This document shows, in pieces, positions 1 through 64,000 of a DNA stretch of 64,000 bases (positions are counted from its first letter, which is position 1; each line of letters begins with the position of its first letter). A program made the position numbers and the translations under genes. The notes beneath the pieces were generated by a model, which was not told the origin of the DNA, did not search any database, and saw only the letters and a list, made by a program, of their open reading frames with translations. The DNA is taken from positions 2,977-66,976 of the forward strand of contig DASQSZ010000034.1 in assembly GCA_035642125.1 (NCBI GenBank), written 5' to 3'. This DNA comes from Streptosporangiaceae bacterium. GTDB taxonomy: Bacteria > Actinomycetota > Actinomycetes > Streptosporangiales > Streptosporangiaceae.

Positions 1-62
1 CTTCATAGCCGGCCCGGCGCAGCATCCGGTTAACGGTGTTCTTCAAGCTTGTTGTATTCATG
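1..62 (-). CDS. hypothetical protein, N-terminal fragment (gene runs off left edge)
   Basis: ATG at 62 on minus strand opens MNTTSLKNTVNRMLRRAGYE...; only ~20 codons visible and no clear RBS. Confidence 0.2.
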
Positions 63-191
63 GAGGCAGGGGTTGTCCGAAAAGGTCACCCGTCACATTA
101 GCGAAGAGTCACGCAGCTAGCCGTCATTCACGCCAAACGACGTGGCCGGCGTCGCCGGTGGCCGGCGGCCGCGCCCTCCTGTTACGGCTGC

Positions 192-1892
192 TCAGCGAGG
201 TCGTGCGCGGCAGGCGCTGTCGAGGGAGACGGCGTTGTTGCCGCGACCCGCCGGCCCGGTGGTCGCCGTCCCCGGCCGGGTGGCCCGGGGGGTGACGGCC
301 CGGCCGGACGGGCTCGAACCGGGCCTGGCCGTGCTCGTCTTGGCCGCGCCGGCCTGGGCGCCACCGGTGATGGCCTTGGCCGTAACCGCACGCATGAACA
401 AGATGTTCGGCTGGTAGACGCGGAATCCGGCCAGTCTCGACGGGTCGAATGGGAGGCTGCGCACCTGAGCGCCGCGCTTGACCGTCGAGGCCAGGTCCAC
501 CAACGCCGGCAACAGCTTGGCCGGGATGTTGGTGGAGATGGTGTTTTTCGCCGCGGCCGCCAGCTTTTGGACGTGCGTGAGAACCCGCTGTGGGTCGGCC
601 TGGTCGGCGATCGCCTTCATCAGGCACTTCTGCCGATCCATGCGGCGGAAGTCGTCGTCGGCATGGCGGCTGCGGCCGTACCAGAGCGCCTTTTCTCCGT
701 CCAGCTTGCGCGTGCCGGGCTCGATATAGCCGACGGGAGGCAGCCCCCTGGCCGGGTCACCGCCGATCGGCAGCCGTTTTTCGACGTGAACCCGTACGCC
801 GCCGATCGCGTTCACGATGTCCTTGAAGCCGGCCAGGTTCACCAGGACGTAGTAGTGGATCTTCAGCCCGACCAGGTAGCCGATCACCTCTTTGAGCAGC
901 TGCGGGCCCCGGCGCCCGGCGCGGTAGCCGGGGGTGAGCCCGGGATGCCGTTCGCCCATGATGTACAGCTCGTTCAGCAGACCCTGATCGCCGGGATCGC
1001 CGGTATAGCCGTTCGGCCACCGCGACCGCAGTCGCGGCGGCATCTGGAAGCGCTGCAGCGCCCGCGGCAGGCTGATCAGCACGGTGTCGCCGGTCTTGGT
1101 GTCGATGCTGGCGACCGTCATCGAGTCGGTGCGGATGCCGGTGCGGGACTTCCCGCCGTCGCCGCCCAGCAGCAAGATGTTGACGCGCGGCAGGTTCTGC
1201 CACGGATCCGCCGCGTCGATCCCCGGGCCGGAACGATCGTCTCCGGGGAAGATGTCCTGCAGCGTGTTGCGCAGCACGTACGTCGCGTTCGCCGCGTAGA
1301 CCATGGGCGCGCACACGCCCACCACCAAGACCAGGACGAGCGTGCCCGACAGCAGCCGCGCCACGGTCGGCAGCTCATCCGGCCGCACCAGCTGGTAGGA
1401 GCGGATCACCACGGTGCTCCACACGAACGCCAGCACCAAGATGCCCAGGGTGATGCCGTTCAGCCAGACCCGCTCCACTGCGATCGGCGCAAGTGTCCGG
1501 GAGAACCCCGCCGGAATCCCCACCGCGATCGTCGCGGCCCCGGCCACCAGCAAGCCCCACAGCGCCATGAGCGTAAACCCGGCCGGCCGCCGGCCGACGC
1601 GCACGTGGGCGATGCCCCACACGAGGGTGGAGGCGAGCGTGAGTCCAAGCGCCGCCCATCCCCCGCCGGCCGGGCCGGCCCCCCGCCGGCGAACCCGTCG
1701 GCCGACCCGCCGGTATGAGCGCCGCGATGCGCGCCGAGACCGACGAGGTGGCCGGGCCGGCTGGGCCGGCCGGGATGGCCGGGATGGCCGCGGTGGTGCC
1801 GCCCCGGCCTCCACCCAGTCGTCATCACGCCAAGCCGTGCGGGCTCGTGCCATACGGTCTCCTGGTCCGCGCGCAGGGACGCCGGTCTCCAC
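192..1892 (-). CDS. LytR-CpsA-Psr (LCP) family cell-wall glycopolymer phosphotransferase
   Basis: 566-aa ORF; core LLLGGDGGKSRTGIRTDSMTVASID...LISLPRAL is typical of LCP proteins; Arg/Pro-rich N-tail plus TM helices; alternative start M14 at 1853. Confidence 0.9.
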   Translation of the reverse strand: METGVPARGPGDRMARARTAWRDDDWVEAGAAPPRPSRPSRPAQPARPPRRSRRASRRSYRRVGRRVRRRGAGPAGGGWAALGLTLASTLVWGIAHVRVGRRPAGFTLMALWGLLVAGAATIAVGIPAGFSRTLAPIAVERVWLNGITLGILVLAFVWSTVVIRSYQLVRPDELPTVARLLSGTLVLVLVVGVCAPMVYAANATYVLRNTLQDIFPGDDRSGPGIDAADPWQNLPRVNILLLGGDGGKSRTGIRTDSMTVASIDTKTGDTVLISLPRALQRFQMPPRLRSRWPNGYTGDPGDQGLLNELYIMGERHPGLTPGYRAGRRGPQLLKEVIGYLVGLKIHYYVLVNLAGFKDIVNAIGGVRVHVEKRLPIGGDPARGLPPVGYIEPGTRKLDGEKALWYGRSRHADDDFRRMDRQKCLMKAIADQADPQRVLTHVQKLAAAAKNTISTNIPAKLLPALVDLASTVKRGAQVRSLPFDPSRLAGFRVYQPNILFMRAVTAKAITGGAQAGAAKTSTARPGSSPSGRAVTPRATRPGTATTGPAGRGNNAVSLDSACRARPR

Positions 1893-2074
1893 GCATCATG
1901 ATCGGGGATGCCGGGCCCGGCCGCCCGAGTTTTGCGAGAGGACCGCCCCGACGTGCGCACACACCCACCACTAGTTACCAAGTTTCACAAGTATCTCGAC
2001 AAGCGCCACAAGTCTCAAATAGCGGCAAAGCCGCTGATCATGTCATCAACGGCTACCGTTGCGGGGTGCCCCCC

Positions 2075-3439
2075 ATGCGCGCCCCCGCCTCGGTCCCTCC
2101 TGCCCACCCGCCGGATCACACCGCGCCCGCCCCTGGTCAGCCGGCCCCCGATCAGCTTGCCTCTGATCAGCTTGCCTCTGATCAGCCGGCTCCGCCGCCG
2201 CTGGTGCGGCTGGGCTGGCTGGACGCGCTGCGCGCCATCGCCGCCCTGGTCGTGGCCTTTCAGCACGCGGCCTATCGGTACGTGCCGAGCCTGCACTGGG
2301 AGATCACGCAATGGTTCGACCCAGGCACGTATGGCATCACCGTGTTCTTCCTGGTCAGCGGCTACATTGTGCCGGCGTCGCTGAGCCGTACCGGCAACGT
2401 CCGCGGGTTCTGGATTAGTCGCCTGTTCCGGATATATCCGTTGTGGGCCGTCGCCTCGACGGCGATCGTGCTGCTTGCCGTCACCGACGTCGCCGAGTGG
2501 CGCTTTGGGTTGCCGGACCTCGCGCCGGGTACGGCCGTGCTCGCCCACGTCACCATGCTGCAAGATCTGCTGTTCGTGCCGAGTGTGATCAACGTGCTGT
2601 GGACGCTGTCGTATGAGATGGCGTTCTATCTGCTGGTGGTCGCGTTGTTCACGACCCGGCTGCACACCCGACCGGCGCCCATCGCGGTCGCGTTCGCGCT
2701 GGGCGCCGTGGTGTGCGGAAGCCTGCTGCCGGTGGCCGGCCTGTCCCAGGCCGCGGGCATCGACGTGGTCGTCGCGGTCGCCACGGTCGCCGCCCTGGGC
2801 GCGATCGGCTGCGCCATGTCGGGCCATGCGGTGGTACGTACCGCGGGGGCGCTGCTCGGCGGCGTGCTCAGCCTCGTCCTCGTCATCGGCAACGGGCGGG
2901 TCGGCCCATGGCAGGGGCTGGCGATCATGGCGACGATGTTCCTCGGCACGGCCATCTACCAGGCCGAACGCGGGCATGCCAGCCGCCGCGTCGTGGCCGT
3001 CGCCGCCGCCGTGGTGCTGGCCTGCTCCGTCGCCGCCGGGGCGTGGCATTCGCGCACCTGGGGCCTGCCGGCGGCGGCCGAGGCGGCCTTCCAGCGCGGC
3101 TGGGCGTCGGCCATGGTGCTGGCCGCGCTCACCTTCGGCCTCGGGCTGGCGCTGCGCCACCGGCGGCTGCCTCGCCTGCTGACCGGGATCGGCCTGATCA
3201 GCTACTCGATCTATCTGTTGCACCCCGCGCTGTTCCAGAGCCTCGATCACATCGTCGGCCGCCCCCGGCACGACGCCCCCGGCATGCTCGCCGCCGCGTT
3301 CGGCGTACTGCTGCTGGTGAGCTGGGTCTCCTACCGGCTCGTCGAGGCGCCGGCGCAACGCCTCGGCCGCGCCCTCGCCCGCAGGTGGAGTTCACCCGCG
3401 ACCACCGCGACCGCTGCCACAGCCGCGAACGCCGGTTAG
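2075..3439 (+). CDS. acyltransferase family 3 (OafA/YrhL-like) membrane protein
   Basis: LGWLDALRAIAALVVAFQHA, GITVFFLVSGYIV and RIYPLW motifs with ~10 TM helices; start moved to ATG 2075 because the longer ORF (1715) overlaps the divergent LCP gene. Confidence 0.85.
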   Translation: MRAPASVPPAHPPDHTAPAPGQPAPDQLASDQLASDQPAPPPLVRLGWLDALRAIAALVVAFQHAAYRYVPSLHWEITQWFDPGTYGITVFFLVSGYIVPASLSRTGNVRGFWISRLFRIYPLWAVASTAIVLLAVTDVAEWRFGLPDLAPGTAVLAHVTMLQDLLFVPSVINVLWTLSYEMAFYLLVVALFTTRLHTRPAPIAVAFALGAVVCGSLLPVAGLSQAAGIDVVVAVATVAALGAIGCAMSGHAVVRTAGALLGGVLSLVLVIGNGRVGPWQGLAIMATMFLGTAIYQAERGHASRRVVAVAAAVVLACSVAAGAWHSRTWGLPAAAEAAFQRGWASAMVLAALTFGLGLALRHRRLPRLLTGIGLISYSIYLLHPALFQSLDHIVGRPRHDAPGMLAAAFGVLLLVSWVSYRLVEAPAQRLGRALARRWSSPATTATAATAANAG

Positions 3440-3688
3440 CCGAGTTCACTTAATCCCGTAGCCCTCCGTGATCATACTGCACCTCATTGTATATTTCGTG
3501 TTAAAGGGCGTTCAGGTGAAGTTCAGCAGGTAGGCGCCATTCACACTCCTGAACAGCCTTGATGGTGGTCCCCCGACACCGGGTCCGCCAGGCAGGGCAA
3601 GTCATCCCGTGGTGCGCCAGCTCATCACCGAGGTTGCACGGGATCGCCTGACACGCGAGCGCATGCTGTGGTCAGCCTGAGAGGGACT

Positions 3689-4498
3689 ATGCCGAACACC
3701 CGACCGCAAAACGACGAGAAGGTAGGTCAAGATTCAGGCCAAGGCTGGGTTTGGGTACTGGGGGTCACGTTCTTAGTCATCGCGCTTGGGCTTGGAATGT
3801 ATATGCTGGTGGCGGGACTGAATGCAGCCGGTCAGCTGGCCAGCGTGGTCGGAGCCATGGCCGCTATAGCAGGGTTGATGGGTGGAGTGACGGGGGGCTT
3901 TCGTTGGCAGCCCCACCTTCGGTTCTCCAGAAAGGCATTGATTGGCGCCGCTATTGCGGCCCTTGCCACCATCGTGACCGTGAGCACCGTGATCGTTCCC
4001 AGGCTAGGACACGGCACCGTCCCGCCGAGCCCGCCCCCTGGGCGCAAGGTCGTCGACGACGGCCGTGCGTTTGGCCCACGCGGATCGAGTCGTTTCACCG
4101 TGACGATCGATCCAGCAAACACGGGGGTACGAGTGATCCGTCGTCTCGACGCCGGTATCGCCTTGCAGAGCGCGACCATTACTGTGAACGGAACCAGGGC
4201 CGGACAATGGCAGCCTCTGCCCATTCAGCTCAACTATCGCTGGCGTGACCAAAGCATCTACATTCCGCAATCTCTGACCGCAGGGCAACGATCGCTTACC
4301 ATTGTCAACACATTCATATCCTCCACGCAGGACTTCAACGAGTTCGCCTACTTCATCGATCACAAGGTGGACGAAAGATGGTCTACCAGCGACATTCTCG
4401 ACATCGGCCCTGACCATCTCGCCAGCGAAGACGCCCACCATTACCGCATTAGCGAGGAGACTTTTGCCGGGCCACGAGCCTATGAATACCCAAGGTAG
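3689..4498 (+). CDS. membrane-anchored hypothetical protein with C-terminal beta-rich domain
   Basis: ORF 3668..4498 with ATG 3689 after GAGAGGGA; two TM helices then Pro-rich linker; locally lower GC and lower GC3 than neighbours. Confidence 0.55.
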   Translation: MPNTRPQNDEKVGQDSGQGWVWVLGVTFLVIALGLGMYMLVAGLNAAGQLASVVGAMAAIAGLMGGVTGGFRWQPHLRFSRKALIGAAIAALATIVTVSTVIVPRLGHGTVPPSPPPGRKVVDDGRAFGPRGSSRFTVTIDPANTGVRVIRRLDAGIALQSATITVNGTRAGQWQPLPIQLNYRWRDQSIYIPQSLTAGQRSLTIVNTFISSTQDFNEFAYFIDHKVDERWSTSDILDIGPDHLASEDAHHYRISEETFAGPRAYEYPR

Positions 4499-4544
4499 GA
4501 GCGGACGGTGGCTGTCGGGCGCCGCAGCCGGAAGACCGACGGGG

Positions 4545-5432
4545 TCAGGCGTGCAGCCAGGATTCGATGAGGTAGCGGTCGATCGAGTCGGGCCTGCCGA
4601 GGTGACCGCGGGCGCGGCGCCGGTCCAGCAGTTCGGCGCGGCTGAACCAACGGGCCTGGATGAGCTCGTCGCCGTCGATGTCGATGGCGTCGCTGAGGGC
4701 GCGGGCGTGGAAGCCGAGCATAAGGCCGGCGGGGAAGGGCCAGGCCTGGGATGCCCGATAGGTCACCTCGCCAATGGCGACGCCGGCCTCTTCGGCCACT
4801 TCCCGGCGTACGGCGTCTTCGAGGCACTCACCGACCTCGACGAAGCCGGCCAAGAGCGCGTAGGCGTCGGGGGCGGCGCCGGCATGGCGGGCCAGCAGGC
4901 AGCGGGTCGGCTCGCCGGGCGCCTCGACCAGGGTGATGATGGCCGGCTCGATGCGCGGGAAATGCTGCCGTCCGCAATCGGCGCATCGCCGCGTGGCGCC
5001 ACCATCCGCAAGCTTCGTGGGGGCGCCGCAGCCACCGCAATAACGCTGATTGCGATGCCAGTGGCACAACCCGCGGGCGTAGGCGAGCACGGCGGCCTCG
5101 GCCGGGGCGAGTCGGCCGACGATGCGGCGCAGCTCGACCGCGGCGTCGGCGCCGACGGCCGCGAGCGCGTCACTTTCCGCCAAGGCGGACAGATCGACGG
5201 CGAAGACCGGCACATGGTCGTCCAGGCCGAGAAAGACCGGTTCCCCCTCGATCGGCGGCGGGTTCAGTACGGCGCCATCCCGGAGCAGGCACCGATCCCG
5301 CCACAACGGGATGGTCCTGCGCTCGGGGTGGGCCAGCTGATCGCGCAGCCAGGCGGAGTCGCCGCGTCTCCGGCCCGCCCGATCGAGCGGCCCGCCGTTG
5401 TAGGGCAGGTCACTCCGAACCACATATGCCAT
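4545..5432 (-). CDS. nudC: NAD(+) diphosphatase (NADH pyrophosphatase), Nudix family
   Basis: Zn-ribbon CGGCGAPTKLADGGATRRCADCG followed by Nudix box GFVEVGECLEDAVRREVAEEAGV; start set to MAYVVRS (5432), divergent from the Lrp gene. Confidence 0.85.
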   Translation of the reverse strand: MAYVVRSDLPYNGGPLDRAGRRRGDSAWLRDQLAHPERRTIPLWRDRCLLRDGAVLNPPPIEGEPVFLGLDDHVPVFAVDLSALAESDALAAVGADAAVELRRIVGRLAPAEAAVLAYARGLCHWHRNQRYCGGCGAPTKLADGGATRRCADCGRQHFPRIEPAIITLVEAPGEPTRCLLARHAGAAPDAYALLAGFVEVGECLEDAVRREVAEEAGVAIGEVTYRASQAWPFPAGLMLGFHARALSDAIDIDGDELIQARWFSRAELLDRRRARGHLGRPDSIDRYLIESWLHA

Positions 5433-5480
5433 GAAACCTCCTATGCCGTACACAATCCAGCAAAACGCTAATATTCCCAT

Positions 5481-5921
5481 ATGGACGATGTCGACCGGGC
5501 GCTGCTGCGGCGGCTGCAAGACGACGCCACCCAGCCGTACGCCGCGCTCGGGCAGGCGGTCGGCCTATCCGCCGCGGCGGCCCACGAGCGCGTCCGCAAG
5601 CTGCGGGCCCGCGGCGTGATCCAGCGAACAACGGTCACGATCGATCCGGACGCCGCCGGCCTCGGCGTGCTGGCGTTCGTCCTGGTCGAGGCCAACAGCT
5701 GGATGGGCGACGCACACGATGCCTTCGCGGCCATCCCCGAGATCGAGGAAGCCCACATCATCGCCGGCCCGGCCTCAGTGCTCCTGAAGGTGCGCACCAG
5801 CGACACCCAATCCCTGCAACACGTCTTGCGTCAGATCTTCGACATCGACGGCGTCACCGGCACCAACACGATCGTCGTCCTCGAAACCGCCTTCACCCAC
5901 CCCGTCAACCTCGCCCCATAG
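5481..5921 (+). CDS. Lrp/AsnC family transcriptional regulator
   Basis: 146 aa; N-terminal HTH (DRALLRRLQDDATQPYAALGQAVGLSAAAAHERVRKLRARGVI) plus RAM-like C-terminal domain. Confidence 0.9.
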   Translation: MDDVDRALLRRLQDDATQPYAALGQAVGLSAAAAHERVRKLRARGVIQRTTVTIDPDAAGLGVLAFVLVEANSWMGDAHDAFAAIPEIEEAHIIAGPASVLLKVRTSDTQSLQHVLRQIFDIDGVTGTNTIVVLETAFTHPVNLAP

Positions 5922-6114
5922 GGAGAAGGCAGGCCCACACCCAACGGTGTGAACTACTGTCTGGCGGCCCAACTCGCGACCCAATAGGGGCCCTCAGACT
6001 GCCCAACGGAAGCGAACGCCGCGTCGTCGTGAGGACCATAAACGCCTTGGACCGGCCTATGGTGCTGGATTGAGCGGCAGCGGGAACCGCGCACAACGTC
6101 TGATCAGACGCGTA

Positions 6115-7263
6115 TCAGACGGGGTTGTGGGGCGAGTTCAACCACACGTGCTGCCCGTCCGGCCCGACGGTGAGCCCGAACCGGTCGGTCGTCGGGCGGC
6201 CCGCCTCGATCCACCATCCGTACGCGGCCTCGATCTCATCCCACAGCCGCCGCGGCCCATACTGCTCGACCGCATACGGCGAGTGCCCCTCGAAATCGAT
6301 CGACGCCCAGGACCGCTCGCCGGAAAGGCCGAGCAGCCACACCGTGAACTCCCCCGACTCGTCGGCGGCGTCGACGCGGTGCCAACTGACATCGCTGACC
6401 CGTGTCGCGACCGCGAAATCGATGTCCGGATCACCGAACACCTCGCGCGGATCCAGCTCGGTCGTCTTTCGGTCCGGGTGGTCATCGGCGTGCACATACT
6501 CACGCAGCGGCCCGAGCAGCACCCGGTCCCGGCGGAGCCACATGAACGCCGCCCGCCCAACGAACCGGCCCGACGCGGTCCCGTCGTCGTTGACCGTCAG
6601 CTTCAGCAGGGCATCGTTGTGGTAGGCATCGCCGTACGGGGTGAGGATGATCCCGCCCGGGCGAGCCTGGGCCGGCCAGGCGGCCGGGATGGCCTGGACG
6701 GATGCGGTGGCGATGATCCGGTCGTACGGCGCGCCCGGCGCGTACCCGGCCGCGCCATCGCCCGTCACCACGGTGGGGCTAAACCCCGCACGGCCCAAAG
6801 CGATGCGCGCCGCGGCGGCCAGCTCGCCGTCCACCTCGACCGTCGTCACCGCATTGTCGCCGAGACGCGCGCACATCAGCGCGGCATTCCACCCAGTACC
6901 GGTGCCCACCTCCAACACCCGCATCCCCGGCTCGAGATCCAGCTCAGCAAGCATCCGCAACACCAGGCTCGGCTGGCTCGCCGACGAGGTGGAGTACTCA
7001 CCAACCACGCCAGGCTCGGCCGGCCGGTCGTCGTCGACCTGGGTGACGATGTAGCCGTCCCGGTTCACCAAGCCCCACCAGGCGGCCGAATCATCCTGCC
7101 GGGCCAGCGGATACCAACCGCGGTGGCCGGGGCGGGAAACCCAGATGGTCGGCGGGATGAAAAGGTGCCGTGGCGCGGCCTCAACTGCCTTGCGCCACTC
7201 GGGGGCGAGCACGCCGGCCGCCTCGAGCTCGGCAGGCAGGATGTAGCTCGGTTCTCCGGTCAC
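6115..7263 (-). CDS. protein-L-isoaspartate O-methyltransferase (PIMT)-like SAM methyltransferase, long form with C-terminal extension
   Basis: 382 aa; SAM-binding VLEVGTGTGWNAA and PIMT-like TGDGAAGYAPGAPYDRIIATASV...PGGIIL; extra ~170-aa C-terminal domain; GTG start at 7263. Confidence 0.75.
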   Translation of the reverse strand: MTGEPSYILPAELEAAGVLAPEWRKAVEAAPRHLFIPPTIWVSRPGHRGWYPLARQDDSAAWWGLVNRDGYIVTQVDDDRPAEPGVVGEYSTSSASQPSLVLRMLAELDLEPGMRVLEVGTGTGWNAALMCARLGDNAVTTVEVDGELAAAARIALGRAGFSPTVVTGDGAAGYAPGAPYDRIIATASVQAIPAAWPAQARPGGIILTPYGDAYHNDALLKLTVNDDGTASGRFVGRAAFMWLRRDRVLLGPLREYVHADDHPDRKTTELDPREVFGDPDIDFAVATRVSDVSWHRVDAADESGEFTVWLLGLSGERSWASIDFEGHSPYAVEQYGPRRLWDEIEAAYGWWIEAGRPTTDRFGLTVGPDGQHVWLNSPHNPV

Positions 7264-7358
7264 TTCTCCTTGCCCGACCCATGTGTGCTGCCCGTCTGGC
7301 CGTCCGATTGCTGCTTGGTGAGCCTGTCGTCGGACTCCTCGCCGCTGTGCTTACCCAT
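7260..7358 (-). CDS. micro-ORF (32 aa) translationally coupled to the PIMT-like methyltransferase
   Basis: MGKHSGEESDDRLTKQQSDGQTGSTHGSGKEK; GGGTGGA ~6 nt upstream of ATG; its TGA overlaps the downstream GTG (GTGA); GC3 ~88%; below the ORF-track cutoff. Confidence 0.3.
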   Translation of the reverse strand: MGKHSGEESDDRLTKQQSDGQTGSTHGSGKEK

Positions 7359-7625
7359 CGCATCCACCCGATCTCACCCCGTGAAGTTCGGCCACCCTCA
7401 GCAAGCCACGAGACCAAGCCGACGTCAAGCGGCAGCCCAATACCCGAGCGGCTCGCTGACGCCGTCACCCACGGACCGCTCGCCTCAGTGGGGATGGCCT
7501 GCTCATCTTCGGCGCGTTCGGTGCGCGCTGACCGTCGTGTGCGCGCTTCGTGCGCGCAACGCCCCGGAATGCGAAACCAGCGATCTCCGCGAAGATCGTG
7601 TCTTCGAGGAAATCGCTGGTGAGAG

Positions 7626-7715
7626 CGGAGGCTCGGGGATTTGAACCCCGGATGGGCGGTAAACCCAAACCGCATTAGCAGTGCGGCGCCATAGACCTGA
7701 CTAGGCGAAGCCTCC
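7626..7715 (-). tRNA. tRNA-Ser (anticodon GCU), type II with long variable arm
   Basis: Manual cloverleaf: acceptor GGAGGCT/AGCCTCC, anticodon stem CCGCA/TGCGG with loop CTGCTAA, variable arm, T-arm CGGGG-TTCAAAT-CCCCG, discriminator G. Confidence 0.9.
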
Positions 7716-8136
7716 TGAGCCAAACAGGCCCACATAGGCTACCGGTCGATGTGCACGCCAGCAAAGCGGCTGCCCGGACCCGGGATGGGCGATAGCTTTC
7801 GGACGAGCGGATAACTTTGTCAGACTTCTTCGGGTTTACTCCCCAGTGGGCCACACCTGGCTGGCCAGGCTCTCGAGGCTGTTCCGAGGCCGCGAGGACG
7901 GGCATACGCTGGCCTCTCTCCGCGACCAAGCCCCCGGGACGTGGAGGCTCAGGGAGGGGGCACGAGGCGGTCAGGTGTTCCTCGACAACACGGGCTCCCC
8001 AAATGCCAGAGCCTGCCAAACCTGACCGCCTCGCCCATTCTTTGGGGGGGAGTGGTCTGCGCCGTCGCGGCCGCCGCCAGTGGTTCCGCGCGAACCCGCG
8101 GCGGCGCAGATCGCAAAAGGTCGCGGCCTAGCCGGC

Positions 8137-9762
8137 TCAGGACGGTTGCTGGACTTCCAGGTCGCCCGCCGCGTACATGTCGCGCAACGTCCGCTTGGAG
8201 AATTTGCCGACGGAGGTCTTCGGCACCTCGCTGATGAACGCCCAGCGCTCGGGGAGCTGCCATTTCGCCACCCGGCCCGCGAGGAACTCCCGCAGCTCGG
8301 CCGCCGTCGCGGTTGCGTCGGCGCGCAGCACCACGGTGGCCAGCGGGCGTTCCGCCCACTTCTCGTCCGGTATGCCGATGACGGCGGCCTCCAGCACGTC
8401 GGGGTGGGACATGAGATGGTTCTCCAGCTCGACCGAGGAGATCCACTCACCGCCCGACTTGATGACGTCTTTGGCCCGATCCGTCAGCACAAGGAACCCG
8501 TCGGGGGAGACGGTTCCCACGTCTCCGGTGCGCAGCCAGCCGTCGTGGAAGCGGCCCGGGTCTTCGTCCTTGTGGTAGGCGCCGGTGATCCAGGCGCCGC
8601 GGATCTCGATCTCGCCGACGGATTGGCCGTCGGAAGGCAGCACCACGTCCCCGTCGCCGACCACCCGCACCTCGAGGCCGCACATGTAGCGGCCCTGGCT
8701 CATGCGGTAGCGCCAGGCCTCGTCGCCGGAGGCGTGGATCGGCGGGTGCGCCGCCGAGGCGAGCGGCGATGTCTCCGTCATGCCCCAGGCGTGCAGGATG
8801 CGGACGCCGAGTTCGTCGAAGCCGCGCATCAGCGACCCGGGGACGGCGGAGCCGCCGCAGGGCACGAGCCGGAGCGACGTGAGGTCAGACCCATGTTCGC
8901 GGGCGTAGCGCAGCACGTCGTTCCAGATCGTCGGGACGGCGCCGGAGATCGTCGGGCGTTCCGACTCGATGGCCTTTACCAGCGGCTCGGCCTGCAGGAA
9001 GCGGTCCGGCATGAGCAGCGCCGCACCGGCCATGACGGCGGCGTACGGCAGGCCCCAGGCATTGGCGTGGAACATCGGCACCACCGGGAGGACCTTGTCG
9101 GTCTGGTTCATCCCCATCGCGTTGCCGGTGCATACGGACATCGAGTGCAAGAACATCGACCGGTGCGAGTAGACGACGCCCTTGGGGTTGCCGGTCGTTC
9201 CGCTCGTGTAGCACATGGCCGCGGCCTGCCGCTCGTCGATCTCCTCCGGCCAGTCGAAGGTCTCGGGGGCGGCGGCGAGCAGGTCCTCGTACGAATGCAG
9301 TTCCTTGCCCGAGTCGGCCAACGGCGCGCGGTCTCCGGGGCCGGACACGATCACATGTCGTACGGTCTTCATCTCGCGCAGCACCCGCGCCAGCAGCGGG
9401 ATGAGCGACCCGTCCACCACCACGATCTCGTCCTCGGCGTGATTGGCGATGTAGATCAGCTGGTCGGGGAAGAGCCGGATGTTCAGCGTGTGCAACACCG
9501 CGCCCATGGCCGGTACGGCGAGATAGGCCTCTAGGTGCTCGGCGTTGTTCCACATGAAGGTGGCGACACGCTGGTCCCCGTCGACGCCCAGCCGCCGCAG
9601 TGCATTCGCCAGCCGGCCGACGCGCCGGCCCACCTCGCCGTACGACCGGCGCCGCACACCATCGTCGGTGACGGTCGCGACCTCGCACGAGTCATAGACG
9701 GTGGTCCCGTAACGCATGATCGACGTGATAGTGAGCGGAAAGTCCTGCATGGTGCTGAACAT
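8137..9762 (-). CDS. AMP-dependent acyl-CoA synthetase / long-chain fatty-acid-CoA ligase
   Basis: AMP-binding signature YTSGTTGNPKGVVYSHRS and TGDVG...DRAKDVIKSGGEWISS; start set to MFSTMQDF (9762) after GGGAGGAG. Confidence 0.9.
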   Translation of the reverse strand: MFSTMQDFPLTITSIMRYGTTVYDSCEVATVTDDGVRRRSYGEVGRRVGRLANALRRLGVDGDQRVATFMWNNAEHLEAYLAVPAMGAVLHTLNIRLFPDQLIYIANHAEDEIVVVDGSLIPLLARVLREMKTVRHVIVSGPGDRAPLADSGKELHSYEDLLAAAPETFDWPEEIDERQAAAMCYTSGTTGNPKGVVYSHRSMFLHSMSVCTGNAMGMNQTDKVLPVVPMFHANAWGLPYAAVMAGAALLMPDRFLQAEPLVKAIESERPTISGAVPTIWNDVLRYAREHGSDLTSLRLVPCGGSAVPGSLMRGFDELGVRILHAWGMTETSPLASAAHPPIHASGDEAWRYRMSQGRYMCGLEVRVVGDGDVVLPSDGQSVGEIEIRGAWITGAYHKDEDPGRFHDGWLRTGDVGTVSPDGFLVLTDRAKDVIKSGGEWISSVELENHLMSHPDVLEAAVIGIPDEKWAERPLATVVLRADATATAAELREFLAGRVAKWQLPERWAFISEVPKTSVGKFSKRTLRDMYAAGDLEVQQPS

Positions 9763-10098
9763 CGGCGCTCCTCCCGGCACATCCGCTTAGAACGGGATTC
9801 TTGTTGAGATGCCGGAGATTGTCAGTATCGACTCGCCAGCACGTTGGTCACGAGATGGGTTCTCCACCCGTTCCGCCGGGTTGCCCGCGGCTTAGGGGCG
9901 GCACTCGACCACGGCTTCAGGTCCATACCCGGGTGCGTACCCCTCCACCCCTACGTGGAACCCGGCGCCACCCCTATGCCGAGGCGGTGCCCACCCCGTC
10001 GAACGCACCTTTGGGCCGGCCCCAAAACCGCCGGACGACATGCCCTGGGTGTCCTCTGCATCGGCCGACCCGCGCGCGTCAGGCTCCGGCCGAGGCGA

Positions 10099-10617
10099 CT
10101 ACTTGGGAAGGTCCGGCAAGACGTCTTGCTCCAGTTCGGAGTCGTCCCGCAGTTTGGCCACGGCCCGCGACACGGTGCTCTTCACCGTGCCCACGCTGAC
10201 GCCGAGCGCCTCGGCGATCTCCGTTTCGGACATATCCTCGTAATAGCGCATCATGACTGCCATTCGTTGCCGCTTTGGCAGGCGTTCCAAGGCCCGGCTG
10301 AGCGCGTCGCGCAGATCGCTGCGCCGGGAGTGATCGTCATGAACGGGCAGATCGGGCAGCTCGTCGGTGGGATAGACCTCGAGTTTGCGCCGGCGCCACC
10401 AAGAGATCTGCGTATTGACCATCGCCCGGCGCACATATCCGTCAACGGCGGCGCGATCGTTGATACGGTCCCAGGCAAGATAAGTTTTGGCCAACGCCGC
10501 CTGCAGGAGGTCCTCCGCCTCCATATGGTCGCCTGCGAGTACGACCGCGGTTCGCAGCAACGCTGATCCGCGAGCCGCGACGTAGTCGCGGAAATCCTCA
10601 TGCTGAATATTGTTCAT
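10099..10617 (-). CDS. ECF-type RNA polymerase sigma-70 factor (SigE/SigM-like)
   Basis: 172 aa; region 2 (DLLQAALAKTYLAWDRI...GYVRRAMVN) and region 4 HTH (RQRMAVMMRYYEDMSETEIAEALGVSVGTVKSTVSRA). Confidence 0.9.
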   Translation of the reverse strand: MNNIQHEDFRDYVAARGSALLRTAVVLAGDHMEAEDLLQAALAKTYLAWDRINDRAAVDGYVRRAMVNTQISWWRRRKLEVYPTDELPDLPVHDDHSRRSDLRDALSRALERLPKRQRMAVMMRYYEDMSETEIAEALGVSVGTVKSTVSRAVAKLRDDSELEQDVLPDLPK

Positions 10618-10893
10618 GTCTTCACCCGACCCCAGGGGATTCCCGGCCTGGCACGCTGGACAGAAACAAGCCGACGATCAGACAGTCGCACGAAGATCGT
10701 AATTATGGATCAACATAAAAACCATATTCGGGTCAACCAGGAGGCAAGATCCTCTACCAGGTACACGAAGCTTCGCCCGCATCCAGCGTTTATGCGGACA
10801 AAACTCGACAGTCCCCCCTTAGGGGATAACCCTTGACAACACGGAGCCGACCAGCCGCATTGGTTAACAAGTGAAGTGGTCTGGAGCACCCCT

Positions 10894-11820
10894 ATGCAAC
10901 AGTCCCCCATCGATACCTCCTACCGGCGCCGCCTACGGCAGGCGGTGTTCCCGGTTGCGGAAAGCTCCGCGCCGGAGCCGCGACGGCCCGCCGCCGTGAC
11001 CGGCCTCATCCTGGACGCCGGCCCGCACCTGCTGGTGCTCGCGACCCCCGACGGGAGAGAGGTACGCCAGCCCATCTCCGACCAGACCGCTGTGTGGTAC
11101 GCCGGAACGGCCGATCGCACCGCGCTCCAGCCCGGCCGGCGCGCCATCGTCCGGCCCACCCCGGACGGCTCGGTCGCCGACCGCGTCTGGGTGGACATCA
11201 TCCGCGCCAACGGCACGATCGTGGCGCGCGATCGTACGACCGTGGAGATCGACGAAGGCCCGCACCGGGGCCGCACCCACGTGGTCATCCCCGCGCGTTC
11301 GCTGAGCCACATCCTGGTCCGGCATCCGCACTTCGACCCCGGCTATCTCTTCGACGTGATCGGGGTCCGCTCGGACAGCGGCCTGGTCGCCGTCCGGCCT
11401 GGCGCCCCGCAGCCTCCCTATCCCGCCGACCACGTGCCCAAGCCGCGCCCGGTCACGCCCGTGCCCCACGTCCTGGCCGGAACGGCGACGTGGTTCGGCA
11501 AGCTCGCGTCATGCCAGCAGGCCGCCTACCCGGCGCTGGATCCGAGCAGCGGCGGCTGCGCGGCCGCGCACGGCGGGTGCGCGCGCCTACCGTACTTGTC
11601 CCTTGGTAGTGAACTGCTCGTTCGCAACGAGTGCACCGGGCGTTCGGCCACCGTCCCGGTGACGGAGTGCGGCTGCGTGGCGGCACGTTTCTGCGATCGG
11701 TGCGTTCAGTGTGGTACGTCCCCGCGTGGGCGAATTGTCGAGCTTAGTCCCGCGAGCTTTGTCGATCTGGGTGGTGACCTCGACGAAGGCTGCTTCAATG
11801 TCACAGTCAGAGTGGGGTGA
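10894..11820 (+). CDS. hypothetical protein with C-terminal RlpA/expansin-like double-psi beta-barrel (DPBB), Cys-rich
   Basis: C-terminus GTATWFG...LPYLSLGSELLVRNECTGRSATVPVTECG...RIVELSPASFVDLG...NVTVRV resembles DPBB_1; ATG 10894 chosen inside ORF 10876. Confidence 0.55.
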   Translation: MQQSPIDTSYRRRLRQAVFPVAESSAPEPRRPAAVTGLILDAGPHLLVLATPDGREVRQPISDQTAVWYAGTADRTALQPGRRAIVRPTPDGSVADRVWVDIIRANGTIVARDRTTVEIDEGPHRGRTHVVIPARSLSHILVRHPHFDPGYLFDVIGVRSDSGLVAVRPGAPQPPYPADHVPKPRPVTPVPHVLAGTATWFGKLASCQQAAYPALDPSSGGCAAAHGGCARLPYLSLGSELLVRNECTGRSATVPVTECGCVAARFCDRCVQCGTSPRGRIVELSPASFVDLGGDLDEGCFNVTVRVG

Positions 11821-11823
11821 GTC

Positions 11824-12636
11824 ATGGTCGAAACCTTCCAGGAGGCCCAGCTTCCTCTGTTGGCCTGCGCACTCATCTCGGCCTGTGTGGCAAAGATCGC
11901 CATCCGAGAGCCGAGCGACACCATCGGCCCTGGTCCCCTCACCACACTGCGCCGGCATCGGCCCGCGGTCGTCACGGTGGCGATCGTCGAAGGCTGCCTC
12001 GGCGTCGCTTTGCTCGTCACGGCCCACCCGGTGGCCCGGCTCGGGACGATCGTGGTCTTCTTCGTCGCCACGTCGGTGGTCTTCCTGCTGCGCGGGAGCA
12101 AGGCCGACGAAGGATGCGGCTGCTTCGGCGGGCTGAGCACGACACCCGTACGGTTCCGCACGGTGCTGCGGGCCTGCCTGTTCCTGCTTGCCGCGCTGGC
12201 CGTGGTGGCCGTGCCCGCGACCGGCCTCGACGTCATTCGCGACGGAACCGTCGTGCACGCCGCCATCGCGATCGGCGAACTCGCCGTGTTCGCCGCGTTG
12301 TCGCCGGAGATCGGCGTGCTGGTCGCCCGGCGCCGGGAGCGGATCCCGTGCGAGCACCGCACCGTTCCGCTGGCCGAGACGTTCGCGACCTTGCACGCGA
12401 GTCAGCAGTGGCGCACGTATTCGCCGCTGATCGTCACCGCCGACCCGGCCGACATGTGGCGGGAGCTGTGCTGGCGCTTCCTGGTCTACCGGGGTCAGGA
12501 GAACGGTGAGGACGTCGAGATCGTCTTCGCGGTGTCGACCGACGAGCGCGACGGGACGGTGAAGGCGGCGATCGTACGGCCGGACGACGACGACAGCGAC
12601 ACCGGCCCCAACCACATGTACGCCCTGTCGGTGTGA
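11824..12636 (+). CDS. MauE/DoxX-family membrane protein with C-terminal soluble extension
   Basis: 4 TM helices and the GCGCFG motif characteristic of MauE-like proteins; starts 4 nt after the previous stop. Confidence 0.7.
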   Translation: MVETFQEAQLPLLACALISACVAKIAIREPSDTIGPGPLTTLRRHRPAVVTVAIVEGCLGVALLVTAHPVARLGTIVVFFVATSVVFLLRGSKADEGCGCFGGLSTTPVRFRTVLRACLFLLAALAVVAVPATGLDVIRDGTVVHAAIAIGELAVFAALSPEIGVLVARRRERIPCEHRTVPLAETFATLHASQQWRTYSPLIVTADPADMWRELCWRFLVYRGQENGEDVEIVFAVSTDERDGTVKAAIVRPDDDDSDTGPNHMYALSV

Positions 12637-12696
12637 AGCCGGACCGCTTGAAACCGGAACGCTCTCGAACCGGACCAGCCTGAAGCCGATCCGGCC
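12635..12696. repeat. four degenerate ~15-17-nt tandem repeats (GAARCCGGAMC-N5-6)
   Basis: GAAGCCGGACCGCTT / GAAACCGGAACGCTCTC / GAACCGGACCAGCCT / GAAGCCGATCCGGCC directly after the MauE-like stop codon. Confidence 0.5.
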
Positions 12697-12826
12697 TTAC
12701 GCCTGTGCGAATCTACCCGTTTCTAGATCCACGCCTAGACTCACGTAGCCGGCCACAGACGACTACAGACGACCGCGGCCGGCCGGCGCTCGGAACTCGT
12801 GCACGGCATGGCCCGTTGGGCTCGGC

Positions 12827-13114
12827 ATGAGCGCCTTGACCTGTCCGAAGTGCCACGGCCACATGCGGCAGTACGAGCGGAACAGCGTGCACGTGGACCA
12901 GTGCTCAGACTGTCGCGGGATCTTCCTCGATCATGGTGAGTTGGAGCGGCTCATCGAGGCCGAGGCCCGCTGGGGCGCCGGCGGACCAGCGGCCTTCGCC
13001 GGCGAGGATGACTGGGACGACGACCGGCGGCGTTCGGCGCACTTCGGCGGCCACCACAAACCGCACCCCCAAAAGCGCAAGAAGAGCTTCATGGAAGGCC
13101 TCTTCGACGACTGA
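12827..13114 (+). CDS. TFIIB-type zinc-ribbon protein
   Basis: CPKCHGHM...VHVDQCSDCRGIFLDHGELERLIE matches the zf-TFIIB small-protein family. Confidence 0.75.
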   Translation: MSALTCPKCHGHMRQYERNSVHVDQCSDCRGIFLDHGELERLIEAEARWGAGGPAAFAGEDDWDDDRRRSAHFGGHHKPHPQKRKKSFMEGLFDD

Positions 13115-13479
13115 GCTACGCGGGACGACACCGGGCGCGGTTGACGCCAGACAAACATGCCACGGACGTGGCCATGGCGTGACCACCTGCGTTCCTCGTC
13201 GCCGGAGCGGGATCGCGCGGGGCGGGCAGACGGCTCACACCACGGCCCAGGCCAATGCACGGCCGGCGGCCTCCCCGTCCCGCCCGGCGGGATCGCGGGA
13301 TGGCCGCCGCGCTCACGGTGGTCGCGTGCATGCGGCTATCTATCGCCGTCTAGCGGACAGCCTAGAAACCCGTATACAACCATCGAGAAGACCGCCGGAC
13401 GTCGGCAGCCGCTAAGCCGGCCGAGCAACGAGGGTGGTCGCTCGGTGTTATGCGCGGAGGTATAAGCCCGAGGCGGCGG

Positions 13480-14667
13480 CTATGCGGGTTGGGCGCGCAG
13501 GAACTGGCCGAAGTGCGGCACGGTGAAGGCCACCAAGCCGCGCTCGGCGCTATAGATGAGTCCCTTTTTGATCAGGCCGTCGCGGGCCGGCGACAGACTG
13601 GACGGCTTGCGTCCGAGCTCCTCGGCCACCTCGGCGGTCGGCACGGGCTCGTCGCCGAGCATCGCCATGGCGCGCATGTAGTCGCGCTCGGCCGGGGTGG
13701 CGCGCTCGTACCTGCTGCCGAAGAAGCCGACCGCCAGCTCGCTTTCGGCCTCGGGTGCGGCGACCTTGACGTCGCCATCGGTGATCGGAGACTCGGGTGC
13801 GACGTCCCAAGCCACCTTCCCGTACGCCTGAACGAAGTAGGGATAGCCGTCGGCCGCCGCGTACAGCGCGTCGAGCGCGTCGCGGGTGAAGGTCACCTGC
13901 TCGCGCTCGGCCGGCGCGAGCAGCGCGAAGTCAGCGGCATCGCGGTCGAGCCGGTCGATGCGGGCGTAGCGGAACAGCCGCTCGGAGTAGGACTTGCTGG
14001 CCGACAGCACGGCCGGCAGATGCGGCAGCCCCGCCCCCACCACGATCAGCGGGCCACCGATCTGCGACAGCTCGTGGCAGGCGGCGCACAGCGCGGACAC
14101 GTCCTCGGCCGGGACGTCCTGCATCTCGTCGACGAACAGGGCGACCCCCACGCCGAGGTCAGTGGCGACGGAGGCGGCGTCCACGAACAGCTCGGTCAGA
14201 TCGATCTCGAGATCGCCGGAGTCGGCCCGCCCCCGCGCGGCGGGCACATCGATGCCCGGTTGCCAGCGATGCGCGGTGGCCTTTTTGCCCGATTGCGGGC
14301 TGGCCTGGGCGAACGCCTTGAGGACGCCGAGGAAGTCGGTGATCCGGTCGGGAGCGAGATGGCGCGGCGCGAGCTCACGGATCGCCATGTGCAACGCCGC
14401 CGCGACCGGCCGCCGCACCGACTGCTCGGGCCGCGCCTCGATCTTGCCGGTGCCCCACAACCGCTGGATGGCCATCGAGCGGAAGGTGTTGAGCAGCACC
14501 GTCTTGCCGACGCCGCGCAGCCCGGTGAGGATCATGCTGCGCTCCGGGCGGCCGCGGGCCACCCGCTCGAGCACGACCTCGAACTGCTGCACCTCACGGT
14601 CGCGCCCGGCGAGCTCGGGGGGTCGCTGCCCGGCGCCGGGCGCGTAGGGATTCCGAACGGGGTCCAC
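13480..14667 (-). CDS. AAA-type ATPase (Arch_ATPase/ORC-like) with C-terminal winged helix
   Basis: NPYAPGAGQRPPELAGRDRE..., Walker A GLRGVGKT, Walker B ALFVDEMQD, C-terminal wHTH; start uncertain: GTG 14667 preferred because an AT-richer promoter-like stretch lies upstream; ATG 14805 is the alternative. Confidence 0.7.
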   Translation of the reverse strand: MDPVRNPYAPGAGQRPPELAGRDREVQQFEVVLERVARGRPERSMILTGLRGVGKTVLLNTFRSMAIQRLWGTGKIEARPEQSVRRPVAAALHMAIRELAPRHLAPDRITDFLGVLKAFAQASPQSGKKATAHRWQPGIDVPAARGRADSGDLEIDLTELFVDAASVATDLGVGVALFVDEMQDVPAEDVSALCAACHELSQIGGPLIVVGAGLPHLPAVLSASKSYSERLFRYARIDRLDRDAADFALLAPAEREQVTFTRDALDALYAAADGYPYFVQAYGKVAWDVAPESPITDGDVKVAAPEAESELAVGFFGSRYERATPAERDYMRAMAMLGDEPVPTAEVAEELGRKPSSLSPARDGLIKKGLIYSAERGLVAFTVPHFGQFLRAQPA

Positions 14668-14973
14668 GCTCTCGGACTTTATGAGGCGATATAGCTGTGG
14701 CCGTAGATTTGGATAGAAAGTCGTACGGCGTGTCGCGGGTCGCGGCCGCCGCTGCCCTCTCCCTCGGCACTGGGCCGTCGATGCCGGACTCATCGTCGCC
14801 ACCATGCCGCCTCCCCTGCCGTGCCGCCGCGCCACGCCATGCACCCCGAACCCGCGCGTCGAACTGACGTTCGATGTATTCGAACACACTAGCGCACGGC
14901 CGCCCCCGCGGCACAACCCCGCAGCACAAACGCAGGCACAAACGCACGGCACAAACCGCACGGAGGAAGCGGG

Positions 14974-15966
14974 TCAGCCCACCGGGTCGTCGGCGGCGGT
15001 TTGGTGGGGCACCCGCTCCGCGGGAATCGTGCCCATGCGTCCGGCCTGGAAGTCTTCGAACGCCTGGATGATCTCGGCTCGGGTATTCATCACGAACGGC
15101 CCGTACCGCGCGATCGGCTCGCGGATCGGCAGCCCGCCGAGCACCAGGACCTCCCAGCCGGCCTGGGCGGCCGACGGCTGCGTGTCGGCGGCCCGCACGC
15201 GGATCGCCGCGCCCTCGCCGAACACGGCCAACTGCCCTTCCCCCAGGGGCCGTTCCTCGGCGCCGGCGACGCCGCGGCCGGACAGGACGTACACCAGCGC
15301 GTTGAAGTCGCGTGGCCACGGCAGGGTGAGCCGGGCGCCGGGCGCGACGGTCGCGTGCAGATAGGTGATGGGCGTGTAGGTGATGCCCGGTCCCTCGTGT
15401 CCGGCCAGCGAGCCCGCGATGATCCGTACGAGCGAGGCGCCGTCGTCGGTGGCCAGCAGCTTCACGTCACGCGCTTCGATGTCCTGGTAGCGGGGCGGCG
15501 TCCACTTTCGTGCGCGCGGCAGGTTCACCCACAGCTGCACGCCGTGGAAGAGCCCGCCCGTGGCCACGAGCTCAGGCGGCGGCTGCTCGATGTGCTGGAT
15601 GCCGGCGCCAGCGGTCATCCACTGGGTGGCGCCGTCGGAGATGAGTCCGCCGCCGCCCGTGGTGTCCTGGTGCCGGAAGGCGCCGTCGAGGATGTACGTC
15701 ACCGTCTCGAAGCCGCGATGCGGATGCCACGGCGTGCCCTTGGCCTCACCGGGCCCGTACTCGACGGCCCCCATGTGGTCGAGCAGGACGAACGGGTCGG
15801 CCAGCTCCAGGTCGACGCCGGGGAACGGGCGGCGGACCTGGAAGCCCTCGCCCTCGAGGTGCCGCTGCCCGGTGACGATCCGGGTCACCGGCCGCCAGTC
15901 GGTCTCGGTCTCCGGCAGGCGGGGTAGCCGGGGCAGGGTGAGCGTGTCCGCGGTAACGGCTGGCAT
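14974..15966 (-). CDS. pirin family protein (bicupin)
   Basis: WHPHRGFETVTYILDG cupin motif; start MPAVTADT (15966) preceded by GAAGGAGA. Confidence 0.9.
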   Translation of the reverse strand: MPAVTADTLTLPRLPRLPETETDWRPVTRIVTGQRHLEGEGFQVRRPFPGVDLELADPFVLLDHMGAVEYGPGEAKGTPWHPHRGFETVTYILDGAFRHQDTTGGGGLISDGATQWMTAGAGIQHIEQPPPELVATGGLFHGVQLWVNLPRARKWTPPRYQDIEARDVKLLATDDGASLVRIIAGSLAGHEGPGITYTPITYLHATVAPGARLTLPWPRDFNALVYVLSGRGVAGAEERPLGEGQLAVFGEGAAIRVRAADTQPSAAQAGWEVLVLGGLPIREPIARYGPFVMNTRAEIIQAFEDFQAGRMGTIPAERVPHQTAADDPVG

Positions 15967-16069
15967 CGGGTCTCCTTCATCGTCCTGAACCAAGGAATAT
16001 GATTGAAGGTTCAACTATTCCTGTGCGCGGACTCGCCGAACCCGTACCCCCTCACCATAAGTGATGGGT

Positions 16070-16085
16070 AGTTGAACGTTCAACT
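16070..16085. promoter_or_regulatory. perfect 16-bp palindrome AGTTGAACGTTCAACT, putative MarR operator
   Basis: Lies in the pirin/MarR divergent intergenic region; related half-palindrome TTGAAGGTTCAA at 16003-16014. Confidence 0.5.
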
Positions 16086-16103
16086 CTCGGCTACACTGGG
16101 TAC

Positions 16104-16565
16104 GTGTCCGAAACCCGCTGGCTTACCCCTCCGCAGCAGCGCGACTGGCGCGCCTTCGTCGATGGCAGCGTGCGCCTGCTCGACGTTCTCGACCAATCCC
16201 TCAAGTCGGGACACGGGCTGTCAATGGCAGAGTACGAAATCCTCGTACGACTTTCCGAGGCGCCGGACAGAAAACTGCGAATGGCCCAGCTGGCGGCGGA
16301 GGCCAGCCAGTCGCGCAGCCGGCTCTCGCACACCTGCACCCGCCTCGAGCAAAAGGGATTGGTCCGGCGGGAGACCTGCCCGAGCGACAAACGCGGCGTC
16401 TTGGCGCATCTGACGGACGAGGGATTCAGGGCGCTGGAGCGGGCCGCCCACGATCACGTGAACACCGTGCGCGACTTCTTCATCGAGGTCGTGGAGCCCG
16501 CCGACCTGGAGGCCATCGGCCGGGCGTTCTCAGCCATCATCGTCCGGGTGGACAAGAGCCGCTGA
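16104..16565 (+). CDS. MarR family transcriptional regulator
   Basis: 153 aa; GLSMAEYEILVRLSEAP...LRMAQLAAEASQSRSRLSHTCTRLEQKGLVRRETCPSDKRG is a typical MarR wHTH; GTG start. Confidence 0.9.
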   Translation: MSETRWLTPPQQRDWRAFVDGSVRLLDVLDQSLKSGHGLSMAEYEILVRLSEAPDRKLRMAQLAAEASQSRSRLSHTCTRLEQKGLVRRETCPSDKRGVLAHLTDEGFRALERAAHDHVNTVRDFFIEVVEPADLEAIGRAFSAIIVRVDKSR

Positions 16566-16629
16566 CCCACTCCTCCTTCGTTCCGTCCGCCGGCGCACGC
16601 GCCGAGGCGGCCCGCCCGAAACCGCGGGC

Positions 16630-17175
16630 TCAAGGGTTGAGGCCGGTGAAATAGCCCGCCGAGATCAGCGTCATGAAGACCCAGCCCAGCATCAGCCCGA
16701 CGCCGACCGGGCGGAACGCGCCGCGAATGCTCCAGATCATCAGCGCCCCGAGGCCGAAGGCGAGCAGCGCCAGCGTGATGGCCTGCGGCAGCAGGTTGGT
16801 CGAACTGTGCGTACGGAACGGCGCGTACATCATGATGCTGTCCACAATCATGAAGATCACGAAGCCGGTCGTGGTCAGGCCGATCTCGCGGCATCCCGGG
16901 GCCCCGGCCGATGGCACGCCCGATCGCGCCCAAATGGCTCCCTGCCAGGCCGGCGACCGCCGCTGCCCGAGCCCGGGTTCGGGCAGGCCGGGCTCGGGCA
17001 GCGCCACGGAGTCGGCCGCCGCCTCGTGCGCGACCGGCATCCGTGAGCCGTCCGATGGTACGACGGGCGGCACGTCTGCGGCGTCATCCGCATCCTCAGC
17101 GTCGACGGCATCGCCGAACAGATCGTCGAGCAGGGACTTGTCGTCCTGGTAGGACTCGTCGCCCGGGTCCTTCAT
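16630..17175 (-). CDS. hypothetical membrane protein with acidic N-terminus
   Basis: 181-aa ORF; acidic N-terminal tail, PEPGL repeat, 3-4 C-terminal TM helices. Confidence 0.5.
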   Translation of the reverse strand: MKDPGDESYQDDKSLLDDLFGDAVDAEDADDAADVPPVVPSDGSRMPVAHEAAADSVALPEPGLPEPGLGQRRSPAWQGAIWARSGVPSAGAPGCREIGLTTTGFVIFMIVDSIMMYAPFRTHSSTNLLPQAITLALLAFGLGALMIWSIRGAFRPVGVGLMLGWVFMTLISAGYFTGLNP

Positions 17176-17287
17176 GTCCCGGCCCTTTGTGTCGTGGCAA
17201 CCCCGGGAGGGCGGCCGTTACGGGGCACCGTAGCCGAGATCCCGCCCATGGGTCATCAGAGCACACCCCGATCCATGTAATCTCGTC

Positions 17288-18037
17288 ATGATGCAGGTGA
17301 AAGGCTTGATCACATTGGCCGTCGCAGTCGTGGCGCTCGCCGGCTGCGGCTCCGGCGGCGCCGCGCCCCCGACCGCCACGGGCTCGGCTTCCGACCGTTC
17401 CCCGGCGGCGACGCAGCCGACCGCGACCGCTTCGCCGAGCGCCAAGGCGAGGGCGAAGCCCAGGCCGGCGGCGTTCAGCGCACGGATTCAGCGGATCCCG
17501 TCCCGTACGACGCTCAAGCACTCCTGGCGGCCGGGTTGCCCGGTCCCGATCTCCAGGCTCCGACTGATCACCATGACGTACTTGGGCTTCGACAAGCGGC
17601 CGCATCAAGGCAGGTTGGTGGTCAACGCCAAGGCCGCCGACGATATCGTCAAGGTCTTCAAGCGACTTTACGCCGCGCGTTATCCGATCCGGCGGATGGA
17701 ACTCGTCGACAAATACAAGGGCAGTGATTTCGACTCGATCGAGGCCGACAACACCTCGGCGTTCAACTGCCGCAGCGCCACCGGCTCAAGCTCTTGGTCG
17801 CAGCACGCCTTCGGCCTCGCCATCGATATCAACCCCTGCGAGAATCCCTACGTCACGGCGTCCGGCAGCGTGGCGCACAGGGACTGCGTGAAGTATCGCA
17901 ATCGCACCCGGCGTGACCCGGGCGTCATCCACAAGGACGGCGTCGTGCACCGGGCCTTTAGGGCGATCGGCTGGGGCTGGGGCGGTCTTTGGAGTGGCAC
18001 CCGCGACTATCAGCACTTTTCCAGCACCGGCCGCTAG
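17288..18037 (+). CDS. M15 family (VanY/LAS-type) metallopeptidase lipoprotein
   Basis: Lipobox LAGCGSG; SQHAFGLAIDIN and DYQHFS zinc-ligand motifs of D-Ala-D-Ala carboxypeptidase-like peptidases. Confidence 0.85.
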   Translation: MMQVKGLITLAVAVVALAGCGSGGAAPPTATGSASDRSPAATQPTATASPSAKARAKPRPAAFSARIQRIPSRTTLKHSWRPGCPVPISRLRLITMTYLGFDKRPHQGRLVVNAKAADDIVKVFKRLYAARYPIRRMELVDKYKGSDFDSIEADNTSAFNCRSATGSSSWSQHAFGLAIDINPCENPYVTASGSVAHRDCVKYRNRTRRDPGVIHKDGVVHRAFRAIGWGWGGLWSGTRDYQHFSSTGR

Positions 18038-18060
18038 CGACAGCGGCCCGGTGCCGCGTG

Positions 18061-18237
18061 TTACATCATCATGATGGCGAGGCCGGCCACGACGGCCACG
18101 ACCACGACGGCGACCACCACACCGATCATGAGTCCGGCGTTGCCGCCGCTCTTGGTCGCCGGCTCGCGCGTGCCGTGCTGCACGAAGGCGCGGAACTGCT
18201 GAGTGTTCCCAGCTGGATCAATCTCGTTGTCGGGCAT
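18061..18237 (-). CDS. small membrane protein (58 aa)
   Basis: MPDNEIDPAGNTQQFRAFVQHGTREPATKSGGNAGLMIGVVVAVVVVAVVAGLAIMMM; this is the C-terminal part of an otherwise spurious 519-aa ORF-track entry. Confidence 0.4.
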   Translation of the reverse strand: MPDNEIDPAGNTQQFRAFVQHGTREPATKSGGNAGLMIGVVVAVVVVAVVAGLAIMMM

Positions 18238-18302
18238 GCCGAGCACTGTAACGGATCGATCTCGAGCCATTGTCACATTTGGCGACAGAAGACCCAATGG
18301 CC

Positions 18303-18941
18303 TCAGTTGTGGCTGTGCCGCGCCGGCGTGAGCGCCGCGACGACGCCGAGCCCGATGAACGTGCCGCCGACCACGTACCGCTCGCCGCGCAGGAACCGAG
18401 TGCTGCGGCGTAGCCATGGCCCCACCGTGCCGGCGAGCACCGCGTACGTGGTGTCGGTGCACAGCCCGATGAGGACGAAGCTCAGACCGAAGATCGCGGT
18501 CTGGATCGGGACCGGGCCTCGCGCGGGATCCACGAACTGCGGCAAGAAGGCGAGGAAGAACAGTGCGAGCTTCGGGTTGAGTGCGTTGACCAGGGCGCCA
18601 TCGCGGAAGAGCCGCGCCTTCGAGGTGTCCGGAGCCGCCACGAACGCCGCCTCCTCGCGGCTGAGCAGCTTGCATACGCCCAGATAGATCAGGTAGGCGG
18701 CCCCCGCGTACTTCACCACCGTGAACGCCAGTGATGACGACACGATCAGCCAGGACAGGCCCGCGACCGCGCCGATCACCTGGACGAGGCTGCCCGTATG
18801 CACCCCCAGCACCGCGGTGACCCCCGCCCGCCGGCCGTGCCGAACGCCCTGCGACACGACATAGAGCACCGCGGGCCCTGGAATGATCAACACGATCAGG
18901 GCGGTCGCGACGTACAGGGCAAGTGTGGAGATCGTCGGCAT
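18303..18941 (-). CDS. LysE/RhtB family amino-acid exporter
   Basis: 212 aa; N-terminus IIPGPAVLYVVSQGVRHGRRAG and 5-6 TM helices. Confidence 0.9.
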   Translation of the reverse strand: MPTISTLALYVATALIVLIIPGPAVLYVVSQGVRHGRRAGVTAVLGVHTGSLVQVIGAVAGLSWLIVSSSLAFTVVKYAGAAYLIYLGVCKLLSREEAAFVAAPDTSKARLFRDGALVNALNPKLALFFLAFLPQFVDPARGPVPIQTAIFGLSFVLIGLCTDTTYAVLAGTVGPWLRRSTRFLRGERYVVGGTFIGLGVVAALTPARHSHN

Positions 18942-19062
18942 CGCCCCACGCTAACCACGAGCCGGCGGCCTCCGCCACGCAATTACCGCCCGGCCACATT
19001 GCGCTCCCCGCAACATGAACGCCCTCGTCATTGCCCGCCCCACCGCCGGGCAGGATGTCCAT

Positions 19063-19554
19063 ATGAAGGTCGTCGCGATCTCGGACACGCACGCGCCCCG
19101 GCGGTGGCGCTCCTGCCCGCCGGCCGTGGCCGAGCACCTGCGCGACGCGGACCTGATCTTGCACGCCGGCGACGTTTGCGTGGCGGACGTGCTCGACGAA
19201 CTCGCCGGCTACGCCCCCGTACGAGCCGTACTCGGCAACAACGACGGCCCGGACGTGGCCGCCTGGGGCGCGCCGGAACGGCTCGAACTCGACATCGACG
19301 GCCTGCCGACGGCCATGGTCCACGACAGCGGCCCGGCCACGGGCCGGATCGCCAGGATGCGCCGCTGGTTCCCGGCCGCCGCCCTGGTGGTCTACGGGCA
19401 TTCGCACATCCCGATGAACGAGACCGGTGACGGCGTCCGCATCTTCAACCCCGGCTCGCCCACCGACCGGCGCCGCCAGCCGCACGGCACCATCGGCCTG
19501 CTCACCATCGAAGCCGGCCGGCTGCTGCGCGCCACCATCCTCCCCGTCACTTGA
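19063..19554 (+). CDS. metallophosphoesterase, YfcE/MJ0936 family
   Basis: MKVVAISDTH, HAGDV, GNNDG, GHSH and FNPGSP motifs; ATG 19063 chosen. Confidence 0.85.
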   Translation: MKVVAISDTHAPRRWRSCPPAVAEHLRDADLILHAGDVCVADVLDELAGYAPVRAVLGNNDGPDVAAWGAPERLELDIDGLPTAMVHDSGPATGRIARMRRWFPAAALVVYGHSHIPMNETGDGVRIFNPGSPTDRRRQPHGTIGLLTIEAGRLLRATILPVT

Positions 19555-19667
19555 GCCGCGCTCGGCATACCAGCATGCGGTCCCGCCTGGTACGCCGGCT
19601 GGCCTGACCAGAGCGGGCAACGCATGCGACCGCCCCGCTCTGCGCTCCCGATATAGCGTCGCTTCCT

Positions 19668-20315
19668 GTGCAACTAGGTGTGGTGGTCACGCTGTCGGTA
19701 ACCGTGGCCCTGGCGATCGCGGGTTACGGAGCGACGTACGTGACGAATCTGCGTCTCGCGCGTCGCAAGGATCATCTGGATCGCGTCAATCGGCAGCTCA
19801 GTGAGCTCTACGGTCCGTTGTACGCCCAATCAGAGGCGGTTGATCGAGCATGGCGGAAGTACGTCGCCCGGTATGGGGTCGTATGGGCCTCTCCGGTGCC
19901 CGCAACCGCTGAGCAGGCCGAGACCTGGCGGTTGTGGATGTCGACGGTCTTCATGCCCCTCAACCGGCAGATGGTCGAGACGGTCGTCTCGCACGCCGAC
20001 CTCCTCCGTGAGGACACCATTCCAGAGTGTCTGAAGGAGCTTTGTGCGCACGTGGCCTGCTACGAGCCGGTGCTCGCCCGCTGGCGAGAAGACGGATTCG
20101 CCTCGACCGCATTTGAGGGTCATGTTTCGATCGCGGGGGATTTCCCACGGGCGGCGTTGGAGGCCTACGTGCAGAGCTCGTTCGAGTCGCTGAAGCGCGA
20201 GCAGGCGCACCTGATCGCACAGATACAACAGCCGCGCTCCGCACTGGCCAGGAGCGGCGATTCGGGGCGGCCACGGCGCCGCCGCGTCCGGCCGAGGCCA
20301 CCTGAACCGACATGA
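19668..20315 (+). CDS. hypothetical protein with N-terminal TM helix
   Basis: 215-aa ORF with GTG start; no recognisable motif; last chromosomal gene before the att-like site. Confidence 0.45.
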   Translation: MQLGVVVTLSVTVALAIAGYGATYVTNLRLARRKDHLDRVNRQLSELYGPLYAQSEAVDRAWRKYVARYGVVWASPVPATAEQAETWRLWMSTVFMPLNRQMVETVVSHADLLREDTIPECLKELCAHVACYEPVLARWREDGFASTAFEGHVSIAGDFPRAALEAYVQSSFESLKREQAHLIAQIQQPRSALARSGDSGRPRRRRVRPRPPEPT

Positions 20316-20423
20316 CCAGCAGCCCATGGCGGCATTCCTTGGCATCCGGCTGTCTAGCGGCCGTCAAGGCGGGTCGCACCGGGGGTCGTTTCGCCTGGCC
20401 ATAGGGCGAAATGTCGGGGTGAG

Positions 20424-20480
20424 CGGAGGGTGTGGGATTCGAACCCACGAGACCGGTCACCCGGCCTAGCGGTTTTCAAG
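20424..20480 (-). pseudogene. 3' fragment of a tRNA-Ser(UGA)-like gene; putative prophage attL core
   Basis: Minus strand reads CTTGAAA-ACCGC-(variable arm GGCCGGGTGACCGGTC)-GTGGG-TTCGAAT-CCCAC-ACCCTCC-G. This runs from anticodon loop to discriminator. No D-arm or 5' anticodon-stem strand can be folded upstream. Confidence 0.55.
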
Positions 20481-20664
20481 ACAGACTAACCACAGAACCC
20501 GGCATCCCCCCGCATCCTCCGCAATCACATTGCGGCAGGCAGGCCGCGTCCCGCCCTCCCCCGAGAGGCCCGGCCATCTCCCCGTATCCCCCGCCGTCTG
20601 CGTCCATTGTGCGACCATTGGACGCAGGCCGGGACCCTGTCCGCCCGGATATTCTGGCGACGCC

Positions 20665-20976
20665 ATGCTGCTCGACGGATCCCCCAGCCAATCCGGCCCC
20701 GGCCTCACCGCCGTCTTCGACAACCTCACCGACGAACAGGCCGCCGGCCGCGCCTGCGTCGTCGGCCTCTGCCGCCGCTGCTTCACACCCGACCAGCCGG
20801 CCGCCTCCGTAGTGGTCGGCATCGCCAAGGCGACCGGCATGGAGGTGCGGGCATGCCGGTCCGGATGCGCCCAGCTGGTCGGGTGGGTGCCGCCGTCAAT
20901 GTGGATTCAACCGGCCGTCAGACACCCGGATGGGGATATCCTGTCTCCCAGTGGATCAGGTACACCACAACGTTGA
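20665..20976 (+). CDS. hypothetical Cys-containing protein
   Basis: ATG 20665 inside ORF 20530..20976; no recognisable motif. Confidence 0.35.
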   Translation: MLLDGSPSQSGPGLTAVFDNLTDEQAAGRACVVGLCRRCFTPDQPAASVVVGIAKATGMEVRACRSGCAQLVGWVPPSMWIQPAVRHPDGDILSPSGSGTPQR

Positions 20977-21028
20977 GCCCCCGACCCGGCAAGGGATCGG
21001 GGGCTCAGTGCTTTCGAGGTGGTGAGGT

Positions 21029-21250
21029 CTACAGATCGAAGTCGCCGGCCTTGACCCTGCGGATCAGATCTCCCGCCTCGCGGCGTGAAAATGTCAGCTT
21101 CGGCCCGTTGAGGTTCTTAGAGTCGCGGATCCCGGCGGTGTCGTCGCCGAAGTTGGCGACCTCGACGCACTGATCGCTCTCGCCGGAGTAGCTACTCGTG
21201 CGCCAGGCAGGGCGCGCTGGATCATGATGCGGCATCAGGTACGTTTCCAT
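21029..21250 (-). CDS. DUF397 domain protein (BldB-like)
   Basis: WRTSSYSGESDQCVEVA...IRDSKNLNGPKLTFSRREAGDLIRRVKAGDFD is the classic DUF397 signature. Confidence 0.85.
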   Translation of the reverse strand: METYLMPHHDPARPAWRTSSYSGESDQCVEVANFGDDTAGIRDSKNLNGPKLTFSRREAGDLIRRVKAGDFDL

Positions 21251-21266
21251 CTCGTTGGGGGACTGG

Positions 21267-22142
21267 TCAGGTCATTGCCCGCTTGTGGCGGTCAATCATC
21301 GCGATGCTATCCGCCGGGCTTGCCGCGACTGCGATCAGTCGCTGGTATGCCACCTGGAAGCGCTCGACGTCTGTTTCCTCTTCAAGCAGGAGCTGGCCGG
21401 CGATGTTCTCGGAGTAGGCCGCATCGGGATCTTTAGGCTCCGGAAACTGCAAGATCGTGAATGGTCCGCTCAACCCTGGGTGAGCGCCGATGTCGAACGG
21501 CGCGACCTGGATCGTCACGCGCGGCAGCTCGGCGAGCTCGAGAAGTTGCTCGAGCTGGTCTCGCATGACTGCGTCGCCACCAACGTTGCGGTGGAGGACG
21601 GCCTCGTCCAGGACCGCGACGAGACGCAGCGGATCCTGCTCGCGAGTGAGTAGTTCTTGCCGCGCGGCGCGGATCAAAACCCGAGCGTCGATCTCATCGG
21701 TGCTCAGCTCGGCGGGGCCATCTCTCATGATGGCTCGGGCGTAGTCGGCGGTCTGAATCAATCCTGGGAGCATGCCGGACTGGAACGTCAGCAGGCTCGC
21801 AGCGCCGGCTTCGAGGCCCAGGTATGTCGAGTATCGCTCGCTCAGCATCTTGCGATAGGGGTGCCACCAGTCACGTTCTCGGCCCTGCCTAGCCAACATC
21901 AGCAAGTATTCGCGGCGGTCATCATCTTCGACGCTGTAGAGATCGAGCAGATCCGTTATGTCTCGTGGGCGAGGTCGTTGCCAGTGACCGCGCTCCATCC
22001 GCGCGAGCTTGCCCGGAGTCCAGTCCAGCCGGCGGTCGACGTCAACCGCCGTAAGACCGGCCGCTTCGCGGAGCATCCGGAGTTCGGCCGATAGCTGGCG
22101 GCGACGGAGCGTAGGGCTCCGCCGTGGTTCGGTTTCTGGCAT
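21267..22142 (-). CDS. XRE-family HTH regulator with DUF5753-like C-terminal domain (WhiJ/Scr1-like)
   Basis: LRRRQLSAELRMLREAAGLTAVDVDRRLDWTPGKLARMERG HTH; start ATG 22142 after GGAGGA (GTG 22196 also possible); DUF397 gene lies immediately downstream. Confidence 0.85.
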   Translation of the reverse strand: MPETEPRRSPTLRRRQLSAELRMLREAAGLTAVDVDRRLDWTPGKLARMERGHWQRPRPRDITDLLDLYSVEDDDRREYLLMLARQGRERDWWHPYRKMLSERYSTYLGLEAGAASLLTFQSGMLPGLIQTADYARAIMRDGPAELSTDEIDARVLIRAARQELLTREQDPLRLVAVLDEAVLHRNVGGDAVMRDQLEQLLELAELPRVTIQVAPFDIGAHPGLSGPFTILQFPEPKDPDAAYSENIAGQLLLEEETDVERFQVAYQRLIAVAASPADSIAMIDRHKRAMT

Positions 22143-22254
22143 GGAGTCATCCTCCACGGTCACGGTGGGTTGGGTGATCGTAGCGGATTCGGACACTGGC
22201 GGACCTTTCCGGCCTAAGTAAATTCGCCTATGGCTATTTCACCATGGCTGCGGC

Positions 22255-22635
22255 ATGCTACGGGAGTACCCCAGTCCACTGGCATGTGGCCGGTCCATCT
22301 CTCCGGCTATGACAGGGAGTGATCCCGAGATGACGCAAGATGCAGACCGCCGGGAACGGTCCAGCAGCCCACCACCGACACCAGTCGACGATCAGACCCG
22401 CCGGTTCAACGAGTACCTCGTTGAGGTCATCGAGGAGCTCACCGGTTACCACGTCCGGATGTCCCACCTCGGTTTTTGGTGCGCCGACCGCGTCAGCCCG
22501 ATCACTGAGCTGGAGGAGCAAGAAGGCGTCAAACGGACGCTTCAGTCCGTCGAACCCAAAGATCTTGTCGAGCAGATCCATGCGCAGGCGCGGATCACCC
22601 AGCGGATCGCGATGCGAGACGCCGCCCGAATCTGA
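22255..22635 (+). CDS. hypothetical protein divergent from the XRE gene
   Basis: 126-aa ORF; alternative starts at 22309 and 22330; no recognisable motif. Confidence 0.4.
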   Translation: MLREYPSPLACGRSISPAMTGSDPEMTQDADRRERSSSPPPTPVDDQTRRFNEYLVEVIEELTGYHVRMSHLGFWCADRVSPITELEEQEGVKRTLQSVEPKDLVEQIHAQARITQRIAMRDAARI

Positions 22636-22637
22636 TC

Positions 22638-22880
22638 GTCCCTCTCACTCCCTGGGGAGCGCCCGCCGCGCGCTGGCTGGGAAACCGTGACGCGCGGCGG
22701 GTCTCCGGGGGGAGTGAGAGGACGCGGGACACACGCCCCCAGTGCCGCCCGCCCCCGTGCGGCCTGGCAGGTGTCCCGTTACCGGGGGCTGCGCGGCCCA
22801 CGTCCGGTGACCGCTCGGGCCGCGCAGCCCCCACCCCGAGACGCCGCGTGGCCCGGAAACGCCAGCCCCGGCACGCGGCG
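22638..22880. repeat. cluster of three long GC-rich inverted repeats (stem-loops) in a 350-bp non-coding gap
   Basis: IR1 22638-22723 (imperfect, ~30-nt arms); IR2 GGGGGCTGCGCGGCCC 22784-22799 / 22817-22832 (perfect 16 bp); IR3 CGCCGCGTG 22842-22850 / 22872-22880. Confidence 0.6.
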
Positions 22881-22999
22881 GACACACCCCCGGGTCCAAC
22901 CCCGCCGCCCCGGGCCGCACGGCCAGAACCCGACAAGAAGGGACCACCGATGACCTCAAGACCGGGCGCGCTGGCGCCACCACCGGACAAGAAAGGCAA

Positions 23000-23218
23000 A
23001 TGACCATGGGCTTCCTCAAGGACATCAAGAGCGGCCTCACCGAAGGCAACCTCACCCGCGGCGAGGTCCAGCGAGCCGCTACCAACGAGGAACGCGAGGT
23101 CCGCGCGTGCGAGGACCGCATTCGCCGCCACGGCGCCACCGAGGCCATCAACGCCAACCTCGAGCGGCACCGGGCCAGCCTGGAGAACCTCAACGGGGCT
23201 CTGCGCGACACCAAGTAA
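23000..23218 (+). CDS. small helical hypothetical protein (72 aa)
   Basis: ORF-track entry; AAGAAAGG upstream; followed by stem-loop 23228-23267. Confidence 0.45.
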   Translation: MTMGFLKDIKSGLTEGNLTRGEVQRAATNEEREVRACEDRIRRHGATEAINANLERHRASLENLNGALRDTK

Positions 23219-23227
23219 CAGACACGC

Positions 23228-23267
23228 GGCCCCGGGCGCGGTGACCTCATCACCCGGCCCAGGGGCC
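23228..23267 (+). terminator. stem-loop, copy 1 of a duplicated element (29-nt core 23226-23254)
   Basis: GGCCCCGGGC-GC-GGTGA-CCTCA-TCACC-C-GCCCAGGGGCC, 8 nt after a stop codon. Confidence 0.5.
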
Positions 23268-23307
23268 CCGGACCGGACCAACCACCGAGAAGGAAAAGGA
23301 AACGGCA

Positions 23308-23457
23308 ATGTCCGACGACAAGAAGCAGGCGCTCAAGGCCGCCCGCGAGAACCTCGAGCACGTCGCCGCCCAAAGCACGGACGAGACCCCCGCCTACCAA
23401 AAGGCCAACAACGCCGTAATCAAGGCGGAGCAGGCCCTGCCCTGGTGGAAGCGCTGA
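23308..23457 (+). CDS. micro-ORF (49 aa), helical
   Basis: MSDDKKQALKAARENLEHVAAQSTDETPAYQKANNAVIKAEQALPWWKR; RBS GAGAAGGAAAAGGA; very high GC3; preferred over the out-of-frame 83-aa ORF 23241..23492. Confidence 0.45.
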   Translation: MSDDKKQALKAARENLEHVAAQSTDETPAYQKANNAVIKAEQALPWWKR

Positions 23458-23498
23458 CCGCACCTGATCAGCACCCCTACAGGAAGGACTGACCCGTC

Positions 23499-23606
23499 AT
23501 GGCACAGATCAACAACATCACGATCACAGGGCAGGACACCGACACACGAATCGGCGAAGTCACCAACGGTGACCTCGTCCTGACCACGGACAAGGGCGGG
23601 AAGTAG
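23499..23606 (+). CDS. micro-ORF (35 aa)
   Basis: MAQINNITITGQDTDTRIGEVTNGDLVLTTDKGGK; RBS AGGAAGGA; high GC3. Confidence 0.35.
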   Translation: MAQINNITITGQDTDTRIGEVTNGDLVLTTDKGGK

Positions 23607-23609
23607 CCC

Positions 23610-23744
23610 ATGGCGGTCTACGTCAATGGCGTCAAGGTCTCCGACGGCGACCAATACGCGGCCGGCAACCAGGTAGGCGGGCGTGTCATCCGGAACGGCG
23701 AAGAGGTCCGGCAAGACGCCGATCCCGGCCCGGCGCCGCAGTAG
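23610..23744 (+). CDS. micro-ORF (44 aa)
   Basis: MAVYVNGVKVSDGDQYAAGNQVGGRVIRNGEEVRQDADPGPAPQ; starts 3 nt after the previous stop; high GC3. Confidence 0.35.
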   Translation: MAVYVNGVKVSDGDQYAAGNQVGGRVIRNGEEVRQDADPGPAPQ

Positions 23745-23767
23745 CAATCAGCACCCCGAACTCAAGC

Positions 23768-23805
23768 GGCCCCGGGCGCGGTGACCTCATCACCAGCCCG
23801 GGGCC
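23768..23805 (+). terminator. stem-loop, copy 2 of the duplicated element (29-nt core 23766-23794)
   Basis: GGCCCCGGGC...GCCCGGGGCC perfect 10-bp outer stem; the 29-nt core is identical to 23226-23254. Confidence 0.5.
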
Positions 23806-23835
23806 TTAACCAGACCCCCGGGAGGGTCCGACCTG

Positions 23836-24069
23836 ATGGACGACTCTATGAGCGCCGGATGGCTCACCGCCACCATCTCCCTGCCGACCGTGGCCGTCCT
23901 CGCCCTCATCGCGGGCGGTGCGGTAGCGCTGGCCTCCCTCGGCTGGCAGACGTGGCGGTGCAGCCGCCGGCACGCCGACATCGACGACACCGAGCCCACC
24001 GCGTGGGACGACCAGCCCCCGGCCACCACGGCCACCCCCGACCATGACGCCGCCCGGGCGGCGAGCTGA
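23836..24069 (+). CDS. small membrane protein (77 aa)
   Basis: One TM helix (LTATISLPTVAVLALIAGGAVALASL); first gene of the transfer-like block. Confidence 0.45.
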   Translation: MDDSMSAGWLTATISLPTVAVLALIAGGAVALASLGWQTWRCSRRHADIDDTEPTAWDDQPPATTATPDHDAARAAS

Positions 24070-24089
24070 CAACCCGGGAGACCACCCCC

Positions 24090-24878
24090 ATGACGCAGCA
24101 CGCAACGCGGCCCACATCCGCCCAGATCGCCGGAGCGGCCTGCCTCGGCCTCCTTGTCACCGGCATCATCGTCGTCGCCTTCCGCGGTTCGTGGGGAGCG
24201 CTCCGCGACGCCGCGCTCGCCGCGCATTTCGACCGCAACGCCGCCGGCCTCTACCCGTTCGCCGTGGACGGTCTCCTCGTCGTCGCGATCGTCGCTGCCG
24301 TTTTGCTTCGCCACGACCGTGGAGCACGGCGCTACTGCCTCGGCATCATCGGCGGCTACACCGTCGCGTCCTGGCTAATCAACTTCCTTCACGGGCTGGG
24401 GATGTTCCTGGCCGACCCGGCCACCGGCAAGCGGCCCGTACCACCGTGGCCCGTGGTCGTGGTGATCGCGACACTGGTGATCGCGTCGATTTTTTTGGGG
24501 TCTCACCTGCTGGTTTTCGTGTGGCGACATCTGTACCCCACCACGGGGGCCAGGCCCGAGGCGGCCGAGGTGTCGCAGGGCGCAACGCCCGCGTCGCAAG
24601 ACGCAACGCCGCGTGTTGAGCTGCCACCGACCAACCTCGAGCTGGCTAAGGCCGCCTTCCGGGAGAGCCTGGCCCCCGACCGCCAACGGCTGTCACAAAG
24701 AGCCCTAGTGGAACGGTATGGAATCAAGGCGCGACAGGCCGCGAAGGTCCAAGACGAGGTGAATCGCGAGCTGACCGCCGAGCACGCCGCACCGAGCTCC
24801 ACCGAGGCCACCGACGTCGCGGCGCAGCACACCCCGAACGGACGCGTCGACATCCGTGACGGGGCCGGTGGCCGCTGA
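24090..24878 (+). CDS. DUF2637-like membrane protein with C-terminal HTH
   Basis: 4 TM helices (AGAACLGLLVTGIIVVAF..., LYPFAVDGLLVVAIVAAVLL...) and RLSQRALVERYGIKARQAAKV; family typically precedes TraB-like genes in actinomycete elements. Confidence 0.75.
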   Translation: MTQHATRPTSAQIAGAACLGLLVTGIIVVAFRGSWGALRDAALAAHFDRNAAGLYPFAVDGLLVVAIVAAVLLRHDRGARRYCLGIIGGYTVASWLINFLHGLGMFLADPATGKRPVPPWPVVVVIATLVIASIFLGSHLLVFVWRHLYPTTGARPEAAEVSQGATPASQDATPRVELPPTNLELAKAAFRESLAPDRQRLSQRALVERYGIKARQAAKVQDEVNRELTAEHAAPSSTEATDVAAQHTPNGRVDIRDGAGGR

Positions 24879-27091
24879 TGGCACAACGCGGCGGCGACAA
24901 GCGGCGGAAGGGAAAACCGCCGCCGCTGCGCTACGCCCGCCCCGGGGACCCCACCACCCGCCTGTACGCCCTGCCCGACCCCGACGACATGCCCGCCGCC
25001 CTCCTCGAGGACGCCGAAGACATCGTCGAGCTCCAGCCCGAAGTCGTCGAGCCCGTCCCCGTCGACACCCCCAAACCGGCGGTGGCCGGATGGCTGACCG
25101 AACGTCAGGGACGGCTCGCCGACGCGCCCCGCATCACCCCGTCGTGGATGCGCAGCCGCGCCGAGCTCGCCTCCAACGCCCTGTTCATCGGCCGGTGGTA
25201 CGGGCACGTGTGGGGCTACTACGGCCTGCGCACCCCCGTCTATGCGGCCAGGCTGTGGATCCGGGCACCCAAGGGCGCGGCACGCATCACCGGCTGCTGG
25301 TACCGGTGGGTGATCGACGCCGAGGCCAGGCCCGCCGTGTCCAAAGCTGCCGCGGGTGAGACCGCGCAGTGGATCGCGGCGGCGACCACGCAGACCAACC
25401 GCACCAACAGCCGCCGCAAAGCGTCCCTGTGGGTCGGTGTGCCGGTCGTGTGGCTGGTGTGGGTCGCCGCGCACGTCCTGCCCGCCGCGGCCTGGGCCGC
25501 CATCGCGGCCGCGGTGCTGTCCGGGCTGGGCTGGGCCGGCAGGCAGACCGATCGGCCGATCGTGCACCGCTACGTCGCCGTCCGCATGCAGCGGCGCCTC
25601 GAATCCGCCGAGGTCGAGACGGCACTGGAGGCGATCGGCGTCAAGGGCCGGGTGGACTGGATCAATCCGATCGCCGTGGATGGACCCGGCTGGCTCGCCG
25701 AGCTGGACCTGCCCGGCGCGGCCCTGGCCGATGAGGTGCTGGAGAAGCGTCCGCAGCTCGCGGCGGCGATGCGCCGGCCGCTGGGCTGCGTGTGGCCGGA
25801 GAACGACAAGGCGGCTCATCCTGGCCGGCTGCGGTTGTGGGTGGCGCGTGAGGACCCGGCGAAGGCGAAGCGGCGGCTCTGGCCGCTGATGTACGAGGGG
25901 CAGGCCGATCTGTGGAAGCCGAGCCCGTTCGGGTTCGACCCGCGTGGCCGGCTCGTCGAGGTCGAGCTGATCGGCACGAACTGGCTGATCGGCGGCGTGA
26001 TGGGGTCCGGGAAGACCTCGGCGGTGCTGACACTCGCGCTGCTCGCCGCCCTAATGCCGACCGCTGAGCTGCACATCTACGAACTGAAGGGGTCCGGTGA
26101 CCTGCAAGCAGTCGAGGACGTCGCCCGCGTGTACGTCTCCGGCGACGACGACGAGGACTGCGAGGCCGCGCTCAACGGGATGCGGTGGCTGAAGAAGGAA
26201 CTCAAACGCCGCAAAGACATCGTCAAAGCGCTTCCCCTCTCGGACGTCCCGAACGGCCGGAAGGTGTCCGCCGCGCTGGCAGCGCGCCGTGAGCTGGGCC
26301 TGCACCCGATCGTCGCGATCTTCGACGAGGTACACACCCTGTTCGAGCACGACGAGTACGGGCCGCCCGCCGCGAAAGACGGTGCCGACCTGATCCGCAA
26401 GGCCCGCGCGTACGGGATCATCCTGATCCTCACCACGCAGCGGCCCGACAAGAACTCCGTCCCGAAGCCGATCAGCGACAACGCGATCCTGCGGTTCTGC
26501 CTCGCGGTCACCGGGCACCTGGCGAACAACCTGATCCTGGGCACCGGCGCGTACGCGCGTGGTGTACGGGCGACGATGTTCGACCCGCAGCACGACGCAG
26601 GCACCGGCTGGCTGGCCCGGTCCGCGTTGAACGCGCAGATCGTGCGGGCCGCATTCATCACTCAAGCCGAGGCGCACGCCATCGGGCAGCGCGCCAAGGC
26701 GCTGCGGATCGCCGCCGGGACGATGCCCGAGCAGCGAGGGCTGGAGTCCGTCGAGCCCGATGAGGACATCCGGGACCACCTGCGCGCGGTGTGGCCGGCG
26801 GGTGAGGACACGATGCATTCGCACAAGCTCGTCGAGGCGCTGGCCGCCTACCGCCCGGACGAGTACGGGCCGTGGATCGCCACGGACGTGCCCGAGTCGG
26901 AGATGGACGAGGCGGCGCTTCGGGAGCTGCGGACGTTGCGGTCGACGATGCTCGCGACGGCGGTCAAGCCGTTCGGGATCCAGACGCGGCAGATCAATAA
27001 GCGGGGCGCGGGAGGGTCCGCGAAGGGTCTTCGCTTCGTCGACATTGAGGCCGCCGAACGGGCCGACGAGCCCGAGTTGGAGGACGCCTGA
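24878..27091 (+). CDS. FtsK/SpoIIIE-family dsDNA translocase, TraB/TraSA-like
   Basis: 737 aa; two N-terminal TM helices; Walker A GGVMGSGKTS; Walker B IVAIFDEVHTLF; ILILTTQRPD; ATG overlaps the upstream stop (TGATG). Confidence 0.9.
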   Translation: MAQRGGDKRRKGKPPPLRYARPGDPTTRLYALPDPDDMPAALLEDAEDIVELQPEVVEPVPVDTPKPAVAGWLTERQGRLADAPRITPSWMRSRAELASNALFIGRWYGHVWGYYGLRTPVYAARLWIRAPKGAARITGCWYRWVIDAEARPAVSKAAAGETAQWIAAATTQTNRTNSRRKASLWVGVPVVWLVWVAAHVLPAAAWAAIAAAVLSGLGWAGRQTDRPIVHRYVAVRMQRRLESAEVETALEAIGVKGRVDWINPIAVDGPGWLAELDLPGAALADEVLEKRPQLAAAMRRPLGCVWPENDKAAHPGRLRLWVAREDPAKAKRRLWPLMYEGQADLWKPSPFGFDPRGRLVEVELIGTNWLIGGVMGSGKTSAVLTLALLAALMPTAELHIYELKGSGDLQAVEDVARVYVSGDDDEDCEAALNGMRWLKKELKRRKDIVKALPLSDVPNGRKVSAALAARRELGLHPIVAIFDEVHTLFEHDEYGPPAAKDGADLIRKARAYGIILILTTQRPDKNSVPKPISDNAILRFCLAVTGHLANNLILGTGAYARGVRATMFDPQHDAGTGWLARSALNAQIVRAAFITQAEAHAIGQRAKALRIAAGTMPEQRGLESVEPDEDIRDHLRAVWPAGEDTMHSHKLVEALAAYRPDEYGPWIATDVPESEMDEAALRELRTLRSTMLATAVKPFGIQTRQINKRGAGGSAKGLRFVDIEAAERADEPELEDA

Positions 27092-27092
27092 T

Positions 27093-27190
27093 GGTTTCGA
27101 TCAAGGCGAAACCGGTTTCGGGGGTGGTATCGGCTAAACCCGCTTCTGACCTGCGTGGTTTCTGGTTTCGAGGGTCCGCCCCGGACCTCG
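27093..27190. repeat. GGTTTCG heptamer array incl. 14-bp palindrome CGAAACCGGTTTCG; clt-like candidate
   Basis: Copies at 27093, 27114, 27157 (GGTTTCT) and 27164; palindrome 27107-27120; GGTCCG/CGGACC inverted repeat 27173-27187; low GC3 argues against coding. Confidence 0.5.
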
Positions 27191-27285
27191 GATTTCCCCT
27201 GTCTGGAGGGATTTGGATGTCTGCGCTCAACGTACTCAGCAAGTTCCCCAACCGGCTGCGCGGCGTCTACGACGAGGGCTGAGCG

Positions 27286-27468
27286 ATGTGGTCCTCGATC
27301 CGGCGCGCGGTCGACCGGGGAGTCGGGTGGCTGACCCGCACCGGCTGGTACATCCAGGTATTCGGCGACCGGCGGGCCGCCGAGGAGACCGCCTCCCTGG
27401 CAGGCGGGTGGGTCATCGCCGGCAGGCGGACGCTGTGCCCCCGCTGCGCGAGGGGGGCCGGGCTGTGA
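27286..27468 (+). CDS. small hypothetical protein (60 aa, CPRC motif)
   Basis: ORF-track entry; stop overlaps the next start (GTGA). Confidence 0.4.
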   Translation: MWSSIRRAVDRGVGWLTRTGWYIQVFGDRRAAEETASLAGGWVIAGRRTLCPRCARGAGL

Positions 27469-27614
27469 TCCTCTCGGCCCACGTCTTCGAGCCCTCGGCC
27501 GCCGTCGGCGGCCTGCTGTTCGCCGCTTTCATCGTGCTGTCCCTCATCGCGTTGCGGCGGCCGAGCCGCTGCGGTCATTGCGGCCGCTGCCGGTCCTGCG
27601 GCCGGCACCGGTAG
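27465..27614 (+). CDS. small membrane protein (49 aa) with Cys-rich tail
   Basis: VILSAHVFEPSAAVGGLLFAAFIVLSLIALRRPSRCGHCGRCRSCGRHR; GTG overlaps the upstream TGA. Confidence 0.35.
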   Translation: MILSAHVFEPSAAVGGLLFAAFIVLSLIALRRPSRCGHCGRCRSCGRHR

Positions 27615-27648
27615 CGCCCACTCCAACACCTCTGAGAAAGGAAAGGTC

Positions 27649-27873
27649 GTGAAACATGCCGACAACATCGTCATCGTCAAGCGGTACCGAACCGCGGGCG
27701 GCGGCGTCACCCTCGTCCACCGACACCCCGGATGGTGGCGGCGCTATACCTGGTGGTGCCCGTGCGGGCAGCCACGGTCACGACGGCGGATGGCCCGGCG
27801 GATGGCGCTCGCCCGCGCCTACAACCACGCCGTGGGGTGCGACACAACACCGTCCGGGGCGGTGACCCGATGA
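27649..27873 (+). CDS. small hypothetical protein (74 aa)
   Basis: GTG after GAGAAAGGAAAGG; Trp/Arg-rich with CPC. Confidence 0.45.
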   Translation: MKHADNIVIVKRYRTAGGGVTLVHRHPGWWRRYTWWCPCGQPRSRRRMARRMALARAYNHAVGCDTTPSGAVTR

Positions 27874-28493
27874 CCGCCTTCACACCCCGGCCGCCCGACG
27901 GCGCCAGCCCCGAGATGTATCGCAAGGCGTACGAACTCGTCATCGACGCCGTCGAGAAAATCCGCGGCCGCGCCACCAAGGCTGGGCTCGCCGCCGTCGA
28001 AGCCAACAAAGAAGGCAACATGGTGCACGGCGTGTTCGAGTCCGCGCGAGAAAACGCCCACCGCATCGACGCGGACCTGGTCATCGAAGCATTGGTCGAC
28101 GCGTTCGAGTTGTGGGAAGACTACGCCGCGGCGTCCGCTGAGGAGGCCCCGGCCACAGCCTTCCTCGGCCCCATGCCCGTCGCGCACACCAGGAACCATG
28201 TACACAAGGCGATCTACGTCCTCAACGCCTCGGCCGCTCGCCTCACCCACGACCAGCAGGCCCTGCTGGGGATCGATGTGCCGGTCGAGCTGGAGCAGCT
28301 GAGTCTGATGTGCTCTCATCCGGATGTGTGGGGGCCGGATGGGCTGGTTCGGGCCGGGCAGGCGGTCGTCCAGGCGATGACGCTCAAGCCCGAGGACGCA
28401 CCGGAGTCCGTGGCCTCGGTGATGGGTGATGTGCTGCGGCTGCGGGCGTACCTGCGTGCGCTGGACGCGGCCCACCTGAAGGCTCAATCGTGA
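27870..28493 (+). CDS. hypothetical protein (207 aa)
   Basis: ATG 27870 overlaps the upstream stop (ATGA); part of ORF 27732..28493. Confidence 0.55.
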   Translation: MTAFTPRPPDGASPEMYRKAYELVIDAVEKIRGRATKAGLAAVEANKEGNMVHGVFESARENAHRIDADLVIEALVDAFELWEDYAAASAEEAPATAFLGPMPVAHTRNHVHKAIYVLNASAARLTHDQQALLGIDVPVELEQLSLMCSHPDVWGPDGLVRAGQAVVQAMTLKPEDAPESVASVMGDVLRLRAYLRALDAAHLKAQS

Positions 28494-28753
28494 CCGGGCT
28501 GGTCGGGCGGAGTGACGTAGGTGCCACGCTGCGGCACCGTGTACACCCACCCCTGATCCCGCATCCACGCCACCGCCCGCCGCGCCGTGGTGCGGGCGAC
28601 GCCGAACTCTTGGACCATCTCCTGCTCGCTGGGGATGCGGCGCCGGGGCGGCAGTTCGCCGGCCAGGATCCGCTGCCGGATGATGTCGGCGATTTGCTGG
28701 TACACCGGCTGGTCGGAGTCATGATCCACGGTCACGGCGGTCACCGTAACCAC
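28484..28753 (-). CDS. GntR-family wHTH regulator, DNA-binding domain only (KorSA-like)
   Basis: PVYQQIADIIRQRILAGELPPRRRIPSEQEMVQEFGVARTTARRAVAWMRDQGWVYTVPQRGTYV. Confidence 0.85.
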   Translation of the reverse strand: MVTVTAVTVDHDSDQPVYQQIADIIRQRILAGELPPRRRIPSEQEMVQEFGVARTTARRAVAWMRDQGWVYTVPQRGTYVTPPDQPGHD

Positions 28754-28964
28754 GGAGGATCGTAGATCTACATTGGTATACGTAGGTAGACGTATATAGA
28801 CGTCTGGTCTTACCGTCGGAGGTCAGGCCGCCCGCCCGGTCAGGTGGGGTGGTCAGGTCGGGCGGGCGCGCCGGCTGGCTGGGATCGAGGCCGGCGCGTC
28901 CGCTTCCGAATACGCGGGCGTCATCGAGGACCGTCGAGAGCCCCGAGCCAGCCGAGGAGCGGTC
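28754..28964. promoter_or_regulatory. divergent control region with palindromes and GGTCAGG repeats
   Basis: GTAGATCTAC (28762-28771); TAGACGT x2 with AGACGTCT palindrome (28786-28805); GGTCAGG at 28821, 28838 and 28851; local AT-rich stretch. Confidence 0.45.
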
Positions 28965-29207
28965 GTGACGGAGCAGCCCACGAGTGAGCAGGCCACCGCG
29001 CCGCTATGTCCTCGTTGCAACTCCCCAAGGTGGGTGTCCGTGTCGCTCGACGGAGGCTGGACAAGGCGAGCGCAGTGCGTCCCGTGCGGCGCCCTACACG
29101 AGCCCGTCATCGGGCCCGGTTTCCTGTCCAGGAAGTACGGCGACCCCGAGGCCGAGCATCCCGCTTACCGCACCAAGCAGGCAAAGGTCACCGAGGACAC
29201 GCCGTGA
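28965..29207 (+). CDS. small Zn-ribbon protein (80 aa)
   Basis: CPRCNSPRW...CVPCG; GTG after AGGAGCGG. Confidence 0.45.
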   Translation: MTEQPTSEQATAPLCPRCNSPRWVSVSLDGGWTRRAQCVPCGALHEPVIGPGFLSRKYGDPEAEHPAYRTKQAKVTEDTP

Positions 29208-29533
29208 GCGACGCAATGGACGACCTGCGGTTCGCGCTTCAGATCATCAAGGACTCGGAGCGAACGATCTTCTGCTCGCCAGAGTACGAATCCCGCATCA
29301 AGACCATGGTCGGCGACCTCGGCATCGGCGACATCACCACCGTTGTTGCGGACCGGGCCATGCCCGACGACAAGTTGTTCATGGTGGACGTCAACGCCAT
29401 GGACGCGGCGAACCACGAGGCCCTCCTGCGCGAGCTGAACAAGCCGATGCGGATCGAGTGGCTCGCGCCCCAGTGGCCGCCGCTGCCGTACACGACGGAT
29501 CCCCGACACATCTTCCGCATCACCGGCTGCTGA
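29204..29533 (+). CDS. hypothetical protein (109 aa)
   Basis: GTG overlaps the upstream TGA; part of ORF 29006..29533. Confidence 0.5.
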   Translation: MSDAMDDLRFALQIIKDSERTIFCSPEYESRIKTMVGDLGIGDITTVVADRAMPDDKLFMVDVNAMDAANHEALLRELNKPMRIEWLAPQWPPLPYTTDPRHIFRITGC

Positions 29534-29573
29534 TGGCCCACGCCTAACGTTGAGGCCTAGACGCAAAAGAACC

Positions 29574-29604
29574 GGCCCGCTCTCCCCGTGGAAGAGAGCG
29601 GGCC
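29574..29604. terminator. bidirectional stem-loop terminator between convergent arms
   Basis: 11-bp stem GGCCCGCTCTC/GAGAGCGGGCC with 9-nt loop; flanked by AAAAGAA, which gives a U-tract for the minus-strand lysis operon. Confidence 0.6.
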
Positions 29605-29652
29605 CGCTCGTGTTCGGCGGACGACACCGCTCGCGCTGGGTACCAGGCCAGG

Positions 29653-30000
29653 CTACATCCGCACCGGCGGGGCCACCTTCGCGGCCGGGGTGACGTTCTG
29701 CCTCAACAGCAGCGCCAACACAATGCTCACTGCGGCCACCGTCGCGCCGATCTGATCCGCCGACAGATCCAACCCGAACGCTGCCACAGCCGCCAGCGCG
29801 GTACCCACCGCGCCGGTGATGGCCGGCACCACGACCGGGCGGGTCGTCGCGGCTGTCCAGACGGTGACGAAGGCGGTGGCCAGGGTGGTGAGGGCGCCGG
29901 TCATGTCCGCCGTGAGGGGCAGGCCGTAGGCCACGAGCAGCGCCACCGCCACGTTGACCGCGTACACCACCACGGCCGGTTCGAACTTGAGGTGATTCAT
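29653..30000 (-). CDS. holin-like membrane protein
   Basis: 115 aa with 3-4 TM helices; last gene of the lysis cassette; start MNHLKFEP after AAAGGAGG. Confidence 0.55.
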   Translation of the reverse strand: MNHLKFEPAVVVYAVNVAVALLVAYGLPLTADMTGALTTLATAFVTVWTAATTRPVVVPAITGAVGTALAAVAAFGLDLSADQIGATVAAVSIVLALLLRQNVTPAAKVAPPVRM

Positions 30001-30060
30001 CGCAGACCTCCTTTGGCATGCGACAGGGCGCCGCACACGCGAGCGCCACGAATAGGGGGG

Positions 30061-30396
30061 TTACTCGACCCGCTCGGGCCAGGACCACTGGCCGTTCTCG
30101 TCGCCCTCGACACGCGACGTCGCCCAGTAGGCGTCGTTGCCGTCCAGGGACACCTGAAGGTTCACGTACGGATCGGACGGGCTGAAGACCCGTACCACGA
30201 CAGCGGGGTAGACCTGGCCTCCCTCGGCGTGGTTGCCGACGTGCGCGACGTGCCCGGTGGCGCCGGGCTGGCCTGGCTCGTGCGGATGCGCGTGGCTGCG
30301 CTGGAACGCCTGGAAGTCGGCGCGCCGGACGTTGATCGCCTTGGCGTCCTGGTCGGTGAGCTTGTACAGGACGGTGCGCCCGATGGTAGGCATCAT
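30061..30396 (-). CDS. hypothetical protein (111 aa)
   Basis: ORF-track entry between the amidase and the holin-like gene; His-rich centre. Confidence 0.5.
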   Translation of the reverse strand: MMPTIGRTVLYKLTDQDAKAINVRRADFQAFQRSHAHPHEPGQPGATGHVAHVGNHAEGGQVYPAVVVRVFSPSDPYVNLQVSLDGNDAYWATSRVEGDENGQWSWPERVE

Positions 30397-30399
30397 GGG

Positions 30400-31194
30400 T
30401 CAGTCCTCCTTTGCCGCGAGTAGCGCCTTGACCTCGGCGAGCTCGGCCCTGACGTCGGCCGCCAACTGGTCGACCTTCTTGTCCACCACGATCAGACCCT
30501 GGATGGTTTGCTTGCGCACCGAGTCGCGGCCCCACGTGGGGTTCTTGGCCGGGTCGAACCCAGGGTTGCCGTCCGGGTCGAACCCGTCGGCCGGGTTGCT
30601 GCCCGGCGCGGGGACGGCGTCGGCCGTCATGACCTTCTCGGCCTCTTCTCGAACGATCTTCCTCAGCTGTGCCTCGGTGAATGGCATGTCGTCCTCCTGC
30701 TTGGACGGTCTCGGCGCGCCCTTGCGGACCCACACATACAGCGGGCCGCCCGGGCACGAGGTGGAATGGAAGTCACGGTGACCCTTGATGCCCCGACCGG
30801 CGCCGCGGGCCCGCATGTAATCGATGGCGTCCCGCACCGCGGCGAGCAGCGCGGGCGGGATGATGGTGTCGCCGTCGCCGACCAAGGCGCACACGGCGTA
30901 CCAGTACTGGTTGCCGGAGTTGGTGCCCTGTGCGGCCGAGCGGTGGCCGAGCCCGCGGCCCTCGAACACATAGCCGTGATGGCAGACCAGGAAGTTGTAG
31001 GCGATGGCCGCCCACCCGTTGCCGCCCACGTGCTGGGATTCGATGCTCCGCACGCGGGCCGCGCACTTGGAGTGCGGGATGGTGGCGAGCCTCCCGACGC
31101 CGACGTAGTGCACGGCGACGCCGCCGGACGGGGTGATGTTCGTTGGGCCCTTGCCGTACCGGGCGCCCCACGCGGCGTGGGTGATCAGCTTCAC
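30400..31194 (-). CDS. N-acetylmuramoyl-L-alanine amidase (PGRP/Amidase_2) endolysin
   Basis: GVAVHYVG, AIAYNFLVCHHGYVFEGRG and HRDFHSTSCPG motifs; C-terminal ~90 aa are low-complexity plus coiled coil rather than a known wall-binding domain; GTG start. Confidence 0.9.
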   Translation of the reverse strand: MKLITHAAWGARYGKGPTNITPSGGVAVHYVGVGRLATIPHSKCAARVRSIESQHVGGNGWAAIAYNFLVCHHGYVFEGRGLGHRSAAQGTNSGNQYWYAVCALVGDGDTIIPPALLAAVRDAIDYMRARGAGRGIKGHRDFHSTSCPGGPLYVWVRKGAPRPSKQEDDMPFTEAQLRKIVREEAEKVMTADAVPAPGSNPADGFDPDGNPGFDPAKNPTWGRDSVRKQTIQGLIVVDKKVDQLAADVRAELAEVKALLAAKED

Positions 31195-31331
31195 GGGGCG
31201 TCCTCCGCGGTGTCGTCTGCGGCGTCTTCGATGACGTCCGGCGTGTCTTCCTCGTCGGATTCGTCGGCTGCCAGCACAGCGTCGGTGTCGTCGGCGCAGC
31301 CGGCGTCGTCTGGCTCGATCGGTTCGCTCAT
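31191..31331 (-). CDS. highly acidic micro-ORF (46 aa)
   Basis: MSEPIEPDDAGCADDTDAVLAADESDEEDTPDVIEDAADDTAEDAP; RBS CAGGAGGG; overlaps both neighbours (TGATG upstream, GTGA downstream). Confidence 0.4.
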   Translation of the reverse strand: MSEPIEPDDAGCADDTDAVLAADESDEEDTPDVIEDAADDTAEDAP

Positions 31332-31858
31332 CAGCCCTCCTGATCTCCGGCGCCGCCGATCACGGCGGCGTCACATGGCAGCACGCCCACCGGCAGGTTG
31401 AGCGTGATGATCCGGCCGCTGGGGCAGTCCCGGCCCGGCCCGCCGCCGCCGGGCGGCACCTCACCACCCGGCGGCGCCCCACCAGGCGGGCGCACCGGGC
31501 CAGGCGGGGAACCCCGGCCGGCAGAACCGTCACCGGCGGGGGGATCCCCGGGCGCCGCGCCGGTCGGCGGGTCCACGCTGATGGCAACCACCGACGGCGA
31601 CGTCGAGGGCGAGGCAGACGGAGATGGGGACTGCGCCCGCGGCGGCACCGGCGGCACCGGCGGTGCAGGGGTGGTCGTCACCACGGACGGCGGGCGGGCC
31701 CGCAGAGCGGCCGCCTCGGAGCGGAACCGGTCCCGCTCCGCCCGCACATCCACTACCTCCGCCCGCACATCCACCACATAGCCGGCCAACACCGACGCGC
31801 CCACCACCGCCGCGGCAACACCGGCGCCGAGCACGCTGAGCCTCGTCACCTCACCCAT
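31331..31858 (-). CDS. membrane-anchored Pro-rich protein
   Basis: N-terminal TM helix, then a tandem VVDVRAE repeat and a long Pro/Gly-rich region. Confidence 0.5.
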   Translation of the reverse strand: MGEVTRLSVLGAGVAAAVVGASVLAGYVVDVRAEVVDVRAERDRFRSEAAALRARPPSVVTTTPAPPVPPVPPRAQSPSPSASPSTSPSVVAISVDPPTGAAPGDPPAGDGSAGRGSPPGPVRPPGGAPPGGEVPPGGGGPGRDCPSGRIITLNLPVGVLPCDAAVIGGAGDQEG

Positions 31859-31861
31859 CGC

Positions 31862-32179
31862 TCACCCCTGGATCTTGTCGAGCACCACCGTGGCGATCGC
31901 GGCGACGATCGCGACGACGGCGGATAGGGACGCCGTGCGGCTGGCGCGCCGGGTGTCGGCCCGCTCGTCTTCCAGCGCCTTGATCCGCTGGTCCTGGGCG
32001 TCCTCTTTGACCTGGTGCACCTCGCGGGGCAGGTACCGATCGAGCTGGCTGTTGATCTGCGCCATGAACTGGGCCTGCTGTGTTTTGAGGTCGAGGATGT
32101 CCTCACGGGTGTCGGCGTGGTTGCGCTCGATGAGGTGTTTGATCGCGCGTAGTTCCCAGTTCGCAACGTCATCGGCCAC
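31862..32179 (-). CDS. coiled-coil protein with C-terminal TM anchor
   Basis: GTG after AAGGAGG; C-terminal SLSAVVAIVAAIATVVL. Confidence 0.55.
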   Translation of the reverse strand: MADDVANWELRAIKHLIERNHADTREDILDLKTQQAQFMAQINSQLDRYLPREVHQVKEDAQDQRIKALEDERADTRRASRTASLSAVVAIVAAIATVVLDKIQG

Positions 32180-32214
32180 CAGGCCTCCTTTCGCTCATCG
32201 CGGCCGCCTCATGG

Positions 32215-32715
32215 TCATGTCTCGAACCGGCCGACGAGCTGGGCCTGCCCGATGTAAAGGTCCGGGCCGTCCTGCGTCCAATGCGTCACCTGAACGCGGA
32301 GCCGGTGCCCGGAGTTGATGTTGGAGAAGATCGGGTAGCGCTGGTGCGTGCTCTTGGGGTACAGGTATTCGCCGGTGTCGGGGTCGGTCGGCGGCGGGGT
32401 CGACGCCAGATAGAACTCGTGCGGCTTGTGGGTCTCGACGATGTTGCCGCCGCCGTCGACCTCGACGGTGCGGATGTGCACCTCCCCGGACATGGCGCCG
32501 CCGAGCAGCTGGTAATCCAACATCCCCGTGAAGAACCTGGCCTGTCCGTTGCCGATGGAGGCGTCGTCCGGGCCGTCGGCGTCATGCATCCCAGCCGAAT
32601 CGGAGATGTCACGGTCGAAACGGAACGTCGTGTAGGCGGTGACCAGCGGGAGCCGCACCGACCGGTCCACCAATAGGTCCGACCCGAGCCAGTCGGTGTT
32701 CAGATACTCAGCCAT
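32215..32715 (-). CDS. hypothetical tail-region protein (166 aa)
   Basis: Start MAEYLNTDW after GAAGGAGA; longer ORF-track start rejected. Confidence 0.55.
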   Translation of the reverse strand: MAEYLNTDWLGSDLLVDRSVRLPLVTAYTTFRFDRDISDSAGMHDADGPDDASIGNGQARFFTGMLDYQLLGGAMSGEVHIRTVEVDGGGNIVETHKPHEFYLASTPPPTDPDTGEYLYPKSTHQRYPIFSNINSGHRLRVQVTHWTQDGPDLYIGQAQLVGRFET

Positions 32716-32740
32716 TGGACATCTCCTTCGATGTAGACGG

Positions 32741-32977
32741 TCATCGGGCTCTGCGGCGGGCGGGCGGGCGCGGCCGCACGACACGCACCTCGGGTTGCCG
32801 CACATCGGGTTCGGGGGCCAGGTCTGTGATGGAGGCGACCTGGACCCGATGCCAGGGGATCCAGGTCTCGGTTTTGCCGTCGCGGATGTACACACCGACC
32901 TCGGTGGCCTGCACGTCCTCGTGCTCCTCGACGGCGGTCACGTCGTCGACGCCGATCAGGTCCAGCCGGTAGCTCAT
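32741..32977 (-). CDS. hypothetical protein (78 aa)
   Basis: MSYRLDLIGVDDVTAVEEHEDVQATEVGVYIRDGKTETWIPWHRV...; ATGA overlap with the upstream gene. Confidence 0.4.
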   Translation of the reverse strand: MSYRLDLIGVDDVTAVEEHEDVQATEVGVYIRDGKTETWIPWHRVQVASITDLAPEPDVRQPEVRVVRPRPPARRRAR

Positions 32978-33495
32978 GCGACCCTCCACCAGATCAGGTA
33001 GGACCCGTCGATCACGGCGGTCGCGGTCGCCGAGGAGGTGTTCTGTGCCCACTGCAACGTCACGGCTCCGGCCGTGCCGGCGGTCAGGACCCGCAGGTAC
33101 TCCCGGGCCGCGATCGACGCGCCGGACGCCGCCACCGTCCCGTACGCCCGGTCGGTGGTGAAGCCGTGCACAGCGCTGACCAGGTTTGTGTTCTCGCGGT
33201 CCGCCGAGCCTGCCGGCGGCCCCATGCACCACCGGAACCCGGTCGCCGAGGCCGGCACCGACCAGCGGGTCTTGATGTCGCCGCCGGTCGCCCCGTCCAC
33301 CCCGAGAACCGCCATCACGAAGTAGTGGGCGTTCGCCTCGGCCGGGAAGGCCAGCTCGTTGTCGTCCTGGTAGGTCGTCGAGGAGGTAACGGACTCCAGC
33401 GTCTGTTTGACGACCGAGCCGGGTTGGCGGGCGGTGAGCCGGTCGGGGGTGAGTTTCATCCCCCACCGCCAGTCCGGATAGATCAGCGTCGCCAT
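32974..33495 (-). CDS. tail-fibre-region protein, paralogue B
   Basis: Shares YPDW, STTY.DD.EL..P.EANA.Y, ATGF, DRENT..VSAVH, YGT and GS.L.WWR with the adjacent 181-aa ORF. Confidence 0.65.
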   Translation of the reverse strand: MATLIYPDWRWGMKLTPDRLTARQPGSVVKQTLESVTSSTTYQDDNELAFPAEANAHYFVMAVLGVDGATGGDIKTRWSVPASATGFRWCMGPPAGSADRENTNLVSAVHGFTTDRAYGTVAASGASIAAREYLRVLTAGTAGAVTLQWAQNTSSATATAVIDGSYLIWWRVA

Positions 33496-33498
33496 GGG

Positions 33499-34044
33499 TC
33501 ACGCCGTCCTGTTCCACACGACGAACGACCCCGCGAGGATCCGGCAGGTGTCGCCCGCCCCGGCCGGGTTGTTGCCCAGCGCGAACCGCAGGGTGGCGTC
33601 CCCCGCCGTCGAGGAGGTGGTGATGTGGTGGTGCTCGATCACCGCGGCCGCCGAGGTGAGCGAGATCGTGCCGTAGCGGCGGTCGGTGCCGGGGTTGTGC
33701 ACCGCCGACACCATGGTGGTGTTCTCCCGGTCGGAGGTGGCGGTGCCGGGATATGCGGGCCCCTGCGCGAACTTGAAGCCGGTGGCGCCGTCCGGCCAGG
33801 TGTATTCGGTGTTGATGTGCGGCTCGGACCCGCCGCCGTTGTCGACCGCGCCGATGGCCAGGCACCAGATCAGGTGATAGGAGGCGTTGGCCTCCAGTGG
33901 CACCACCAGTTCGGTGTCGTCCACGAACGTGGTGGAGTCCGTGACATCCTGATTTGCCGCCTTGACGATCATGTGGGCCTGCCCGCCGTTAAGTAGTGCG
34001 GCGGTGATCGCGTCGCCGGCCACCCAGTCCGGATAGGTCGTCAT
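33499..34044 (-). CDS. tail-fibre-region protein, paralogue A
   Basis: See paralogue B; lies immediately downstream of the 1194-aa tail protein. Confidence 0.65.
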   Translation of the reverse strand: MTTYPDWVAGDAITAALLNGGQAHMIVKAANQDVTDSTTFVDDTELVVPLEANASYHLIWCLAIGAVDNGGGSEPHINTEYTWPDGATGFKFAQGPAYPGTATSDRENTTMVSAVHNPGTDRRYGTISLTSAAAVIEHHHITTSSTAGDATLRFALGNNPAGAGDTCRILAGSFVVWNRTA

Positions 34045-34045
34045 C

Positions 34046-37000
34046 TCACACCAGCCCTATGTATGCAGGGTCGGCGACCTGCACCGACGACCCGGACGGA
34101 ATCGTCTTCACAACCCCATTCAGGGGCGTCTGCGTGACGGTGAACGTCTGCGGGCTCGTCGCGCCGGACACGGCGGTGACCTCGAGGACCACCCCGGCGA
34201 CCCGGATCCGGAAAGGGAAGTCGCCGGGATGGTCGGCCGAGTTGATCGCGACGGGGCCCGAGGTGGTCGCGACCGTCAGCCCCCATGCCGGGGTGAGCGC
34301 GATCGCCCACGTCGCGGTCTGCCCGGTGGCCTGGGAGGCGGTCAGCGTCCGGGTCGCGGCGCCGGGGTTGAGCCGCCGGCCGGAGTCGTAGACGGCGTGG
34401 GAGATGTCGAATCCGGAGCCGGCGTTGCTGCCCTGGTCGACCCGCTCCCCATCGGATGTGTCGCTGCTGGTCCAGGTGGTGGCCGCGCCGGTGAAGGCGT
34501 GCCGCTCAAACGCCGAGGTGATAAGGAACCCGGCCGGGTCGCCCACGGTGGCCGCCGCGGCGAAACCTGTGCCCGGTGTGGCGGTCCCGTCGGAGTCGAA
34601 GTCGTCGATCGGGTCGGTGGTGTAGACGCCGGAGTAGGCGCCGATCCACCCCGAGTTTTTGAACGAACTCGTCCACGACCAGTTGTAGGAGGCGGGCTCG
34701 GACGAGGCCACCCGCCAGTACGCGGCGGTGCGGACGTTCGCGCCGGCGTCCTGCGTGCCGATCAGGGTCCACCCGGCCGGGGCCGTGATCGTCTCCTGCC
34801 CGATGATGCCGATGACCGTGACCAGCAGGTGCCCGTCGGCGGTGCCGGCCGGGACGTTGACGGTGACCGAGGTGGTGCCGGCGCTGTTCAGCGTCGCCGC
34901 GTCGTCGACGAACGCGATGGTGTGGCTGTCGGCGGTGGTTTCCGCGGTGGTGGCGCCCACCCGTTTCACCTGGTCGTCGGCGGTCGCCCACTGCCACGGC
35001 GCCTCCGGCACGCAGGTCAACGTCATGGTGTGGGTGAACTGGTCGATTCGTTCGGTGTAGCCGCGCACGATCACCGAGATGTCGTCCGGCGGCAGATAGT
35101 CGGGCAGGTCGGTGATCACCACCCGGTCGCCGATGTCCATCGCCAGGATCGAGGCGAGCAAGTCCAGGTCGGCCGCGATCGACGGGTGATGCAGGTTGAT
35201 GACGATCTGCGGGTAGCGGGCGCCGTCGACCGTGCCGAGCAGCAGCCGGAACCCGGCCTGATCGGCGACCTGCTGATCGTAGGCAACCGAGATCGTTTTC
35301 TCGTCCGGGTAGCGGCCGACCCCACCGAGCCGTGGCCGCAGGTTCGACAGCTTTCCCGACGTCTTCGACTTGTACGCCTTGATCCCACGGTCGCGGATGA
35401 CGTACTGCTCGTTGACGGTCAGCCGGTCATCGTCGACCGGGCGGAGGGTTTCGGCGAGCTCGTGCGCGGCGTGCGACAAGGTGAACGCCGGGTCCTGGTT
35501 AGCCATCGACAGGCGGGTCCGGTACCGCAGGGCGAACCGGTCGCGGGACTCGGCGAGCAGCCCCAGGTCGGTGGTTTCGACCTCGGTGAGCAGCTCCGTC
35601 TCGGTCTTGATCGTCTGGTCGCCCATCACCACCGAGTTGCCGGTGATCTTCGCCTTGTCCGCGGCGATGTCGATGGGGATCTGGTCCTCGCCGCCCAGCC
35701 GCAACAACCTGGTGGCGGGGTTCTCGCCGTTGAAGGCGTTGACCGCATCCCCCACATCGTCGAGCCGCACCGTGGTGCGGTCGGACACGCAGATGTGGCC
35801 GATCACCACCTGAGCGAGGCCGCCCTCTCTGCCGACCGTGACCGAGGTGATCGTGTTGAACGTCTTCGTGGTGATCGTGCCGGACAGGTAGGACGCGGTG
35901 ATGCCGGTGCCGGTCGCCAGATCAGTGTTGGTGAAGTCGTTGATCGCCAAGAACCACTTGATCGACGTGCCGGACTGCAACAAGTGCAGCCCGAGCATCA
36001 AGAACCCGCGCGGGTTGAGGTCGAAGTTGAGTTCCGCGTCCAAGTTGCCGGCGCCGTCGTCGATCGCCACGCCGTCGTCGTCGTACGCCTTCAACCGCAG
36101 ATTGCCGTTCGCCAGCAGCCTGATGTCGAAGGTCTTCGCCGTGCCTGACGTCGTGACATGCAGCAGCGACGTCTCCGCCGCCACGGCCTCATCGACGAAA
36201 CAGAACATGTAGGCCGATGCGCTGCCGGTCGGCGTCCAACTGGGGACGCGGCCGTAGAACGACGCGCCGGTCATCACCGGCAACGCGTCGGAGCCGGTCC
36301 ACTCCGAGTAGGAGGCCAGCTGCGGTGTGCCGCTGATCCGCATCGGGAACCCCGCCACCTGGGTGGCGTTGGAGGCGATCTCGGTGGCCTCCGCGCCCAC
36401 CTCACACGACCAGTACGCCTTCACCCTGGTCAGGGACGGGTGGGTGTGGGCGCGGAACATCGCCGAGTTGACGGGCTGTTCGTTCTGCGACAGGCGCCGC
36501 CAGATCCCGGCCGCCTCGATCGTGACCGTGACGAAGTTGCCGGTGACATCGGAGACGACCGGCCATTCGGACACCTCGCCGTGGAACCGGAACGGCCCGG
36601 TGACCTGCTCGACGAACTGGGCCGCGCCGGCCAGCTGCCAGGTGTTCCCCGCCGAATCGTCGAAGGAGTCGGTTTCCTCGTCCTGCTCGGTAAATTCGGG
36701 TCTCGCGCGGATCGTGCCGCCGATCCCCTGCCGCAGCACGAACCGGTACCACTTCCCGGCCATCGGCGCGTTCCCGGAGGTGGGGATGTCGCCGAGCACC
36801 ACATCAGAGTCGGAGTCGAAAATGCTGGTGGTGCCGGAGCCTGTGACGGTGGCGCCGAGCTGCTGCCAGGGCCCGTCGCTCAACTGGTCGGAGTTCGCGG
36901 AGATGTAGAAGCGGGTGTCGTTGCCCGCCGCGCCGTTGTTCACGTCGAACGTGATTTTGATGGCGAGCCGTTCACCGTCGGCCGCCGGCACCGGGATCGT

Positions 37001-37630
37001 GGAGAACGCCGCCGTGGTGTTGGTGCCGTCGGCCGACCACACCCACTGCAAGATGCCGTCTTCGTCGATGTTGACCGCCCACGCCCGGTCGTTCCCGTCG
37101 ACGGTGTACTTGCTGGCGATGTCTTGGGCGTCCCGCCACGAATCCAGCGCGATGTCGAGGATCAGTTCGATGTCGCCGGTGATCGACAGCGAGGAAGAGT
37201 CCGGGGTGAGCACCCACGTCCCAGCAGTGCCCGGCAGATACAGATACGAGGTGGTGGTGTAGTCGATCGGGCCGCGCGACACCCTGATCGGGGTGTTGCG
37301 GTCCAGCAACCCGAAATACGGGGAGGTGGGCAGGCGCGGCGTCCATGGGTGCGGATCGAAGTTCTTCAGCGTCAACGTGAGCTTGGAGTGGTCGATCGAA
37401 TCCGATTCGGACTGCCGGCCCCGCTCGACGTTGATGCCGGACTCGTACAGCACGTAGGAGGAGATGTCGACCCACTCGCCGTCGATGAACAGCCACACCT
37501 TCGGCGCCAGCGTCAGGTTCGCCGGGACCACAGAGCCGGACGTGGGCACTGCCACGACGCCGCCGGTGCGCCGTTCCCAGCCCGCCCACCGCGGCGCGGT
37601 GCGAGCTTTCATCGGGGCGAGGGTTGGCAT
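34046..37630 (-). CDS. large minor tail protein (Dit-like N-terminus plus LamG/concanavalin-like domain)
   Basis: 1194 aa; N-terminus WLFIDGEWVDISSYV...ERGRQSESDSIDHSKLTLTLKNFD...SPYFGLLDRNTPIRV is typical of actinophage distal-tail proteins; LamG-like DIELILDIALDSW...DRAWAVNIDEDGILQWVW. Confidence 0.8.
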   Translation of the reverse strand: MPTLAPMKARTAPRWAGWERRTGGVVAVPTSGSVVPANLTLAPKVWLFIDGEWVDISSYVLYESGINVERGRQSESDSIDHSKLTLTLKNFDPHPWTPRLPTSPYFGLLDRNTPIRVSRGPIDYTTTSYLYLPGTAGTWVLTPDSSSLSITGDIELILDIALDSWRDAQDIASKYTVDGNDRAWAVNIDEDGILQWVWSADGTNTTAAFSTIPVPAADGERLAIKITFDVNNGAAGNDTRFYISANSDQLSDGPWQQLGATVTGSGTTSIFDSDSDVVLGDIPTSGNAPMAGKWYRFVLRQGIGGTIRARPEFTEQDEETDSFDDSAGNTWQLAGAAQFVEQVTGPFRFHGEVSEWPVVSDVTGNFVTVTIEAAGIWRRLSQNEQPVNSAMFRAHTHPSLTRVKAYWSCEVGAEATEIASNATQVAGFPMRISGTPQLASYSEWTGSDALPVMTGASFYGRVPSWTPTGSASAYMFCFVDEAVAAETSLLHVTTSGTAKTFDIRLLANGNLRLKAYDDDGVAIDDGAGNLDAELNFDLNPRGFLMLGLHLLQSGTSIKWFLAINDFTNTDLATGTGITASYLSGTITTKTFNTITSVTVGREGGLAQVVIGHICVSDRTTVRLDDVGDAVNAFNGENPATRLLRLGGEDQIPIDIAADKAKITGNSVVMGDQTIKTETELLTEVETTDLGLLAESRDRFALRYRTRLSMANQDPAFTLSHAAHELAETLRPVDDDRLTVNEQYVIRDRGIKAYKSKTSGKLSNLRPRLGGVGRYPDEKTISVAYDQQVADQAGFRLLLGTVDGARYPQIVINLHHPSIAADLDLLASILAMDIGDRVVITDLPDYLPPDDISVIVRGYTERIDQFTHTMTLTCVPEAPWQWATADDQVKRVGATTAETTADSHTIAFVDDAATLNSAGTTSVTVNVPAGTADGHLLVTVIGIIGQETITAPAGWTLIGTQDAGANVRTAAYWRVASSEPASYNWSWTSSFKNSGWIGAYSGVYTTDPIDDFDSDGTATPGTGFAAAATVGDPAGFLITSAFERHAFTGAATTWTSSDTSDGERVDQGSNAGSGFDISHAVYDSGRRLNPGAATRTLTASQATGQTATWAIALTPAWGLTVATTSGPVAINSADHPGDFPFRIRVAGVVLEVTAVSGATSPQTFTVTQTPLNGVVKTIPSGSSVQVADPAYIGLV

Positions 37631-38137
37631 CTACTCGTCCCAGCAGATCCAGCAGCGCATGTCGACGGCCGTGGTGGGGGTGGTGGCCCTCACCCGCAGG
37701 AAGGAGCTGACGGCGACGATGGGGCGCTCGTCGGGCATCCATTGGTAGAAGTACGTCAGCGGGGACTCGCCGGACACCGAGGACAGCGACACGGCGTCGA
37801 AAACTCTGGTCGCTGTCGTTGAGCCCTCGGCGGTGGCGGTGTAGCCGGTCGCCGCTGTGCCCAAGGTGAGCAGGGAGGCAGGTAGCCCGTTGTCGAGCGG
37901 TTGCACACCGGTCGCGGCGTGCGCGGTGACGGTTGCGGCGACGTCGGTTTGCAGCAGTTCGATGACCGCGTCCGCGCCGGGCGGGTCATCGAGGGTGTAC
38001 CCCCATGACACGAGTTGGATCTTCCGGGTCGCAGGGGTGGCCAGCTGCAGCATCGTCTTTATGGCGGTGCCGGTGGTGACGGACTGCTGAGCAGCCGTCG
38101 TCGGCATCGGGCCGTTCCACGTCTTGTACCTGTGCAT
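37631..38137 (-). CDS. minor tail protein (168 aa), function unclear
   Basis: Sits between the TMP and the large tail protein; no recognisable motif. Confidence 0.5.
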   Translation of the reverse strand: MHRYKTWNGPMPTTAAQQSVTTGTAIKTMLQLATPATRKIQLVSWGYTLDDPPGADAVIELLQTDVAATVTAHAATGVQPLDNGLPASLLTLGTAATGYTATAEGSTTATRVFDAVSLSSVSGESPLTYFYQWMPDERPIVAVSSFLRVRATTPTTAVDMRCWICWDE

Positions 38138-39937
38138 TTACGCTCCCAGTGCCTTCTGTGCGCTGTTGGGGCCCCTGCCGCCCCTGATCCGTACGTTCTC
38201 CTTGACCCACTGCCAAAGGATCCGTTCCAGGTCGCTGCCGGACCCGCCGCGGAACTCCAGCACGAGATGCCCGCCGGGCCCGCCGCCCTGGGCGAGCATC
38301 CGGCGCGTGTCGGGGTTGGAATGCACCGTCGACCCGGGCGCCAGGTCCACCAGCTCGGGCCCCTGCTCACCGACGAGGGTCATGCGGGACCGCGGCCCGC
38401 CGCCTTGGGCGCCGATGATCCCGCCCATCGCGCGCGGCCCGCCCGGGCCATGCTCAAACCCAGGCGCGTAGTAGTTCCGGTAGTGGACGTTCACACCCAC
38501 GTTCCGGTCGTGGATGGAAGCCAGTTTCCGTTTCAGGTTCGCTATCTGGTGTTCCGCCGCGCGGGTATTAGCCCTGATGGTGACGGTCTTCCGCGACGGG
38601 ATCAGCCCGATCTGCCGGGCCAGCGCAGCCGCCGCCTTCCTGGTCATCCCGGCGCCGGTGGCCGCCCGGATGAACGCCCGGTAGCCGCGGTTCATTGCCG
38701 CCGAGGAATCGGCGCCCGACTTTTTGGCGGCGTCCGCGGCCCGCAAAGCCTCGGCGCCGATGGCGAACAGCGCCCGCCGGTTATCGCGGCCCTTTTGCGT
38801 GTTCTTGTCGAGAGTCCGGCCGTTCTCCTTGATCGCCTTGCTGGCGTCGTCAATCGATTGTTCAAGCGCGATCTCGGCGTTGTACGAGGCCAGAACGGCG
38901 TTATGCCACTCCCGCATCTTGTTGGCGGCCGCCTGCGTCGCGTCCCCCAGCTTGCGGAACCCGTCAGCGGCATCCTCGCTCTTGTCCTTGACCTCGACGA
39001 GTTCCTTCTTGACCGGGTCCCACTCGTACTTCTTCTTGAACGCCTCCCGCGTCCCCAGCTTGTCCCACGCCGAACCGATCTTCTCCAACGCGACAACCGT
39101 GGTCCCGGCCGCTGTGACGATGTTGTTCAGCACGGTCAGCAACGCGTCGAACGCACGGGGGTCGGCGTTCTCAGCCATCCGCGCGAACTGATCCCCCACG
39201 TTGTTGATCATTCCGGGGAGTCGGGCGGACAGCACTCCCATCAGCGGGCCGAACGCCTTGACGATCCGGTCGATAAACGGACCCATGTTGCCGATGCTTC
39301 CGAGCAGCACCCGGCCGAACTGCTCAACAGCCGGCGCCACCGAGTGGAACGCGGCCTGGATGTGCGGCGCGAGCTTGTCGAACGTGTCGGCCGCCCGCCC
39401 GGCCAGCCGGATCAGCACGCCCTCGAACGGTCCGGCCATGGATTTGAGGCTGCCCATGACATGGTCCGTCAGGCCGGTGAACGACGTCTTGACCTTGTCG
39501 TTTTGTGCGGCGACGGCGACGCCGAGCCCGGCGATACCGGCTCCGACCCCGAGCGCGATCCCGGCGCCCGCCGCCGTGGCGATCATCGGCAGCGCGGCTA
39601 CCGCGGCGCCGAGCAGCCCGACCGCGGCGACCGGGCCACCCGCCCCCACGATCGAGGCGCCGATGTTCCCGAACGCCGACACCATCCCGGCCGCGGTTTT
39701 CCCGACCGTCTTGCCGACGCCTTCCGCCTCGTCGCCGAGACTGGTGAACCGGCCGCGGGCGTCCCGCAACCGGCCATCGGCGTCGCGGAAAGCGTGCCCT
39801 ATCTCCTGGCCGAGTTCGCCGATGTCCTTGCTGGTGCGCTGCGCGGCGTCGCCGAGGTCGTCGACGCGGTCCTTGGCCTTGTCGATGTCCTTGGACCGGT
39901 CGGTGACCTTGACGGTGATCTGGACCTCATTCGCCAT
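38138..39937 (-). CDS. tape measure protein
   Basis: 599 aa; coiled-coil N-terminus, Gly/Ala-rich TM-like segments (GAGGPVAAVGLLGAAVAALPMIATAAGAGIALGVGAGIAGLGV); located after the G/GT chaperones. Confidence 0.9.
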   Translation of the reverse strand: MANEVQITVKVTDRSKDIDKAKDRVDDLGDAAQRTSKDIGELGQEIGHAFRDADGRLRDARGRFTSLGDEAEGVGKTVGKTAAGMVSAFGNIGASIVGAGGPVAAVGLLGAAVAALPMIATAAGAGIALGVGAGIAGLGVAVAAQNDKVKTSFTGLTDHVMGSLKSMAGPFEGVLIRLAGRAADTFDKLAPHIQAAFHSVAPAVEQFGRVLLGSIGNMGPFIDRIVKAFGPLMGVLSARLPGMINNVGDQFARMAENADPRAFDALLTVLNNIVTAAGTTVVALEKIGSAWDKLGTREAFKKKYEWDPVKKELVEVKDKSEDAADGFRKLGDATQAAANKMREWHNAVLASYNAEIALEQSIDDASKAIKENGRTLDKNTQKGRDNRRALFAIGAEALRAADAAKKSGADSSAAMNRGYRAFIRAATGAGMTRKAAAALARQIGLIPSRKTVTIRANTRAAEHQIANLKRKLASIHDRNVGVNVHYRNYYAPGFEHGPGGPRAMGGIIGAQGGGPRSRMTLVGEQGPELVDLAPGSTVHSNPDTRRMLAQGGGPGGHLVLEFRGGSGSDLERILWQWVKENVRIRGGRGPNSAQKALGA

Positions 39938-40537
39938 ACGGCACCTCGAAGGGCAGGTCGTCTGGCGTGGCCTGTTCCTGGGGTGTGCCGAGACGCTCGA
40001 TGGTGAGCAGCCGCAGCAGCCTCTCCGCCCGTTGGCTGAGGATCTCGTCCGGCGTCTTCTTCCACCGGTCGCACAGGCCCAGGATCATTTCGGTCTCTTC
40101 TAGCTCTGGGGGCTTGTCGACAGTGCTTCCATCGGCAAACTGGCCTCCGGGAACCTCTCGCCAGAGGGCGAGTCTTTTCCCAGGTCAGAGTCCTCAGTGA
40201 CGCCGCCGCCCATGGCGTTCACCCAGGCCAAACCGACCGGGATCATGAACGTGACGTCTTGGGCGAACACGGCGTCCTTGGTGGTGGGGACCGGGGTGCC
40301 GTCCTCCTCTTCGACGTTCCAGGCGACGAGCGCACCGGCGAATGCCTCGTACAGTCCCCGGATGGCCTGCGCGTCCTGATCGGTCCAAGCACGCTTAGGC
40401 AGGTCGGCGAGCCGCCGCGCCCCGAGAACGGCCAGGTACTCCCCGAGCGACACGGACCGGACCCGGACTTCGAGGCCCTGCAGCATCTTGGTGTCGAAGT
40501 CCATGTCGTAAATGGCGCGAGTTGGCGTGAATCCCAT
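39927..40537 (-). CDS. tail assembly chaperone GT-like product via predicted -1 frameshift
   Basis: The -1 frame after GGGAAAA stays open for 82 codons (RLALWREVPGG...DDLPFEVPYGE) and ends in TGA overlapping the TMP ATG. Confidence 0.55.
40100..40537 (-). CDS. tail assembly chaperone (G-like)
   Basis: 145 aa starting MGFTPTRAIYDM; lies between the tube gene and the TMP; contains slippery heptamer GGGAAAA near its 3' end. Confidence 0.7.
   Translation of the reverse strand: MGFTPTRAIYDMDFDTKMLQGLEVRVRSVSLGEYLAVLGARRLADLPKRAWTDQDAQAIRGLYEAFAGALVAWNVEEEDGTPVPTTKDAVFAQDVTFMIPVGLAWVNAMGGGVTEDSDLGKDSPSGERFPEASLPMEALSTSPQS
40174..40180 (-). other. candidate -1 programmed ribosomal frameshift heptamer G GGA AAA
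   Basis: X XXY YYZ pattern sits in the zero frame of the G-like ORF (CTG GGA AAA GAC). Confidence 0.5.
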
Positions 40538-40550
40538 GACCGGCCCCGCC

Positions 40551-40973
40551 TTAGCTGTTCGTCCAAGTTGGAACCGCGCCATCGCTGAGCACTCCAGGCG
40601 CCTGAAACGTGAGGGCGCCAGAGTCGGCCCGGGACACCTGGTAGTCGGTGTACAGCGCCTCACACTGCAGGTACGGGGTCGCCGAGCTGGTCGGCTGGAT
40701 CTTCGTGGTGCGCGCCACCGATGTGGAGGAAACCGAGGAGAACACGGCGTGCGCCCCCACACTGGCGGTGGTGTCGAACACACCGGAGAACGTGCAGGAG
40801 AAGTCGGCCAGCAGCAGCAGCCGCTCCATCGCGGACTTATCGACGCCGGTGGTGTCTTGGACGCCGCGGGGGGTGGCGAACTCGAAGTTGGTTTCGGAGT
40901 TGGAGACGACGCGGGCGGTGCCGCCGGAGTCGTCCACCGTGATCGCGGCCCCAAGGCCGGACACTTTCGCCAT
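40551..40973 (-). CDS. tail-tube-like protein (140 aa), short paralogue of the 248-aa tube protein
   Basis: MAKVSGLGAAITVDDSGGT..VSN...GVD...ERL aligns with MGKESGLGDNFYSGGYDLSGDT..LSN...GID...ERI of ORF 41414..42160. Confidence 0.6.
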   Translation of the reverse strand: MAKVSGLGAAITVDDSGGTARVVSNSETNFEFATPRGVQDTTGVDKSAMERLLLLADFSCTFSGVFDTTASVGAHAVFSSVSSTSVARTTKIQPTSSATPYLQCEALYTDYQVSRADSGALTFQAPGVLSDGAVPTWTNS

Positions 40974-40976
40974 GGT

Positions 40977-41414
40977 CTATCCCTTCTGGATTCGGTCGGC
41001 AATGGCCTGCTGGTGAAGGGCGAAGTCCTCAACCCAGTCCGCTGGCCGCTGGTGGGCACGGATCAGGCCGAGGTTCCGCCGCCAGTCACCGGCCCGGACG
41101 GAAAAGAAATTCGGGATCGTGCGGTGCTCGCCGAAACAGCGCTGGCCGCTGTCGAACCGGAACACGGTGACGCCGGCCTCAGTGCGGCGCTCGGAGAAGG
41201 TGCGGCCCGAACGTTGCCGGATGTAGGCGGCCTGCCCTCGGCCGAGGGGGGTGGATTCGTCGATGTGGGATTCCCAGCCGAGCCGGTACGCCTCGCAGCC
41301 GACCATCTGGCAGGCGCCCTTGATGAGAGTGTCCTTGCCGAACAAGATCCGGTAGCTCTTGTACTGGTGCACCTCGCCGTGCGGCTGCACCCGGAACACC
41401 GGCGGATAGATCAT
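40977..41414 (-). CDS. hypothetical Cys-containing protein (145 aa) inside the tail module
   Basis: MIYPPVFRVQPHGEVHQYKSY...CQMVGCEAY...GQRCFGEHRT; ATGA overlap upstream; GC slightly lower than flanks. Confidence 0.5.
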   Translation of the reverse strand: MIYPPVFRVQPHGEVHQYKSYRILFGKDTLIKGACQMVGCEAYRLGWESHIDESTPLGRGQAAYIRQRSGRTFSERRTEAGVTVFRFDSGQRCFGEHRTIPNFFSVRAGDWRRNLGLIRAHQRPADWVEDFALHQQAIADRIQKG

Positions 41415-42160
41415 CAGAACACCGTCCCGGCGATCTGATTTTTGTTGATCATCACGGCGAAGGTCACGGAGGAGAATCCGCCGGTCGTGACCGTGACGGC
41501 ACGCACGTATCGGCGGATCGTCGCCGTGTTCGAGATCGCGATCCGCTGCGTCGTCGGCGCCGCGGTGACCTGCGTGAACGCGAGGCTGGCCACGTCGGCG
41601 AAGGTGGAGTCGTCCGCCGAGTCCTGGATCTTGATCGTGACGTCGGTGCCGGTGAACGCGAACACCTGCAGGTACGCCTGCCCGCCGAAGGATGCGGAGG
41701 CGGTGGTGTCGATGCTGGCGCCGTTCGTCGCCGCCGAATCGGTGCGCTTGCCGGCGGTCAGGGACCGGCCCCACTCCAGCCCGTAGCCGTTCGCGAGCGC
41801 CTGGACCTGCATTCGCAGCGCGCCGCTGGTGGGCCTGTTGCCGTCGTAGTTGATCTGCTTGCCGACCAGGCACGCGACCGGATTCCCGAGCGTCGTACCC
41901 CGGAAGTACGACACCACCACATCCGAGGTCGGGAGCGCCGACAGGACCGGGTGCGCCCGACTGGCTGCCGGGTTGAAGTAGGAAACCCACTCGATCTGGC
42001 CGTCGCGGGTGAGTTCGATCCGCTCTTGGGCGTACACGTCGATGCCCGGGACCTCGTCGACTGTCTTCGGGCAGGAGATGTTGCTCAGCGAGTTGGTGTC
42101 GCCGGACAGGTCGTAGCCGCCGCTGTAGAAGTTGTCGCCGAGGCCGGACTCTTTACCCAT
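41414..42160 (-). CDS. major tail (tube) protein
   Basis: 248 aa; position after the neck genes; Ser/Thr/Gly-rich beta-type composition typical of actinophage major tail proteins. Confidence 0.65.
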   Translation of the reverse strand: MGKESGLGDNFYSGGYDLSGDTNSLSNISCPKTVDEVPGIDVYAQERIELTRDGQIEWVSYFNPAASRAHPVLSALPTSDVVVSYFRGTTLGNPVACLVGKQINYDGNRPTSGALRMQVQALANGYGLEWGRSLTAGKRTDSAATNGASIDTTASASFGGQAYLQVFAFTGTDVTIKIQDSADDSTFADVASLAFTQVTAAPTTQRIAISNTATIRRYVRAVTVTTGGFSSVTFAVMINKNQIAGTVF

Positions 42161-42464
42161 GGCTCACCTCGCCTTTGTCTTCGATCGGCTCGATGCGGCC
42201 GCCCAGCAGCGAGTTCTTACGGTGGGTGCACAGCGCGAGGACTTCCTCGTCGTGGCCATCACGGAGTGCCTCGTACGCGCTGGTCGCAAGGTTGAGGACG
42301 AGATCCGGGATCGTGTGGAGGTACACGCCGCGGCCGACCAGGACACCGTTCCGCGACGCCGAGAGAGCCTCGACGTGGTGTGTGGCGGCGTCGAGGTCGC
42401 GGTACCAGCGCAGCACCAATCCGTCCTGGATGGTGTGGTAGCCGATCACGACGAAGCTGCTCAT
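42153..42464 (-). CDS. hypothetical neck/tail protein (103 aa)
   Basis: ATGA overlap upstream; 8-nt overlap with the tube gene. Confidence 0.5.
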   Translation of the reverse strand: MSSFVVIGYHTIQDGLVLRWYRDLDAATHHVEALSASRNGVLVGRGVYLHTIPDLVLNLATSAYEALRDGHDEEVLALCTHRKNSLLGGRIEPIEDKGEVSHG

Positions 42465-42919
42465 GGGCTTTGACTCCAAAGATCGTTGATCACGCACGGG
42501 ACGGAAACGTCCAAGATCCGATACAGGCGTCCGTCCTGCGGCACATAGCCCGCCCGGGCGAACATGCCCTGCCCGAACTCGCCGAGCAGATCCACGTCCC
42601 GCACCTCGCCGCCGAGCGTGAAGTCGCCGGAGTAGGCACCCATGAGCGCGTCCGCCGCGGCGACAACCTCGGGGTCGATGGCGTCTTGCGGCAGGGACGT
42701 CATGTTCTTGTAGATCCGCACGTTGAACACCACCAGCACCGTCGTGGCGTTCAGCCCGGACGCTGCTGCAAGGGGCCGGATCTCCTGGATCCACATCGCG
42801 CCGGTCAGCAAGCCCTCCGGCGCACTCTTGGGTTCGTGCTGGTTGACCTGCTCCAGATGCCCGATCGACTGGGCGTGCGAGATCAGCGCGTCGAACAAAC
42901 CAGTGATGTCAAGGCTCAT
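42461..42919 (-). CDS. putative tail terminator / neck protein (152 aa)
   Basis: Call rests on position between the gp10-like and tube genes. Confidence 0.45.
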   Translation of the reverse strand: MSLDITGLFDALISHAQSIGHLEQVNQHEPKSAPEGLLTGAMWIQEIRPLAAASGLNATTVLVVFNVRIYKNMTSLPQDAIDPEVVAAADALMGAYSGDFTLGGEVRDVDLLGEFGQGMFARAGYVPQDGRLYRILDVSVPCVINDLWSQSP

Positions 42920-43296
42920 TGCATCCTCGCAAGGTGGGGACGCAGCGCGTTGTCCGCGATCGGCCCGGCCTCAGCTTCGGTCTTCTGCGCGGCGCGCCGA
43001 AAGCTTGAGTAGCCCTTGAACCGGGTCGTTTTGTTGCGGGAGCCGGTGCCCTCGAGCCAGGGGCCGTAGATGACGCCACGGTCGTGCACCGTCCGTTGGG
43101 CGATGCTGGAGTCGACGACGATCTGGGTTTCGTAATACGGCGTCGGATTGCGAATGGAGGCGTCGAGGAAGGCCATGACGTTCGCGTACGCCTGCTGGGC
43201 GACGTCGTCGAGGATGTCGTCCTCGGCGGCGGCGAGCTCGGCGCGCGCGCGGCCGTCGAACAGGGGCCCGGAGATGTCGACGTCGATCGTGGCCAT
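42916..43296 (-). CDS. HK97 gp10-family head-tail joining protein
   Basis: 126 aa; GPWLEGTGSRNKTTRFKGY and N-terminal DISGPLFDG pattern; start MATIDVD (43296). Confidence 0.7.
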   Translation of the reverse strand: MATIDVDISGPLFDGRARAELAAAEDDILDDVAQQAYANVMAFLDASIRNPTPYYETQIVVDSSIAQRTVHDRGVIYGPWLEGTGSRNKTTRFKGYSSFRRAAQKTEAEAGPIADNALRPHLARMQ

Positions 43297-44378
43297 CAAA
43301 CCGCCCCCGTCCGGGCGCGCCGGCCGTACGCCCGACACACGTCCTTGGTCAGGGCGGCGATGCCGCGGCCGGTGAACTCCCGCTGGTGGTCCCCCGCGCC
43401 GGCCACCCGCGCGTACCCCGAGCCCTCCTGCAGCACCTGGTTCAGCGCCAGTCCGAGCGCGAGGTCGCGCACCAGCGGCGGCGCCACCCATCGGGAAACG
43501 GCCGCCGCGTCGCTGTGGGAGGCGGCGGTGCTGCCGGTTGCGGCGCGCCGTACGGTCAGTGCGCGGGGCGCGTAGATGTCGGCGGCCGCCGCGTGGGCGG
43601 CCAGCACGGTCCCGTCGTAGGCGCGGATCACCGTCGCCACCGTGCCAGCCACATCTGTGACGAGCATCCGTTCCGAATCGATCAGGATCACCTCGTCTAC
43701 CGCCGGGGCGTTCGTGGCGGTGGACAGGGTGATCGACACGTCGTTCTTGGTGGCGGTGAGGGAGTCGGCGGCGGCGATGTTGACGCCGGTGTCCGCCATC
43801 GTCTTGTTGGTGACCAGCAGTCGCTCAGTGTCGATGACGATCAGGTCCCCGACGCCGACCTGGCTGGAGTCGGTGACGGTCAGGCTGGTGACCGAGGCGT
43901 TGATGGCGCCGTTCAGGGCGCCGGCCGGCGCGGTGTCGGCGGTGTAGCCCCATACCCCGGTGATGGCGACGGCGCGCTGGGTGGTCGTGCCGGCGGTGAA
44001 GGCAGCCGGGCCGCCGAGGTCGATTTCGATCCGGTCGTACGGGGGGCCGTCATCGGGGCGGAGGAAGTAGTCCGATGCGGCGATGGCCTCGTCCGCGGCG
44101 GTGAGCGAGGTGACGGAGATGAGGTCGTGCTGGCCGAGCCACAACCGCCACGGCCGCGAGTCCGCCGGCCAGTCGAAGTAGCGGGTGGCGGTCTCCGGCC
44201 ACAGGCGGCGGTGCAGGAGGCCGGCGCCGCGGTTGGCGCCTTGGGCGCCGCCGTCGATGGTGTCGGAGGCGGCTTCGATGGCGCGGTCGATCTGGGCGTT
44301 GCGGCGGGCGGTTTCTTTCGCCTCGAGTGCCCGTGCAACGGTTTCCCTGCTGGTGTAGCAGGGTCTGCTGATGGCCAC
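43296..44378 (-). CDS. head-tail adaptor (gp6-like N-terminus) with large C-terminal extension
   Basis: N-terminus YTSRETVARALE...IDRAIEAASDTID resembles connector proteins; internal repeat VGDLIVIDTERLLVTNKT / VDEVILIDSERMLVTDVA; GTG start. Confidence 0.55.
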   Translation of the reverse strand: MAISRPCYTSRETVARALEAKETARRNAQIDRAIEAASDTIDGGAQGANRGAGLLHRRLWPETATRYFDWPADSRPWRLWLGQHDLISVTSLTAADEAIAASDYFLRPDDGPPYDRIEIDLGGPAAFTAGTTTQRAVAITGVWGYTADTAPAGALNGAINASVTSLTVTDSSQVGVGDLIVIDTERLLVTNKTMADTGVNIAAADSLTATKNDVSITLSTATNAPAVDEVILIDSERMLVTDVAGTVATVIRAYDGTVLAAHAAAADIYAPRALTVRRAATGSTAASHSDAAAVSRWVAPPLVRDLALGLALNQVLQEGSGYARVAGAGDHQREFTGRGIAALTKDVCRAYGRRARTGAV

Positions 44379-44490
44379 CTAGGGTCCTCGTGCTTTCCGG
44401 AGGGGTGATGGTGGTGGTGCTATTCGGTTGTGCCTCGCCGGGCCGGTCTCCCCAGCCGACTGGGGCGGGACCCCACCACCCGGCGAGGAG

Positions 44491-44679
44491 CTATCGAAGC
44501 TGGTCGCCGACGTATCGGTCGCCCGGCCGCCACCCGTCCCACGCGCAATACAGTCCGCCGTCCGGGCCGGTGCGCAACGGCTCGCCGTCGTTCGGGCACG
44601 CCGTCGGCGGCTCCGTCTGCTCGGCTGCCGCCTCGGCGACGCCTTCGCGAACGATGTCGACGAGCTGCTGCCACGACAC
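44491..44679 (-). CDS. small hypothetical protein (62 aa)
   Basis: ORF-track entry with GTG start. Confidence 0.4.
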   Translation of the reverse strand: MSWQQLVDIVREGVAEAAAEQTEPPTACPNDGEPLRTGPDGGLYCAWDGWRPGDRYVGDQLR

Positions 44680-44682
44680 CGG

Positions 44683-45291
44683 TCAGCCCGCCTCGTCTGC
44701 CTGTTCGGCCTCGGCGGCCTTGACGGCCTCGATGAGTTGGGTCTTGGTCATGTCGTCGGCGCCGTCGATGGCGAGGTGCTGGGCATAGGCGAGCCACGCC
44801 GATTTCGGGTCGGCCGGGGCCGGCCGAGCCACCTGCTCGACCGGGTCGGCCGGGGCCGGCTCGGTGGGCGCGGTCTGCGTCTGGGCCAGCGTGGCCGGCG
44901 GCGGGGCAACCTCCGCCGCGGCGGGCGCCGGCGCGACGGCTTCGACCGCTGCTTGTTGGTCGGCCGCCGCGTGGGTCGCGCCTCCATGCCGGGTGATCTT
45001 CCCTGCCACGTCTTCCTCCTCGTCTCGCAACGGCCAGCCGGCCACGGTCTCCATCGCGGATCTGCACCGGAGGCACAGCAAGCCCGGCACCTCGACGACG
45101 CCGGGGGCCGGCTGGCGCATCATTACTCGCCGCTGCACCCCGTACGCCGGGCACCACTCGGCCGAACAGCGGACGATTACCGCTGGGAGCACGCTCCCGC
45201 CTTCCTGCTGGATCTCGCTGGATCCGCAGTGCGGGCATGCGGAAAGGCCGGCCGCTATCCCGGGAATCCCGCATGCCGTGCACCGCTGCAT
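44683..45291 (-). CDS. Zn-ribbon protein with Ala/Pro-rich linker and C-terminal helical (Rho_N/SAP-like) motif
   Basis: CTACG...CPHCG, CLRC; C-terminus AWLAYAQHLAIDGADDMTKTQLIEAVKAAE. Confidence 0.45.
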   Translation of the reverse strand: MQRCTACGIPGIAAGLSACPHCGSSEIQQEGGSVLPAVIVRCSAEWCPAYGVQRRVMMRQPAPGVVEVPGLLCLRCRSAMETVAGWPLRDEEEDVAGKITRHGGATHAAADQQAAVEAVAPAPAAAEVAPPPATLAQTQTAPTEPAPADPVEQVARPAPADPKSAWLAYAQHLAIDGADDMTKTQLIEAVKAAEAEQADEAG

Positions 45292-45292
45292 C

Positions 45293-45739
45293 TCAGGCCG
45301 CCACCAGCGTGGCGCCGTCGGTCAGCGGGATCCACATGCAGTAGACGGTCATGGCACCATCCACGTTGGTGCCGGCCGAGTCGATCTCCACCGTGCCGGT
45401 CGACACAACCGCCTGCGCGGGCGGGCCGTTCCGAACGAACGCGGCCGAGTCCGGCTCCCAGCCAAGGACCGTCCCCGCCGCTGTGTCGGTCGTGCCCAGG
45501 TCACCAGCGACGATCGGGGAGGTGTCCCCGGTTGTAGGGTTGGCCTGGATCGTGACCGTGTTCGCGACCGTGATCGCTGTGGTCACCTTCGCCCACAAAG
45601 CGGTGATCAACACCTCGCCGCCCGCGACCGTGAACAACGACGGCGTCACATCCTCGTCGAGCGTGCCAGTCGCCTTGGAGACGACGCCGCGGCCGAGCGC
45701 GATGGTGCGGAGCTCGTCGCCCTGAATGATCGTTGTCAT
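45293..45739 (-). CDS. hypothetical head-region protein (148 aa)
   Basis: Beta-rich, Thr/Val/Gly-rich; position suggests decoration or accessory role. Confidence 0.45.
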   Translation of the reverse strand: MTTIIQGDELRTIALGRGVVSKATGTLDEDVTPSLFTVAGGEVLITALWAKVTTAITVANTVTIQANPTTGDTSPIVAGDLGTTDTAAGTVLGWEPDSAAFVRNGPPAQAVVSTGTVEIDSAGTNVDGAMTVYCMWIPLTDGATLVAA

Positions 45740-45751
45740 CGATCAGCCTCC

Positions 45752-46261
45752 TCAGCTCAGCGGAGCGGCCAGGTTGGCCGGAGTCCGCTGCACATGCAGG
45801 TCGTGCAGGATGTACAGGCACCCCGACAGTTGGGCGTTGGAACCTTCCCCGCCGGAGTTGAGCGAAATGTAGGAGTAGCCGTCGGACAGCTGATCGGCGT
45901 CGACCTCGATGACGAGGATCTGCTGCTCCTCGGCGCTGGTGCCGGCGCCGCCCGCCTCGGTGATCTCGCTGGCCGCTGACTGGGTGTGCTTCGCCCAGGT
46001 CTCGTCACCGTCCAAGGTGGCTTCGGCCTTGAGGTAGTAGTGGTCCACGATGTCCAGGTCGGCGGTTGTACCGCCCGAACTGGCGGTGTGCTGCTGAAGG
46101 TCGTAGGAATGGTCGTCCCCGGCTGTGCCGGCGGCCTTGAAAACGACGATCGTGCAGCCGCCCGCGTTTCGGAGGCTGACCCGCTTGCCGGTCTGCGCGG
46201 CCTGGGCGTCGACAGGCACCCAGCCGGTTGACAGATCGAACAGCCTACCTAGTGCTTCCAT
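45752..46261 (-). CDS. hypothetical head-region protein (169 aa)
   Basis: Lies immediately downstream of the capsid gene. Confidence 0.45.
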   Translation of the reverse strand: MEALGRLFDLSTGWVPVDAQAAQTGKRVSLRNAGGCTIVVFKAAGTAGDDHSYDLQQHTASSGGTTADLDIVDHYYLKAEATLDGDETWAKHTQSAASEITEAGGAGTSAEEQQILVIEVDADQLSDGYSYISLNSGGEGSNAQLSGCLYILHDLHVQRTPANLAAPLS

Positions 46262-46338
46262 CTGGTGTTTCCTCTCCGGCCGGGGCGTTACTGCCGCGGC
46301 CTGGCTCGCCCTACCGCCGGTCGGCTCGGGCTAGGGGT

Positions 46339-47727
46339 TTAGCGGGCTGCCAGCTCCACAAACGGGGACAGGCTGTTGCCGCCGTTACGGGGGGTGATCG
46401 CCGAGGAGATCCACGGGCGGCCGTCGACCCGCTGGATGATGCGGTAGGCGGTCTGGTCGTTGCCGAACTTCCAATCCGTCGAGCTCGAGGCGGTCATGGA
46501 TTGGCGGTCGCCGATCAGGTAGTAGGACAGGTCGACGAAGGCGATGTCGCCGCGGTTACCGAGGGCGCCGGCCTTTTCGGTGACGACGATGGGCCGGCCG
46601 AACAGAGTGGAGGGGCCCTGGTTGGCGGCGTTGACGATGAACACCGAGTTGCCGCCGGTCCCGACTGACAGGGCCATGGTGAACAGCTCGGGGATGGTGT
46701 CCGGGGAGATCAGCCATACCGCCCGGTTCAGGCTGGAGGGGAGCATCCGGGCGTACATCTTGACGATGTTCTCGTAGACGATCGTGTCGGCTGGCTGCCC
46801 GGTTTCGGCGTCGACCGCGATGCCCGCCGAGTTGCCGGCGCCCAAAAAGCCGAGCGGCTGGCCTGTGCCGTTCCCCGTCATGAACGCGTCGTCTTCCTCG
46901 AACGCGAGCACCATCGGCCACAGCCGCTCGATCAACGCTGAGAAGGAGATGATCGAGTCCTGGAGCAGCTCGTTCGGCACGACGGAAAGGCCGGTGAGTT
47001 TGTTGGCGTCGAGCATGACACGGCCGAACGTCGGGTTCGCGTCTGTCAGCGCGGCGCTCTCCTCGGCCCAGTAGGCGATCATCCCGCCGAACAGGCTGGA
47101 GGCGTTGGAGGTGACGTCGATCGTGGGGAACGGCACCCTTGCGCTGTCCATGGGGACGACGGTGGCGCGGGACCGCACGACCGCCATCTCGATGGCGACC
47201 TCGAGTAGTTGGGAGCGAAGGTTCTCCGGCACGAGGTAGCCGCCGTCGGCCGGGACGCTCGAGGACGCGGCGTTGGTGATCTGCCGGATCTCGGCCAGCT
47301 TCGCGGCGTTTTCGGGGTCGGGGTTGAGGTGCCAGACGGTCTTGAAGTAGTCGGTGGCGGTGTTGAACTTGCCGTCGACGAGGGCGCCGGGGGCGTGGGG
47401 GTTGTGCGCGGCGCCCTGCCCGTAGGAGGTGAGCATCCTGGTGCGCTTGCCGCCGCCGGCTTGGGGGTTGAGGTTGAGCCGGTTGATCCGTTCGGCGTTG
47501 TCGCTGTCGACGTCCTTGTCTTTGATCAGCTGGGCGAGCTGCCGCTGAGTCTCCTCGGCGACCAGCCGGTTGAGGTCAGTGCCGGAGCCTTGGGCCTTCT
47601 CGGCGTAGGCGTCGATGAACTTCACCAGCCCGCCGGGTGAGGCAAGGATGTTCTTAAGTTGAACCTGGTCGGCGACCATTTCCGCGAGCTCTTCCGAGTT
47701 GCGCGGGATGGTCTGTGTGGGTGCCAC
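46339..47727 (-). CDS. major capsid protein, HK97-fold family
   Basis: 462 aa; GGYLVPENLRSQLLE, FGRVMLDANKL and PLGFL motifs; N-terminal delta-like coiled coil; GTG 47727 after GAAGGAGG. Confidence 0.9.
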   Translation of the reverse strand: MAPTQTIPRNSEELAEMVADQVQLKNILASPGGLVKFIDAYAEKAQGSGTDLNRLVAEETQRQLAQLIKDKDVDSDNAERINRLNLNPQAGGGKRTRMLTSYGQGAAHNPHAPGALVDGKFNTATDYFKTVWHLNPDPENAAKLAEIRQITNAASSSVPADGGYLVPENLRSQLLEVAIEMAVVRSRATVVPMDSARVPFPTIDVTSNASSLFGGMIAYWAEESAALTDANPTFGRVMLDANKLTGLSVVPNELLQDSIISFSALIERLWPMVLAFEEDDAFMTGNGTGQPLGFLGAGNSAGIAVDAETGQPADTIVYENIVKMYARMLPSSLNRAVWLISPDTIPELFTMALSVGTGGNSVFIVNAANQGPSTLFGRPIVVTEKAGALGNRGDIAFVDLSYYLIGDRQSMTASSSTDWKFGNDQTAYRIIQRVDGRPWISSAITPRNGGNSLSPFVELAAR

Positions 47728-47740
47728 TGGGTTGCCTCCT

Positions 47741-48718
47741 TCAGGCTTCCATCGCCGCGCCGGACGACGCTGAGTCGATGAGATGGGCGATTGCCGCGGA
47801 CCAGTCGTCCCTCGGGGGCTGGGTGAGCGGAGCGATCGTGTCCGTCCACCAGTCCGGGGTGTCGTCGGCCGGCAGGTTGTCCTGGTGGTCCTCGGAGCCG
47901 GATGGCTTGTGCCCATTGAGGGTGGCCACCACCGAGGCGGCGTCAGGGTCGATACCAACCAGCTCTGAGCCTTGCTCGCCTTCGAAGCTGGCGGGGATCT
48001 TCGGCGGCGGAGGGGCCTGCGTCCGGCCGGCGTAGAAGAAACACGTCAGATCGTGCTTCGCCGCGGCGGCCACGCCCTCCGGCTCTGGCTCGTCCCGCTG
48101 CCGCTTGCTGCCGGTGATGGTCTCATCAGCCAGCTTGGCTTCGACGGCCTCGGCGGCGTTGTACCAGGTCTCCGTCCGCATCCGCTGCCGCCAGTCCTCG
48201 GCGGTGCCGCCGGCGCGGTCGGCGTAGATCCCGGCGATCGTGTCGGAGACGCGGGCGAGGAGGCCGGCCATCTCGGTCATGTCGGCTTCGTTGCCGATGC
48301 ACATGCCGAGCGCGTCGTGGATCATCATCTGGCTGGCGCGGTTCATGCGGATGATGTCGCCGGCCATCGCGATGAACGAGGCGGCGCTCGCGGCGAGCCC
48401 GTCGACGGTGACGGTCACCCGGCCGTCGTGGTCGAGCAACATGTTGTAGATGGCGACGCCGTCGAAGACGTCACCGCCCGGGCTGTTGATCTTCACATGG
48501 AGGTCGCCGGTCACACCGGTCAGCCGGTCGGCGATGTCTTGGGCCATCACCCCGAACCAGCCGATCTCGTCGTAGATCATCAGCTCGGTGGGGCCGTCAG
48601 CCTGGGCCTTGACCTGCAGCCGGGGGCGTCCCTCGACTTTCGGCCGGGGCCGCTGGTTGCGCGCCTTCAGCAGCTGCCACACCTGGCCGATCAGGTCCCG
48701 GTCCACCGCGTAGCTCAT
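47741..48718 (-). CDS. head maturation protease (ClpP/S14-like)
   Basis: LMIYDEIGWFG...INSPGGDVFDGVAIYNML...AASAASFIAMAGD...MIHDA; ATGA overlap with the portal gene. Confidence 0.9.
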   Translation of the reverse strand: MSYAVDRDLIGQVWQLLKARNQRPRPKVEGRPRLQVKAQADGPTELMIYDEIGWFGVMAQDIADRLTGVTGDLHVKINSPGGDVFDGVAIYNMLLDHDGRVTVTVDGLAASAASFIAMAGDIIRMNRASQMMIHDALGMCIGNEADMTEMAGLLARVSDTIAGIYADRAGGTAEDWRQRMRTETWYNAAEAVEAKLADETITGSKRQRDEPEPEGVAAAAKHDLTCFFYAGRTQAPPPPKIPASFEGEQGSELVGIDPDAASVVATLNGHKPSGSEDHQDNLPADDTPDWWTDTIAPLTQPPRDDWSAAIAHLIDSASSGAAMEA

Positions 48719-51399
48719 GGGGTTTCTCCTGGCATCGGCACGTGCTCCTTCTCCTGCCACTGCGACTTGTCGGAGCCGGGCCGCCACACGACCACGACGT
48801 GTCCGCGGCAGCGGTCCCGGCCTTCGCAGCGGATGTAGCCGCCAGTCGGGTACTCCTCGACGGCCTGAGCGATGTCGAGGCCGAGGAACCGGCCGTCGAC
48901 CTCGCGGCAGTACCGACAGGTGTTGGTGTCGAGGACTTCGGACCCGTAGTACGCCGGCACCGGGCCACCACCGTCAGTGGGGATCGCCGAGTAGGTAGAC
49001 ATGCGGCCGGCGTGCTGGGCCTTGTGCAGGGCGCCGCCGAGCCGGTCCCGAGTCCCCGCCTCCGACAGGCCATTCAGGTGCGTTCGTACGGAGTCGGCCA
49101 CGTCTCGGCCGGAACGACCTGGCCCGGCCTGACGCAAGGCCTCGCCCGCCGCGGCGGCGACCAGCCCCGCCGCGAGCAACGCGACCACCACAGCGGCCAC
49201 CGCGACCATGTCACCCTCAGCCGGCGGCACCGGCTCTACCGTCACGTCCTGCGCCGCGGCCTCGGCCGTCACTTGCCCGGCGGCGTCGGCCCCCAGCGTG
49301 GCCATCGCCTCGACGAGCGCGCGCTGCGCCTCCTCGGTAGGGGCGGTCATGGCCGGCAGGGCGGCGAGGTCGCCATCGTCGACGATCTGCTGTACCTGCC
49401 CGGCCAGATTGTTGACCTGATTGCTCTGGATGCGCTGCCAGTCGTCGGCGATCTGCTCGAGCGCCTGATCGTAGGACTGCTGGACGGGGGCGAGGTCGGG
49501 CAGCTCCGGCGTGTCGGCCTCCTCCGCGCGGGGCCGGCGGTCGGCGGTCGACCGGGCCGGCGGACCAGCCTGGAAGTGCACGTCCGTACGGTCGTCGCCG
49601 TGCACCACCGACAACGCATCGAAGGTCACGTCGGCCGGCTCGATCTCCTCCACCGGCGAGTCGGAGCCCGGCTTGAGGTATGTCAGCGTGATGTGCGCCA
49701 TGAACCCGTGGTCGCGCGGTACCTCGATCCCGGCCTCGGCCAGCCTGGCGAGCACGTCGCGGCGGAGGTCTTCGAGGTCGGCCGAGTCGATGAGGGCGAC
49801 GATGACGTCGCCGTCTTCGCCGCCGACGAAGCGGGCCAGCCCCGAGATTTGGGCGGTGATGGGGGCGCGGCGGGCGAGAACCTCGCCGGCCGCACGCAAC
49901 GCCGTGGGGTCGACAGTGTCGGCTTTGCCGCAGTAGGCGACCGTGAGGTGGAGCTCGTCGGCGGGCAGGCCGCCGTCGACGGTGAGCTGAGCTGCGAGGT
50001 CGGCTGGGGGGTAGAGGGCGAGCATGCAGCCGGTGGAGTAGTCGGGGGCTTCGGCGGCGGGAAGCGCGCGGCGCGCGCTGTCACCGATCTGATCACGGAG
50101 CCAGTCGATGACGAGGTCGGCCAGCGCTGGCCCCTCCTCCACCGGAACAGCATCTGGCTCAGCCAGCGGAGCCGGGGCGATGGTGACGCGCATCTTCGGC
50201 AGCCCGCACACCTCAGCCGCGTCATCCGGGTGCACACCGGCGTCACGGAGGATCTTGTACGCCTCGGCCTTGGAGGTGAGTTCCCGGTCGTCGGCCTCCC
50301 GATCCGCCGGCACCGGCGAGTCGTAATCCCACTCCAGATCCTCGGCGGTAGAGCCGAACATCGGCAGCAACCGGAAGTTGAGCACGTCCCGCGTCGCGTC
50401 CAACCTGGGCACAGACTTCCAGCGGGCGAAGATGTACTCGGCGGCCTCCATGTTCGCCCTGTTCGTGTCGTCAACCGTGCCCAACATCGGCCTTGGGAAG
50501 GCGAACGCTTCGCGGACGATCTCCCGGGGGACGTCGCGGAGCTCACGGAACTGCATGTCCCGGTTGGTGAACGCCCTCGGCACCCATTTGCCGCCCTGCT
50601 CGATCAGCGCGACCCGGTGAGCGTTCGCGACTCCTTTGTGCTGCTCGTTCCACCGGGTGCGGAGCCGGTTGTAATCGATGTCGGACAGTTCCTCTTCGAA
50701 CTCGATGATTCCGCCCGGCTCAGAGCTATTTTCAAAAAACCGCCGGTTCCATTCCGCCGCATACCGTGAGGATTCGACGTCGGTGAGGATCGTTTGGACC
50801 GCGCCCATCCCCCGGTACGGATCGAGTGGGTTCGGGTCCCGCATGAAGATGACCTGGTCCAACGTGAGCGCGACCTGCTCGCCGTCGGGGCCGGTGTACA
50901 TGTAGCCGAGCAAGTAGCGCTCGGGGTGCGGGACGGGGGTCATGCGGTCCGGGCGGACCGGCCACAACTCCAACGGCAGCTTGAAACGCTCATTGGAGAC
51001 GACCACCCACCAGCCCTCACCAACGAGGTCGCGGTGCTGCTGGTAGGTCTTGATGAACTCCGCCCGGTGCATGAACGGGTTGGGCTTGTTCCACAGGTCG
51101 ATCGCGGCGTGACTGGTGACCTCTTGGCGTTCGTCGGGGTCGCCGCTCTTGGCTTTTCGGTAGAGGTGCCATTCGGGGCCGGCGGTGGCGTCGCCGAGCA
51201 GGGAGACGATCGCGAAGAGGGTGCCCATGCCGCCCATGGCGCGCATTTGGGCTTCTTGTCCGCGGGGGTTGAGGCCGAAGATGCCGGGGAGTTGCAGGGC
51301 GGCGGTGTGGCGGCCGACGTAGGGGACCGGGGACTCGCCCGGCGTGGCGGTGCGGGCGGTGGCCTTGTCGACGATCTTTCCGACGAGAGTCTTCGTCAT
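48715..51399 (-). CDS. portal protein fused to a 2H (LigT-like) phosphoesterase domain and a MuF/SPP1-gp7-like head-morphogenesis domain
   Basis: Portal N-terminal half; HLTV and HITL motifs 85 aa apart (nt ~49573-50040); C-terminus DTNTCRYCREVDGRF...CRG is typical of Phage_Mu_F; ATG 51399 (ATGA coupling) preferred to GTG 51411. Confidence 0.85.
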   Translation of the reverse strand: MTKTLVGKIVDKATARTATPGESPVPYVGRHTAALQLPGIFGLNPRGQEAQMRAMGGMGTLFAIVSLLGDATAGPEWHLYRKAKSGDPDERQEVTSHAAIDLWNKPNPFMHRAEFIKTYQQHRDLVGEGWWVVVSNERFKLPLELWPVRPDRMTPVPHPERYLLGYMYTGPDGEQVALTLDQVIFMRDPNPLDPYRGMGAVQTILTDVESSRYAAEWNRRFFENSSEPGGIIEFEEELSDIDYNRLRTRWNEQHKGVANAHRVALIEQGGKWVPRAFTNRDMQFRELRDVPREIVREAFAFPRPMLGTVDDTNRANMEAAEYIFARWKSVPRLDATRDVLNFRLLPMFGSTAEDLEWDYDSPVPADREADDRELTSKAEAYKILRDAGVHPDDAAEVCGLPKMRVTIAPAPLAEPDAVPVEEGPALADLVIDWLRDQIGDSARRALPAAEAPDYSTGCMLALYPPADLAAQLTVDGGLPADELHLTVAYCGKADTVDPTALRAAGEVLARRAPITAQISGLARFVGGEDGDVIVALIDSADLEDLRRDVLARLAEAGIEVPRDHGFMAHITLTYLKPGSDSPVEEIEPADVTFDALSVVHGDDRTDVHFQAGPPARSTADRRPRAEEADTPELPDLAPVQQSYDQALEQIADDWQRIQSNQVNNLAGQVQQIVDDGDLAALPAMTAPTEEAQRALVEAMATLGADAAGQVTAEAAAQDVTVEPVPPAEGDMVAVAAVVVALLAAGLVAAAAGEALRQAGPGRSGRDVADSVRTHLNGLSEAGTRDRLGGALHKAQHAGRMSTYSAIPTDGGGPVPAYYGSEVLDTNTCRYCREVDGRFLGLDIAQAVEEYPTGGYIRCEGRDRCRGHVVVVWRPGSDKSQWQEKEHVPMPGETP

Positions 51400-51665
51400 C
51401 CGCTGCGCCACGACAAAAGCAGGCAGCTGACGCCCGCGGCGGCGATGCCGGCCGGGTGCGCGATTTCCCAGGCGGCGTAGGACAGGAGGCCGAGGCCTCC
51501 GGTGTCGAGGGCGAGGGCGCGGATGGTGGCCCAGCGGGGGGTGAGTTTCGCGGCGGCCCGGCCGAGCCGGATGGCGAGGGGGACGCGTGGCGGGCGGGGC
51601 TTCCGGGTGGCGCGCTCGTTGGAGTAGGCGGCGCGCGCGGTGCCGAGACTGCCGACCATCGTCAT
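51396..51665 (-). CDS. small membrane protein (89 aa)
   Basis: ORF-track entry with C-terminal TM helices; lies upstream of the portal gene. Confidence 0.4.
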   Translation of the reverse strand: MTMVGSLGTARAAYSNERATRKPRPPRVPLAIRLGRAAAKLTPRWATIRALALDTGGLGLLSYAAWEIAHPAGIAAAGVSCLLLSWRSG

Positions 51666-51684
51666 GGTGCGGATGGTACGCCGT

Positions 51685-51702
51685 TTTTGAACACGTTCAA
51701 AA
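51685..51702. promoter_or_regulatory. palindrome TTTTGAAC-AC-GTTCAAAA in an AT-richer 85-bp gap
   Basis: 8-bp arms with 2-bp spacer, just upstream (minus sense) of the 89-aa/portal genes. Confidence 0.4.
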
Positions 51703-51751
51703 GAGGACGATCAAAACCCGTTCATCCAGGTCGCGAAAGTTCTACGGCGCG

Positions 51752-51815
51752 CTACATCCAGCGAATGTTCGGCCGGCCGCCGAGATCCTTCTTCGCCACG
51801 AGGTACCGCAGCCGC
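51752..51815 (-). pseudogene. vestigial 3' end of a second terminase large-subunit allele
   Basis: Encodes ...RLRYLVAKKDLGGRPNIRWM*, compared with the true TerL C-terminus ALRYVVAHRDLRGRPNIRWM* at 52511-52573; ~70% nt identity over ~66 nt. Confidence 0.55.
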
Positions 51816-52115
51816 TCACGGCTTCGGCTCCGCGTGCTCGGCGCGTCGTCTGCCGCACCAGCACACTTCGAACTTGGCCATCGGCGGCCGTTCGAACGGA
51901 TGTCGGGGGAACAGCGCGTCGCACGACGAATAGTGCATGACGTCGCCCGTATATAGCTCCCAGTCACCGGTCTTCTTGTCCCACCAGCCATGCCGATGAT
52001 CGGCGGTCACGAAGGCCATGGTGTAGCCCCCGTTCGACCAGGCGCGAAGGATGTCGAGCCCGGTGGACCGGGCGATACGCCGCGTCGACCGGGCGCTCAG
52101 GACCGACGCGCTCAT
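51816..52115 (-). CDS. hypothetical protein (start uncertain)
   Basis: ORF 51816..52220; ATG 52115 (MSASVLS...) or TTG 52220; contains HRHGWWDKKTGDWELY and CWCG. Confidence 0.35.
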   Translation of the reverse strand: MSASVLSARSTRRIARSTGLDILRAWSNGGYTMAFVTADHRHGWWDKKTGDWELYTGDVMHYSSCDALFPRHPFERPPMAKFEVCWCGRRRAEHAEPKP

Positions 52116-52220
52116 GCGCGGCTCTCGCTCGTGCGACGACACTGCCGCACGCGCCGTCTGCTCGCGCGCTCGTCGAGCCGGGCGTTCAGGAACTCCACAA
52201 GCTCCACCGTCAGCCCCCAA

Positions 52221-52520
52221 TCACGTCACATCTCGTGGCGTTCGAAACTGGTAGATCCGGTATCCGTCGTCGGTGACATGGTCGGTCCAGCGGTAGTCGG
52301 CGGTCGGCGGCAACAGCCGGAAGGACGGGCCCTCTATGTCGGCCATCAGCCACGAGATCGGGGCCGGTTCGGGCTGCCGCCAGACGTACGGGAGTTGGGG
52401 CCAGCGGAACCGCTTCCCGTCGTTGAGGCCGCCGCGCAACTCAATCAGGTACGGCTTGTCGGCCCACTCGTCGCGGTTGAGGTCGCGTAGATCGGTCACC
52501 CACAACCCTCCTACATCCAC
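52221..52520 (-). CDS. hypothetical protein (99 aa)
   Basis: ORF-track entry; overlaps the TerL stop by 10 nt. Confidence 0.5.
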   Translation of the reverse strand: MDVGGLWVTDLRDLNRDEWADKPYLIELRGGLNDGKRFRWPQLPYVWRQPEPAPISWLMADIEGPSFRLLPPTADYRWTDHVTDDGYRIYQFRTPRDVT

Positions 52521-53899
52521 CGAATATTCGGCCGACCCCGCAAATCCCGATGCGCCACCACATACCGCAACGCATCACACCCGTCGTCCTGGTCCTTAAC
52601 AGGCTCCTCCTTCAGCTGACCGCCCGGCTTCACCGCCCACACATAGCCCGGAATCTCCTCCGCCGTACACGCCGGCCGCTTATCGTCCACCAGCTGCTGA
52701 TCCCGCTCCACCACACTGTCCCGAAGAATGGCCAGCCGCGGCCGACCGTCACCCGCGACCTTCAGCCGGGACTGTCCGGCCTGCAGCCCGGCCAGAACCT
52801 TCTTGTTCGCCGGCACGGTGGACATCCCCAGGTGCTTTTGCAGGGTGGCCCGCCCTTCGGCGTCGTGGTCGCAGATCACCGCGCGCGGCGGCGGCTCGAT
52901 CCAGCGGCGCCGGCCGTGCGCGATGGCGGTGGCGAGCGGTTCGTCCTCGAGCTGGGCGACGCCGGGCACCGGCTCGGTGACGATCGAGAGGATTTGTTTC
53001 GCGTGGTCCTCGACGAGGCGCCGGGTGTGGAAGATCTCCCGGTAAAGGAACAGGCGGCCGTCGGGATCTTCAGCCCAATTCTGCAAGACGAACGGGTGGG
53101 TGTAGCCGAAGTCCACTGACCACCAGCGGGGCCAGGCGTCGGGGATGGGGAACCGGTCGACCAGGTGCAGTGCGGGGTCCCAGCCCTCATAGATGAGGCC
53201 TTCGGCGGCGACCCAGAGGCCTTTGCGGAGGCGGAGGTAGCGGACGCCGGTGAGCTTGTCCAGCTTGCCTTCGATGTAGGCCCGGCCGGCCTCGGTCATG
53301 GTGCCGGCGTCGGTGAAGTAGATCGGGTTGTCCTCGTGCCGGGATTCGAGGAAACGCGTGGCGCCGCGGTCGCAACGCTGCTTCAGCCAATGCGTTGGCT
53401 GGGCCGGGTTGGTGTCGGCCATCAGCTGCTGGTAGGGCAGTCGGCCGTTGCGGAGCCGGGTGGTGATGGCCTCCCAGTCGTCCTCGATCAGCTCGATGGC
53501 CTCTTGGACGAAGCAGACGTCGTACTCCGACGACATGATCTTCGTTGCTTTGTCCATGCCGCCGACGGTGATGGTGGAGCCGTTGCGGTAGCGGTATTGG
53601 GCGGCTTCTTGCTGGCTGCCGCCGTACCAGCGGACCTCGCCGTGTGCGAGGGCTTCCTTGGCGACGTGTTCGCGCCAGGTGACGAGGGCGGTGGAGCCGA
53701 GCGACACCTGGGTTTTCCGGACGATCAAGGCCCGCATGCCCGGGTATTTGAGGGCTTGGAGGTGGAGTTTTTCTAGGCAGGCGCGTGATTTTCCGGTGCC
53801 GGCGGGGCCGGATAGGAGAATTTCGGGGGCGCGGTTTTCGAGCAGCTGCTTGGCGGCGCCGCGGGGTTGGTAGGTGTGGGTGACCGTCGCGATGGTCAT
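52511..53899 (-). CDS. terminase large subunit
   Basis: Walker A LLSGPAGTGKS; ATPase and nuclease halves; FVQEAIEL Walker B-like; 462 aa. Confidence 0.95.
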   Translation of the reverse strand: MTIATVTHTYQPRGAAKQLLENRAPEILLSGPAGTGKSRACLEKLHLQALKYPGMRALIVRKTQVSLGSTALVTWREHVAKEALAHGEVRWYGGSQQEAAQYRYRNGSTITVGGMDKATKIMSSEYDVCFVQEAIELIEDDWEAITTRLRNGRLPYQQLMADTNPAQPTHWLKQRCDRGATRFLESRHEDNPIYFTDAGTMTEAGRAYIEGKLDKLTGVRYLRLRKGLWVAAEGLIYEGWDPALHLVDRFPIPDAWPRWWSVDFGYTHPFVLQNWAEDPDGRLFLYREIFHTRRLVEDHAKQILSIVTEPVPGVAQLEDEPLATAIAHGRRRWIEPPPRAVICDHDAEGRATLQKHLGMSTVPANKKVLAGLQAGQSRLKVAGDGRPRLAILRDSVVERDQQLVDDKRPACTAEEIPGYVWAVKPGGQLKEEPVKDQDDGCDALRYVVAHRDLRGRPNIRWM

Positions 53900-54111
53900 A
53901 CCAGCACGCTGGGCTCATCGACGTCGGCGCGCACCACAGGGCGGCCGTACACCGTGCCGGGACCCTTGAGCAGATCGTGCGGCAGGATGATCGCGCGGAT
54001 CTGAATGCCCGCGGCCTCGAGACGCCCGATCATGATGAGCACGGGGGCCATCTCGGCGAACTCGCCGAATTCCTTGCGGAAGGCGTCGTGGTAGGGGTCT
54101 GGCGTGGTCAT
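53896..54111 (-). CDS. small hypothetical protein (71 aa)
   Basis: MTTPDPYHDAFRKEFGEFAEM...; ATGA overlap with TerL. Confidence 0.4.
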   Translation of the reverse strand: MTTPDPYHDAFRKEFGEFAEMAPVLIMIGRLEAAGIQIRAIILPHDLLKGPGTVYGRPVVRADVDEPSVLV

Positions 54112-54133
54112 ACCCGGATGGTACGGCGGGGGG

Positions 54134-54580
54134 CTATTCGCAGGTGTTGTCGTGCATCGGGCCGCACGTGCGCGCCGGGATCGTCGCCACATGTGTCGAG
54201 GTGGCGGGCGCCGGCTCCGGCTCGTCTGGTTCGTCGGTCGGTGCGGGCTCGCCACCGCTGTGCCCACCGGTCTCGTTCTCCTTGGGCTGCTCGGCGGGGC
54301 GCGGGCGCGGCCTTGTGGGGTGGTCGCCGATGTCGGTGGTGGACACGGGTTGCACCGCCGGGCCGGTGGTGGTCGGTGTCCCGGTAGGCGAGGCGGTCGA
54401 GGTCGACACGCCGGGGTCGGCTGAGCTCGAGGCGTCGGTGATCACCGAGGTTGAACTGGCCGGCGCGTCGCCGACGTAGGAGCCGACCGTGAACGTGGTG
54501 GTGAAGGCGATTAACCCGGCCGCCGCGATGGTGGCGAGGCGGAGTGGGTGGGCGCGGAGTTCGCCGGGAAGGCTGCGCAT
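54134..54580 (-). CDS. secreted/membrane-anchored Ser/Thr/Pro-rich protein
   Basis: Signal-anchor LRLATIAAAGLIAFTTTF, low-complexity STP region and C-terminal CGPMHDNTCE; ATG 54580 after GGGGGAAA. Confidence 0.5.
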   Translation of the reverse strand: MRSLPGELRAHPLRLATIAAAGLIAFTTTFTVGSYVGDAPASSTSVITDASSSADPGVSTSTASPTGTPTTTGPAVQPVSTTDIGDHPTRPRPRPAEQPKENETGGHSGGEPAPTDEPDEPEPAPATSTHVATIPARTCGPMHDNTCE

Positions 54581-54663
54581 TCTGGTGTTTCCCCCCATCT
54601 GTGTCGTGGTGTTGGACGCGGCCGGCCGGCGCCAGGTTCATCCTCACCCCGGGTGCCGGTGTG

Positions 54664-55188
54664 CTATTTCGGGACGGCTGGCAGGCCGAGGTGTGCTCGG
54701 ACGATGTCGGCGCTGCGATCACCGCTCTGGTTTGGGCACGACTGGCTCGCCTGGAAGTAGCCGCCGACAGTCGTGACGTCGCGGAGCTGCTTGATGCAGT
54801 AGTTCAGGGCCCGGTCGGAGTCAATCAGGTCCTGCATCGCTGCGCGCGCCTCGGCAGGCCATGGGGCGGGCGGGTGCTCCAGCTCGTGGATCATCTTGGT
54901 CAGCACACCAGGCAGTTTCCGGCACGCGGCCAGTGCGCGACGTTCCATGGCCGGGGTGTACTCGCCCCACCTCTCGACCACGATGCAGTCGTCCCAGAGG
55001 CTGTTCCACGGCTTGACGACGGCGAGGTAGTACTTGGCGGCGGCCTGCCTGCTCATCGGCGCCGCCGTGGAGGCGCTCGGGGCGGCGGCGGCCGGGCGCG
55101 CCGTGTCGGCCGGCGCAGTAGATGTGGCTGCGCCGCACCCGGCGGTGAGCGTGACGGCCAGGACGGTGGTGATTAACGCGGGTCGCAT
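54664..55188 (-). CDS. prophage-encoded lipoprotein
   Basis: MRPALITTVLAVTLTAGC lipobox signal peptide; helical Cys-containing mature domain. Confidence 0.7.
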   Translation of the reverse strand: MRPALITTVLAVTLTAGCGAATSTAPADTARPAAAAPSASTAAPMSRQAAAKYYLAVVKPWNSLWDDCIVVERWGEYTPAMERRALAACRKLPGVLTKMIHELEHPPAPWPAEARAAMQDLIDSDRALNYCIKQLRDVTTVGGYFQASQSCPNQSGDRSADIVRAHLGLPAVPK

Positions 55189-55263
55189 GGTTCCCCCGGG
55201 GGTTTGTGGATGCGGTCGGCTATGTGACGTGTGATCTACGTAACCGGTTGGCAGGCTCGTCTC

Positions 55264-55836
55264 TCACAACTGCTCCAGATCCACACCCACAATGTTGTAG
55301 TTCAACGTCACACCCGTCTCCGCCTTCACCGGCGCATCCAAACCCAACAGGGCCGCCCGCCGCGCCTGGATCTTCAACAACGTCTCCACCGCGCGCAGCA
55401 CCGGCGCGTCATCCTTCAACGGCTCGATCCGCGCGGCCTTCGGATGCCCGTCCTCATCGAGCAGGATGTTGCCGGCCCCGTCGGTGGCGTACTCCACCAC
55501 CCGGTACACGATCTTGCTGCCGGACACGACGACGTGTTCACGTTCGAGCACGGCCAGGGCGGCGTTGTGCATCGTGTCGAGGCGTTCTAGCTCGAGCTGG
55601 CGGACATCCGCGGCCGGCTCGGCCACTGTCGCCTTCAGCGCCCGCTGCACTGCCTCGTGCGCTGAGGCGGCCTCCATGCCCAGCTCGGCGGCGATAGCCC
55701 GGTAGGACAGGCCGCGGGAGCGGAGACGGGCTGCTTCGGCGTCGCGTTTGGCGGTGGCGAGGCTGCGGGTGAAGCGGCCGCGTCCGTCGCGTGTCAGGGC
55801 GGTCTGGTGTTCGGCTGGTGACTGCTCGCCGGTCAT
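55264..55836 (-). CDS. terminase small subunit
   Basis: HTH RSRGLSYRAIAAELGM plus ELERLD...ARRAALLGLDAP, a pattern typical of actinophage TerS; ATG 55836 (ATGA coupling). Confidence 0.7.
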   Translation of the reverse strand: MTGEQSPAEHQTALTRDGRGRFTRSLATAKRDAEAARLRSRGLSYRAIAAELGMEAASAHEAVQRALKATVAEPAADVRQLELERLDTMHNAALAVLEREHVVVSGSKIVYRVVEYATDGAGNILLDEDGHPKAARIEPLKDDAPVLRAVETLLKIQARRAALLGLDAPVKAETGVTLNYNIVGVDLEQL

Positions 55837-56105
55837 CGGGTGGCCGCCGGGTCGAGCGCGCCGCACGCGTTGTCCGGCAGCGGATCACCGTCGACGTGCT
55901 CGACGACCCACGAGGCGCGCGGGTTGTCGCCATCGACCTCGACGAGCGCGCCCACGGTCCACGTGGCGGGCCGCGGGTCCTGGCCGGCCGGGACGGCGAG
56001 TCTGGTGAGGTCGTCGTCGATGAGGGTGGCGCCGCACCAGGCGCAGCGTTGGCGGAGGTGGTGGCCGACGGTGATGTCGGGGCCGGCGATGTGGATGACG
56101 CTCAT
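55833..56105 (-). CDS. hypothetical protein (90 aa)
   Basis: ORF-track entry; CAWCG motif. Confidence 0.45.
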   Translation of the reverse strand: MSVIHIAGPDITVGHHLRQRCAWCGATLIDDDLTRLAVPAGQDPRPATWTVGALVEVDGDNPRASWVVEHVDGDPLPDNACGALDPAATR

Positions 56106-56305
56106 CGTTCGGCGTCCTGACGGAAGGCATCGGCGGCCGCCGAAACGACCTGCTCGACGGTGAGCGCCGAACCCTCAACGGTGACCTTCAGGTGAACGCC
56201 GGCGCCCTGCATGGTCGTGAACTCGACGTTGGCGTAATAGACGCCGAGGAGCTTGGCAGAGATCTCGTCGAGGAGGGCGCTGTCGTTGTGGGATTGGTCG
56301 CTCAT
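56102..56305 (-). CDS. hypothetical protein (67 aa)
   Basis: MSDQSHNDSALLDEISAKLLGVYYANVEF...; ATGA overlaps on both sides. Confidence 0.45.
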   Translation of the reverse strand: MSDQSHNDSALLDEISAKLLGVYYANVEFTTMQGAGVHLKVTVEGSALTVEQVVSAAADAFRQDAER

Positions 56306-56727
56306 GGGGTGTCCAGGAGGTAGGGCTGGCGGCAGGGGGCGAGCCGGTAGGGGCCGAGGGTGGGTTCGTTGGCGTGGATGTGGGGCGCGGTGCAGTGGGG
56401 GCAGTGGTCGATGACGAGCAGCGCGCGGCCGGTGGACTTCGAGACCACAAGGCGGGCGGGGACGCGCTGTCGGATGAGGCAGATGTTGACGAGTTTGCGT
56501 CGTTTGGGTTGGACGGTGTGGTCGCAGATGATGGCGCAGCGGCGGCAGGTGCCGCGGTCTTCGGGGTGGTGGCAGCGGGCGCATCGGGGGTGGCAGGTGA
56601 CCTGGGGGAGTTTGTCGGGGTTGACGGGCCAGCGTGGGGCGTAGGTGGGTGGCTTTGGGGGTTGTTTGGGTGGGGTGTTCCAGTTGGTGGGGAGGGTGGC
56701 CCAGGGGTCTCGGGTGAGGGTGGTCAT
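56302..56727 (-). CDS. Cys/His-rich hypothetical protein (141 aa)
   Basis: MTTLTRDPWATLP...CHPRCARCHH...CRRCAIICDH...CPHC; ATG 56727. Confidence 0.5.
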   Translation of the reverse strand: MTTLTRDPWATLPTNWNTPPKQPPKPPTYAPRWPVNPDKLPQVTCHPRCARCHHPEDRGTCRRCAIICDHTVQPKRRKLVNICLIRQRVPARLVVSKSTGRALLVIDHCPHCTAPHIHANEPTLGPYRLAPCRQPYLLDTP

Positions 56728-56996
56728 GTCCGGGCTCCGCATCGGGCGAGGGCTTCCCAGGAGTCGACCGTGGGTCGTCGCCTGATCCATGTGCGAGGGC
56801 GGCCGCGGGTGCGTTCTTGCCATGCCTCGTAGGGGCCGCGGGTGGCGAGTTTGTTGAGGAGCTGGTCGAGGTCGGCACGGCCGATGCGGTTTCGGAACAG
56901 GTCTTTGGCGATGTGGGTTCGGGTGACGCCTCGGGGGTCTTCGGTGTTGTCGATGTAGTCGCTGAGGCGATCGAGGTCGGTGGGTATGAGCTTCAC
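56724..56996 (-). CDS. small wHTH-like protein, paralogue of the DUF3987 protein C-terminus
   Basis: RTHIAKDLFRNRIGRADLDQLLNKL compared with RNRIAKDLFRNHKSRTDLDRLLDLL; GTG start. Confidence 0.5.
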   Translation of the reverse strand: MKLIPTDLDRLSDYIDNTEDPRGVTRTHIAKDLFRNRIGRADLDQLLNKLATRGPYEAWQERTRGRPRTWIRRRPTVDSWEALARCGART

Positions 56997-56999
56997 GAG

Positions 57000-57347
57000 G
57001 GGCCTCTCAAGGGGTGTTTGTGCAGGTCAGGACTTTCGTAGCAATACCCCGCATTACCCCGCAGCGCTGTTTTTGGGGTTTTAGCAGGTCAGTGGGCTTA
57101 GGTCGCTTTTCACGCTTTTCCCGCAGGGTTGTGGGTGAGGGGGGTGGGTCAGGCGCGCGAGAATATGAAGTAAGTAAGTAATTACATTCCCTGTTCAGAG
57201 TGCATCTCTGTCCATCTGTTCGAACATTCGTTCTCCGGTTATCCACAGGCTGTGCACTCCTGCGTGTCCGCAGCGTCGACTTAAGCTGAATAAGCGTGAT
57301 AAGCCTGCTGGCCTGCGAAAACCGTTGCGGGAAAAGGGTCACGGCAC
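57000..57347. promoter_or_regulatory. non-coding iteron-like/AT-rich region (candidate origin of replication or late-operon control region)
   Basis: No credible ORF; CCCGCA-type motif x6 (57045, 57055, 57118, 57268, inverted 57325, 57350); GCAGGTCAG x2; AT-rich GAATATGAAGTAAGTAAGTAATTACATT at ~57160-57187. Confidence 0.4.
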
Positions 57348-58613
57348 TTACCCCGCAGTCCATGGGTTGGCGTCGGTCGGCGCGGGCTTGCGGCGGAAGA
57401 TGGTCGCGGGCCGGCCGCCGGTCGGAAGCTCGGCGGACTCGTACTCCTCCATGCCGGTCAGCAGATCCAGTAGCCGGTCGAGGTCGGTGCGGGACTTGTG
57501 GTTGCGGAACAGGTCCTTGGCGATCCGGTTGCGGCTGACACCTTTGAGGCCGTGGCCGTCGACGTATTCCATGAGCCGGCCGAGGTCGGGGTTTCCGCCG
57601 CTGCCGCCGAAGACGTAGTCGATGGTGGCGCGTACGTAGTTCCAGGCGGCGAGCGCCGCGATCAGGTGCTGCTCGTCGACTTCGTCGCGGCCGTCGAGCA
57701 GGGTGTAGATGACCGATAGGCGGATGACCTGGGGGACGGCGCGGGCGCAGATCCAGGCGACGGGGCCTTCGGGGAGGTTCTCGGGGGTGAGCTCGTCGTA
57801 GTAGTGGTGCCACAGCTTGCGGGCCGCGGGTGTGCGGGTGATGCGGCCGACGTTGCGGGTGCGCTGCTTGACGTCCTTGAGGCTGGCGGCGAGGTAGGCG
57901 AGGACGTCGTCGGGGATTCCACCGCCGTCGGGGAGCCGTTTGGAGCGCACGGAGTAGACGGGCAGGAAGCGGTTGATGGTGCCGCCGGCCATATCGGCCG
58001 CGGTGAGTTTGGCGACGAGCTCGGTGGGGGTGATCTGGCCGATGACGCCGATGTGGTGGCCTGTGGCGGTGAGGGCGTTGACCTTGCGGGTGAGGGTTTG
58101 GAGGCGTTTGCCGTCCCAGACGTCGCGGATGATGGGCGCGAGGGCGTTGCCTTCTTTGCGGGCACGGGTGAGCACGCTGGCGAATTCGGCCTCGATGATG
58201 ATGCGGCGTTTGTCGTGGACGCCTTCGTCGAAGCCGTCGGCTTCGGGGTCGAGGCCGTTGCCGTCGCGGACGAGTTCGATGAGGCCTTCGGGGGTGGATA
58301 GGCCGGAGACGATGTTGGTGGTGGCGAAGGTGATGTCGGCGGTTTCGAGGACGCGGGAGATGGCGTTCCAGCTGGTGCCTTTCATGCCGTTGGCGGTGGG
58401 GCCGACGATGAGGGGCCACAATCTGGCGGGGTGGATGGCGTCGCCGGCGAACATGTGGGCTTGGGGTTTGAGGTAGATGCCGGTGGCGGCGAGGAAGGTG
58501 AACAGGACTGCGGCGCGGCTGGCTTCGGTGTGGGGGTCGATGAGGTGTACGGCTTCGCCGGGGAGGCCGTGGAGGGCTGTTTCGGGGAGGCGGGGTGGTG
58601 GGGCTGTGGTCAT
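57348..58613 (-). CDS. DUF3987-like (YfjI-type) replication/helicase-like protein
   Basis: 421 aa; P-loop-like GPTANGMKGTS; overall pattern of DUF3987 proteins of phages and ICEs; C-terminal wHTH. Confidence 0.75.
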   Translation of the reverse strand: MTTAPPPRLPETALHGLPGEAVHLIDPHTEASRAAVLFTFLAATGIYLKPQAHMFAGDAIHPARLWPLIVGPTANGMKGTSWNAISRVLETADITFATTNIVSGLSTPEGLIELVRDGNGLDPEADGFDEGVHDKRRIIIEAEFASVLTRARKEGNALAPIIRDVWDGKRLQTLTRKVNALTATGHHIGVIGQITPTELVAKLTAADMAGGTINRFLPVYSVRSKRLPDGGGIPDDVLAYLAASLKDVKQRTRNVGRITRTPAARKLWHHYYDELTPENLPEGPVAWICARAVPQVIRLSVIYTLLDGRDEVDEQHLIAALAAWNYVRATIDYVFGGSGGNPDLGRLMEYVDGHGLKGVSRNRIAKDLFRNHKSRTDLDRLLDLLTGMEEYESAELPTGGRPATIFRRKPAPTDANPWTAG

Positions 58614-58978
58614 GCGGCGGCGCCGGGTGGGAGTGTCGCCCAGGGGTCGCGCGGCTCCTCGGGTTTCGGGGCCGGTTCCGGGCGGCTCATGCCGTAGCGT
58701 TCGCGGGCCGCTCGGCGGAGCTCGGCGAGCTGTTCGGGGGTGTGGTGGGGATATCGGAGGGCTTCGAGTTCGGCGTGGGTGGGGGTGATGGGGGCGGCGG
58801 TGCCGGCTTGTTCGTTGAGGACTTGGGCGCGGCCGACGTCGACGCCGGCGTCGAAGAAGAGGCGGGCGGCGTCGTTCCAGCCGCGGCGGTAGTTGTCTTC
58901 GTCCCGTTCGGCTTGGCTGGTGATGGCGTCCACGAGGGCCTGCGCCTGGGCGGCGGTGTGGTTTTGGGTGGTGCTCAT
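58610..58978 (-). CDS. hypothetical protein (122 aa)
   Basis: Start MSTTQNHTAAQ (58978); ends ...EEPRDPWATLPPGAAA; ATGA overlap downstream. Confidence 0.5.
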   Translation of the reverse strand: MSTTQNHTAAQAQALVDAITSQAERDEDNYRRGWNDAARLFFDAGVDVGRAQVLNEQAGTAAPITPTHAELEALRYPHHTPEQLAELRRAARERYGMSRPEPAPKPEEPRDPWATLPPGAAA

Positions 58979-59057
58979 CGGTCCCCCTGTGGCTGGTGTG
59001 GTTTGGAGGGTGTGGTCCTCCCTGGGGTTTCTTGCGGTGCGGGAAGGGGGCCGCGGC

Positions 59058-59399
59058 TTAGAACGGGCCGTCGCCGTCGAGGTCCGGCTCGTCGCGGTCG
59101 TACGGCTCGTGCTCGACGCGCGGAGTGGCGGACTCGAGCTCCCAGCGGTGGACGGGCTCGGGGCGGGCGTGGCGGGCGAATGCCTTGGCGATCTGTTCGG
59201 TGGTGGGGTGGATTCCGTAGAGCGCCTTGGGGTTGAACAGGTGGGTGTCGGTGAAGGTCCCGTTTTCGCCGGGGATGTCGATGCGGATGAATCCATCGCC
59301 GGCCAGTTCGGCTTCGGTGACGTAGCCGCCGAATCGTTTGTGTCCGAAGAGTTCGACGATGGCCCATTGGGCGAAGGCCTGGTTGGTCTGGTCGGTCAT
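59058..59399 (-). CDS. hypothetical protein (113 aa)
   Basis: Start MTDQTNQAFAQWAIVELFGHKRFGG (59399); ATGA overlap upstream. Confidence 0.5.
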   Translation of the reverse strand: MTDQTNQAFAQWAIVELFGHKRFGGYVTEAELAGDGFIRIDIPGENGTFTDTHLFNPKALYGIHPTTEQIAKAFARHARPEPVHRWELESATPRVEHEPYDRDEPDLDGDGPF

Positions 59400-59803
59400 G
59401 GCGTGTACTTCCGGGTAGGGATTCCAGCGCGTTCGGCGGCGTTGGCGCAGTGGGTGGCGCCGTGGGTTCCGTGGGTGCCTGGTTGGTGGCAGCGCCGGTC
59501 GGTGCACGGGTTGATGAAGGCGAGGCACAGGTCGGCGCCGAGGCCGACCATGTGGGCGTTGCGGAGGAAGCCGGCGCGGCGGCCGTGCTCACGCCAGTCG
59601 GCGGGATGGGGTTCGGCCTTGATTGCGTATTCCTGTGCCCACTCGTCGGCCATGGCGTCTGCGCCGCGCGGGCAGGCGCCATGCACGAGGATGACGTCGC
59701 GCAGCTCGTAGCCGGACTGATAGACCGCGTCGTCAAGGCAATCCCAGAGGCGGCCCTTGTCAGTCCAGGTGCGGGAGCCGGTGATCACGATGCGGTACGT
59801 CAT
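59396..59803 (-). CDS. DUF2493/SLOG-family protein with Cys/His-rich insertion
   Basis: IVITGSRTW...LVHGACPRGADAMADEWA...ADWREHGRRAGFLRN...DLCLAF matches DUF2493; extra CTDRRCHQPGTHGTHGATHC segment. Confidence 0.75.
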   Translation of the reverse strand: MTYRIVITGSRTWTDKGRLWDCLDDAVYQSGYELRDVILVHGACPRGADAMADEWAQEYAIKAEPHPADWREHGRRAGFLRNAHMVGLGADLCLAFINPCTDRRCHQPGTHGTHGATHCANAAERAGIPTRKYTP

Positions 59804-60006
59804 GGTGTAGCACCCTCAGCGATGGCGCGCGCCTCCTGGGTGGCGGTGCCGGGCGGCTGGTGTTGGCAGGGGCAGCCGCCGGGCTGGATCGCGTGGTCGC
59901 GGCAGGTGGCGGGGTCGTGGCCGAGCGGTGCGGCGGGGAGGCGCCGCAGGAGGATGGCTTGTTCGATGTCGGCGGCTTCGCGGCACGGCGGGCAGATGAG
60001 GGTCAC
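59800..60006 (-). CDS. small Cys-rich protein (68 aa)
   Basis: CPPC...C...CPC; ATGA overlaps on both sides. Confidence 0.4.
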   Translation of the reverse strand: MTLICPPCREAADIEQAILLRRLPAAPLGHDPATCRDHAIQPGGCPCQHQPPGTATQEARAIAEGATP

Positions 60007-60413
60007 GATGCGGCCTCCCGCCGGATGGGGATGGCGGCGGCGTATTCCTGGTAGATCCCGGCTTCTTTGAGGAGGTTGATGACGAGCCGCCCGGCTTTGG
60101 TGATCTTCCAGATGCGGCGGGGAGTCATGGTAAGGACTTGCTCGCCTGGCTTGCGGTGCTGGTCAAGGATGTGTTTGACCAGGCCGCGCCGTTCGAGGCC
60201 TTGGAGGCCTACGGCAGAGTTGTTCCAGGGGGCGCCGCGCGGGCTGCGGACGCGGCCCTGATCGAACTTGTCGGTTTTGGGGTCGATGGCCGGCTGGTTT
60301 TCTTTGAGGAGCAGGTCGAGGTAGACGAGTTGGGCGAGGTGGGTTTTGCCGAGGGTGAGTTGGAATCCGACGGCGGTGACGTGGTCGCGGAGGGCGTCGT
60401 TGATCTCGGTCAT
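60003..60413 (-). CDS. winged-helix DNA-binding-like protein (136 aa)
   Basis: GLQGLERRGLVKH...WKITKAGRLVINLL. Confidence 0.5.
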   Translation of the reverse strand: MTEINDALRDHVTAVGFQLTLGKTHLAQLVYLDLLLKENQPAIDPKTDKFDQGRVRSPRGAPWNNSAVGLQGLERRGLVKHILDQHRKPGEQVLTMTPRRIWKITKAGRLVINLLKEAGIYQEYAAAIPIRREAAS

Positions 60414-60853
60414 GGCAGCTTGATCCGTTCGTGCCAGGCCAGGTCACGGAGGGCTTGCGGCCAGGAGTTGAAGCGGATGCCGCGGTCGTCGATGTAGGCG
60501 ACGGCGGGGAGTTTCTGGTTGGTGACCAGCACCGCGGTCGTGTCGTTCCAGAACTTCGGCACGGTGGCCGGGTCTTCGTGCCAGGCCGTCTCGATTCCGC
60601 TGCGCTGTTTGATCCACCGCGCGACCTGGACCGGGTCGCGAGTCGTGTGGACGAAGATGGCCACCCCGGCGTCCATGAGGGCCCGGATGGCGTCGAGGGC
60701 GCCGGGGATCGGTTCGTCGTAGATGGTGCCGTCGGCCCAGCCTTTGGTGTAGGCGTGGATGACGCCGTCGAAGTCGACGGCGACGGTTTTGGGGTGGGCG
60801 GCGGCCCGGGCGGTGTTGGCCGCCCGGGCACCGCTTGGGATACCGCTCGTCAT
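60410..60853 (-). CDS. HAD-superfamily phosphatase (5'(3')-deoxyribonucleotidase-like)
   Basis: DxDG motif VAVDFDGVIH; HTTR; C-terminal YIDDR. Confidence 0.65.
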   Translation of the reverse strand: MTSGIPSGARAANTARAAAHPKTVAVDFDGVIHAYTKGWADGTIYDEPIPGALDAIRALMDAGVAIFVHTTRDPVQVARWIKQRSGIETAWHEDPATVPKFWNDTTAVLVTNQKLPAVAYIDDRGIRFNSWPQALRDLAWHERIKLP

Positions 60854-61671
60854 GCCGGGGTTCCATGCATGACCTTGCCCTTGGTCGCCTCCTCCACCTG
60901 CTTGACCACATCGAGCACCGCGTCACGGATCACCGCGGCCGGGTCGTCCAGCAGGTAGGCGACGAGGAGCTTGCCGTTCTCGACCCGGTACCGGAACCGG
61001 GCCGAGATCTCGTACGGGTCGGCGAACTCGAACGGCGCCACACCGATCTTGAAGGCGGTCGGGACGGCGATGTTGCCGGAGTTCCCGGCCGTCGCGTCGG
61101 TGGTCTCCTCGAAGTGCAGCTTGTGGTTGCCGTTGTCGAGGCGGACGTTGGAGGTGAACCGGACCTTGGTCGCCGTCTGGAAGTTCTGGACGACCTCGAG
61201 CATGGTGGCGCCGTTCGGGTCGCGGATGTCGTCGACGTGTTCCTCGACGAACTCGGCGAACGCTGATTGGGCGAACGGCTTGCCGTTCATGGCCATCCAG
61301 GCGTCCCACCGGTCGGTGGTCGGCAGGGTGAGGACGAGGCGGTGCTGTCCCCAGCGGGCCCCGTCGGCGCCGCCCTGGTTGGCGTCGAGGACGGCGGTGA
61401 GGTAGTGGCCGGTGATGTTGACGTAGATCTCGGTGCCGTCGTCGGAGTGCTTTTGGTAGTAGTGGAGGAAGGAGTCGAGGTCGTCGACGTAGACCTTCCC
61501 GGCCTTGTGTTTGGGCTGGTCGCGGTACTCATCGCCGGTCAGGTCGATCTGGTGGACGGCGCCGCCGGGGAGGGCCCAGCCGTAGATTTTGCCGGGCTCG
61601 AGCTCACGCGGGTCGGTGGTGGCGATCGCGGTTTCGACGATGGTCTGCATTTCGTTGTCGGTGGCGGTCAT
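60850..61671 (-). CDS. DUF2303 (YfdQ-like) family protein
   Basis: 273 aa; size and pattern (FLHYYQKH..., RVRFTSNVRLDNG, FEF...YEI..RFRYR) resemble phage YfdQ/DUF2303 proteins. Confidence 0.65.
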   Translation of the reverse strand: MTATDNEMQTIVETAIATTDPRELEPGKIYGWALPGGAVHQIDLTGDEYRDQPKHKAGKVYVDDLDSFLHYYQKHSDDGTEIYVNITGHYLTAVLDANQGGADGARWGQHRLVLTLPTTDRWDAWMAMNGKPFAQSAFAEFVEEHVDDIRDPNGATMLEVVQNFQTATKVRFTSNVRLDNGNHKLHFEETTDATAGNSGNIAVPTAFKIGVAPFEFADPYEISARFRYRVENGKLLVAYLLDDPAAVIRDAVLDVVKQVEEATKGKVMHGTPA

Positions 61672-61931
61672 GCGGTCTCTTTCGGATCGTGGGTTGGTGC
61701 GGGGTCTTGGTGGGCGGCGGCCTGGGCGGTGAAGTAAGCGGCCAGGGCGTTGTCGACGTGGTCTTGCGCGTTTTGCACGTCGGTCGAGGTGTCTTCGTCG
61801 AGGTAGTCGCGGCGCCAGTAGGCGGCGGCCAGGTCGAGCGCGGCGGCGACCACTTCATCGCGGGCGGCCTCCACGGCGAGGATCTGCTGCGCTTCGCGGA
61901 TGTCGTCGGCTGTCAGGTCGCCGGCGGTCAT
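61668..61931 (-). CDS. hypothetical acidic helical protein (87 aa)
   Basis: ORF-track entry with ATGA overlaps. Confidence 0.45.
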   Translation of the reverse strand: MTAGDLTADDIREAQQILAVEAARDEVVAAALDLAAAYWRRDYLDEDTSTDVQNAQDHVDNALAAYFTAQAAAHQDPAPTHDPKETA

Positions 61932-62308
61932 TGGCCGGCCTTGCGCAGCTCAGTGCCGGGCTCGGGCTTGTTGACGGTGCGCAGCGGCAGCTGCATTTGG
62001 CGGGGGTCGTCGCGGACGAGGTTGCCGTCGGAGTCGCTGAAGAACACCGACTCGACGGGCTCCTCCTCCGGCAGCTTCAGCGACCGGCGAGCCGTCACCG
62101 TCAGGGCGTTGTTGCCGCGCATGGGGGCGACGGTGAACTTGATGGTGAGCTCGCCTTTGCGGCCGTGCTCGCGGACGGCGGTGGTGAGGGTTTGCATGTC
62201 GGCGCTGAGTAGGTCGGCGAAGTCGCCGCCGTTGACGTCTTGGAGGACGGCGGCGAACGGGCGCACCTGCCCGGCGCCGTCGTTCTCGTTCTCGGGTGGT
62301 TGGGTCAT
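61928..62308 (-). CDS. hypothetical protein (126 aa)
   Basis: ORF-track entry with ATGA overlaps. Confidence 0.5.
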   Translation of the reverse strand: MTQPPENENDGAGQVRPFAAVLQDVNGGDFADLLSADMQTLTTAVREHGRKGELTIKFTVAPMRGNNALTVTARRSLKLPEEEPVESVFFSDSDGNLVRDDPRQMQLPLRTVNKPEPGTELRKAGQ

Positions 62309-63255
62309 GCGGAGTTCCTTCCTGCCCCGGTGGGCTCCTTGCTGCTGTTGTTGTGATGGGGGTAGGCGTTTTCGGTCGCGACCAGCAGCCGATGCCGTGC
62401 CATGAACGCCGCCGCCACTGGGCTGGACCCGGACGCGGCGGGTAGTGGGCTGGCGGCATAGCCGGCTTCAGTGAGGTGGTGGGCGACTTCGTTGAGTTCG
62501 GCGTGTGTTTCGCACGCCTGGATGGCGGTGATCCATTCCCGCTCGGCGGCGGTGGGCGGCCCGGCCGGTTCGGGATCTGACCCGGGTGGGGCGGGGGCTG
62601 CGGGTCGCGGTGGCGGGCCGGGGTTGGCGTCGTCGTGGGTCAGGCCGAGCACTTCGAGTACGAAGTCGGCGTCCGGGTCGTCCGGGGTGCGGGCGTTGCG
62701 AACGGCGAAGCGAGCGGCGAGGGCGAGTTCACGATCGACGCGGGGCCGGTCTTCGGGACGGATGGTGACGCCGGCCAGGATGTGATGGCCCTCGACGGCG
62801 GCGCCGCCGACGACGGGTTTCTTGGGGGTGGCGGCGGCGGCTTCGACTTGCCGGGTGGTGGCCATTAGGCGAGCACCTCCGCGAAACAGGCCCAGCTGCT
62901 CGGGACGCACCGGCGCCGAATGGCAGGCGTGGGGGCACACCCAACGGCACACCCGGTCCGCCAGCCACACCATCGCGATCCGTGGATACTTCGGGCCGAC
63001 AGCGTCCGTCGTCGGATGCTCGTACGGGCCGGCGAATACCGCCGGGTGGTAACCGGCGGGGGAGACGATGACGGTGGCGTAGATGTCGATCGGGGCGGAG
63101 CGCAGGCATCTGCCGCATTGGCCGGTCTTGCACCAGGTGCTCGGCCCGGCCTGGCACGGGCAGATGCTGTACGCCTGCGGGACCTCGCGGAACTCCTTGC
63201 GCATCGTGCCGGTCCAGGCGTGTTCGCGGACCCATGCAGCCTGGTCGGGTGTCAT
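62305..63255 (-). CDS. hypothetical protein with Cys-rich N-terminal domain and Pro-rich/helical C-terminal half
   Basis: 316-aa ORF; CPC...C...C..C and C...CPHAC clusters; internal MATTRQVEAAA could be a second start. Confidence 0.5.
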   Translation of the reverse strand: MTPDQAAWVREHAWTGTMRKEFREVPQAYSICPCQAGPSTWCKTGQCGRCLRSAPIDIYATVIVSPAGYHPAVFAGPYEHPTTDAVGPKYPRIAMVWLADRVCRWVCPHACHSAPVRPEQLGLFRGGARLMATTRQVEAAAATPKKPVVGGAAVEGHHILAGVTIRPEDRPRVDRELALAARFAVRNARTPDDPDADFVLEVLGLTHDDANPGPPPRPAAPAPPGSDPEPAGPPTAAEREWITAIQACETHAELNEVAHHLTEAGYAASPLPAASGSSPVAAAFMARHRLLVATENAYPHHNNSSKEPTGAGRNSA

Positions 63256-63791
63256 TGTGCGGTCACCTCCCTGCTGGTGTCTGTGTCATCACAGCGGGTG
63301 GCGGATGCTTGTGTCTCGGATGCGAACAAACGCGAAGGCTCGTCAAGGGGGTCGCCGTAGCCGGCGAGACGCAAATGCCGGACAAGATCGCCGAGCAGCA
63401 TTCGGACGGGTGGCCCGGTGTGCTCGATCCCGCCGTCGTAGGGCGACGACAAGTAGGCCGCGACGTCGAGCGGGAGGACCACCCACCAGCGGCCCGCGTT
63501 GGCCGGCCCGACGCCGCGCCGCTGCAGCACGAGGACACCGATGTCGGCGCGGGCGCGTTGTCGCTGCTTTTCCAGCTCGGCCAGCCATTGGGTGACCTGC
63601 TGGTCGCTGGCGTTCTTGGCCTGCTCGCCGCCTTTGACCGACCAGCAGAGGCCGGGGGTGCCGGCGATATCGCCGGCGTCTTGGATGCCGCGCAGAGCGC
63701 GGCGTTCGGCGTGCGGGAAGCCGTTGGTGTGGAGGTGGCGGACTGTGGCGGTTTCGCCTGCGGTGCCGATGTCTTTCGGCCGGCGCTTCAT
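63252..63791 (-). CDS. PD-(D/E)xK nuclease / Holliday-junction-resolvase-like protein
   Basis: GTAGETATVRHLHTNGFPHAERRALRGIQDAGDIAG...WSVKGG resembles Hjc/RecB-like resolvase motifs. Confidence 0.55.
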   Translation of the reverse strand: MKRRPKDIGTAGETATVRHLHTNGFPHAERRALRGIQDAGDIAGTPGLCWSVKGGEQAKNASDQQVTQWLAELEKQRQRARADIGVLVLQRRGVGPANAGRWWVVLPLDVAAYLSSPYDGGIEHTGPPVRMLLGDLVRHLRLAGYGDPLDEPSRLFASETQASATRCDDTDTSREVTAQ

Positions 63792-64000
63792 ACGACGACC
63801 TTTTCCGGTTGCTGGTCAGCGGCGTCTTCACCAATCACCAGCTGGCCGGGGATCGGCGGCGCGCACTTCGAGCACAACCGCCCGGCGACAGGGGGCGACC
63901 CGGGGGCGGTCGCGCCCCAGCCCCAGGTGCACCATTCCGGCGGGATCCCGCAGGCCCGTGCCTCAGCTTCGATCGCGTGGATCTGCTCGGCGATCTCGGG
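63788..64000 (-). CDS. hypothetical Cys-containing protein, C-terminal fragment (gene starts beyond the window)
   Basis: Open minus frame ...PEIAEQIHAIEAEARACGIPPEWCTWGWG...CSKCAPPIPGQLVIGEDAADQQPEKVVV*; ATGA overlap with the next gene. Confidence 0.4.
   Translation of the reverse strand, partial: PEIAEQIHAIEAEARACGIPPEWCTWGWGATAPGSPPVAGRLCSKCAPPIPGQLVIGEDAADQQPEKVVV

Follow-up and report, generated by a model that had tools for sequence, protein, structure and literature searches.

The locus analysed here raises the question of whether the plus-strand gene arm at 23.8-29.5 kb is a conjugative DNA-transfer module, and whether it belongs to the tailed prophage beside it or to a second element. 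The window, meaning the whole 64-kb stretch of DNA that was analysed, comes from a Streptosporangiaceae MAG and not from Streptomyces. The original prediction, made from the sequence alone, had assigned the arm a Tra/Spd/Kor/clt layout and regarded arm and prophage as one composite element. The features on which the analysis draws are collected in Table 1.

Table 1. Features of the arm and its surroundings (window coordinates)
Feature	Position	Strand	Basis or details
attR core, left end of the prophage	20423-20482	-	60-bp 3' fragment of tRNA-Ser(TGA)
DUF397 gene	21029-21250	-	Pfam; divergent from tra arm
HTH_31/DUF5753 regulator gene	21267-22196	-	Pfam; divergent from tra arm
Leader genes	22309-22635, 23000-23218, 23308-23457, 23499-23606, 23610-23744	+	Codon-bias gene calls
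Small single-pass membrane protein, 77 aa	23836-24069	+	One predicted TM helix, hydrophobic residues 7-38
DUF2637 polytopic membrane protein, 262 aa	24090-24878	+	Pfam DUF2637, E 4.3e-9
Predicted TraB-type membrane-anchored FtsK/SpoIIIE dsDNA translocase, 737 aa	24878-27091	+	Pfam FtsK_SpoIIIE, E 2.5e-8
clt-like cis element	27093-27215		Palindrome CGAAACCGGTTTCG at 27107-27120, flanking GGTTTCG half-sites, GGTATCGG and CTGACCTGC boxes
Variable small genes coupled by overlaps	27286-27468, 27465-27614, 27649-27873, 27870-28493	+	Direct sequence reading
GntR-family regulator, wHTH only, 89 aa	28484-28753	-	Pfam GntR, E 5.7e-17
Divergent control region	28754-28964		Nested palindromes GTAGATCTAC, GTATAC, AGACGTCT (inverted repeats I2, I7, I9)
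Two small genes divergent from the GntR gene	28965-29207, 29204-29533	+	Gene calls and sequence
Hairpin terminator, arm/lysis cassette boundary	29574-29604		14-bp stem, 10 G-C pairs
Siphophage late and early genes	29653-64000	-	PHROG matches

The prophage backbone was recognised by PHROG matches to holin, endolysin, tail proteins, tape measure, major tail, capsid, protease, portal, TerL and RusA genes, and the arm is convergent with the holin and endolysin genes. A DUF3987 phage replication protein (57348-58613) clusters with proteins of two other Tra loci, L070 (AICE-type) and L086. The prophage runs on for ~17.2 kb past the window with cro/cI-like genes, the integrase and attL (L116, L124). 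The 60-bp core at its left end shows 100% identity with the 3'-terminal 60 nt of an intact tRNA-Ser(TGA) (L124/L125), which lies ~17 kb past the window at the attL end and adjoins the sole integrase, of the tyrosine type. Exactly two copies of this core are present, 60.7 kb apart, with no third in the ~60.7-kb prophage; within the 64-kb window the left-end copy is the only one and, as had been noted originally, none lies at the 29.5-kb boundary. Because the att pair is perfect over 60 bp, a single tyrosine integrase stands beside the intact tRNA gene and a third core is absent, the arm at 23.8-29.5 kb belongs integrally to a single temperate siphophage of ~60.7 kb that is inserted in tRNA-Ser(TGA). 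The same reading is supported by pPaSha2, a 41.9-kb circular element of Pseudonocardia that joins terminase, portal, capsid, holin and integrase genes with a small TM-DUF2637-FtsK block on one circle. A pair of tandem elements, an AICE spanning 20.5-29.5 kb followed by a prophage that starts at 29.6 kb, is extremely unlikely: it would suit the strand switch at 29.5 kb and the strong terminator there (a terminator had been described at this boundary, and a terminator-like hairpin was found), but no int or rep gene occurs in 20.5-29.5 kb, as originally described, and int, xis, rep and att are all lacking from the arm and its edges. The two-copy count and spacing of the core also argue against tandem elements, as do homologous layouts on pPaSha2 and on 35-50 kb viral contigs.

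The central gene of the arm encodes, as predicted, an FtsK/SpoIIIE ATPase with GSGKT at residue 376, IFDEVH at residue 481 and a TM region at residues 182-218. In BLASTP it matches pSVH1 TraB (31% over 390 aa, E 2e-32), one of 50-64 plasmid matches, and along its full length it shares 60% identity with the Tra proteins of the AICEs at L013 and L022. These are classical tRNA-bounded GntR-SpdB2-Tra-PrimPol-Xis-Int elements with an SpdB2 homolog upstream of Tra. Foldseek matched the protein to the FtsK motor (E ~1e-14 over ~400 columns), and in the Tra tree phage and AICE contexts are interleaved, with the window clade sister to an AICE clade. No relative of the window ATPase was found among 50,697 phage records. 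FtsK-like translocases of isolated actinobacteriophages (Streptomyces phage Gilgamesh gp10 and those of Mycobacterium phages Omega, Thibault and LittleE) are also FtsK-type P-loop motors of actinomycete phages, and their function is not known (bioRxiv 10.1101/2024.02.16.580700); they lie outside the Tra clade, the window protein matches none of them, and a class A Tra query matches them at 24-28% identity over the motor domain only (E 5e-12 to 3e-4). Since there are plasmid but no phage matches, an FtsK motor fold, 60% identity to AICE Tra and an interleaved tree, the ATPase is, by sequence comparison, a member of the AICE-type Tra clade, in line with the TraB-type assignment made originally. 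Its C-terminal domain was modelled with a pLDDT of 89 and gave no significant structural match, only weak winged-helix ones (E >=0.25); it may bind DNA.

The predicted heptamer-repeat array lies directly 3' of this gene. GGTTTCG/CGAAACC occurs four times in 27093-27170 and 16 times elsewhere in the 64 kb, and the total of 20 was reached in 0 of 100 shuffles. Across 107 loci, 259 copies of the motif fall within the first 100 bp past the Tra stop codon. In 80 loci a single exact copy of the 14-bp palindrome CGAAACCGGTTTCG, with half-sites, stands 3' of the Tra gene. AICEs and prophages alike have it, in either orientation, and the genes beyond it differ: AICEs have PrimPol there, class A prophages have HNH-terminase, and the window has small ORFs. 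More distant Tra clades and subclades have different repeats at the equivalent 3' position, and the scan of Tra 3' ends also recovered the pSVH1 repeat GACCCGGA. As clt regions contain direct repeats of 8 bp that the cognate TraB recognises (PMC4447253), and because the array directly follows the Tra gene in 80 loci regardless of neighbours and the pSVH1 repeat was recovered by the same scan, the array is read from sequence as a family-wide cis element at the clt position and a candidate for clt function. The motif tracks the protein clade, and shared ancestry alone could account for part of this covariation.

The arm begins with the expected small TM protein, which has a homolog at the equivalent position in L005, and the expected DUF2637-like membrane protein, which has 3-4 hydrophobic helices. 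Nearly all Tra loci have a membrane-protein gene upstream of Tra, at a distance of 0-4 genes, and the DUF2637 protein occupies the slot of plasmid SpdB2. The codon-bias calls of the leader genes match public gene calls on identical contigs; none of the five has a family match, and a 49-aa leader gene is common to the window, L005 and L006. The divergent DUF397 and HTH_31/DUF5753 pair also flanks the module in L005, L006, L015 and L018, and the HTH/DUF5753 cluster is present in 21 loci. Beyond the array, five tiny ORFs with GTGA/ATGA overlaps had been proposed: the overlaps were read in the sequence (GTGA at 27465, ATGA at 27870), but the count was revised to three tiny ORFs and one of 207 aa (27870-28493), the ORF at 27091-27282 on the array being probably noncoding. 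The product of 27465-27614 combines a TM segment with CxxCxxCxxC; the small genes have no homologs in L005 or L006 and no family match. The convergent wHTH-only GntR gene was found as described, followed by the palindrome-rich control region, which is AT-richer than its surroundings, and two small genes (an 80-aa CxxC...CxxC protein and a 109-aa protein, neither with a family match). In 22 loci, pSVH1 included, Tra and GntR genes are neighbours; the window's GntR gene is found at the operon's 3' end, whereas its pSVH1 counterpart is divergent from tra. Of the proposed Tra/Spd/Kor/clt context, Tra and an element at the clt position stand; 'Spd' denotes position only, homology not being demonstrable, and 'KorSA-like' a GntR domain match and nothing further, with a Kor role as a candidate.

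The hybrid had been called unusual, but prophages are the predominant context of the window's Tra clade. Among 80 species-level genome loci, 37 adjoin structural or lysis genes of phages, and AICEs account for 11; all hosts of Tra loci are mycelial actinomycetes. The class A prophages (n=38) have the module within the early operon, flanked by the replication genes and HNH-terminase and sharing their strand.

We consider it fairly probable that the arm is an AICE-type conjugative dsDNA-transfer module integral to the siphophage and transfers phage DNA. It combines a TraB-family translocase with membrane proteins and with a recognition site of clt-like type. The phage integrase would excise the genome as a circle; membrane-anchored TraB hexamers would bind the palindrome and half-site array beside their own gene through the C-terminal domain, and the FtsK-type motor would drive the phage genome, as double-stranded DNA, through cross-walls or hyphal membranes. 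The phage could in this way reach neighbouring compartments or contacting mycelia with no need of virions or receptors, and in the recipient its genome would integrate or replicate with the phage's own functions. The operon would probably be repressed by the GntR protein and the XRE/DUF397 pair. We infer the transfer itself from the genes present, and likewise when the arm is expressed and what the DUF2637 protein, the small ORFs and the regulators do. Several observations count against this reading: this Tra occurs in 0/50,697 deposited phage genomes, the model of the C-terminal domain lacks a significant structural match, the DUF2637 protein is not demonstrably SpdB2, the GntR gene is placed 3' and not divergently, its palindromes had no copy ahead of the tra operon, and the motif may follow the Tra clade in part through shared ancestry.

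The mechanism could be the same and yet internal to the phage, TraB and the membrane proteins shifting replicating phage DNA through cross-walls or into spores of one mycelium, with no intermycelial mating, and extending lytic or lysogenic infection across compartments. The class A arrangement suggests expression during lytic development, SpdB2 homologues on actinophages have been proposed to aid the spreading of phage DNA (Thoma et al. 2015, PMC4447253), and DUF2637 proteins occur in 15 isolated Streptomyces phages without a Tra gene. We nevertheless regard this as rather unlikely: the window's module is set apart from the early genes with regulators of its own, plasmid and AICE members of the Tra family drive both intermycelial transfer and spreading (PMC4447253), and no sequence feature separates the two roles. 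It is quite improbable that the arm is passive cargo of no use to the phage, an AICE fragment acquired by recombination or a remnant of tandem integration. All ORFs are intact, dN/dS of the Tra gene is ~0.3 (vs L005 and L006), at least 57 prophage loci, which span several genera and two unrelated architectures, retain gene and cis element jointly, and the present prophage has no internal att copy or second integrase; these points are set against an att-adjacent location typical of accessory genes, small ORFs 3' of the Tra gene that are unconserved even in close relatives, and the AICE clade that is sister to the window clade.

Very improbable, too, is a reading in which the array is not clt but a replication origin (iterons), a terminator or an operator of a neighbouring small HTH protein, and the ATPase acts at the membrane in some other way, for instance in defence or superinfection exclusion. 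The AICE array does sit between tra and the PrimPol replication gene, GGTTTCG could pair with CGAAACC in a hairpin, and PADLOC reported FtsK-domain matches to mad8 and SspH. However, the array remains with the Tra gene where replication genes lie at a distance of 6-30 kb or, as with DUF3987 in the window, belong to a different type, its sequence is invariant rather than covarying and found in either orientation, the class A HTH protein is missing from the window and L013, and the PADLOC matches cover the ATPase domain only, with the partner genes of both systems absent.

Among known systems, the preferred reading of a transfer module places the arm beside pSVH1 TraB and the Tra/KilA proteins of Streptomyces plasmids (Reuther 2006; Vogelmann 2011; Thoma 2015, PMC4447253), with which it shares a membrane-anchored FtsK/SpoIIIE motor with Walker A/B and an additional C-terminal domain, a repeat array at the 3' end of the gene or immediately past it, an upstream polytopic membrane protein gene, a nearby GntR gene and small overlapping ORFs. 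It differs in its carrier (a 60.7-kb tailed prophage instead of a plasmid), its motif (GGTTTCG around a 14-bp palindrome instead of GACCCGGA direct repeats), its upstream membrane protein (DUF2637 instead of a demonstrable SpdB2) and its GntR protein, which is truncated and encoded 3' of the operon. Prim-Pol/RepAM AICEs (Ghinet 2011, PMC3218068; te Poele 2008, PMC2440964), such as L013 and L022, have the Tra clade and palindrome element in common with the window, the L013 Tra likewise being 737 aa, and integrate into tRNA genes by a tyrosine integrase as the prophage does; they are 9-24 kb in size and without capsid, tail, terminase and lysis genes, whereas the prophage has such genes and its int and rep are those of the phage backbone, 30-55 kb from tra. 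FtsK/KOPS and SpoIIIE/SRS share the motor fold, and by analogy the reading of a short DNA motif by the C-terminal domain would be common to them and the window protein; they are chromosome translocases with skewed motif copies dispersed chromosome-wide, in contrast to one local array beside a gene on a mobile element. The closest precedent, and the sole experimental one found, is the Streptomyces plasmid-phage pZL12/phiZL12, for which tailed virions and conjugal transfer by one element are reported (Zhong 2010, J Bacteriol 192:3747, as cited in PMC3583192 and PMC5431353). According to these citing accounts pZL12 is a 90-kb extrachromosomal ParAB plasmid-prophage, whereas the prophage of the window is integrated; tblastn of record GQ919031 with either Tra query gave no match, so the pZL12 tra locus lies outside the window's Tra family.

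Like the tailed prophage of the window, dozens of other prophages bear a plasmid-type DNA pump together with its putative recognition site, and all of them may also spread from cell to cell without particles.

The window was found to consist of high-GC actinomycete DNA, matched by soil-metagenome contigs at 99.98-100% identity. Siphophage genes were identified by PHROG matches between 29.6 and 64 kb, all on the minus strand, and include genes for tail proteins and a protease in addition to those listed in the table below. The arm carrying the Tra gene lies on the plus strand and is convergent with the holin gene, with a hairpin of 14-bp stem (29574-29604) between them. The att core, a 3' fragment of tRNA-Ser(TGA), occurs once in the window, and no second copy was found within the 64 kb, in agreement with the original prediction for the 29.5-kb boundary. 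A DNA pattern scan of metagenomes for the far prophage end recovered a 2.2-kb contig alone; the end was found on the same metagenome contig by protein search and contig look-up. Approximately 17.2 kb past the window end lies an intact tRNA-Ser(TGA), with a 410-aa tyrosine integrase at 290 bp, followed by a small gene, a repressor-like gene of HTH_31 type, a cro-like HTH_3 gene in divergent orientation, and the early genes. The 60-bp att core is 100% identical at both prophage ends and present in exactly two copies, and the unit of ~60.7 kb between them holds the phage genes and the arm together with one integrase. Locating the partner att site and the integrase beyond the window thus delimited one element, and the att pair and single integrase support the predicted single composite element over two tandem ones. 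Within this unit the gene set of a temperate tailed phage (a Caudoviricetes prophage by gene content) is complete: integrase, att pair, cI/cro-like switch, TerL, portal, protease, capsid, tail and lysis genes.

Features of the composite prophage located in the window
Feature	Position	Strand	Basis or remark
att core, tRNA-Ser(TGA) 3' fragment	20423-20482		one copy in window
Tra ATPase, 737 aa	24878-27091	plus	Pfam PF01580
Holin	29653-30036	minus	PHROG match
Amidase endolysin	30400-31194	minus	PHROG match
Tape measure	38138-39937	minus	PHROG match
Major tail	41414-42160	minus	PHROG match
Capsid	46339-47958	minus	PHROG match
Portal, 898 aa	48715-51411	minus	PHROG match
TerL	52511-53899	minus	PHROG match
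RusA	63252-63791	minus	PHROG match

Several further features of the prophage and its flank were recorded. In the early region past the window (14862-17676 of L124, the contig continuing the prophage), an N6/N4 DNA methyltransferase and a PAPS-reductase-like protein are encoded just upstream of RusA. The C-terminal region of the portal (aa ~432-612) matches PHROG families annotated as RNA ligase; L005, one of the closest relatives of the arm, carries a T4-type RNA ligase and PNKP as separate genes. A 1194-aa tail protein (34046-37630, minus strand) contains a phosphodiesterase-like region (phrog_24476) and, judged from its sequence, may be an enzyme degrading a wall polymer; pZL12.40c, adjoining the tail genes of pZL12, is annotated as a glycerophosphoryl diester phosphodiesterase. 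On the host side of the attR core, between it and a host Metallophos gene, a 215-aa ORF of weak codon bias (19668-20315, plus strand) was assigned to no family and had no homolog among the fetched loci. A complete tRNA-Ser(GCT) in the host flank (7625-7715, minus strand) was rejected as kin of the att core, the common stretch being only 26 nt at 85% identity.

The predicted FtsK/SpoIIIE ATPase was recovered as described (PF01580, E 2.5e-8), with GSGKT at residue 376 and IFDEVH at residue 481. Residues 182-218 are hydrophobic, were modelled as two helices and are predicted to form a membrane anchor N-terminal of the motor. [quoted passage not shown] An AlphaFold model of Tra (pLDDT 81) was matched by Foldseek to the FtsK motor structures 6T8O and 2IUT over ~400 columns (E ~1e-14), with TcpA, the coupling protein of pCW3, as second-best match. 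The C-terminal domain was modelled at pLDDT 89 as helices and a beta-hairpin, and its top Foldseek matches were winged-helix domains, none significant (E >= 0.25). Full-length family members number in the hundreds, at 50-80% identity, and every one comes from a mycelial actinomycete; dN/dS between Tra and its two closest homologs is ~0.3.

The original prediction had cautioned that FtsK-like genes are annotated in some actinobacteriophages. The FtsK-like proteins that isolated actinophages encode (Gilgamesh, Mycobacterium cluster J) reach just 24-28% identity to a class A Tra, over the motor domain only, which speaks to this caveat. With tblastn, no relatives of Tra were found in 50,697 phage records, and 50-64 plasmid records, depending on the E-value limit, contained one; most are small Streptomyces plasmids, pSVH1 among them. 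DNA from 19.5 to 31.5 kb gave no megablast match to phages. The comparison that had been proposed places the ATPase as a TraB relative. An assignment to a known anti-phage defence system was suggested by PADLOC ATPase-domain matches to mad8 and SspH and was rejected, as partner genes are not present. On its motor, its kinship, its predicted anchor and the repeats 3' of its gene, the window ATPase is classed as a putative TraB/Tra translocase.

The heptamer array predicted after the ATPase gene was confirmed as four copies of GGTTTCG/CGAAACC in 78 bp directly after the Tra stop. Across 107 non-redundant loci, 259 copies of this heptamer fall in the first 100 bp past the Tra stop, against a background of 0.036 per 400 bp. 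An exact 14-bp palindrome, CGAAACCGGTTTCG, has a single copy in the window (27107-27120) and occurs once per locus in 80 loci, each time directly 3' of Tra. It lies within a conserved element of ~90 bp that also contains additional half-sites and two boxes, GrTATCGG and CTGACCTGC. The offset of this element from Tra varies and it occurs in either orientation relative to the gene, which marks it as a DNA element and not a peptide; the 63-aa ORF at 27091-27282, which coincides with it, is probably not a gene, given both orientations and variable stop offsets. The next gene past the element is PrimPol in AICEs, an HNH-terminase gene in class A and a small ORF in the window, and this constancy beside Tra, whatever gene follows, argues against a replication origin or a cos/pac site. 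Tra members at <=48% motor identity in no case carry the CGAAACCGGTTTCG element; at the same position distant members have other 7-8-mers (CGCTAGC, CCGCAAG, CCGGTAGC, GCTATCGA and AGGGAGGC). As a control, an identical scan recovered the known pSVH1 repeat GACCCGGA in 5-6 copies. The TraB-clt logic, clt being the repeat site recognised by TraB, is known from Streptomyces plasmids (PMC4447253, PMC3583192), and the element matches it as subclade-specific clustered repeats at or beside the 3' end of the gene. Of the 11 GGTTTCG copies that the phage region (34.5-63.8 kb) carries beyond the array, 10 are on the plus strand; the five in the host flank (5.9-16.6 kb) all lie on the minus strand. This skew could reflect codon bias or KOPS-like polarity.

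To define the contexts of the family, 80 loci of species-representative genomes were collected together with 27 IMG/VR loci, genes were called with a codon model, proteins were clustered and cluster identities were checked against PHROGs. Alignment-based scans were needed to find loci, single-protein scans having returned one viral locus and no genome loci. Class A (38 non-redundant loci, mostly Streptomyces) has all genes on one strand, in the order integrase, PrimPol, SSB or helicase, DUF2637, small TM proteins, MerR/Xis-like HTH and Tra, followed by a phage module (HNH, TerS, TerL, portal, protease, capsid). In class B (19 loci, including the window), DUF2637 and Tra run convergently to the genes for endolysin and tail proteins. 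Relatives of class A or B occur in cultivable strains such as S. scabiei ATCC 49173 and S. cellulosae NRRL B-2687. The 12 class C loci, L013 among them, are laid out as classical AICEs: GntR and small genes, then a large membrane protein, Tra, PrimPol or RepAM, Xis and Int. Six of them were checked for a tRNA gene, and each has one no more than ~0.3 kb from the integrase. Phage and AICE contexts are interleaved in a neighbour-joining Tra tree, where the sister group of the window clade is an AICE clade. The Tra clade lives mainly in prophages: 37 of the 80 genome loci adjoin phage structural or lysis genes and 11 are AICEs, with 19 undetermined and 13 too short to classify. The early region of class A loci (for example L044 1-21008 and L104) was seen to have the content of a Prim-Pol AICE (Int, PrimPol, SSB, DUF2637, Tra, palindrome) and to be joined directly to the HNH-TerS-TerL-portal-capsid module; the lengths of IMG/VR contigs with this arrangement cluster around 41-43 kb.

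Other predicted components of the arm were present: a 77-aa protein with one predicted membrane pass, a 262-aa DUF2637 protein with 3-4 predicted TM helices, an 89-aa GntR wHTH protein on the opposite strand, and a palindrome-rich divergent region with two further small genes. For the tiny coupled ORFs the GTGA and ATGA overlaps held, and the first of the series fell away as probably noncoding. The proposed Spd identity of the DUF2637 protein was unsupported, as no homology to pSVH1 SpdB2 was found (BLASTP E 0.069; hhalign probability 12%); in the sister AICE L013, by contrast, hhalign identifies the membrane protein upstream of Tra as an SpdB2 homolog (97%, E 4e-11). By its place in the arm, the DUF2637 protein is best regarded as a positional analogue of SpdB2 only. 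Fifteen isolated Streptomyces phages without a Tra gene encode proteins that match class A DUF2637 proteins at 39-42%, consistent with the passage of Thoma et al. (2015; PMC4447253) that SpdB2 homologues on actinophages might assist phage DNA spreading. The GntR protein, a candidate repressor of Kor/TraR type, has no effector domain and is encoded at the 3' end of the tra operon. No operator copy of its palindromes was found upstream of the tra genes, and its half-site GTAKAC (25 copies versus 15.8 expected) is not clearly enriched and is absent upstream of the operon. The arm's small ORFs had no families in NCBIfam or PHROGs, and those 3' of Tra show no conservation, even among the nearest relatives. 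An HTH_31/DUF5753 and DUF397 regulator pair (window 21029-22196, minus strand) adjoins the Tra module in many loci, L005, L006, L015 and L018 among them; the HTH/DUF5753 cluster is present in 21 loci. In L005 an HATPase_c_2 protein accompanies the pair. This pair might link the Tra module to host development. Two copies of a 37-nt GC-rich inverted repeat (23223-23259 and 23763-23799; 92% identical; GGCCCCGGGC...GCCCGGGGCC, ~18-nt loop), each directly following one of the arm's small leader genes, may act as attenuators or be bound by a protein.

Two known kinds of element were weighed as classes for the whole. An AICE carries Int, Rep and Tra on an att-bounded element of ~9-24 kb without virion genes; the window element shares an att pair, an integrase and Tra, but at 60.7 kb, with terminase, portal, capsid, tail and lysis genes, it was rejected as an AICE. 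The 90-kb plasmid-phage pZL12 is, in the literature consulted, the sole element reported to both conjugate and form virions (PMC3583192, PMC5431353). It is maintained extrachromosomally (ParAB, RepA) and has its own tra locus, whereas the window element is integrated with an att pair, and the pZL12 record (GQ919031) gave no match to either Tra query; a pZL12-type phage-plasmid was therefore also rejected. Support for the single composite element comes from pPaSha2 of Pseudonocardia alni, a 41.9-kb circle on which terminase, portal, protease, capsid, holin and integrase genes accompany a small-TM/DUF2637/FtsK block. It was rejected as a relative of the window phage, with which it has the Tra gene alone in common, the phage genes being unrelated, and it counts as a separate, independent phage-Tra association. 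The AICE reviews consulted contain no account of a tailed prophage with a Tra gene, and a full-text search returned no literature joining AICE, prophage, terminase and Streptomyces.

The analysis confirms the original observation and supports its reading as a single composite element. The three strongest new results are the att pair around 60.7 kb, the family-wide palindrome tied to Tra and the occurrence of the Tra clade mainly in prophages. From homology and anatomy we infer, with a modest lean in its favor, that the Tra arm would move the phage genome as dsDNA, independently of virions, between hyphal compartments or between mycelia. A broader proposal, which we hold tentatively and at slightly under even weight, is that mycelial actinomycetes harbor a widespread, undescribed dual-mode class of temperate tailed phages that also move as naked dsDNA via a TraB-clt motor, the module having been exchanged repeatedly with AICEs; given such exchange, AICEs may be phage early regions plus Tra, or the reverse. 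The exact palindrome and single Tra gene make the idea directly testable. Phage propagation inside mycelia is an acknowledged open question (PMC11302927). If the proposal is true, a virion- and receptor-independent route would change views of host range, of resistance and of how lysogens spread in Streptomyces and other multicellular bacteria, the boundary between phage and conjugative element would be blurred within a single genome, a concrete hypothesis for the origin of AICEs would be at hand, and a prophage group common in genomes and absent from plaque-based phage collections would be explained.

Follow-up and report, generated by a model that had tools for sequence, protein, structure and literature searches.

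The 64,000-nucleotide stretch of Streptosporangiaceae DNA analyzed here (the window) encodes a single protein in which an HK97-type portal domain, a 2H phosphoesterase module, and a MuF-like head-morphogenesis domain follow one another. As judged by its two H-x-T motifs, the 2H module is predicted to be catalytically intact, and alignment with relatives shows it to be a clean modular insertion. The recipient is the Pro/Ala-rich linker in a large family of portal-MuF fusions from actinobacterial prophages. The protein is a new example of a class predicted from sequence in 2017 and 2022. Both the architecture and the idea of capsid-loaded counter-defence are already in print in Iyer, Burroughs, Anand, de Souza, and Aravind 2017 (PMC5512222) and in Iyer et al. 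2022 (PMC9503650), which regard 2H-MuF and 2H-portal fusions as probably head-packaged, injected, and directed against nucleotide immune signalling. A counter-defence function of the window protein is plausible from its sequence, and the preferred reading, held tentatively and at slightly less than an even chance, is that it would be a delivered enzyme hydrolyzing host immune nucleotides after infection.

Architecture and gene context of the fusion protein

The fusion gene lies in a head module with the order Terminase_3 upstream and ClpP-type protease and capsid downstream (Table 1). Its ORF can be read from a GTG, yet an alternative ATG at 51399 gives 894 aa, overlaps the stop of an upstream 89-aa ORF as ATGA, and is likely the real start. 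In the gene caller's 894-aa product, start and stop each overlap the neighboring gene by 4 bp, the stop with the start of the prohead protease gene. The earlier note had described an ORF of about 894 aa fusing portal, 2H, and MuF, and the frame from this ATG is indeed continuous. GC3 is 0.73–0.93 across all 60-codon windows with no frame break, a uniformity that marks a single coding frame. The exact protein was recovered on six independent soil-metagenome contigs drawn from different samples (JGI and ENA), and three homologues (P0002–P0004) have the same domain order; the fusion is therefore not an assembly chimera.

The portal domain, likewise proposed beforehand, is confirmed by PF04860 at 186 bits against a threshold of 39.1. 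It matches phrog_2662 at 2.8e-65 and is 45% identical to the portal of Streptomyces phage Dagobah. TIGR01537 stays below cut-off on the fusion protein (86 vs 112 bits); the HK97-type assignment follows from PF04860 above threshold and the position of the gene after terminase. The length of linker 1 varies among relatives in the MAFFT alignment. Linker 2 has low model confidence: pLDDT drops where the 2H model ends and again where the C-terminal model begins.

Table 1. Features of the portal-2H-MuF-like gene and its head module (window coordinates; motif residue numbers follow the 898-aa version of the protein)
Feature	Coordinates	Strand	Evidence or remark
Whole ORF, portal-2H-MuF-like fusion	48715..51411	-	898 aa from GTG
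HK97-type portal domain, aa 65-393	50233..51219	-	PF04860, 1e-54
Linker 1, Pro/Ala/Glu-rich, aa 394-455	50047..50232	-	MAFFT alignment with relatives
2H phosphoesterase module, aa 456-613, within linker	49573..50046	-	PF13563, AF2, Foldseek
Catalytic motif 1, H488-L-T490-V	49939..49950	-	aligns with HLTL of TT0787 and HVTV of Acb1
Catalytic motif 2, H573-I-T575-L	49684..49695	-	aligns with HITL of TT0787 and HLTL of Acb1
Linker 2, Arg/Pro/Glu-rich, aa 614-640	49492..49572	-	pLDDT drop and alignment
MuF-like head-morphogenesis domain, aa 641-878	48778..49491	-	fold, hhalign, BLASTP
Probable Zn site, C832, C835, C862, C868 (DTNTCRYC ... C-x5-CRG)	48802..48930	-	Cys cluster invariant in 43 sequences
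ClpP-type prohead protease gene	47741..48718	-	PF00574; phrog_2976, 7.6e-82
HK97-fold major capsid protein gene	46339..47727	-	PF05065
Large terminase gene, upstream in same head module	52511..53899	-	PF04466 Terminase_3

The 2H module and its family

Three features place the module in the 2H superfamily: (i) its PF13563 score, (ii) two H-x-T/S motifs, and (iii) a 2H fold. PF13563 (2_5_RNA_ligase2) has a gathering score of 27, which both the segment of about 165 aa (51.6 bits, E 1.4e-13) and the whole protein (46.9 bits) clear, a match well outside what chance would give; LigT_PEase (PF02834) reaches 29.1 bits on the isolated segment (cut-off 23.3), and phrog_2659 matches at 7e-20. The complete signature on which the earlier note relied is present, with MLALYPP at aa 463–469 (50005–50025), ELHLTVAYCGK at aa 486–496 (49924–49956), and FMAHITLTYLK at aa 570–580 (49672–49704). 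The two motif histidines, H488 and H573, are 85 residues apart as stated there, and the interval it singled out, 49573–50040, corresponds to aa 458–613 within the module. Met463 is ruled out as an internal start, being invariant and internal even in free-standing homologues.

A structure prediction, one of the checks the note had proposed, yields an AF2 model with pLDDT 90.2 and pTM 0.85. All 50 PDB matches found by Foldseek at E≤1e-3 have the 2H fold, and almost all are 2H phosphoesterases, the best being 5h7e, 1iuh, 5ldm, 9q2y, and 7t26. The nearest folds are ThpR/LigT, drCPDase, and TT0787 (5h7e at E 9e-9 and TM 0.72; 1iuh; 5ldm), at 17–22% identity and, unlike these enzymes, the module is embedded in a virion protein. 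A shared fold with the phage anti-CBASS nuclease Acb1 (phage T4 gp57B/FBB1; PDB 7t26, 7t27, 9q2g), mentioned in the earlier note, is borne out by Foldseek E values of 1e-5 to 1e-6 at a TM of only 0.48–0.57; Acb1 is likewise phage-encoded with an aligning H-x-T pair, and its solved chains have 137–165 residues. In the predicted model the fold of the module is thus nearer to bacterial CPDase/ThpR-type enzymes than to Acb1.

Neither family claims the module by sequence. Against a cut-off of 27, the Acb1 family model (PF23474) gives the segment 25.5 bits and the whole protein 20.7, and phmmer to the Acb1 chain 9q2g gives E 0.09. The ThpR equivalog (TIGR02258) scores 34.7 and 39.1 bits against a cut-off of 65.7; the module is a clade distinct from ThpR/LigT and not an orthologue. 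A profile search of PDB sequences returned E values of about 0.02–0.05, roughly equal for archaeal, Thermus, and Acb1 chains. Since the module lies below the thresholds of both Acb1 and ThpR, its substrate does not follow from orthology. Some sisters of the window protein do pass the Acb1 cut-off, among them P0002 at 31.1 bits.

The insert sits between '...GLPKMRV' and 'PDLAPVQ...' in the MAFFT alignment with relatives that lack it, and it is absent from the closest of these, such as P0005. In the survey of portal/MuF fusions also suggested by the earlier note, PF13563 occurs in four of the 120 best portal-MuF family members listed, the window's own protein included. With most of this family lacking the domain, 2H is an accessory in head assembly.

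Word-indexed homologue searches gave only eight proteins for the 2H segment and six for the C-terminal segment, their candidates probably dominated by Ala-rich words; for the 2H subfamily they were replaced by an exhaustive representative search, which found 4718 cluster representatives at E≤1e-3. Among the best 150 of these 4718, motif 1 (H-x-T/S) is kept in 149 and motif 2 in 147, and the motif His and Thr are invariant among close relatives, a pattern that points to selection for catalysis. Multidomain proteins make up 89% of the same 150 (134 are longer than 260 aa), and at least 42 carry a MuF-type domain; in 39 of the 42 the 2H domain comes first, and the linker has a median length of about 93 residues. 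Examples include P0156 (PF04860 portal, PF13563, and PF04233 at 49.6 bits, i.e., portal-2H-canonical MuF), P0212 (portal, 2H, and head-morphogenesis), and P0240 (Portal_Mu and 2H). Fusions with prohead proteases (S78/S78_2), Zeta-toxin kinases, NUDIX domains, and giant polyvalent proteins also occur. By domain annotation, then, the subfamily resides mostly in multidomain proteins, with MuF, portal, and prohead protease as its recurrent identified partners.

The domain also occurs in 304 cultured actinophage records, and in those inspected it lies in or beside the head-gene module. Gordonia phage Dexdert gp18, GMA6, Streptomyces phage phiSAJS1 gp17, and the gp92-like protein of Cluster C mycobacteriophages belong to the same 2H subfamily (30–38% identity, E to 2e-18) and sit among portal, MuF, and capsid genes; they differ from the window protein in being 945–1256 aa long or solo proteins of 183 aa. 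Actinophage 2H proteins are labelled inconsistently as 'RNA ligase' or 'capsid maturation protease', and both labels are misleading.

The MuF-like domain

The earlier note read the C-terminus as a MuF/SPP1 gp7-type domain from DTNTCRYCREVDGRF (aa 828–842) and CRG (aa 868–870). The kinship stands on indirect support and not as a match to the canonical families. No match to the fusion protein was found with PF04233 even at E≤10, with TIGR01641 (NCBIfam) even at E≤1, or with any MuF PHROG. Because these direct MuF HMMs failed, pairwise, profile-profile, and fold comparisons were used instead. With a MuF profile for which the PF04233-positive part of P0156 served as seed, hhalign returns a probability of 95.1% and E 3e-8 over 124 columns. 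BLASTP aligns the domain with the N-terminal part of Arthrobacter phage KBurrousTX gp5, a 'MuF-like minor capsid protein', at 31% identity and E 2e-16. The AF2 model (pLDDT 93.5) consists of long helices followed by a small Cys-rich beta unit, and the ORF ends about 20 residues past it. BFVD fold matches to head morphogenesis, minor capsid, and minor head proteins span the whole domain at E 1e-9 to 1e-3, while a Foldseek search of the PDB gave nothing at E≤0.001.

The four-Cys region aligns by hhalign with D..RVC..C and H..CRC of canonical MuF; in the relative P0008 an intein is inserted at this motif. SPP1 gp7 and phage Mu gpF (PF04233, TIGR01641) thus share with the window domain a fold class, a D..C..C / CR[CG] region aligning by profile-profile comparison, and an association with the portal. 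In the window protein the domain is covalently attached to the portal, implying 12 copies against the 1–2 quoted for gp7. Jamet's MuF1–4 grouping uses HMM-HMM homology and a location after the portal as its criteria; the window domain falls in this wider superfamily by profile-profile homology, fold similarity, and fusion to the portal. Sequence and model comparisons together support its assignment as a MuF-like, divergent four-Cys variant, which sets it apart from canonical-MuF examples such as P0156.

MuF polymorphic toxins (PMC5576092) such as KBurrousTX gp5 have a homologous MuF-like domain, and like the window protein they occupy a head-module site beside or fused with the portal, carry variable enzymatic cargo, and belong to temperate phages or prophages. 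KBurrousTX gp5 bears a Gln-deamidase toxin and has an Imm35 neighbor. The window protein is not a MuF polymorphic toxin in the sense of Jamet 2017: it has no C-terminal toxin, and its cargo is N-terminal to MuF rather than C-terminal. No immunity gene adjoins the fusion, the next gene being the prohead protease, and 2H is not a classical toxin domain. The earlier statement that MuF-appended domains are known to be carried in the capsid and can be delivered was too strong, since Jamet et al. 2017 (PMC5576092) put delivery forward as a hypothesis.

Candidate roles of the 2H module

As part of the portal chain, the enzyme is carried into the procapsid. Every procapsid incorporates a portal dodecamer, and portal C-termini point into the capsid; with 2H fused to such a portal, 12 enzyme copies enter each head. 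The portal C-terminus bears the 2H module, a predicted phosphodiesterase (cyclic/2'-5'), and a MuF-like domain on flexible Pro/Ala-rich tethers. Cuts in the linkers might release the 2H module, and the most plausible enzyme for this is the ClpP-type prohead protease, whose gene comes next and overlaps the fusion gene; the module would exit the head with the DNA or act at the portal vertex. Once a new cell is infected, it would hydrolyze phosphodiester bonds of host immune nucleotides, namely cyclic oligonucleotides and 2'-5'-linked or 2',3'-cyclic molecules of the CBASS, Pycsar, or type III CRISPR kind, and abortive-infection signalling would be blunted before any phage gene expression.

The fullest version of this account, in which about 12 copies are excised by the ClpP-type protease, stored, and ejected with the DNA to destroy immune nucleotides before transcription, with MuF as dedicated packaging and exit partner, is doubtful. 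If ejection is true, the conserved 2H-then-MuF order would fit MuF as the packaging and exit partner of 2H. Delivery depends on the proposed cleavage, since the module is covalently part of a portal that stays in the particle. Counted against delivery is the dose, as 12 molecules per cell amount to about 20 nM in 1 fL by our own estimate, which is small relative to a signalling burst. The SPP1 MuF protein gp7, moreover, is said to have been not detectably co-ejected in vitro in work attributed to Vinga et al. 2006. Literature searches yielded no experiment on any member of the class and no experimental work on virion-borne 2H enzymes, on such a pre-loaded and ejected enzyme, or tying Acb1 to MuF.

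In place of an immune nucleotide, the substrate could be RNA. The module would then heal the 2',3'-cyclic-phosphate ends that host anticodon or abortive-infection nucleases leave on tRNA or RNA, for a host ligase to seal, or act on host RNA as a Usb1-like RNase; this is unlikely, although several observations speak for it. Its best folds are RNA 2',3'-cyclic phosphodiesterases (drCPDase 5h7e, TT0787 1iuh, and E. coli LigT/ThpR), and the only NCBIfam 2H match is TIGR02258, 'RNA 2',3'-cyclic phosphodiesterase', albeit at 39 bits, far under its cut-off. A Zeta-toxin/AAA_33 P-loop kinase also occurs in 7 of 79 subfamily representatives, which by analogy may recall the kinase and CPD healing pair of Trl1-type tRNA ligases, but in the proteins examined these kinases do not lie next to the 2H domain. 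Iyer et al. 2017 (PMC5512222) name the RNase option first for these domains, yet they also state that RNA ligases are never seen in association with these versions of 2H. The window agrees with that remark: no RNA ligase, RtcB, or polynucleotide kinase was found among the ORFs scanned (25 of 46 families listed; the prophage continues past base 64000). The window protein also shares with the class predicted in PMC5512222 and PMC9503650 its domain combination and its portal-terminase head module; compared with the text there, it has three parts in one chain and a 2H domain internal between portal and MuF.

A role without delivery is also improbable, namely that the enzyme works late in the producing cell, free or portal-bound, for example by destroying immune nucleotides whose synthesis is triggered as defences detect late structural proteins, and that the portal fusion merely joins neighboring genes. 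A solo 195-aa homologue (P0126, 51% identity) lies unfused between a portal gene and a ClpP protease gene, overlapping each by 4 bp, and Cluster C mycobacteriophages carry a stand-alone copy roughly 2 kb away from their portal gene, so related phages keep a 2H gene in the head operon untethered. The P0126 arrangement counts against packaging, and in light of it the head-module position may reflect late co-expression instead. Timing alone, however, poorly explains the overwhelming covalent joining of the subfamily to MuF, portal, prohead protease, and giant polyvalent proteins.

Very unlikely is a non-enzymatic head component, in which the 2H fold would be a nucleic-acid-end- or nucleotide-binding spacer aiding the MuF/portal handling of DNA ends during packaging or exit. 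SPP1 gp7 binds DNA and controls genome exit, and the near-constant 2H-before-MuF order and linker length described above look as if the two formed one unit; the almost universal conservation of both H-x-T/S motifs and the lack of 2H in most of the portal-MuF family speak against such a role. The chance that a frameshift or mis-assembly merged portal, 2H, and MuF genes that are separate in related phages is negligible, given the identical product on six contigs, the shared order in P0002–P0004, and the unbroken, GC3-uniform frame.

For the preferred reading, a delivered enzyme acting on immune nucleotides, the window offers a clean, well-modelled example with three confident domains, clear linkers, and an adjoining protease gene, and many close relatives with the same portal-MuF chain minus the 2H insert provide natural controls. 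The protein is a convenient experimental entry point rather than a new principle. If the prediction is true, phages would carry ready-made anti-nucleotide-immunity enzymes inside the capsid, in contrast to known Acb1-type enzymes, which must be synthesized after entry, and this would change the view of when CBASS, Pycsar, and type III CRISPR signalling acts relative to phage countermeasures.

Domain architecture of the fusion protein

The window protein unites three domains in one chain: (i) an N-terminal portal domain, (ii) a 2H phosphoesterase module (aa 456-613; H488, H573) with conserved catalytic residues, which forms a modular insertion, and (iii) a MuF-like C-terminal domain. Third-position G+C is 0.73-0.93 in each 60-codon window, so one frame runs through the ORF without a hidden junction. 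The true start is probably the ATG at window 51399, four codons inside the GTG ORF; it overlaps the stop of an upstream 89-aa ORF as ATGA, and gene callers report the resulting 894-aa product on six independent soil-metagenome contigs. All motifs that the earlier note had assigned to an 894-aa ORF were located in the translation, with the two motif histidines 85 residues apart as described, and the segment 49573-50040 corresponds to aa 458-613. Between terminase and portal, the upstream 89-aa ORF is an odd neighbor; it shows translational coupling to the portal gene, and its profile match is a small membrane-protein family of phages (phrog_502, 1.7e-6).

Features of the window (aa numbering of the 898-aa form)
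Feature	Position	Strand	Remark
LytR_cpsA_psr	192-1892		chromosomal part
tRNA-Ser(GCT)	7625-7715		chromosomal part
FtsK/SpoIIIE-like ATPase	24878-27088	plus	737 aa; phrog_1358, 2e-23
Holin	29653-30036	minus	prophage lysis end, near 29.6 kb
Endolysin	30400-31194	minus	prophage lysis end
Fusion ORF	48715-51411	minus	898 codons counted from GTG
Phage_portal (Pfam)	aa 65-393	minus	E 1e-54
MLALYPP	aa 463-469	minus	fusion ORF translation
2_5_RNA_ligase2 (PF13563, Pfam)	aa 479-607	minus	46.9 bits whole protein, 51.6 bits segment
ELHLTVAYCGK	aa 486-496	minus	fusion ORF translation
FMAHITLTYLK	aa 570-580	minus	fusion ORF translation
DTNTCRYCREVDGRF	aa 828-842	minus	fusion ORF translation
Cys cluster C832, C835, C862, C868	48802-48930	minus	invariant in 43 relatives
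Equivalent of P0008 intein site	48907-48918		
CRG	aa 868-870	minus	fusion ORF translation
89-aa ORF	51396-51665	minus	phrog_502
DUF3987 protein	57348-58613	minus	prophage early region
DUF2303 protein	60850-61671	minus	prophage early region, 6e-53

The proposed portal assignment is borne out by Pfam and by phrog_2662 (PHROGs). The 2H module exceeds the PF13563 cut-off of 27 bits, scores 29.1 bits with LigT_PEase (Pfam, segment), and matches phrog_2659 “RNA ligase” at 7e-20, covering positions 699-881 of that 891-position profile. The structure prediction suggested for aa ~455-615, run with AlphaFold2 on aa 456-625 (pLDDT 90.2), returned the claimed complete 2H fold, as all 50 PDB matches at E ≤ 1e-3 are 2H-fold. 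Deinococcus 2′,3′-cyclic phosphodiesterase 5h7e ranks first (E 9e-9, TM 0.72), TT0787 (1iuh) and E. coli LigT/ThpR are among the other best matches, and Acb1-type phage enzymes (9q2y, 7t26/7t27; TM 0.48-0.57) rank after this group, followed by rotavirus VP3, Usb1, and AKAP18; Acb1 and ThpR/LigT share the fold, as the note had stated. A profile search of PDB sequences gave marginal matches, about equal for archaeal, Thermus, and Acb1 chains. Although the module shares its fold with Acb1, it scores 20.7 bits (whole protein) or 25.5 bits (segment) against the PF23474 cut-off of 27, and although 5h7e is its nearest fold, it reaches 39 bits against the 65.7 of the ThpR equivalog TIGR02258. With 2H-only fold matches and both scores under cut-off, the domain is a bona fide 2H of its own clade.

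The claimed C-terminal MuF/SPP1-gp7 domain stands as a MuF relationship and not in the strict sense, since PF04233 (Pfam) and TIGR01641 (SPP1 gp7, NCBIfam) found no match in this domain. In Arthrobacter phage KBurrousTX, the first 300 residues of gp5 align with residues ~700-876 of the window protein (31% identity, E 2e-16); gp5 carries the annotation “MuF-like minor capsid protein”. Its C-terminus is a Gln-deamidase toxin domain and an Imm35 gene lies after it, a combination that marks MuF polymorphic toxins. A MuF profile was built from the PF04233-positive domain of the relative P0156, and the window-family profile matches it (95.1% probability, E 3e-8, 124 columns), with the D..C..C and CR[GC] motifs inside the alignment. 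In BFVD, the AlphaFold2 model (pLDDT 93.5) is matched by proteins whose names read head morphogenesis, minor capsid, or minor head protein. A Foldseek search of the PDB copy gave no solved structure with this fold. Together, the KBurrousTX alignment, profile match, and BFVD folds support “MuF-like” in the wide sense (MuF1-4) of Jamet et al. 2017 (PMC5576092). The four invariant cysteines, which fall on the D..C..C / H..CRC region when canonical MuF is aligned, suggest a probable Zn site. In the relative P0008, an intein (PF14890) sits exactly within this motif, between DTNTC and RYC; inteins usually occupy functionally critical sites, so this placement marks the motif as important.

Insertion and spread of the 2H module

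Most of the 120 top-ranking relatives listed measure 650-780 aa; the set, drawn from Streptomyces, Actinomadura, Nonomuraea, Amycolatopsis, and metagenomes, carries portal-protein annotations and combines a portal with the window protein's type of C-terminal domain. PF13563 occurs in four of the 120, window protein included. In alignment, 2H is a clean block of ~170 residues flanked by “...GLPKMRV” and “PDLAPVQ...”, inside a Pro/Ala-rich linker that varies among relatives. The family is polymorphic, with a fused terminal ClpP protease in P0102 (a single portal-MuF-ClpP chain), a collagen-like Gly-X-Y insert and kinase-like C-terminal tail in P0101, and 2H plus a GNAT-like C-terminal tail in P0002. 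Beyond P0002-P0004, the nearest relatives of the block (word-indexed search) are free-standing ~200-aa proteins with 48-57% identity. One of them, P0126 (195 aa, 51% identity; 55-kb phage contig), has a portal gene on one side and a ClpP-protease gene on the other and overlaps each by 4 bp; the gene order is that of the window, but the genes are unfused and there is no MuF domain. Adjacent head-module genes thus appear to have merged into the fusion.

An exhaustive 2H profile search retrieved 4718 representative clusters at E ≤ 1e-3 (2949 at E ≤ 1e-10). Among the 150 best representatives, 134 exceed 260 aa, the first H-x-T/S motif is preserved in 149 and the second in 147, and at least 42 carry a MuF-type domain, with 2H N-terminal to it in 39 of these 42. 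MuF, portal, and prohead-protease domains recur as identified partners: a Pfam scan of 79 of the 150 found Phage_Mu_F (6), Zeta_toxin/AAA_33 (7/6), portal (3), prohead proteases S78/S78_2 (3), inteins, and NUDIX. Among single-chain combinations, P0156 (1288 aa) joins portal, 2H, and a canonical PF04233 MuF, P0212 joins portal, 2H, and head-morphogenesis, and P0240 joins a Mu-type portal and 2H. In cultured phages, along the lines of the actinophage survey that the earlier note had proposed, 304 actinophage records have the domain, in or beside the head-gene module in those inspected. Labels on these proteins include “RNA ligase”, “capsid maturation protease”, and even “portal protein” (phiSAJS1 gp17, NC_029005.2), and GenBank “RNA ligase” stands against RefSeq “head maturation protease” (e.g., MW314849.1 gene 18 versus NC_053210.1). 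“RNA ligase”, “head maturation protease”, and “portal protein” all misfit a 2H phosphoesterase domain.

Prophage setting and possible function

Positions 1 to ~29,000 hold ordinary actinobacterial chromosomal genes (AMP-binding enzyme, LysE, Pirin, PCMT, sigma-70, AsnC/GntR/MarR regulators, DUF397, NUDIX/NADH pyrophosphatase). From the holin and endolysin (29.6-31.2 kb) to the window end, all genes are on the minus strand and comprise tail, head, and early genes, which identifies a prophage, consistent with relatives residing in Streptomyces-type genomes. The FtsK/SpoIIIE-like ATPase just beyond the prophage end could belong to an adjoining actinomycete integrative conjugative element.

The portal is a dodecamer built into every procapsid, so 12 copies of the 2H enzyme would enter each head. 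A ClpP-type prohead protease, whose gene overlaps the fusion ORF stop codon, may release the module at flexible linkers, and the freed module would then exit with the DNA and hydrolyze immune nucleotides; this combined sequence of events is put forward tentatively, at slightly less than an even chance. Iyer et al. 2017 (PMC5512222) describe 2H versions fused to MuF/portal as never associated with RNA ligases and propose an RNase, or a degrader of 2′-5′ oligoadenylate and other nucleotides of nucleotide-activated defense. Both this paper and Iyer et al. 2022 (PMC9503650) consider such fused domains likely to be packaged in the head and injected as a counter to nucleotide-based immune signaling. 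The earlier note took delivery of MuF-appended domains as known, but Jamet et al. 2017 (PMC5576092) put it forward only as a hypothesis.

RNA-end healing or RNase activity, to which the nearest folds of the model and occasional kinase fusions in the subfamily point, appears unlikely, as no ligase or kinase partner was found among the matches listed for the window ORFs scanned. Late action in the producing cell, without delivery, would fit the unfused homologues at the same operon position and is likewise improbable. A non-catalytic role is highly doubtful given the conserved H-x-T/S motifs.

The window protein adds one member to a class whose computational description and interpretation date back to 2017, and the literature search turned up no experiments on a 2H enzyme carried in virions. 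The finding is real, and its domains are well characterized; its interest lies not in novelty but in the tidy candidate that it offers for experiments, with relatives that lack the insert as natural controls.
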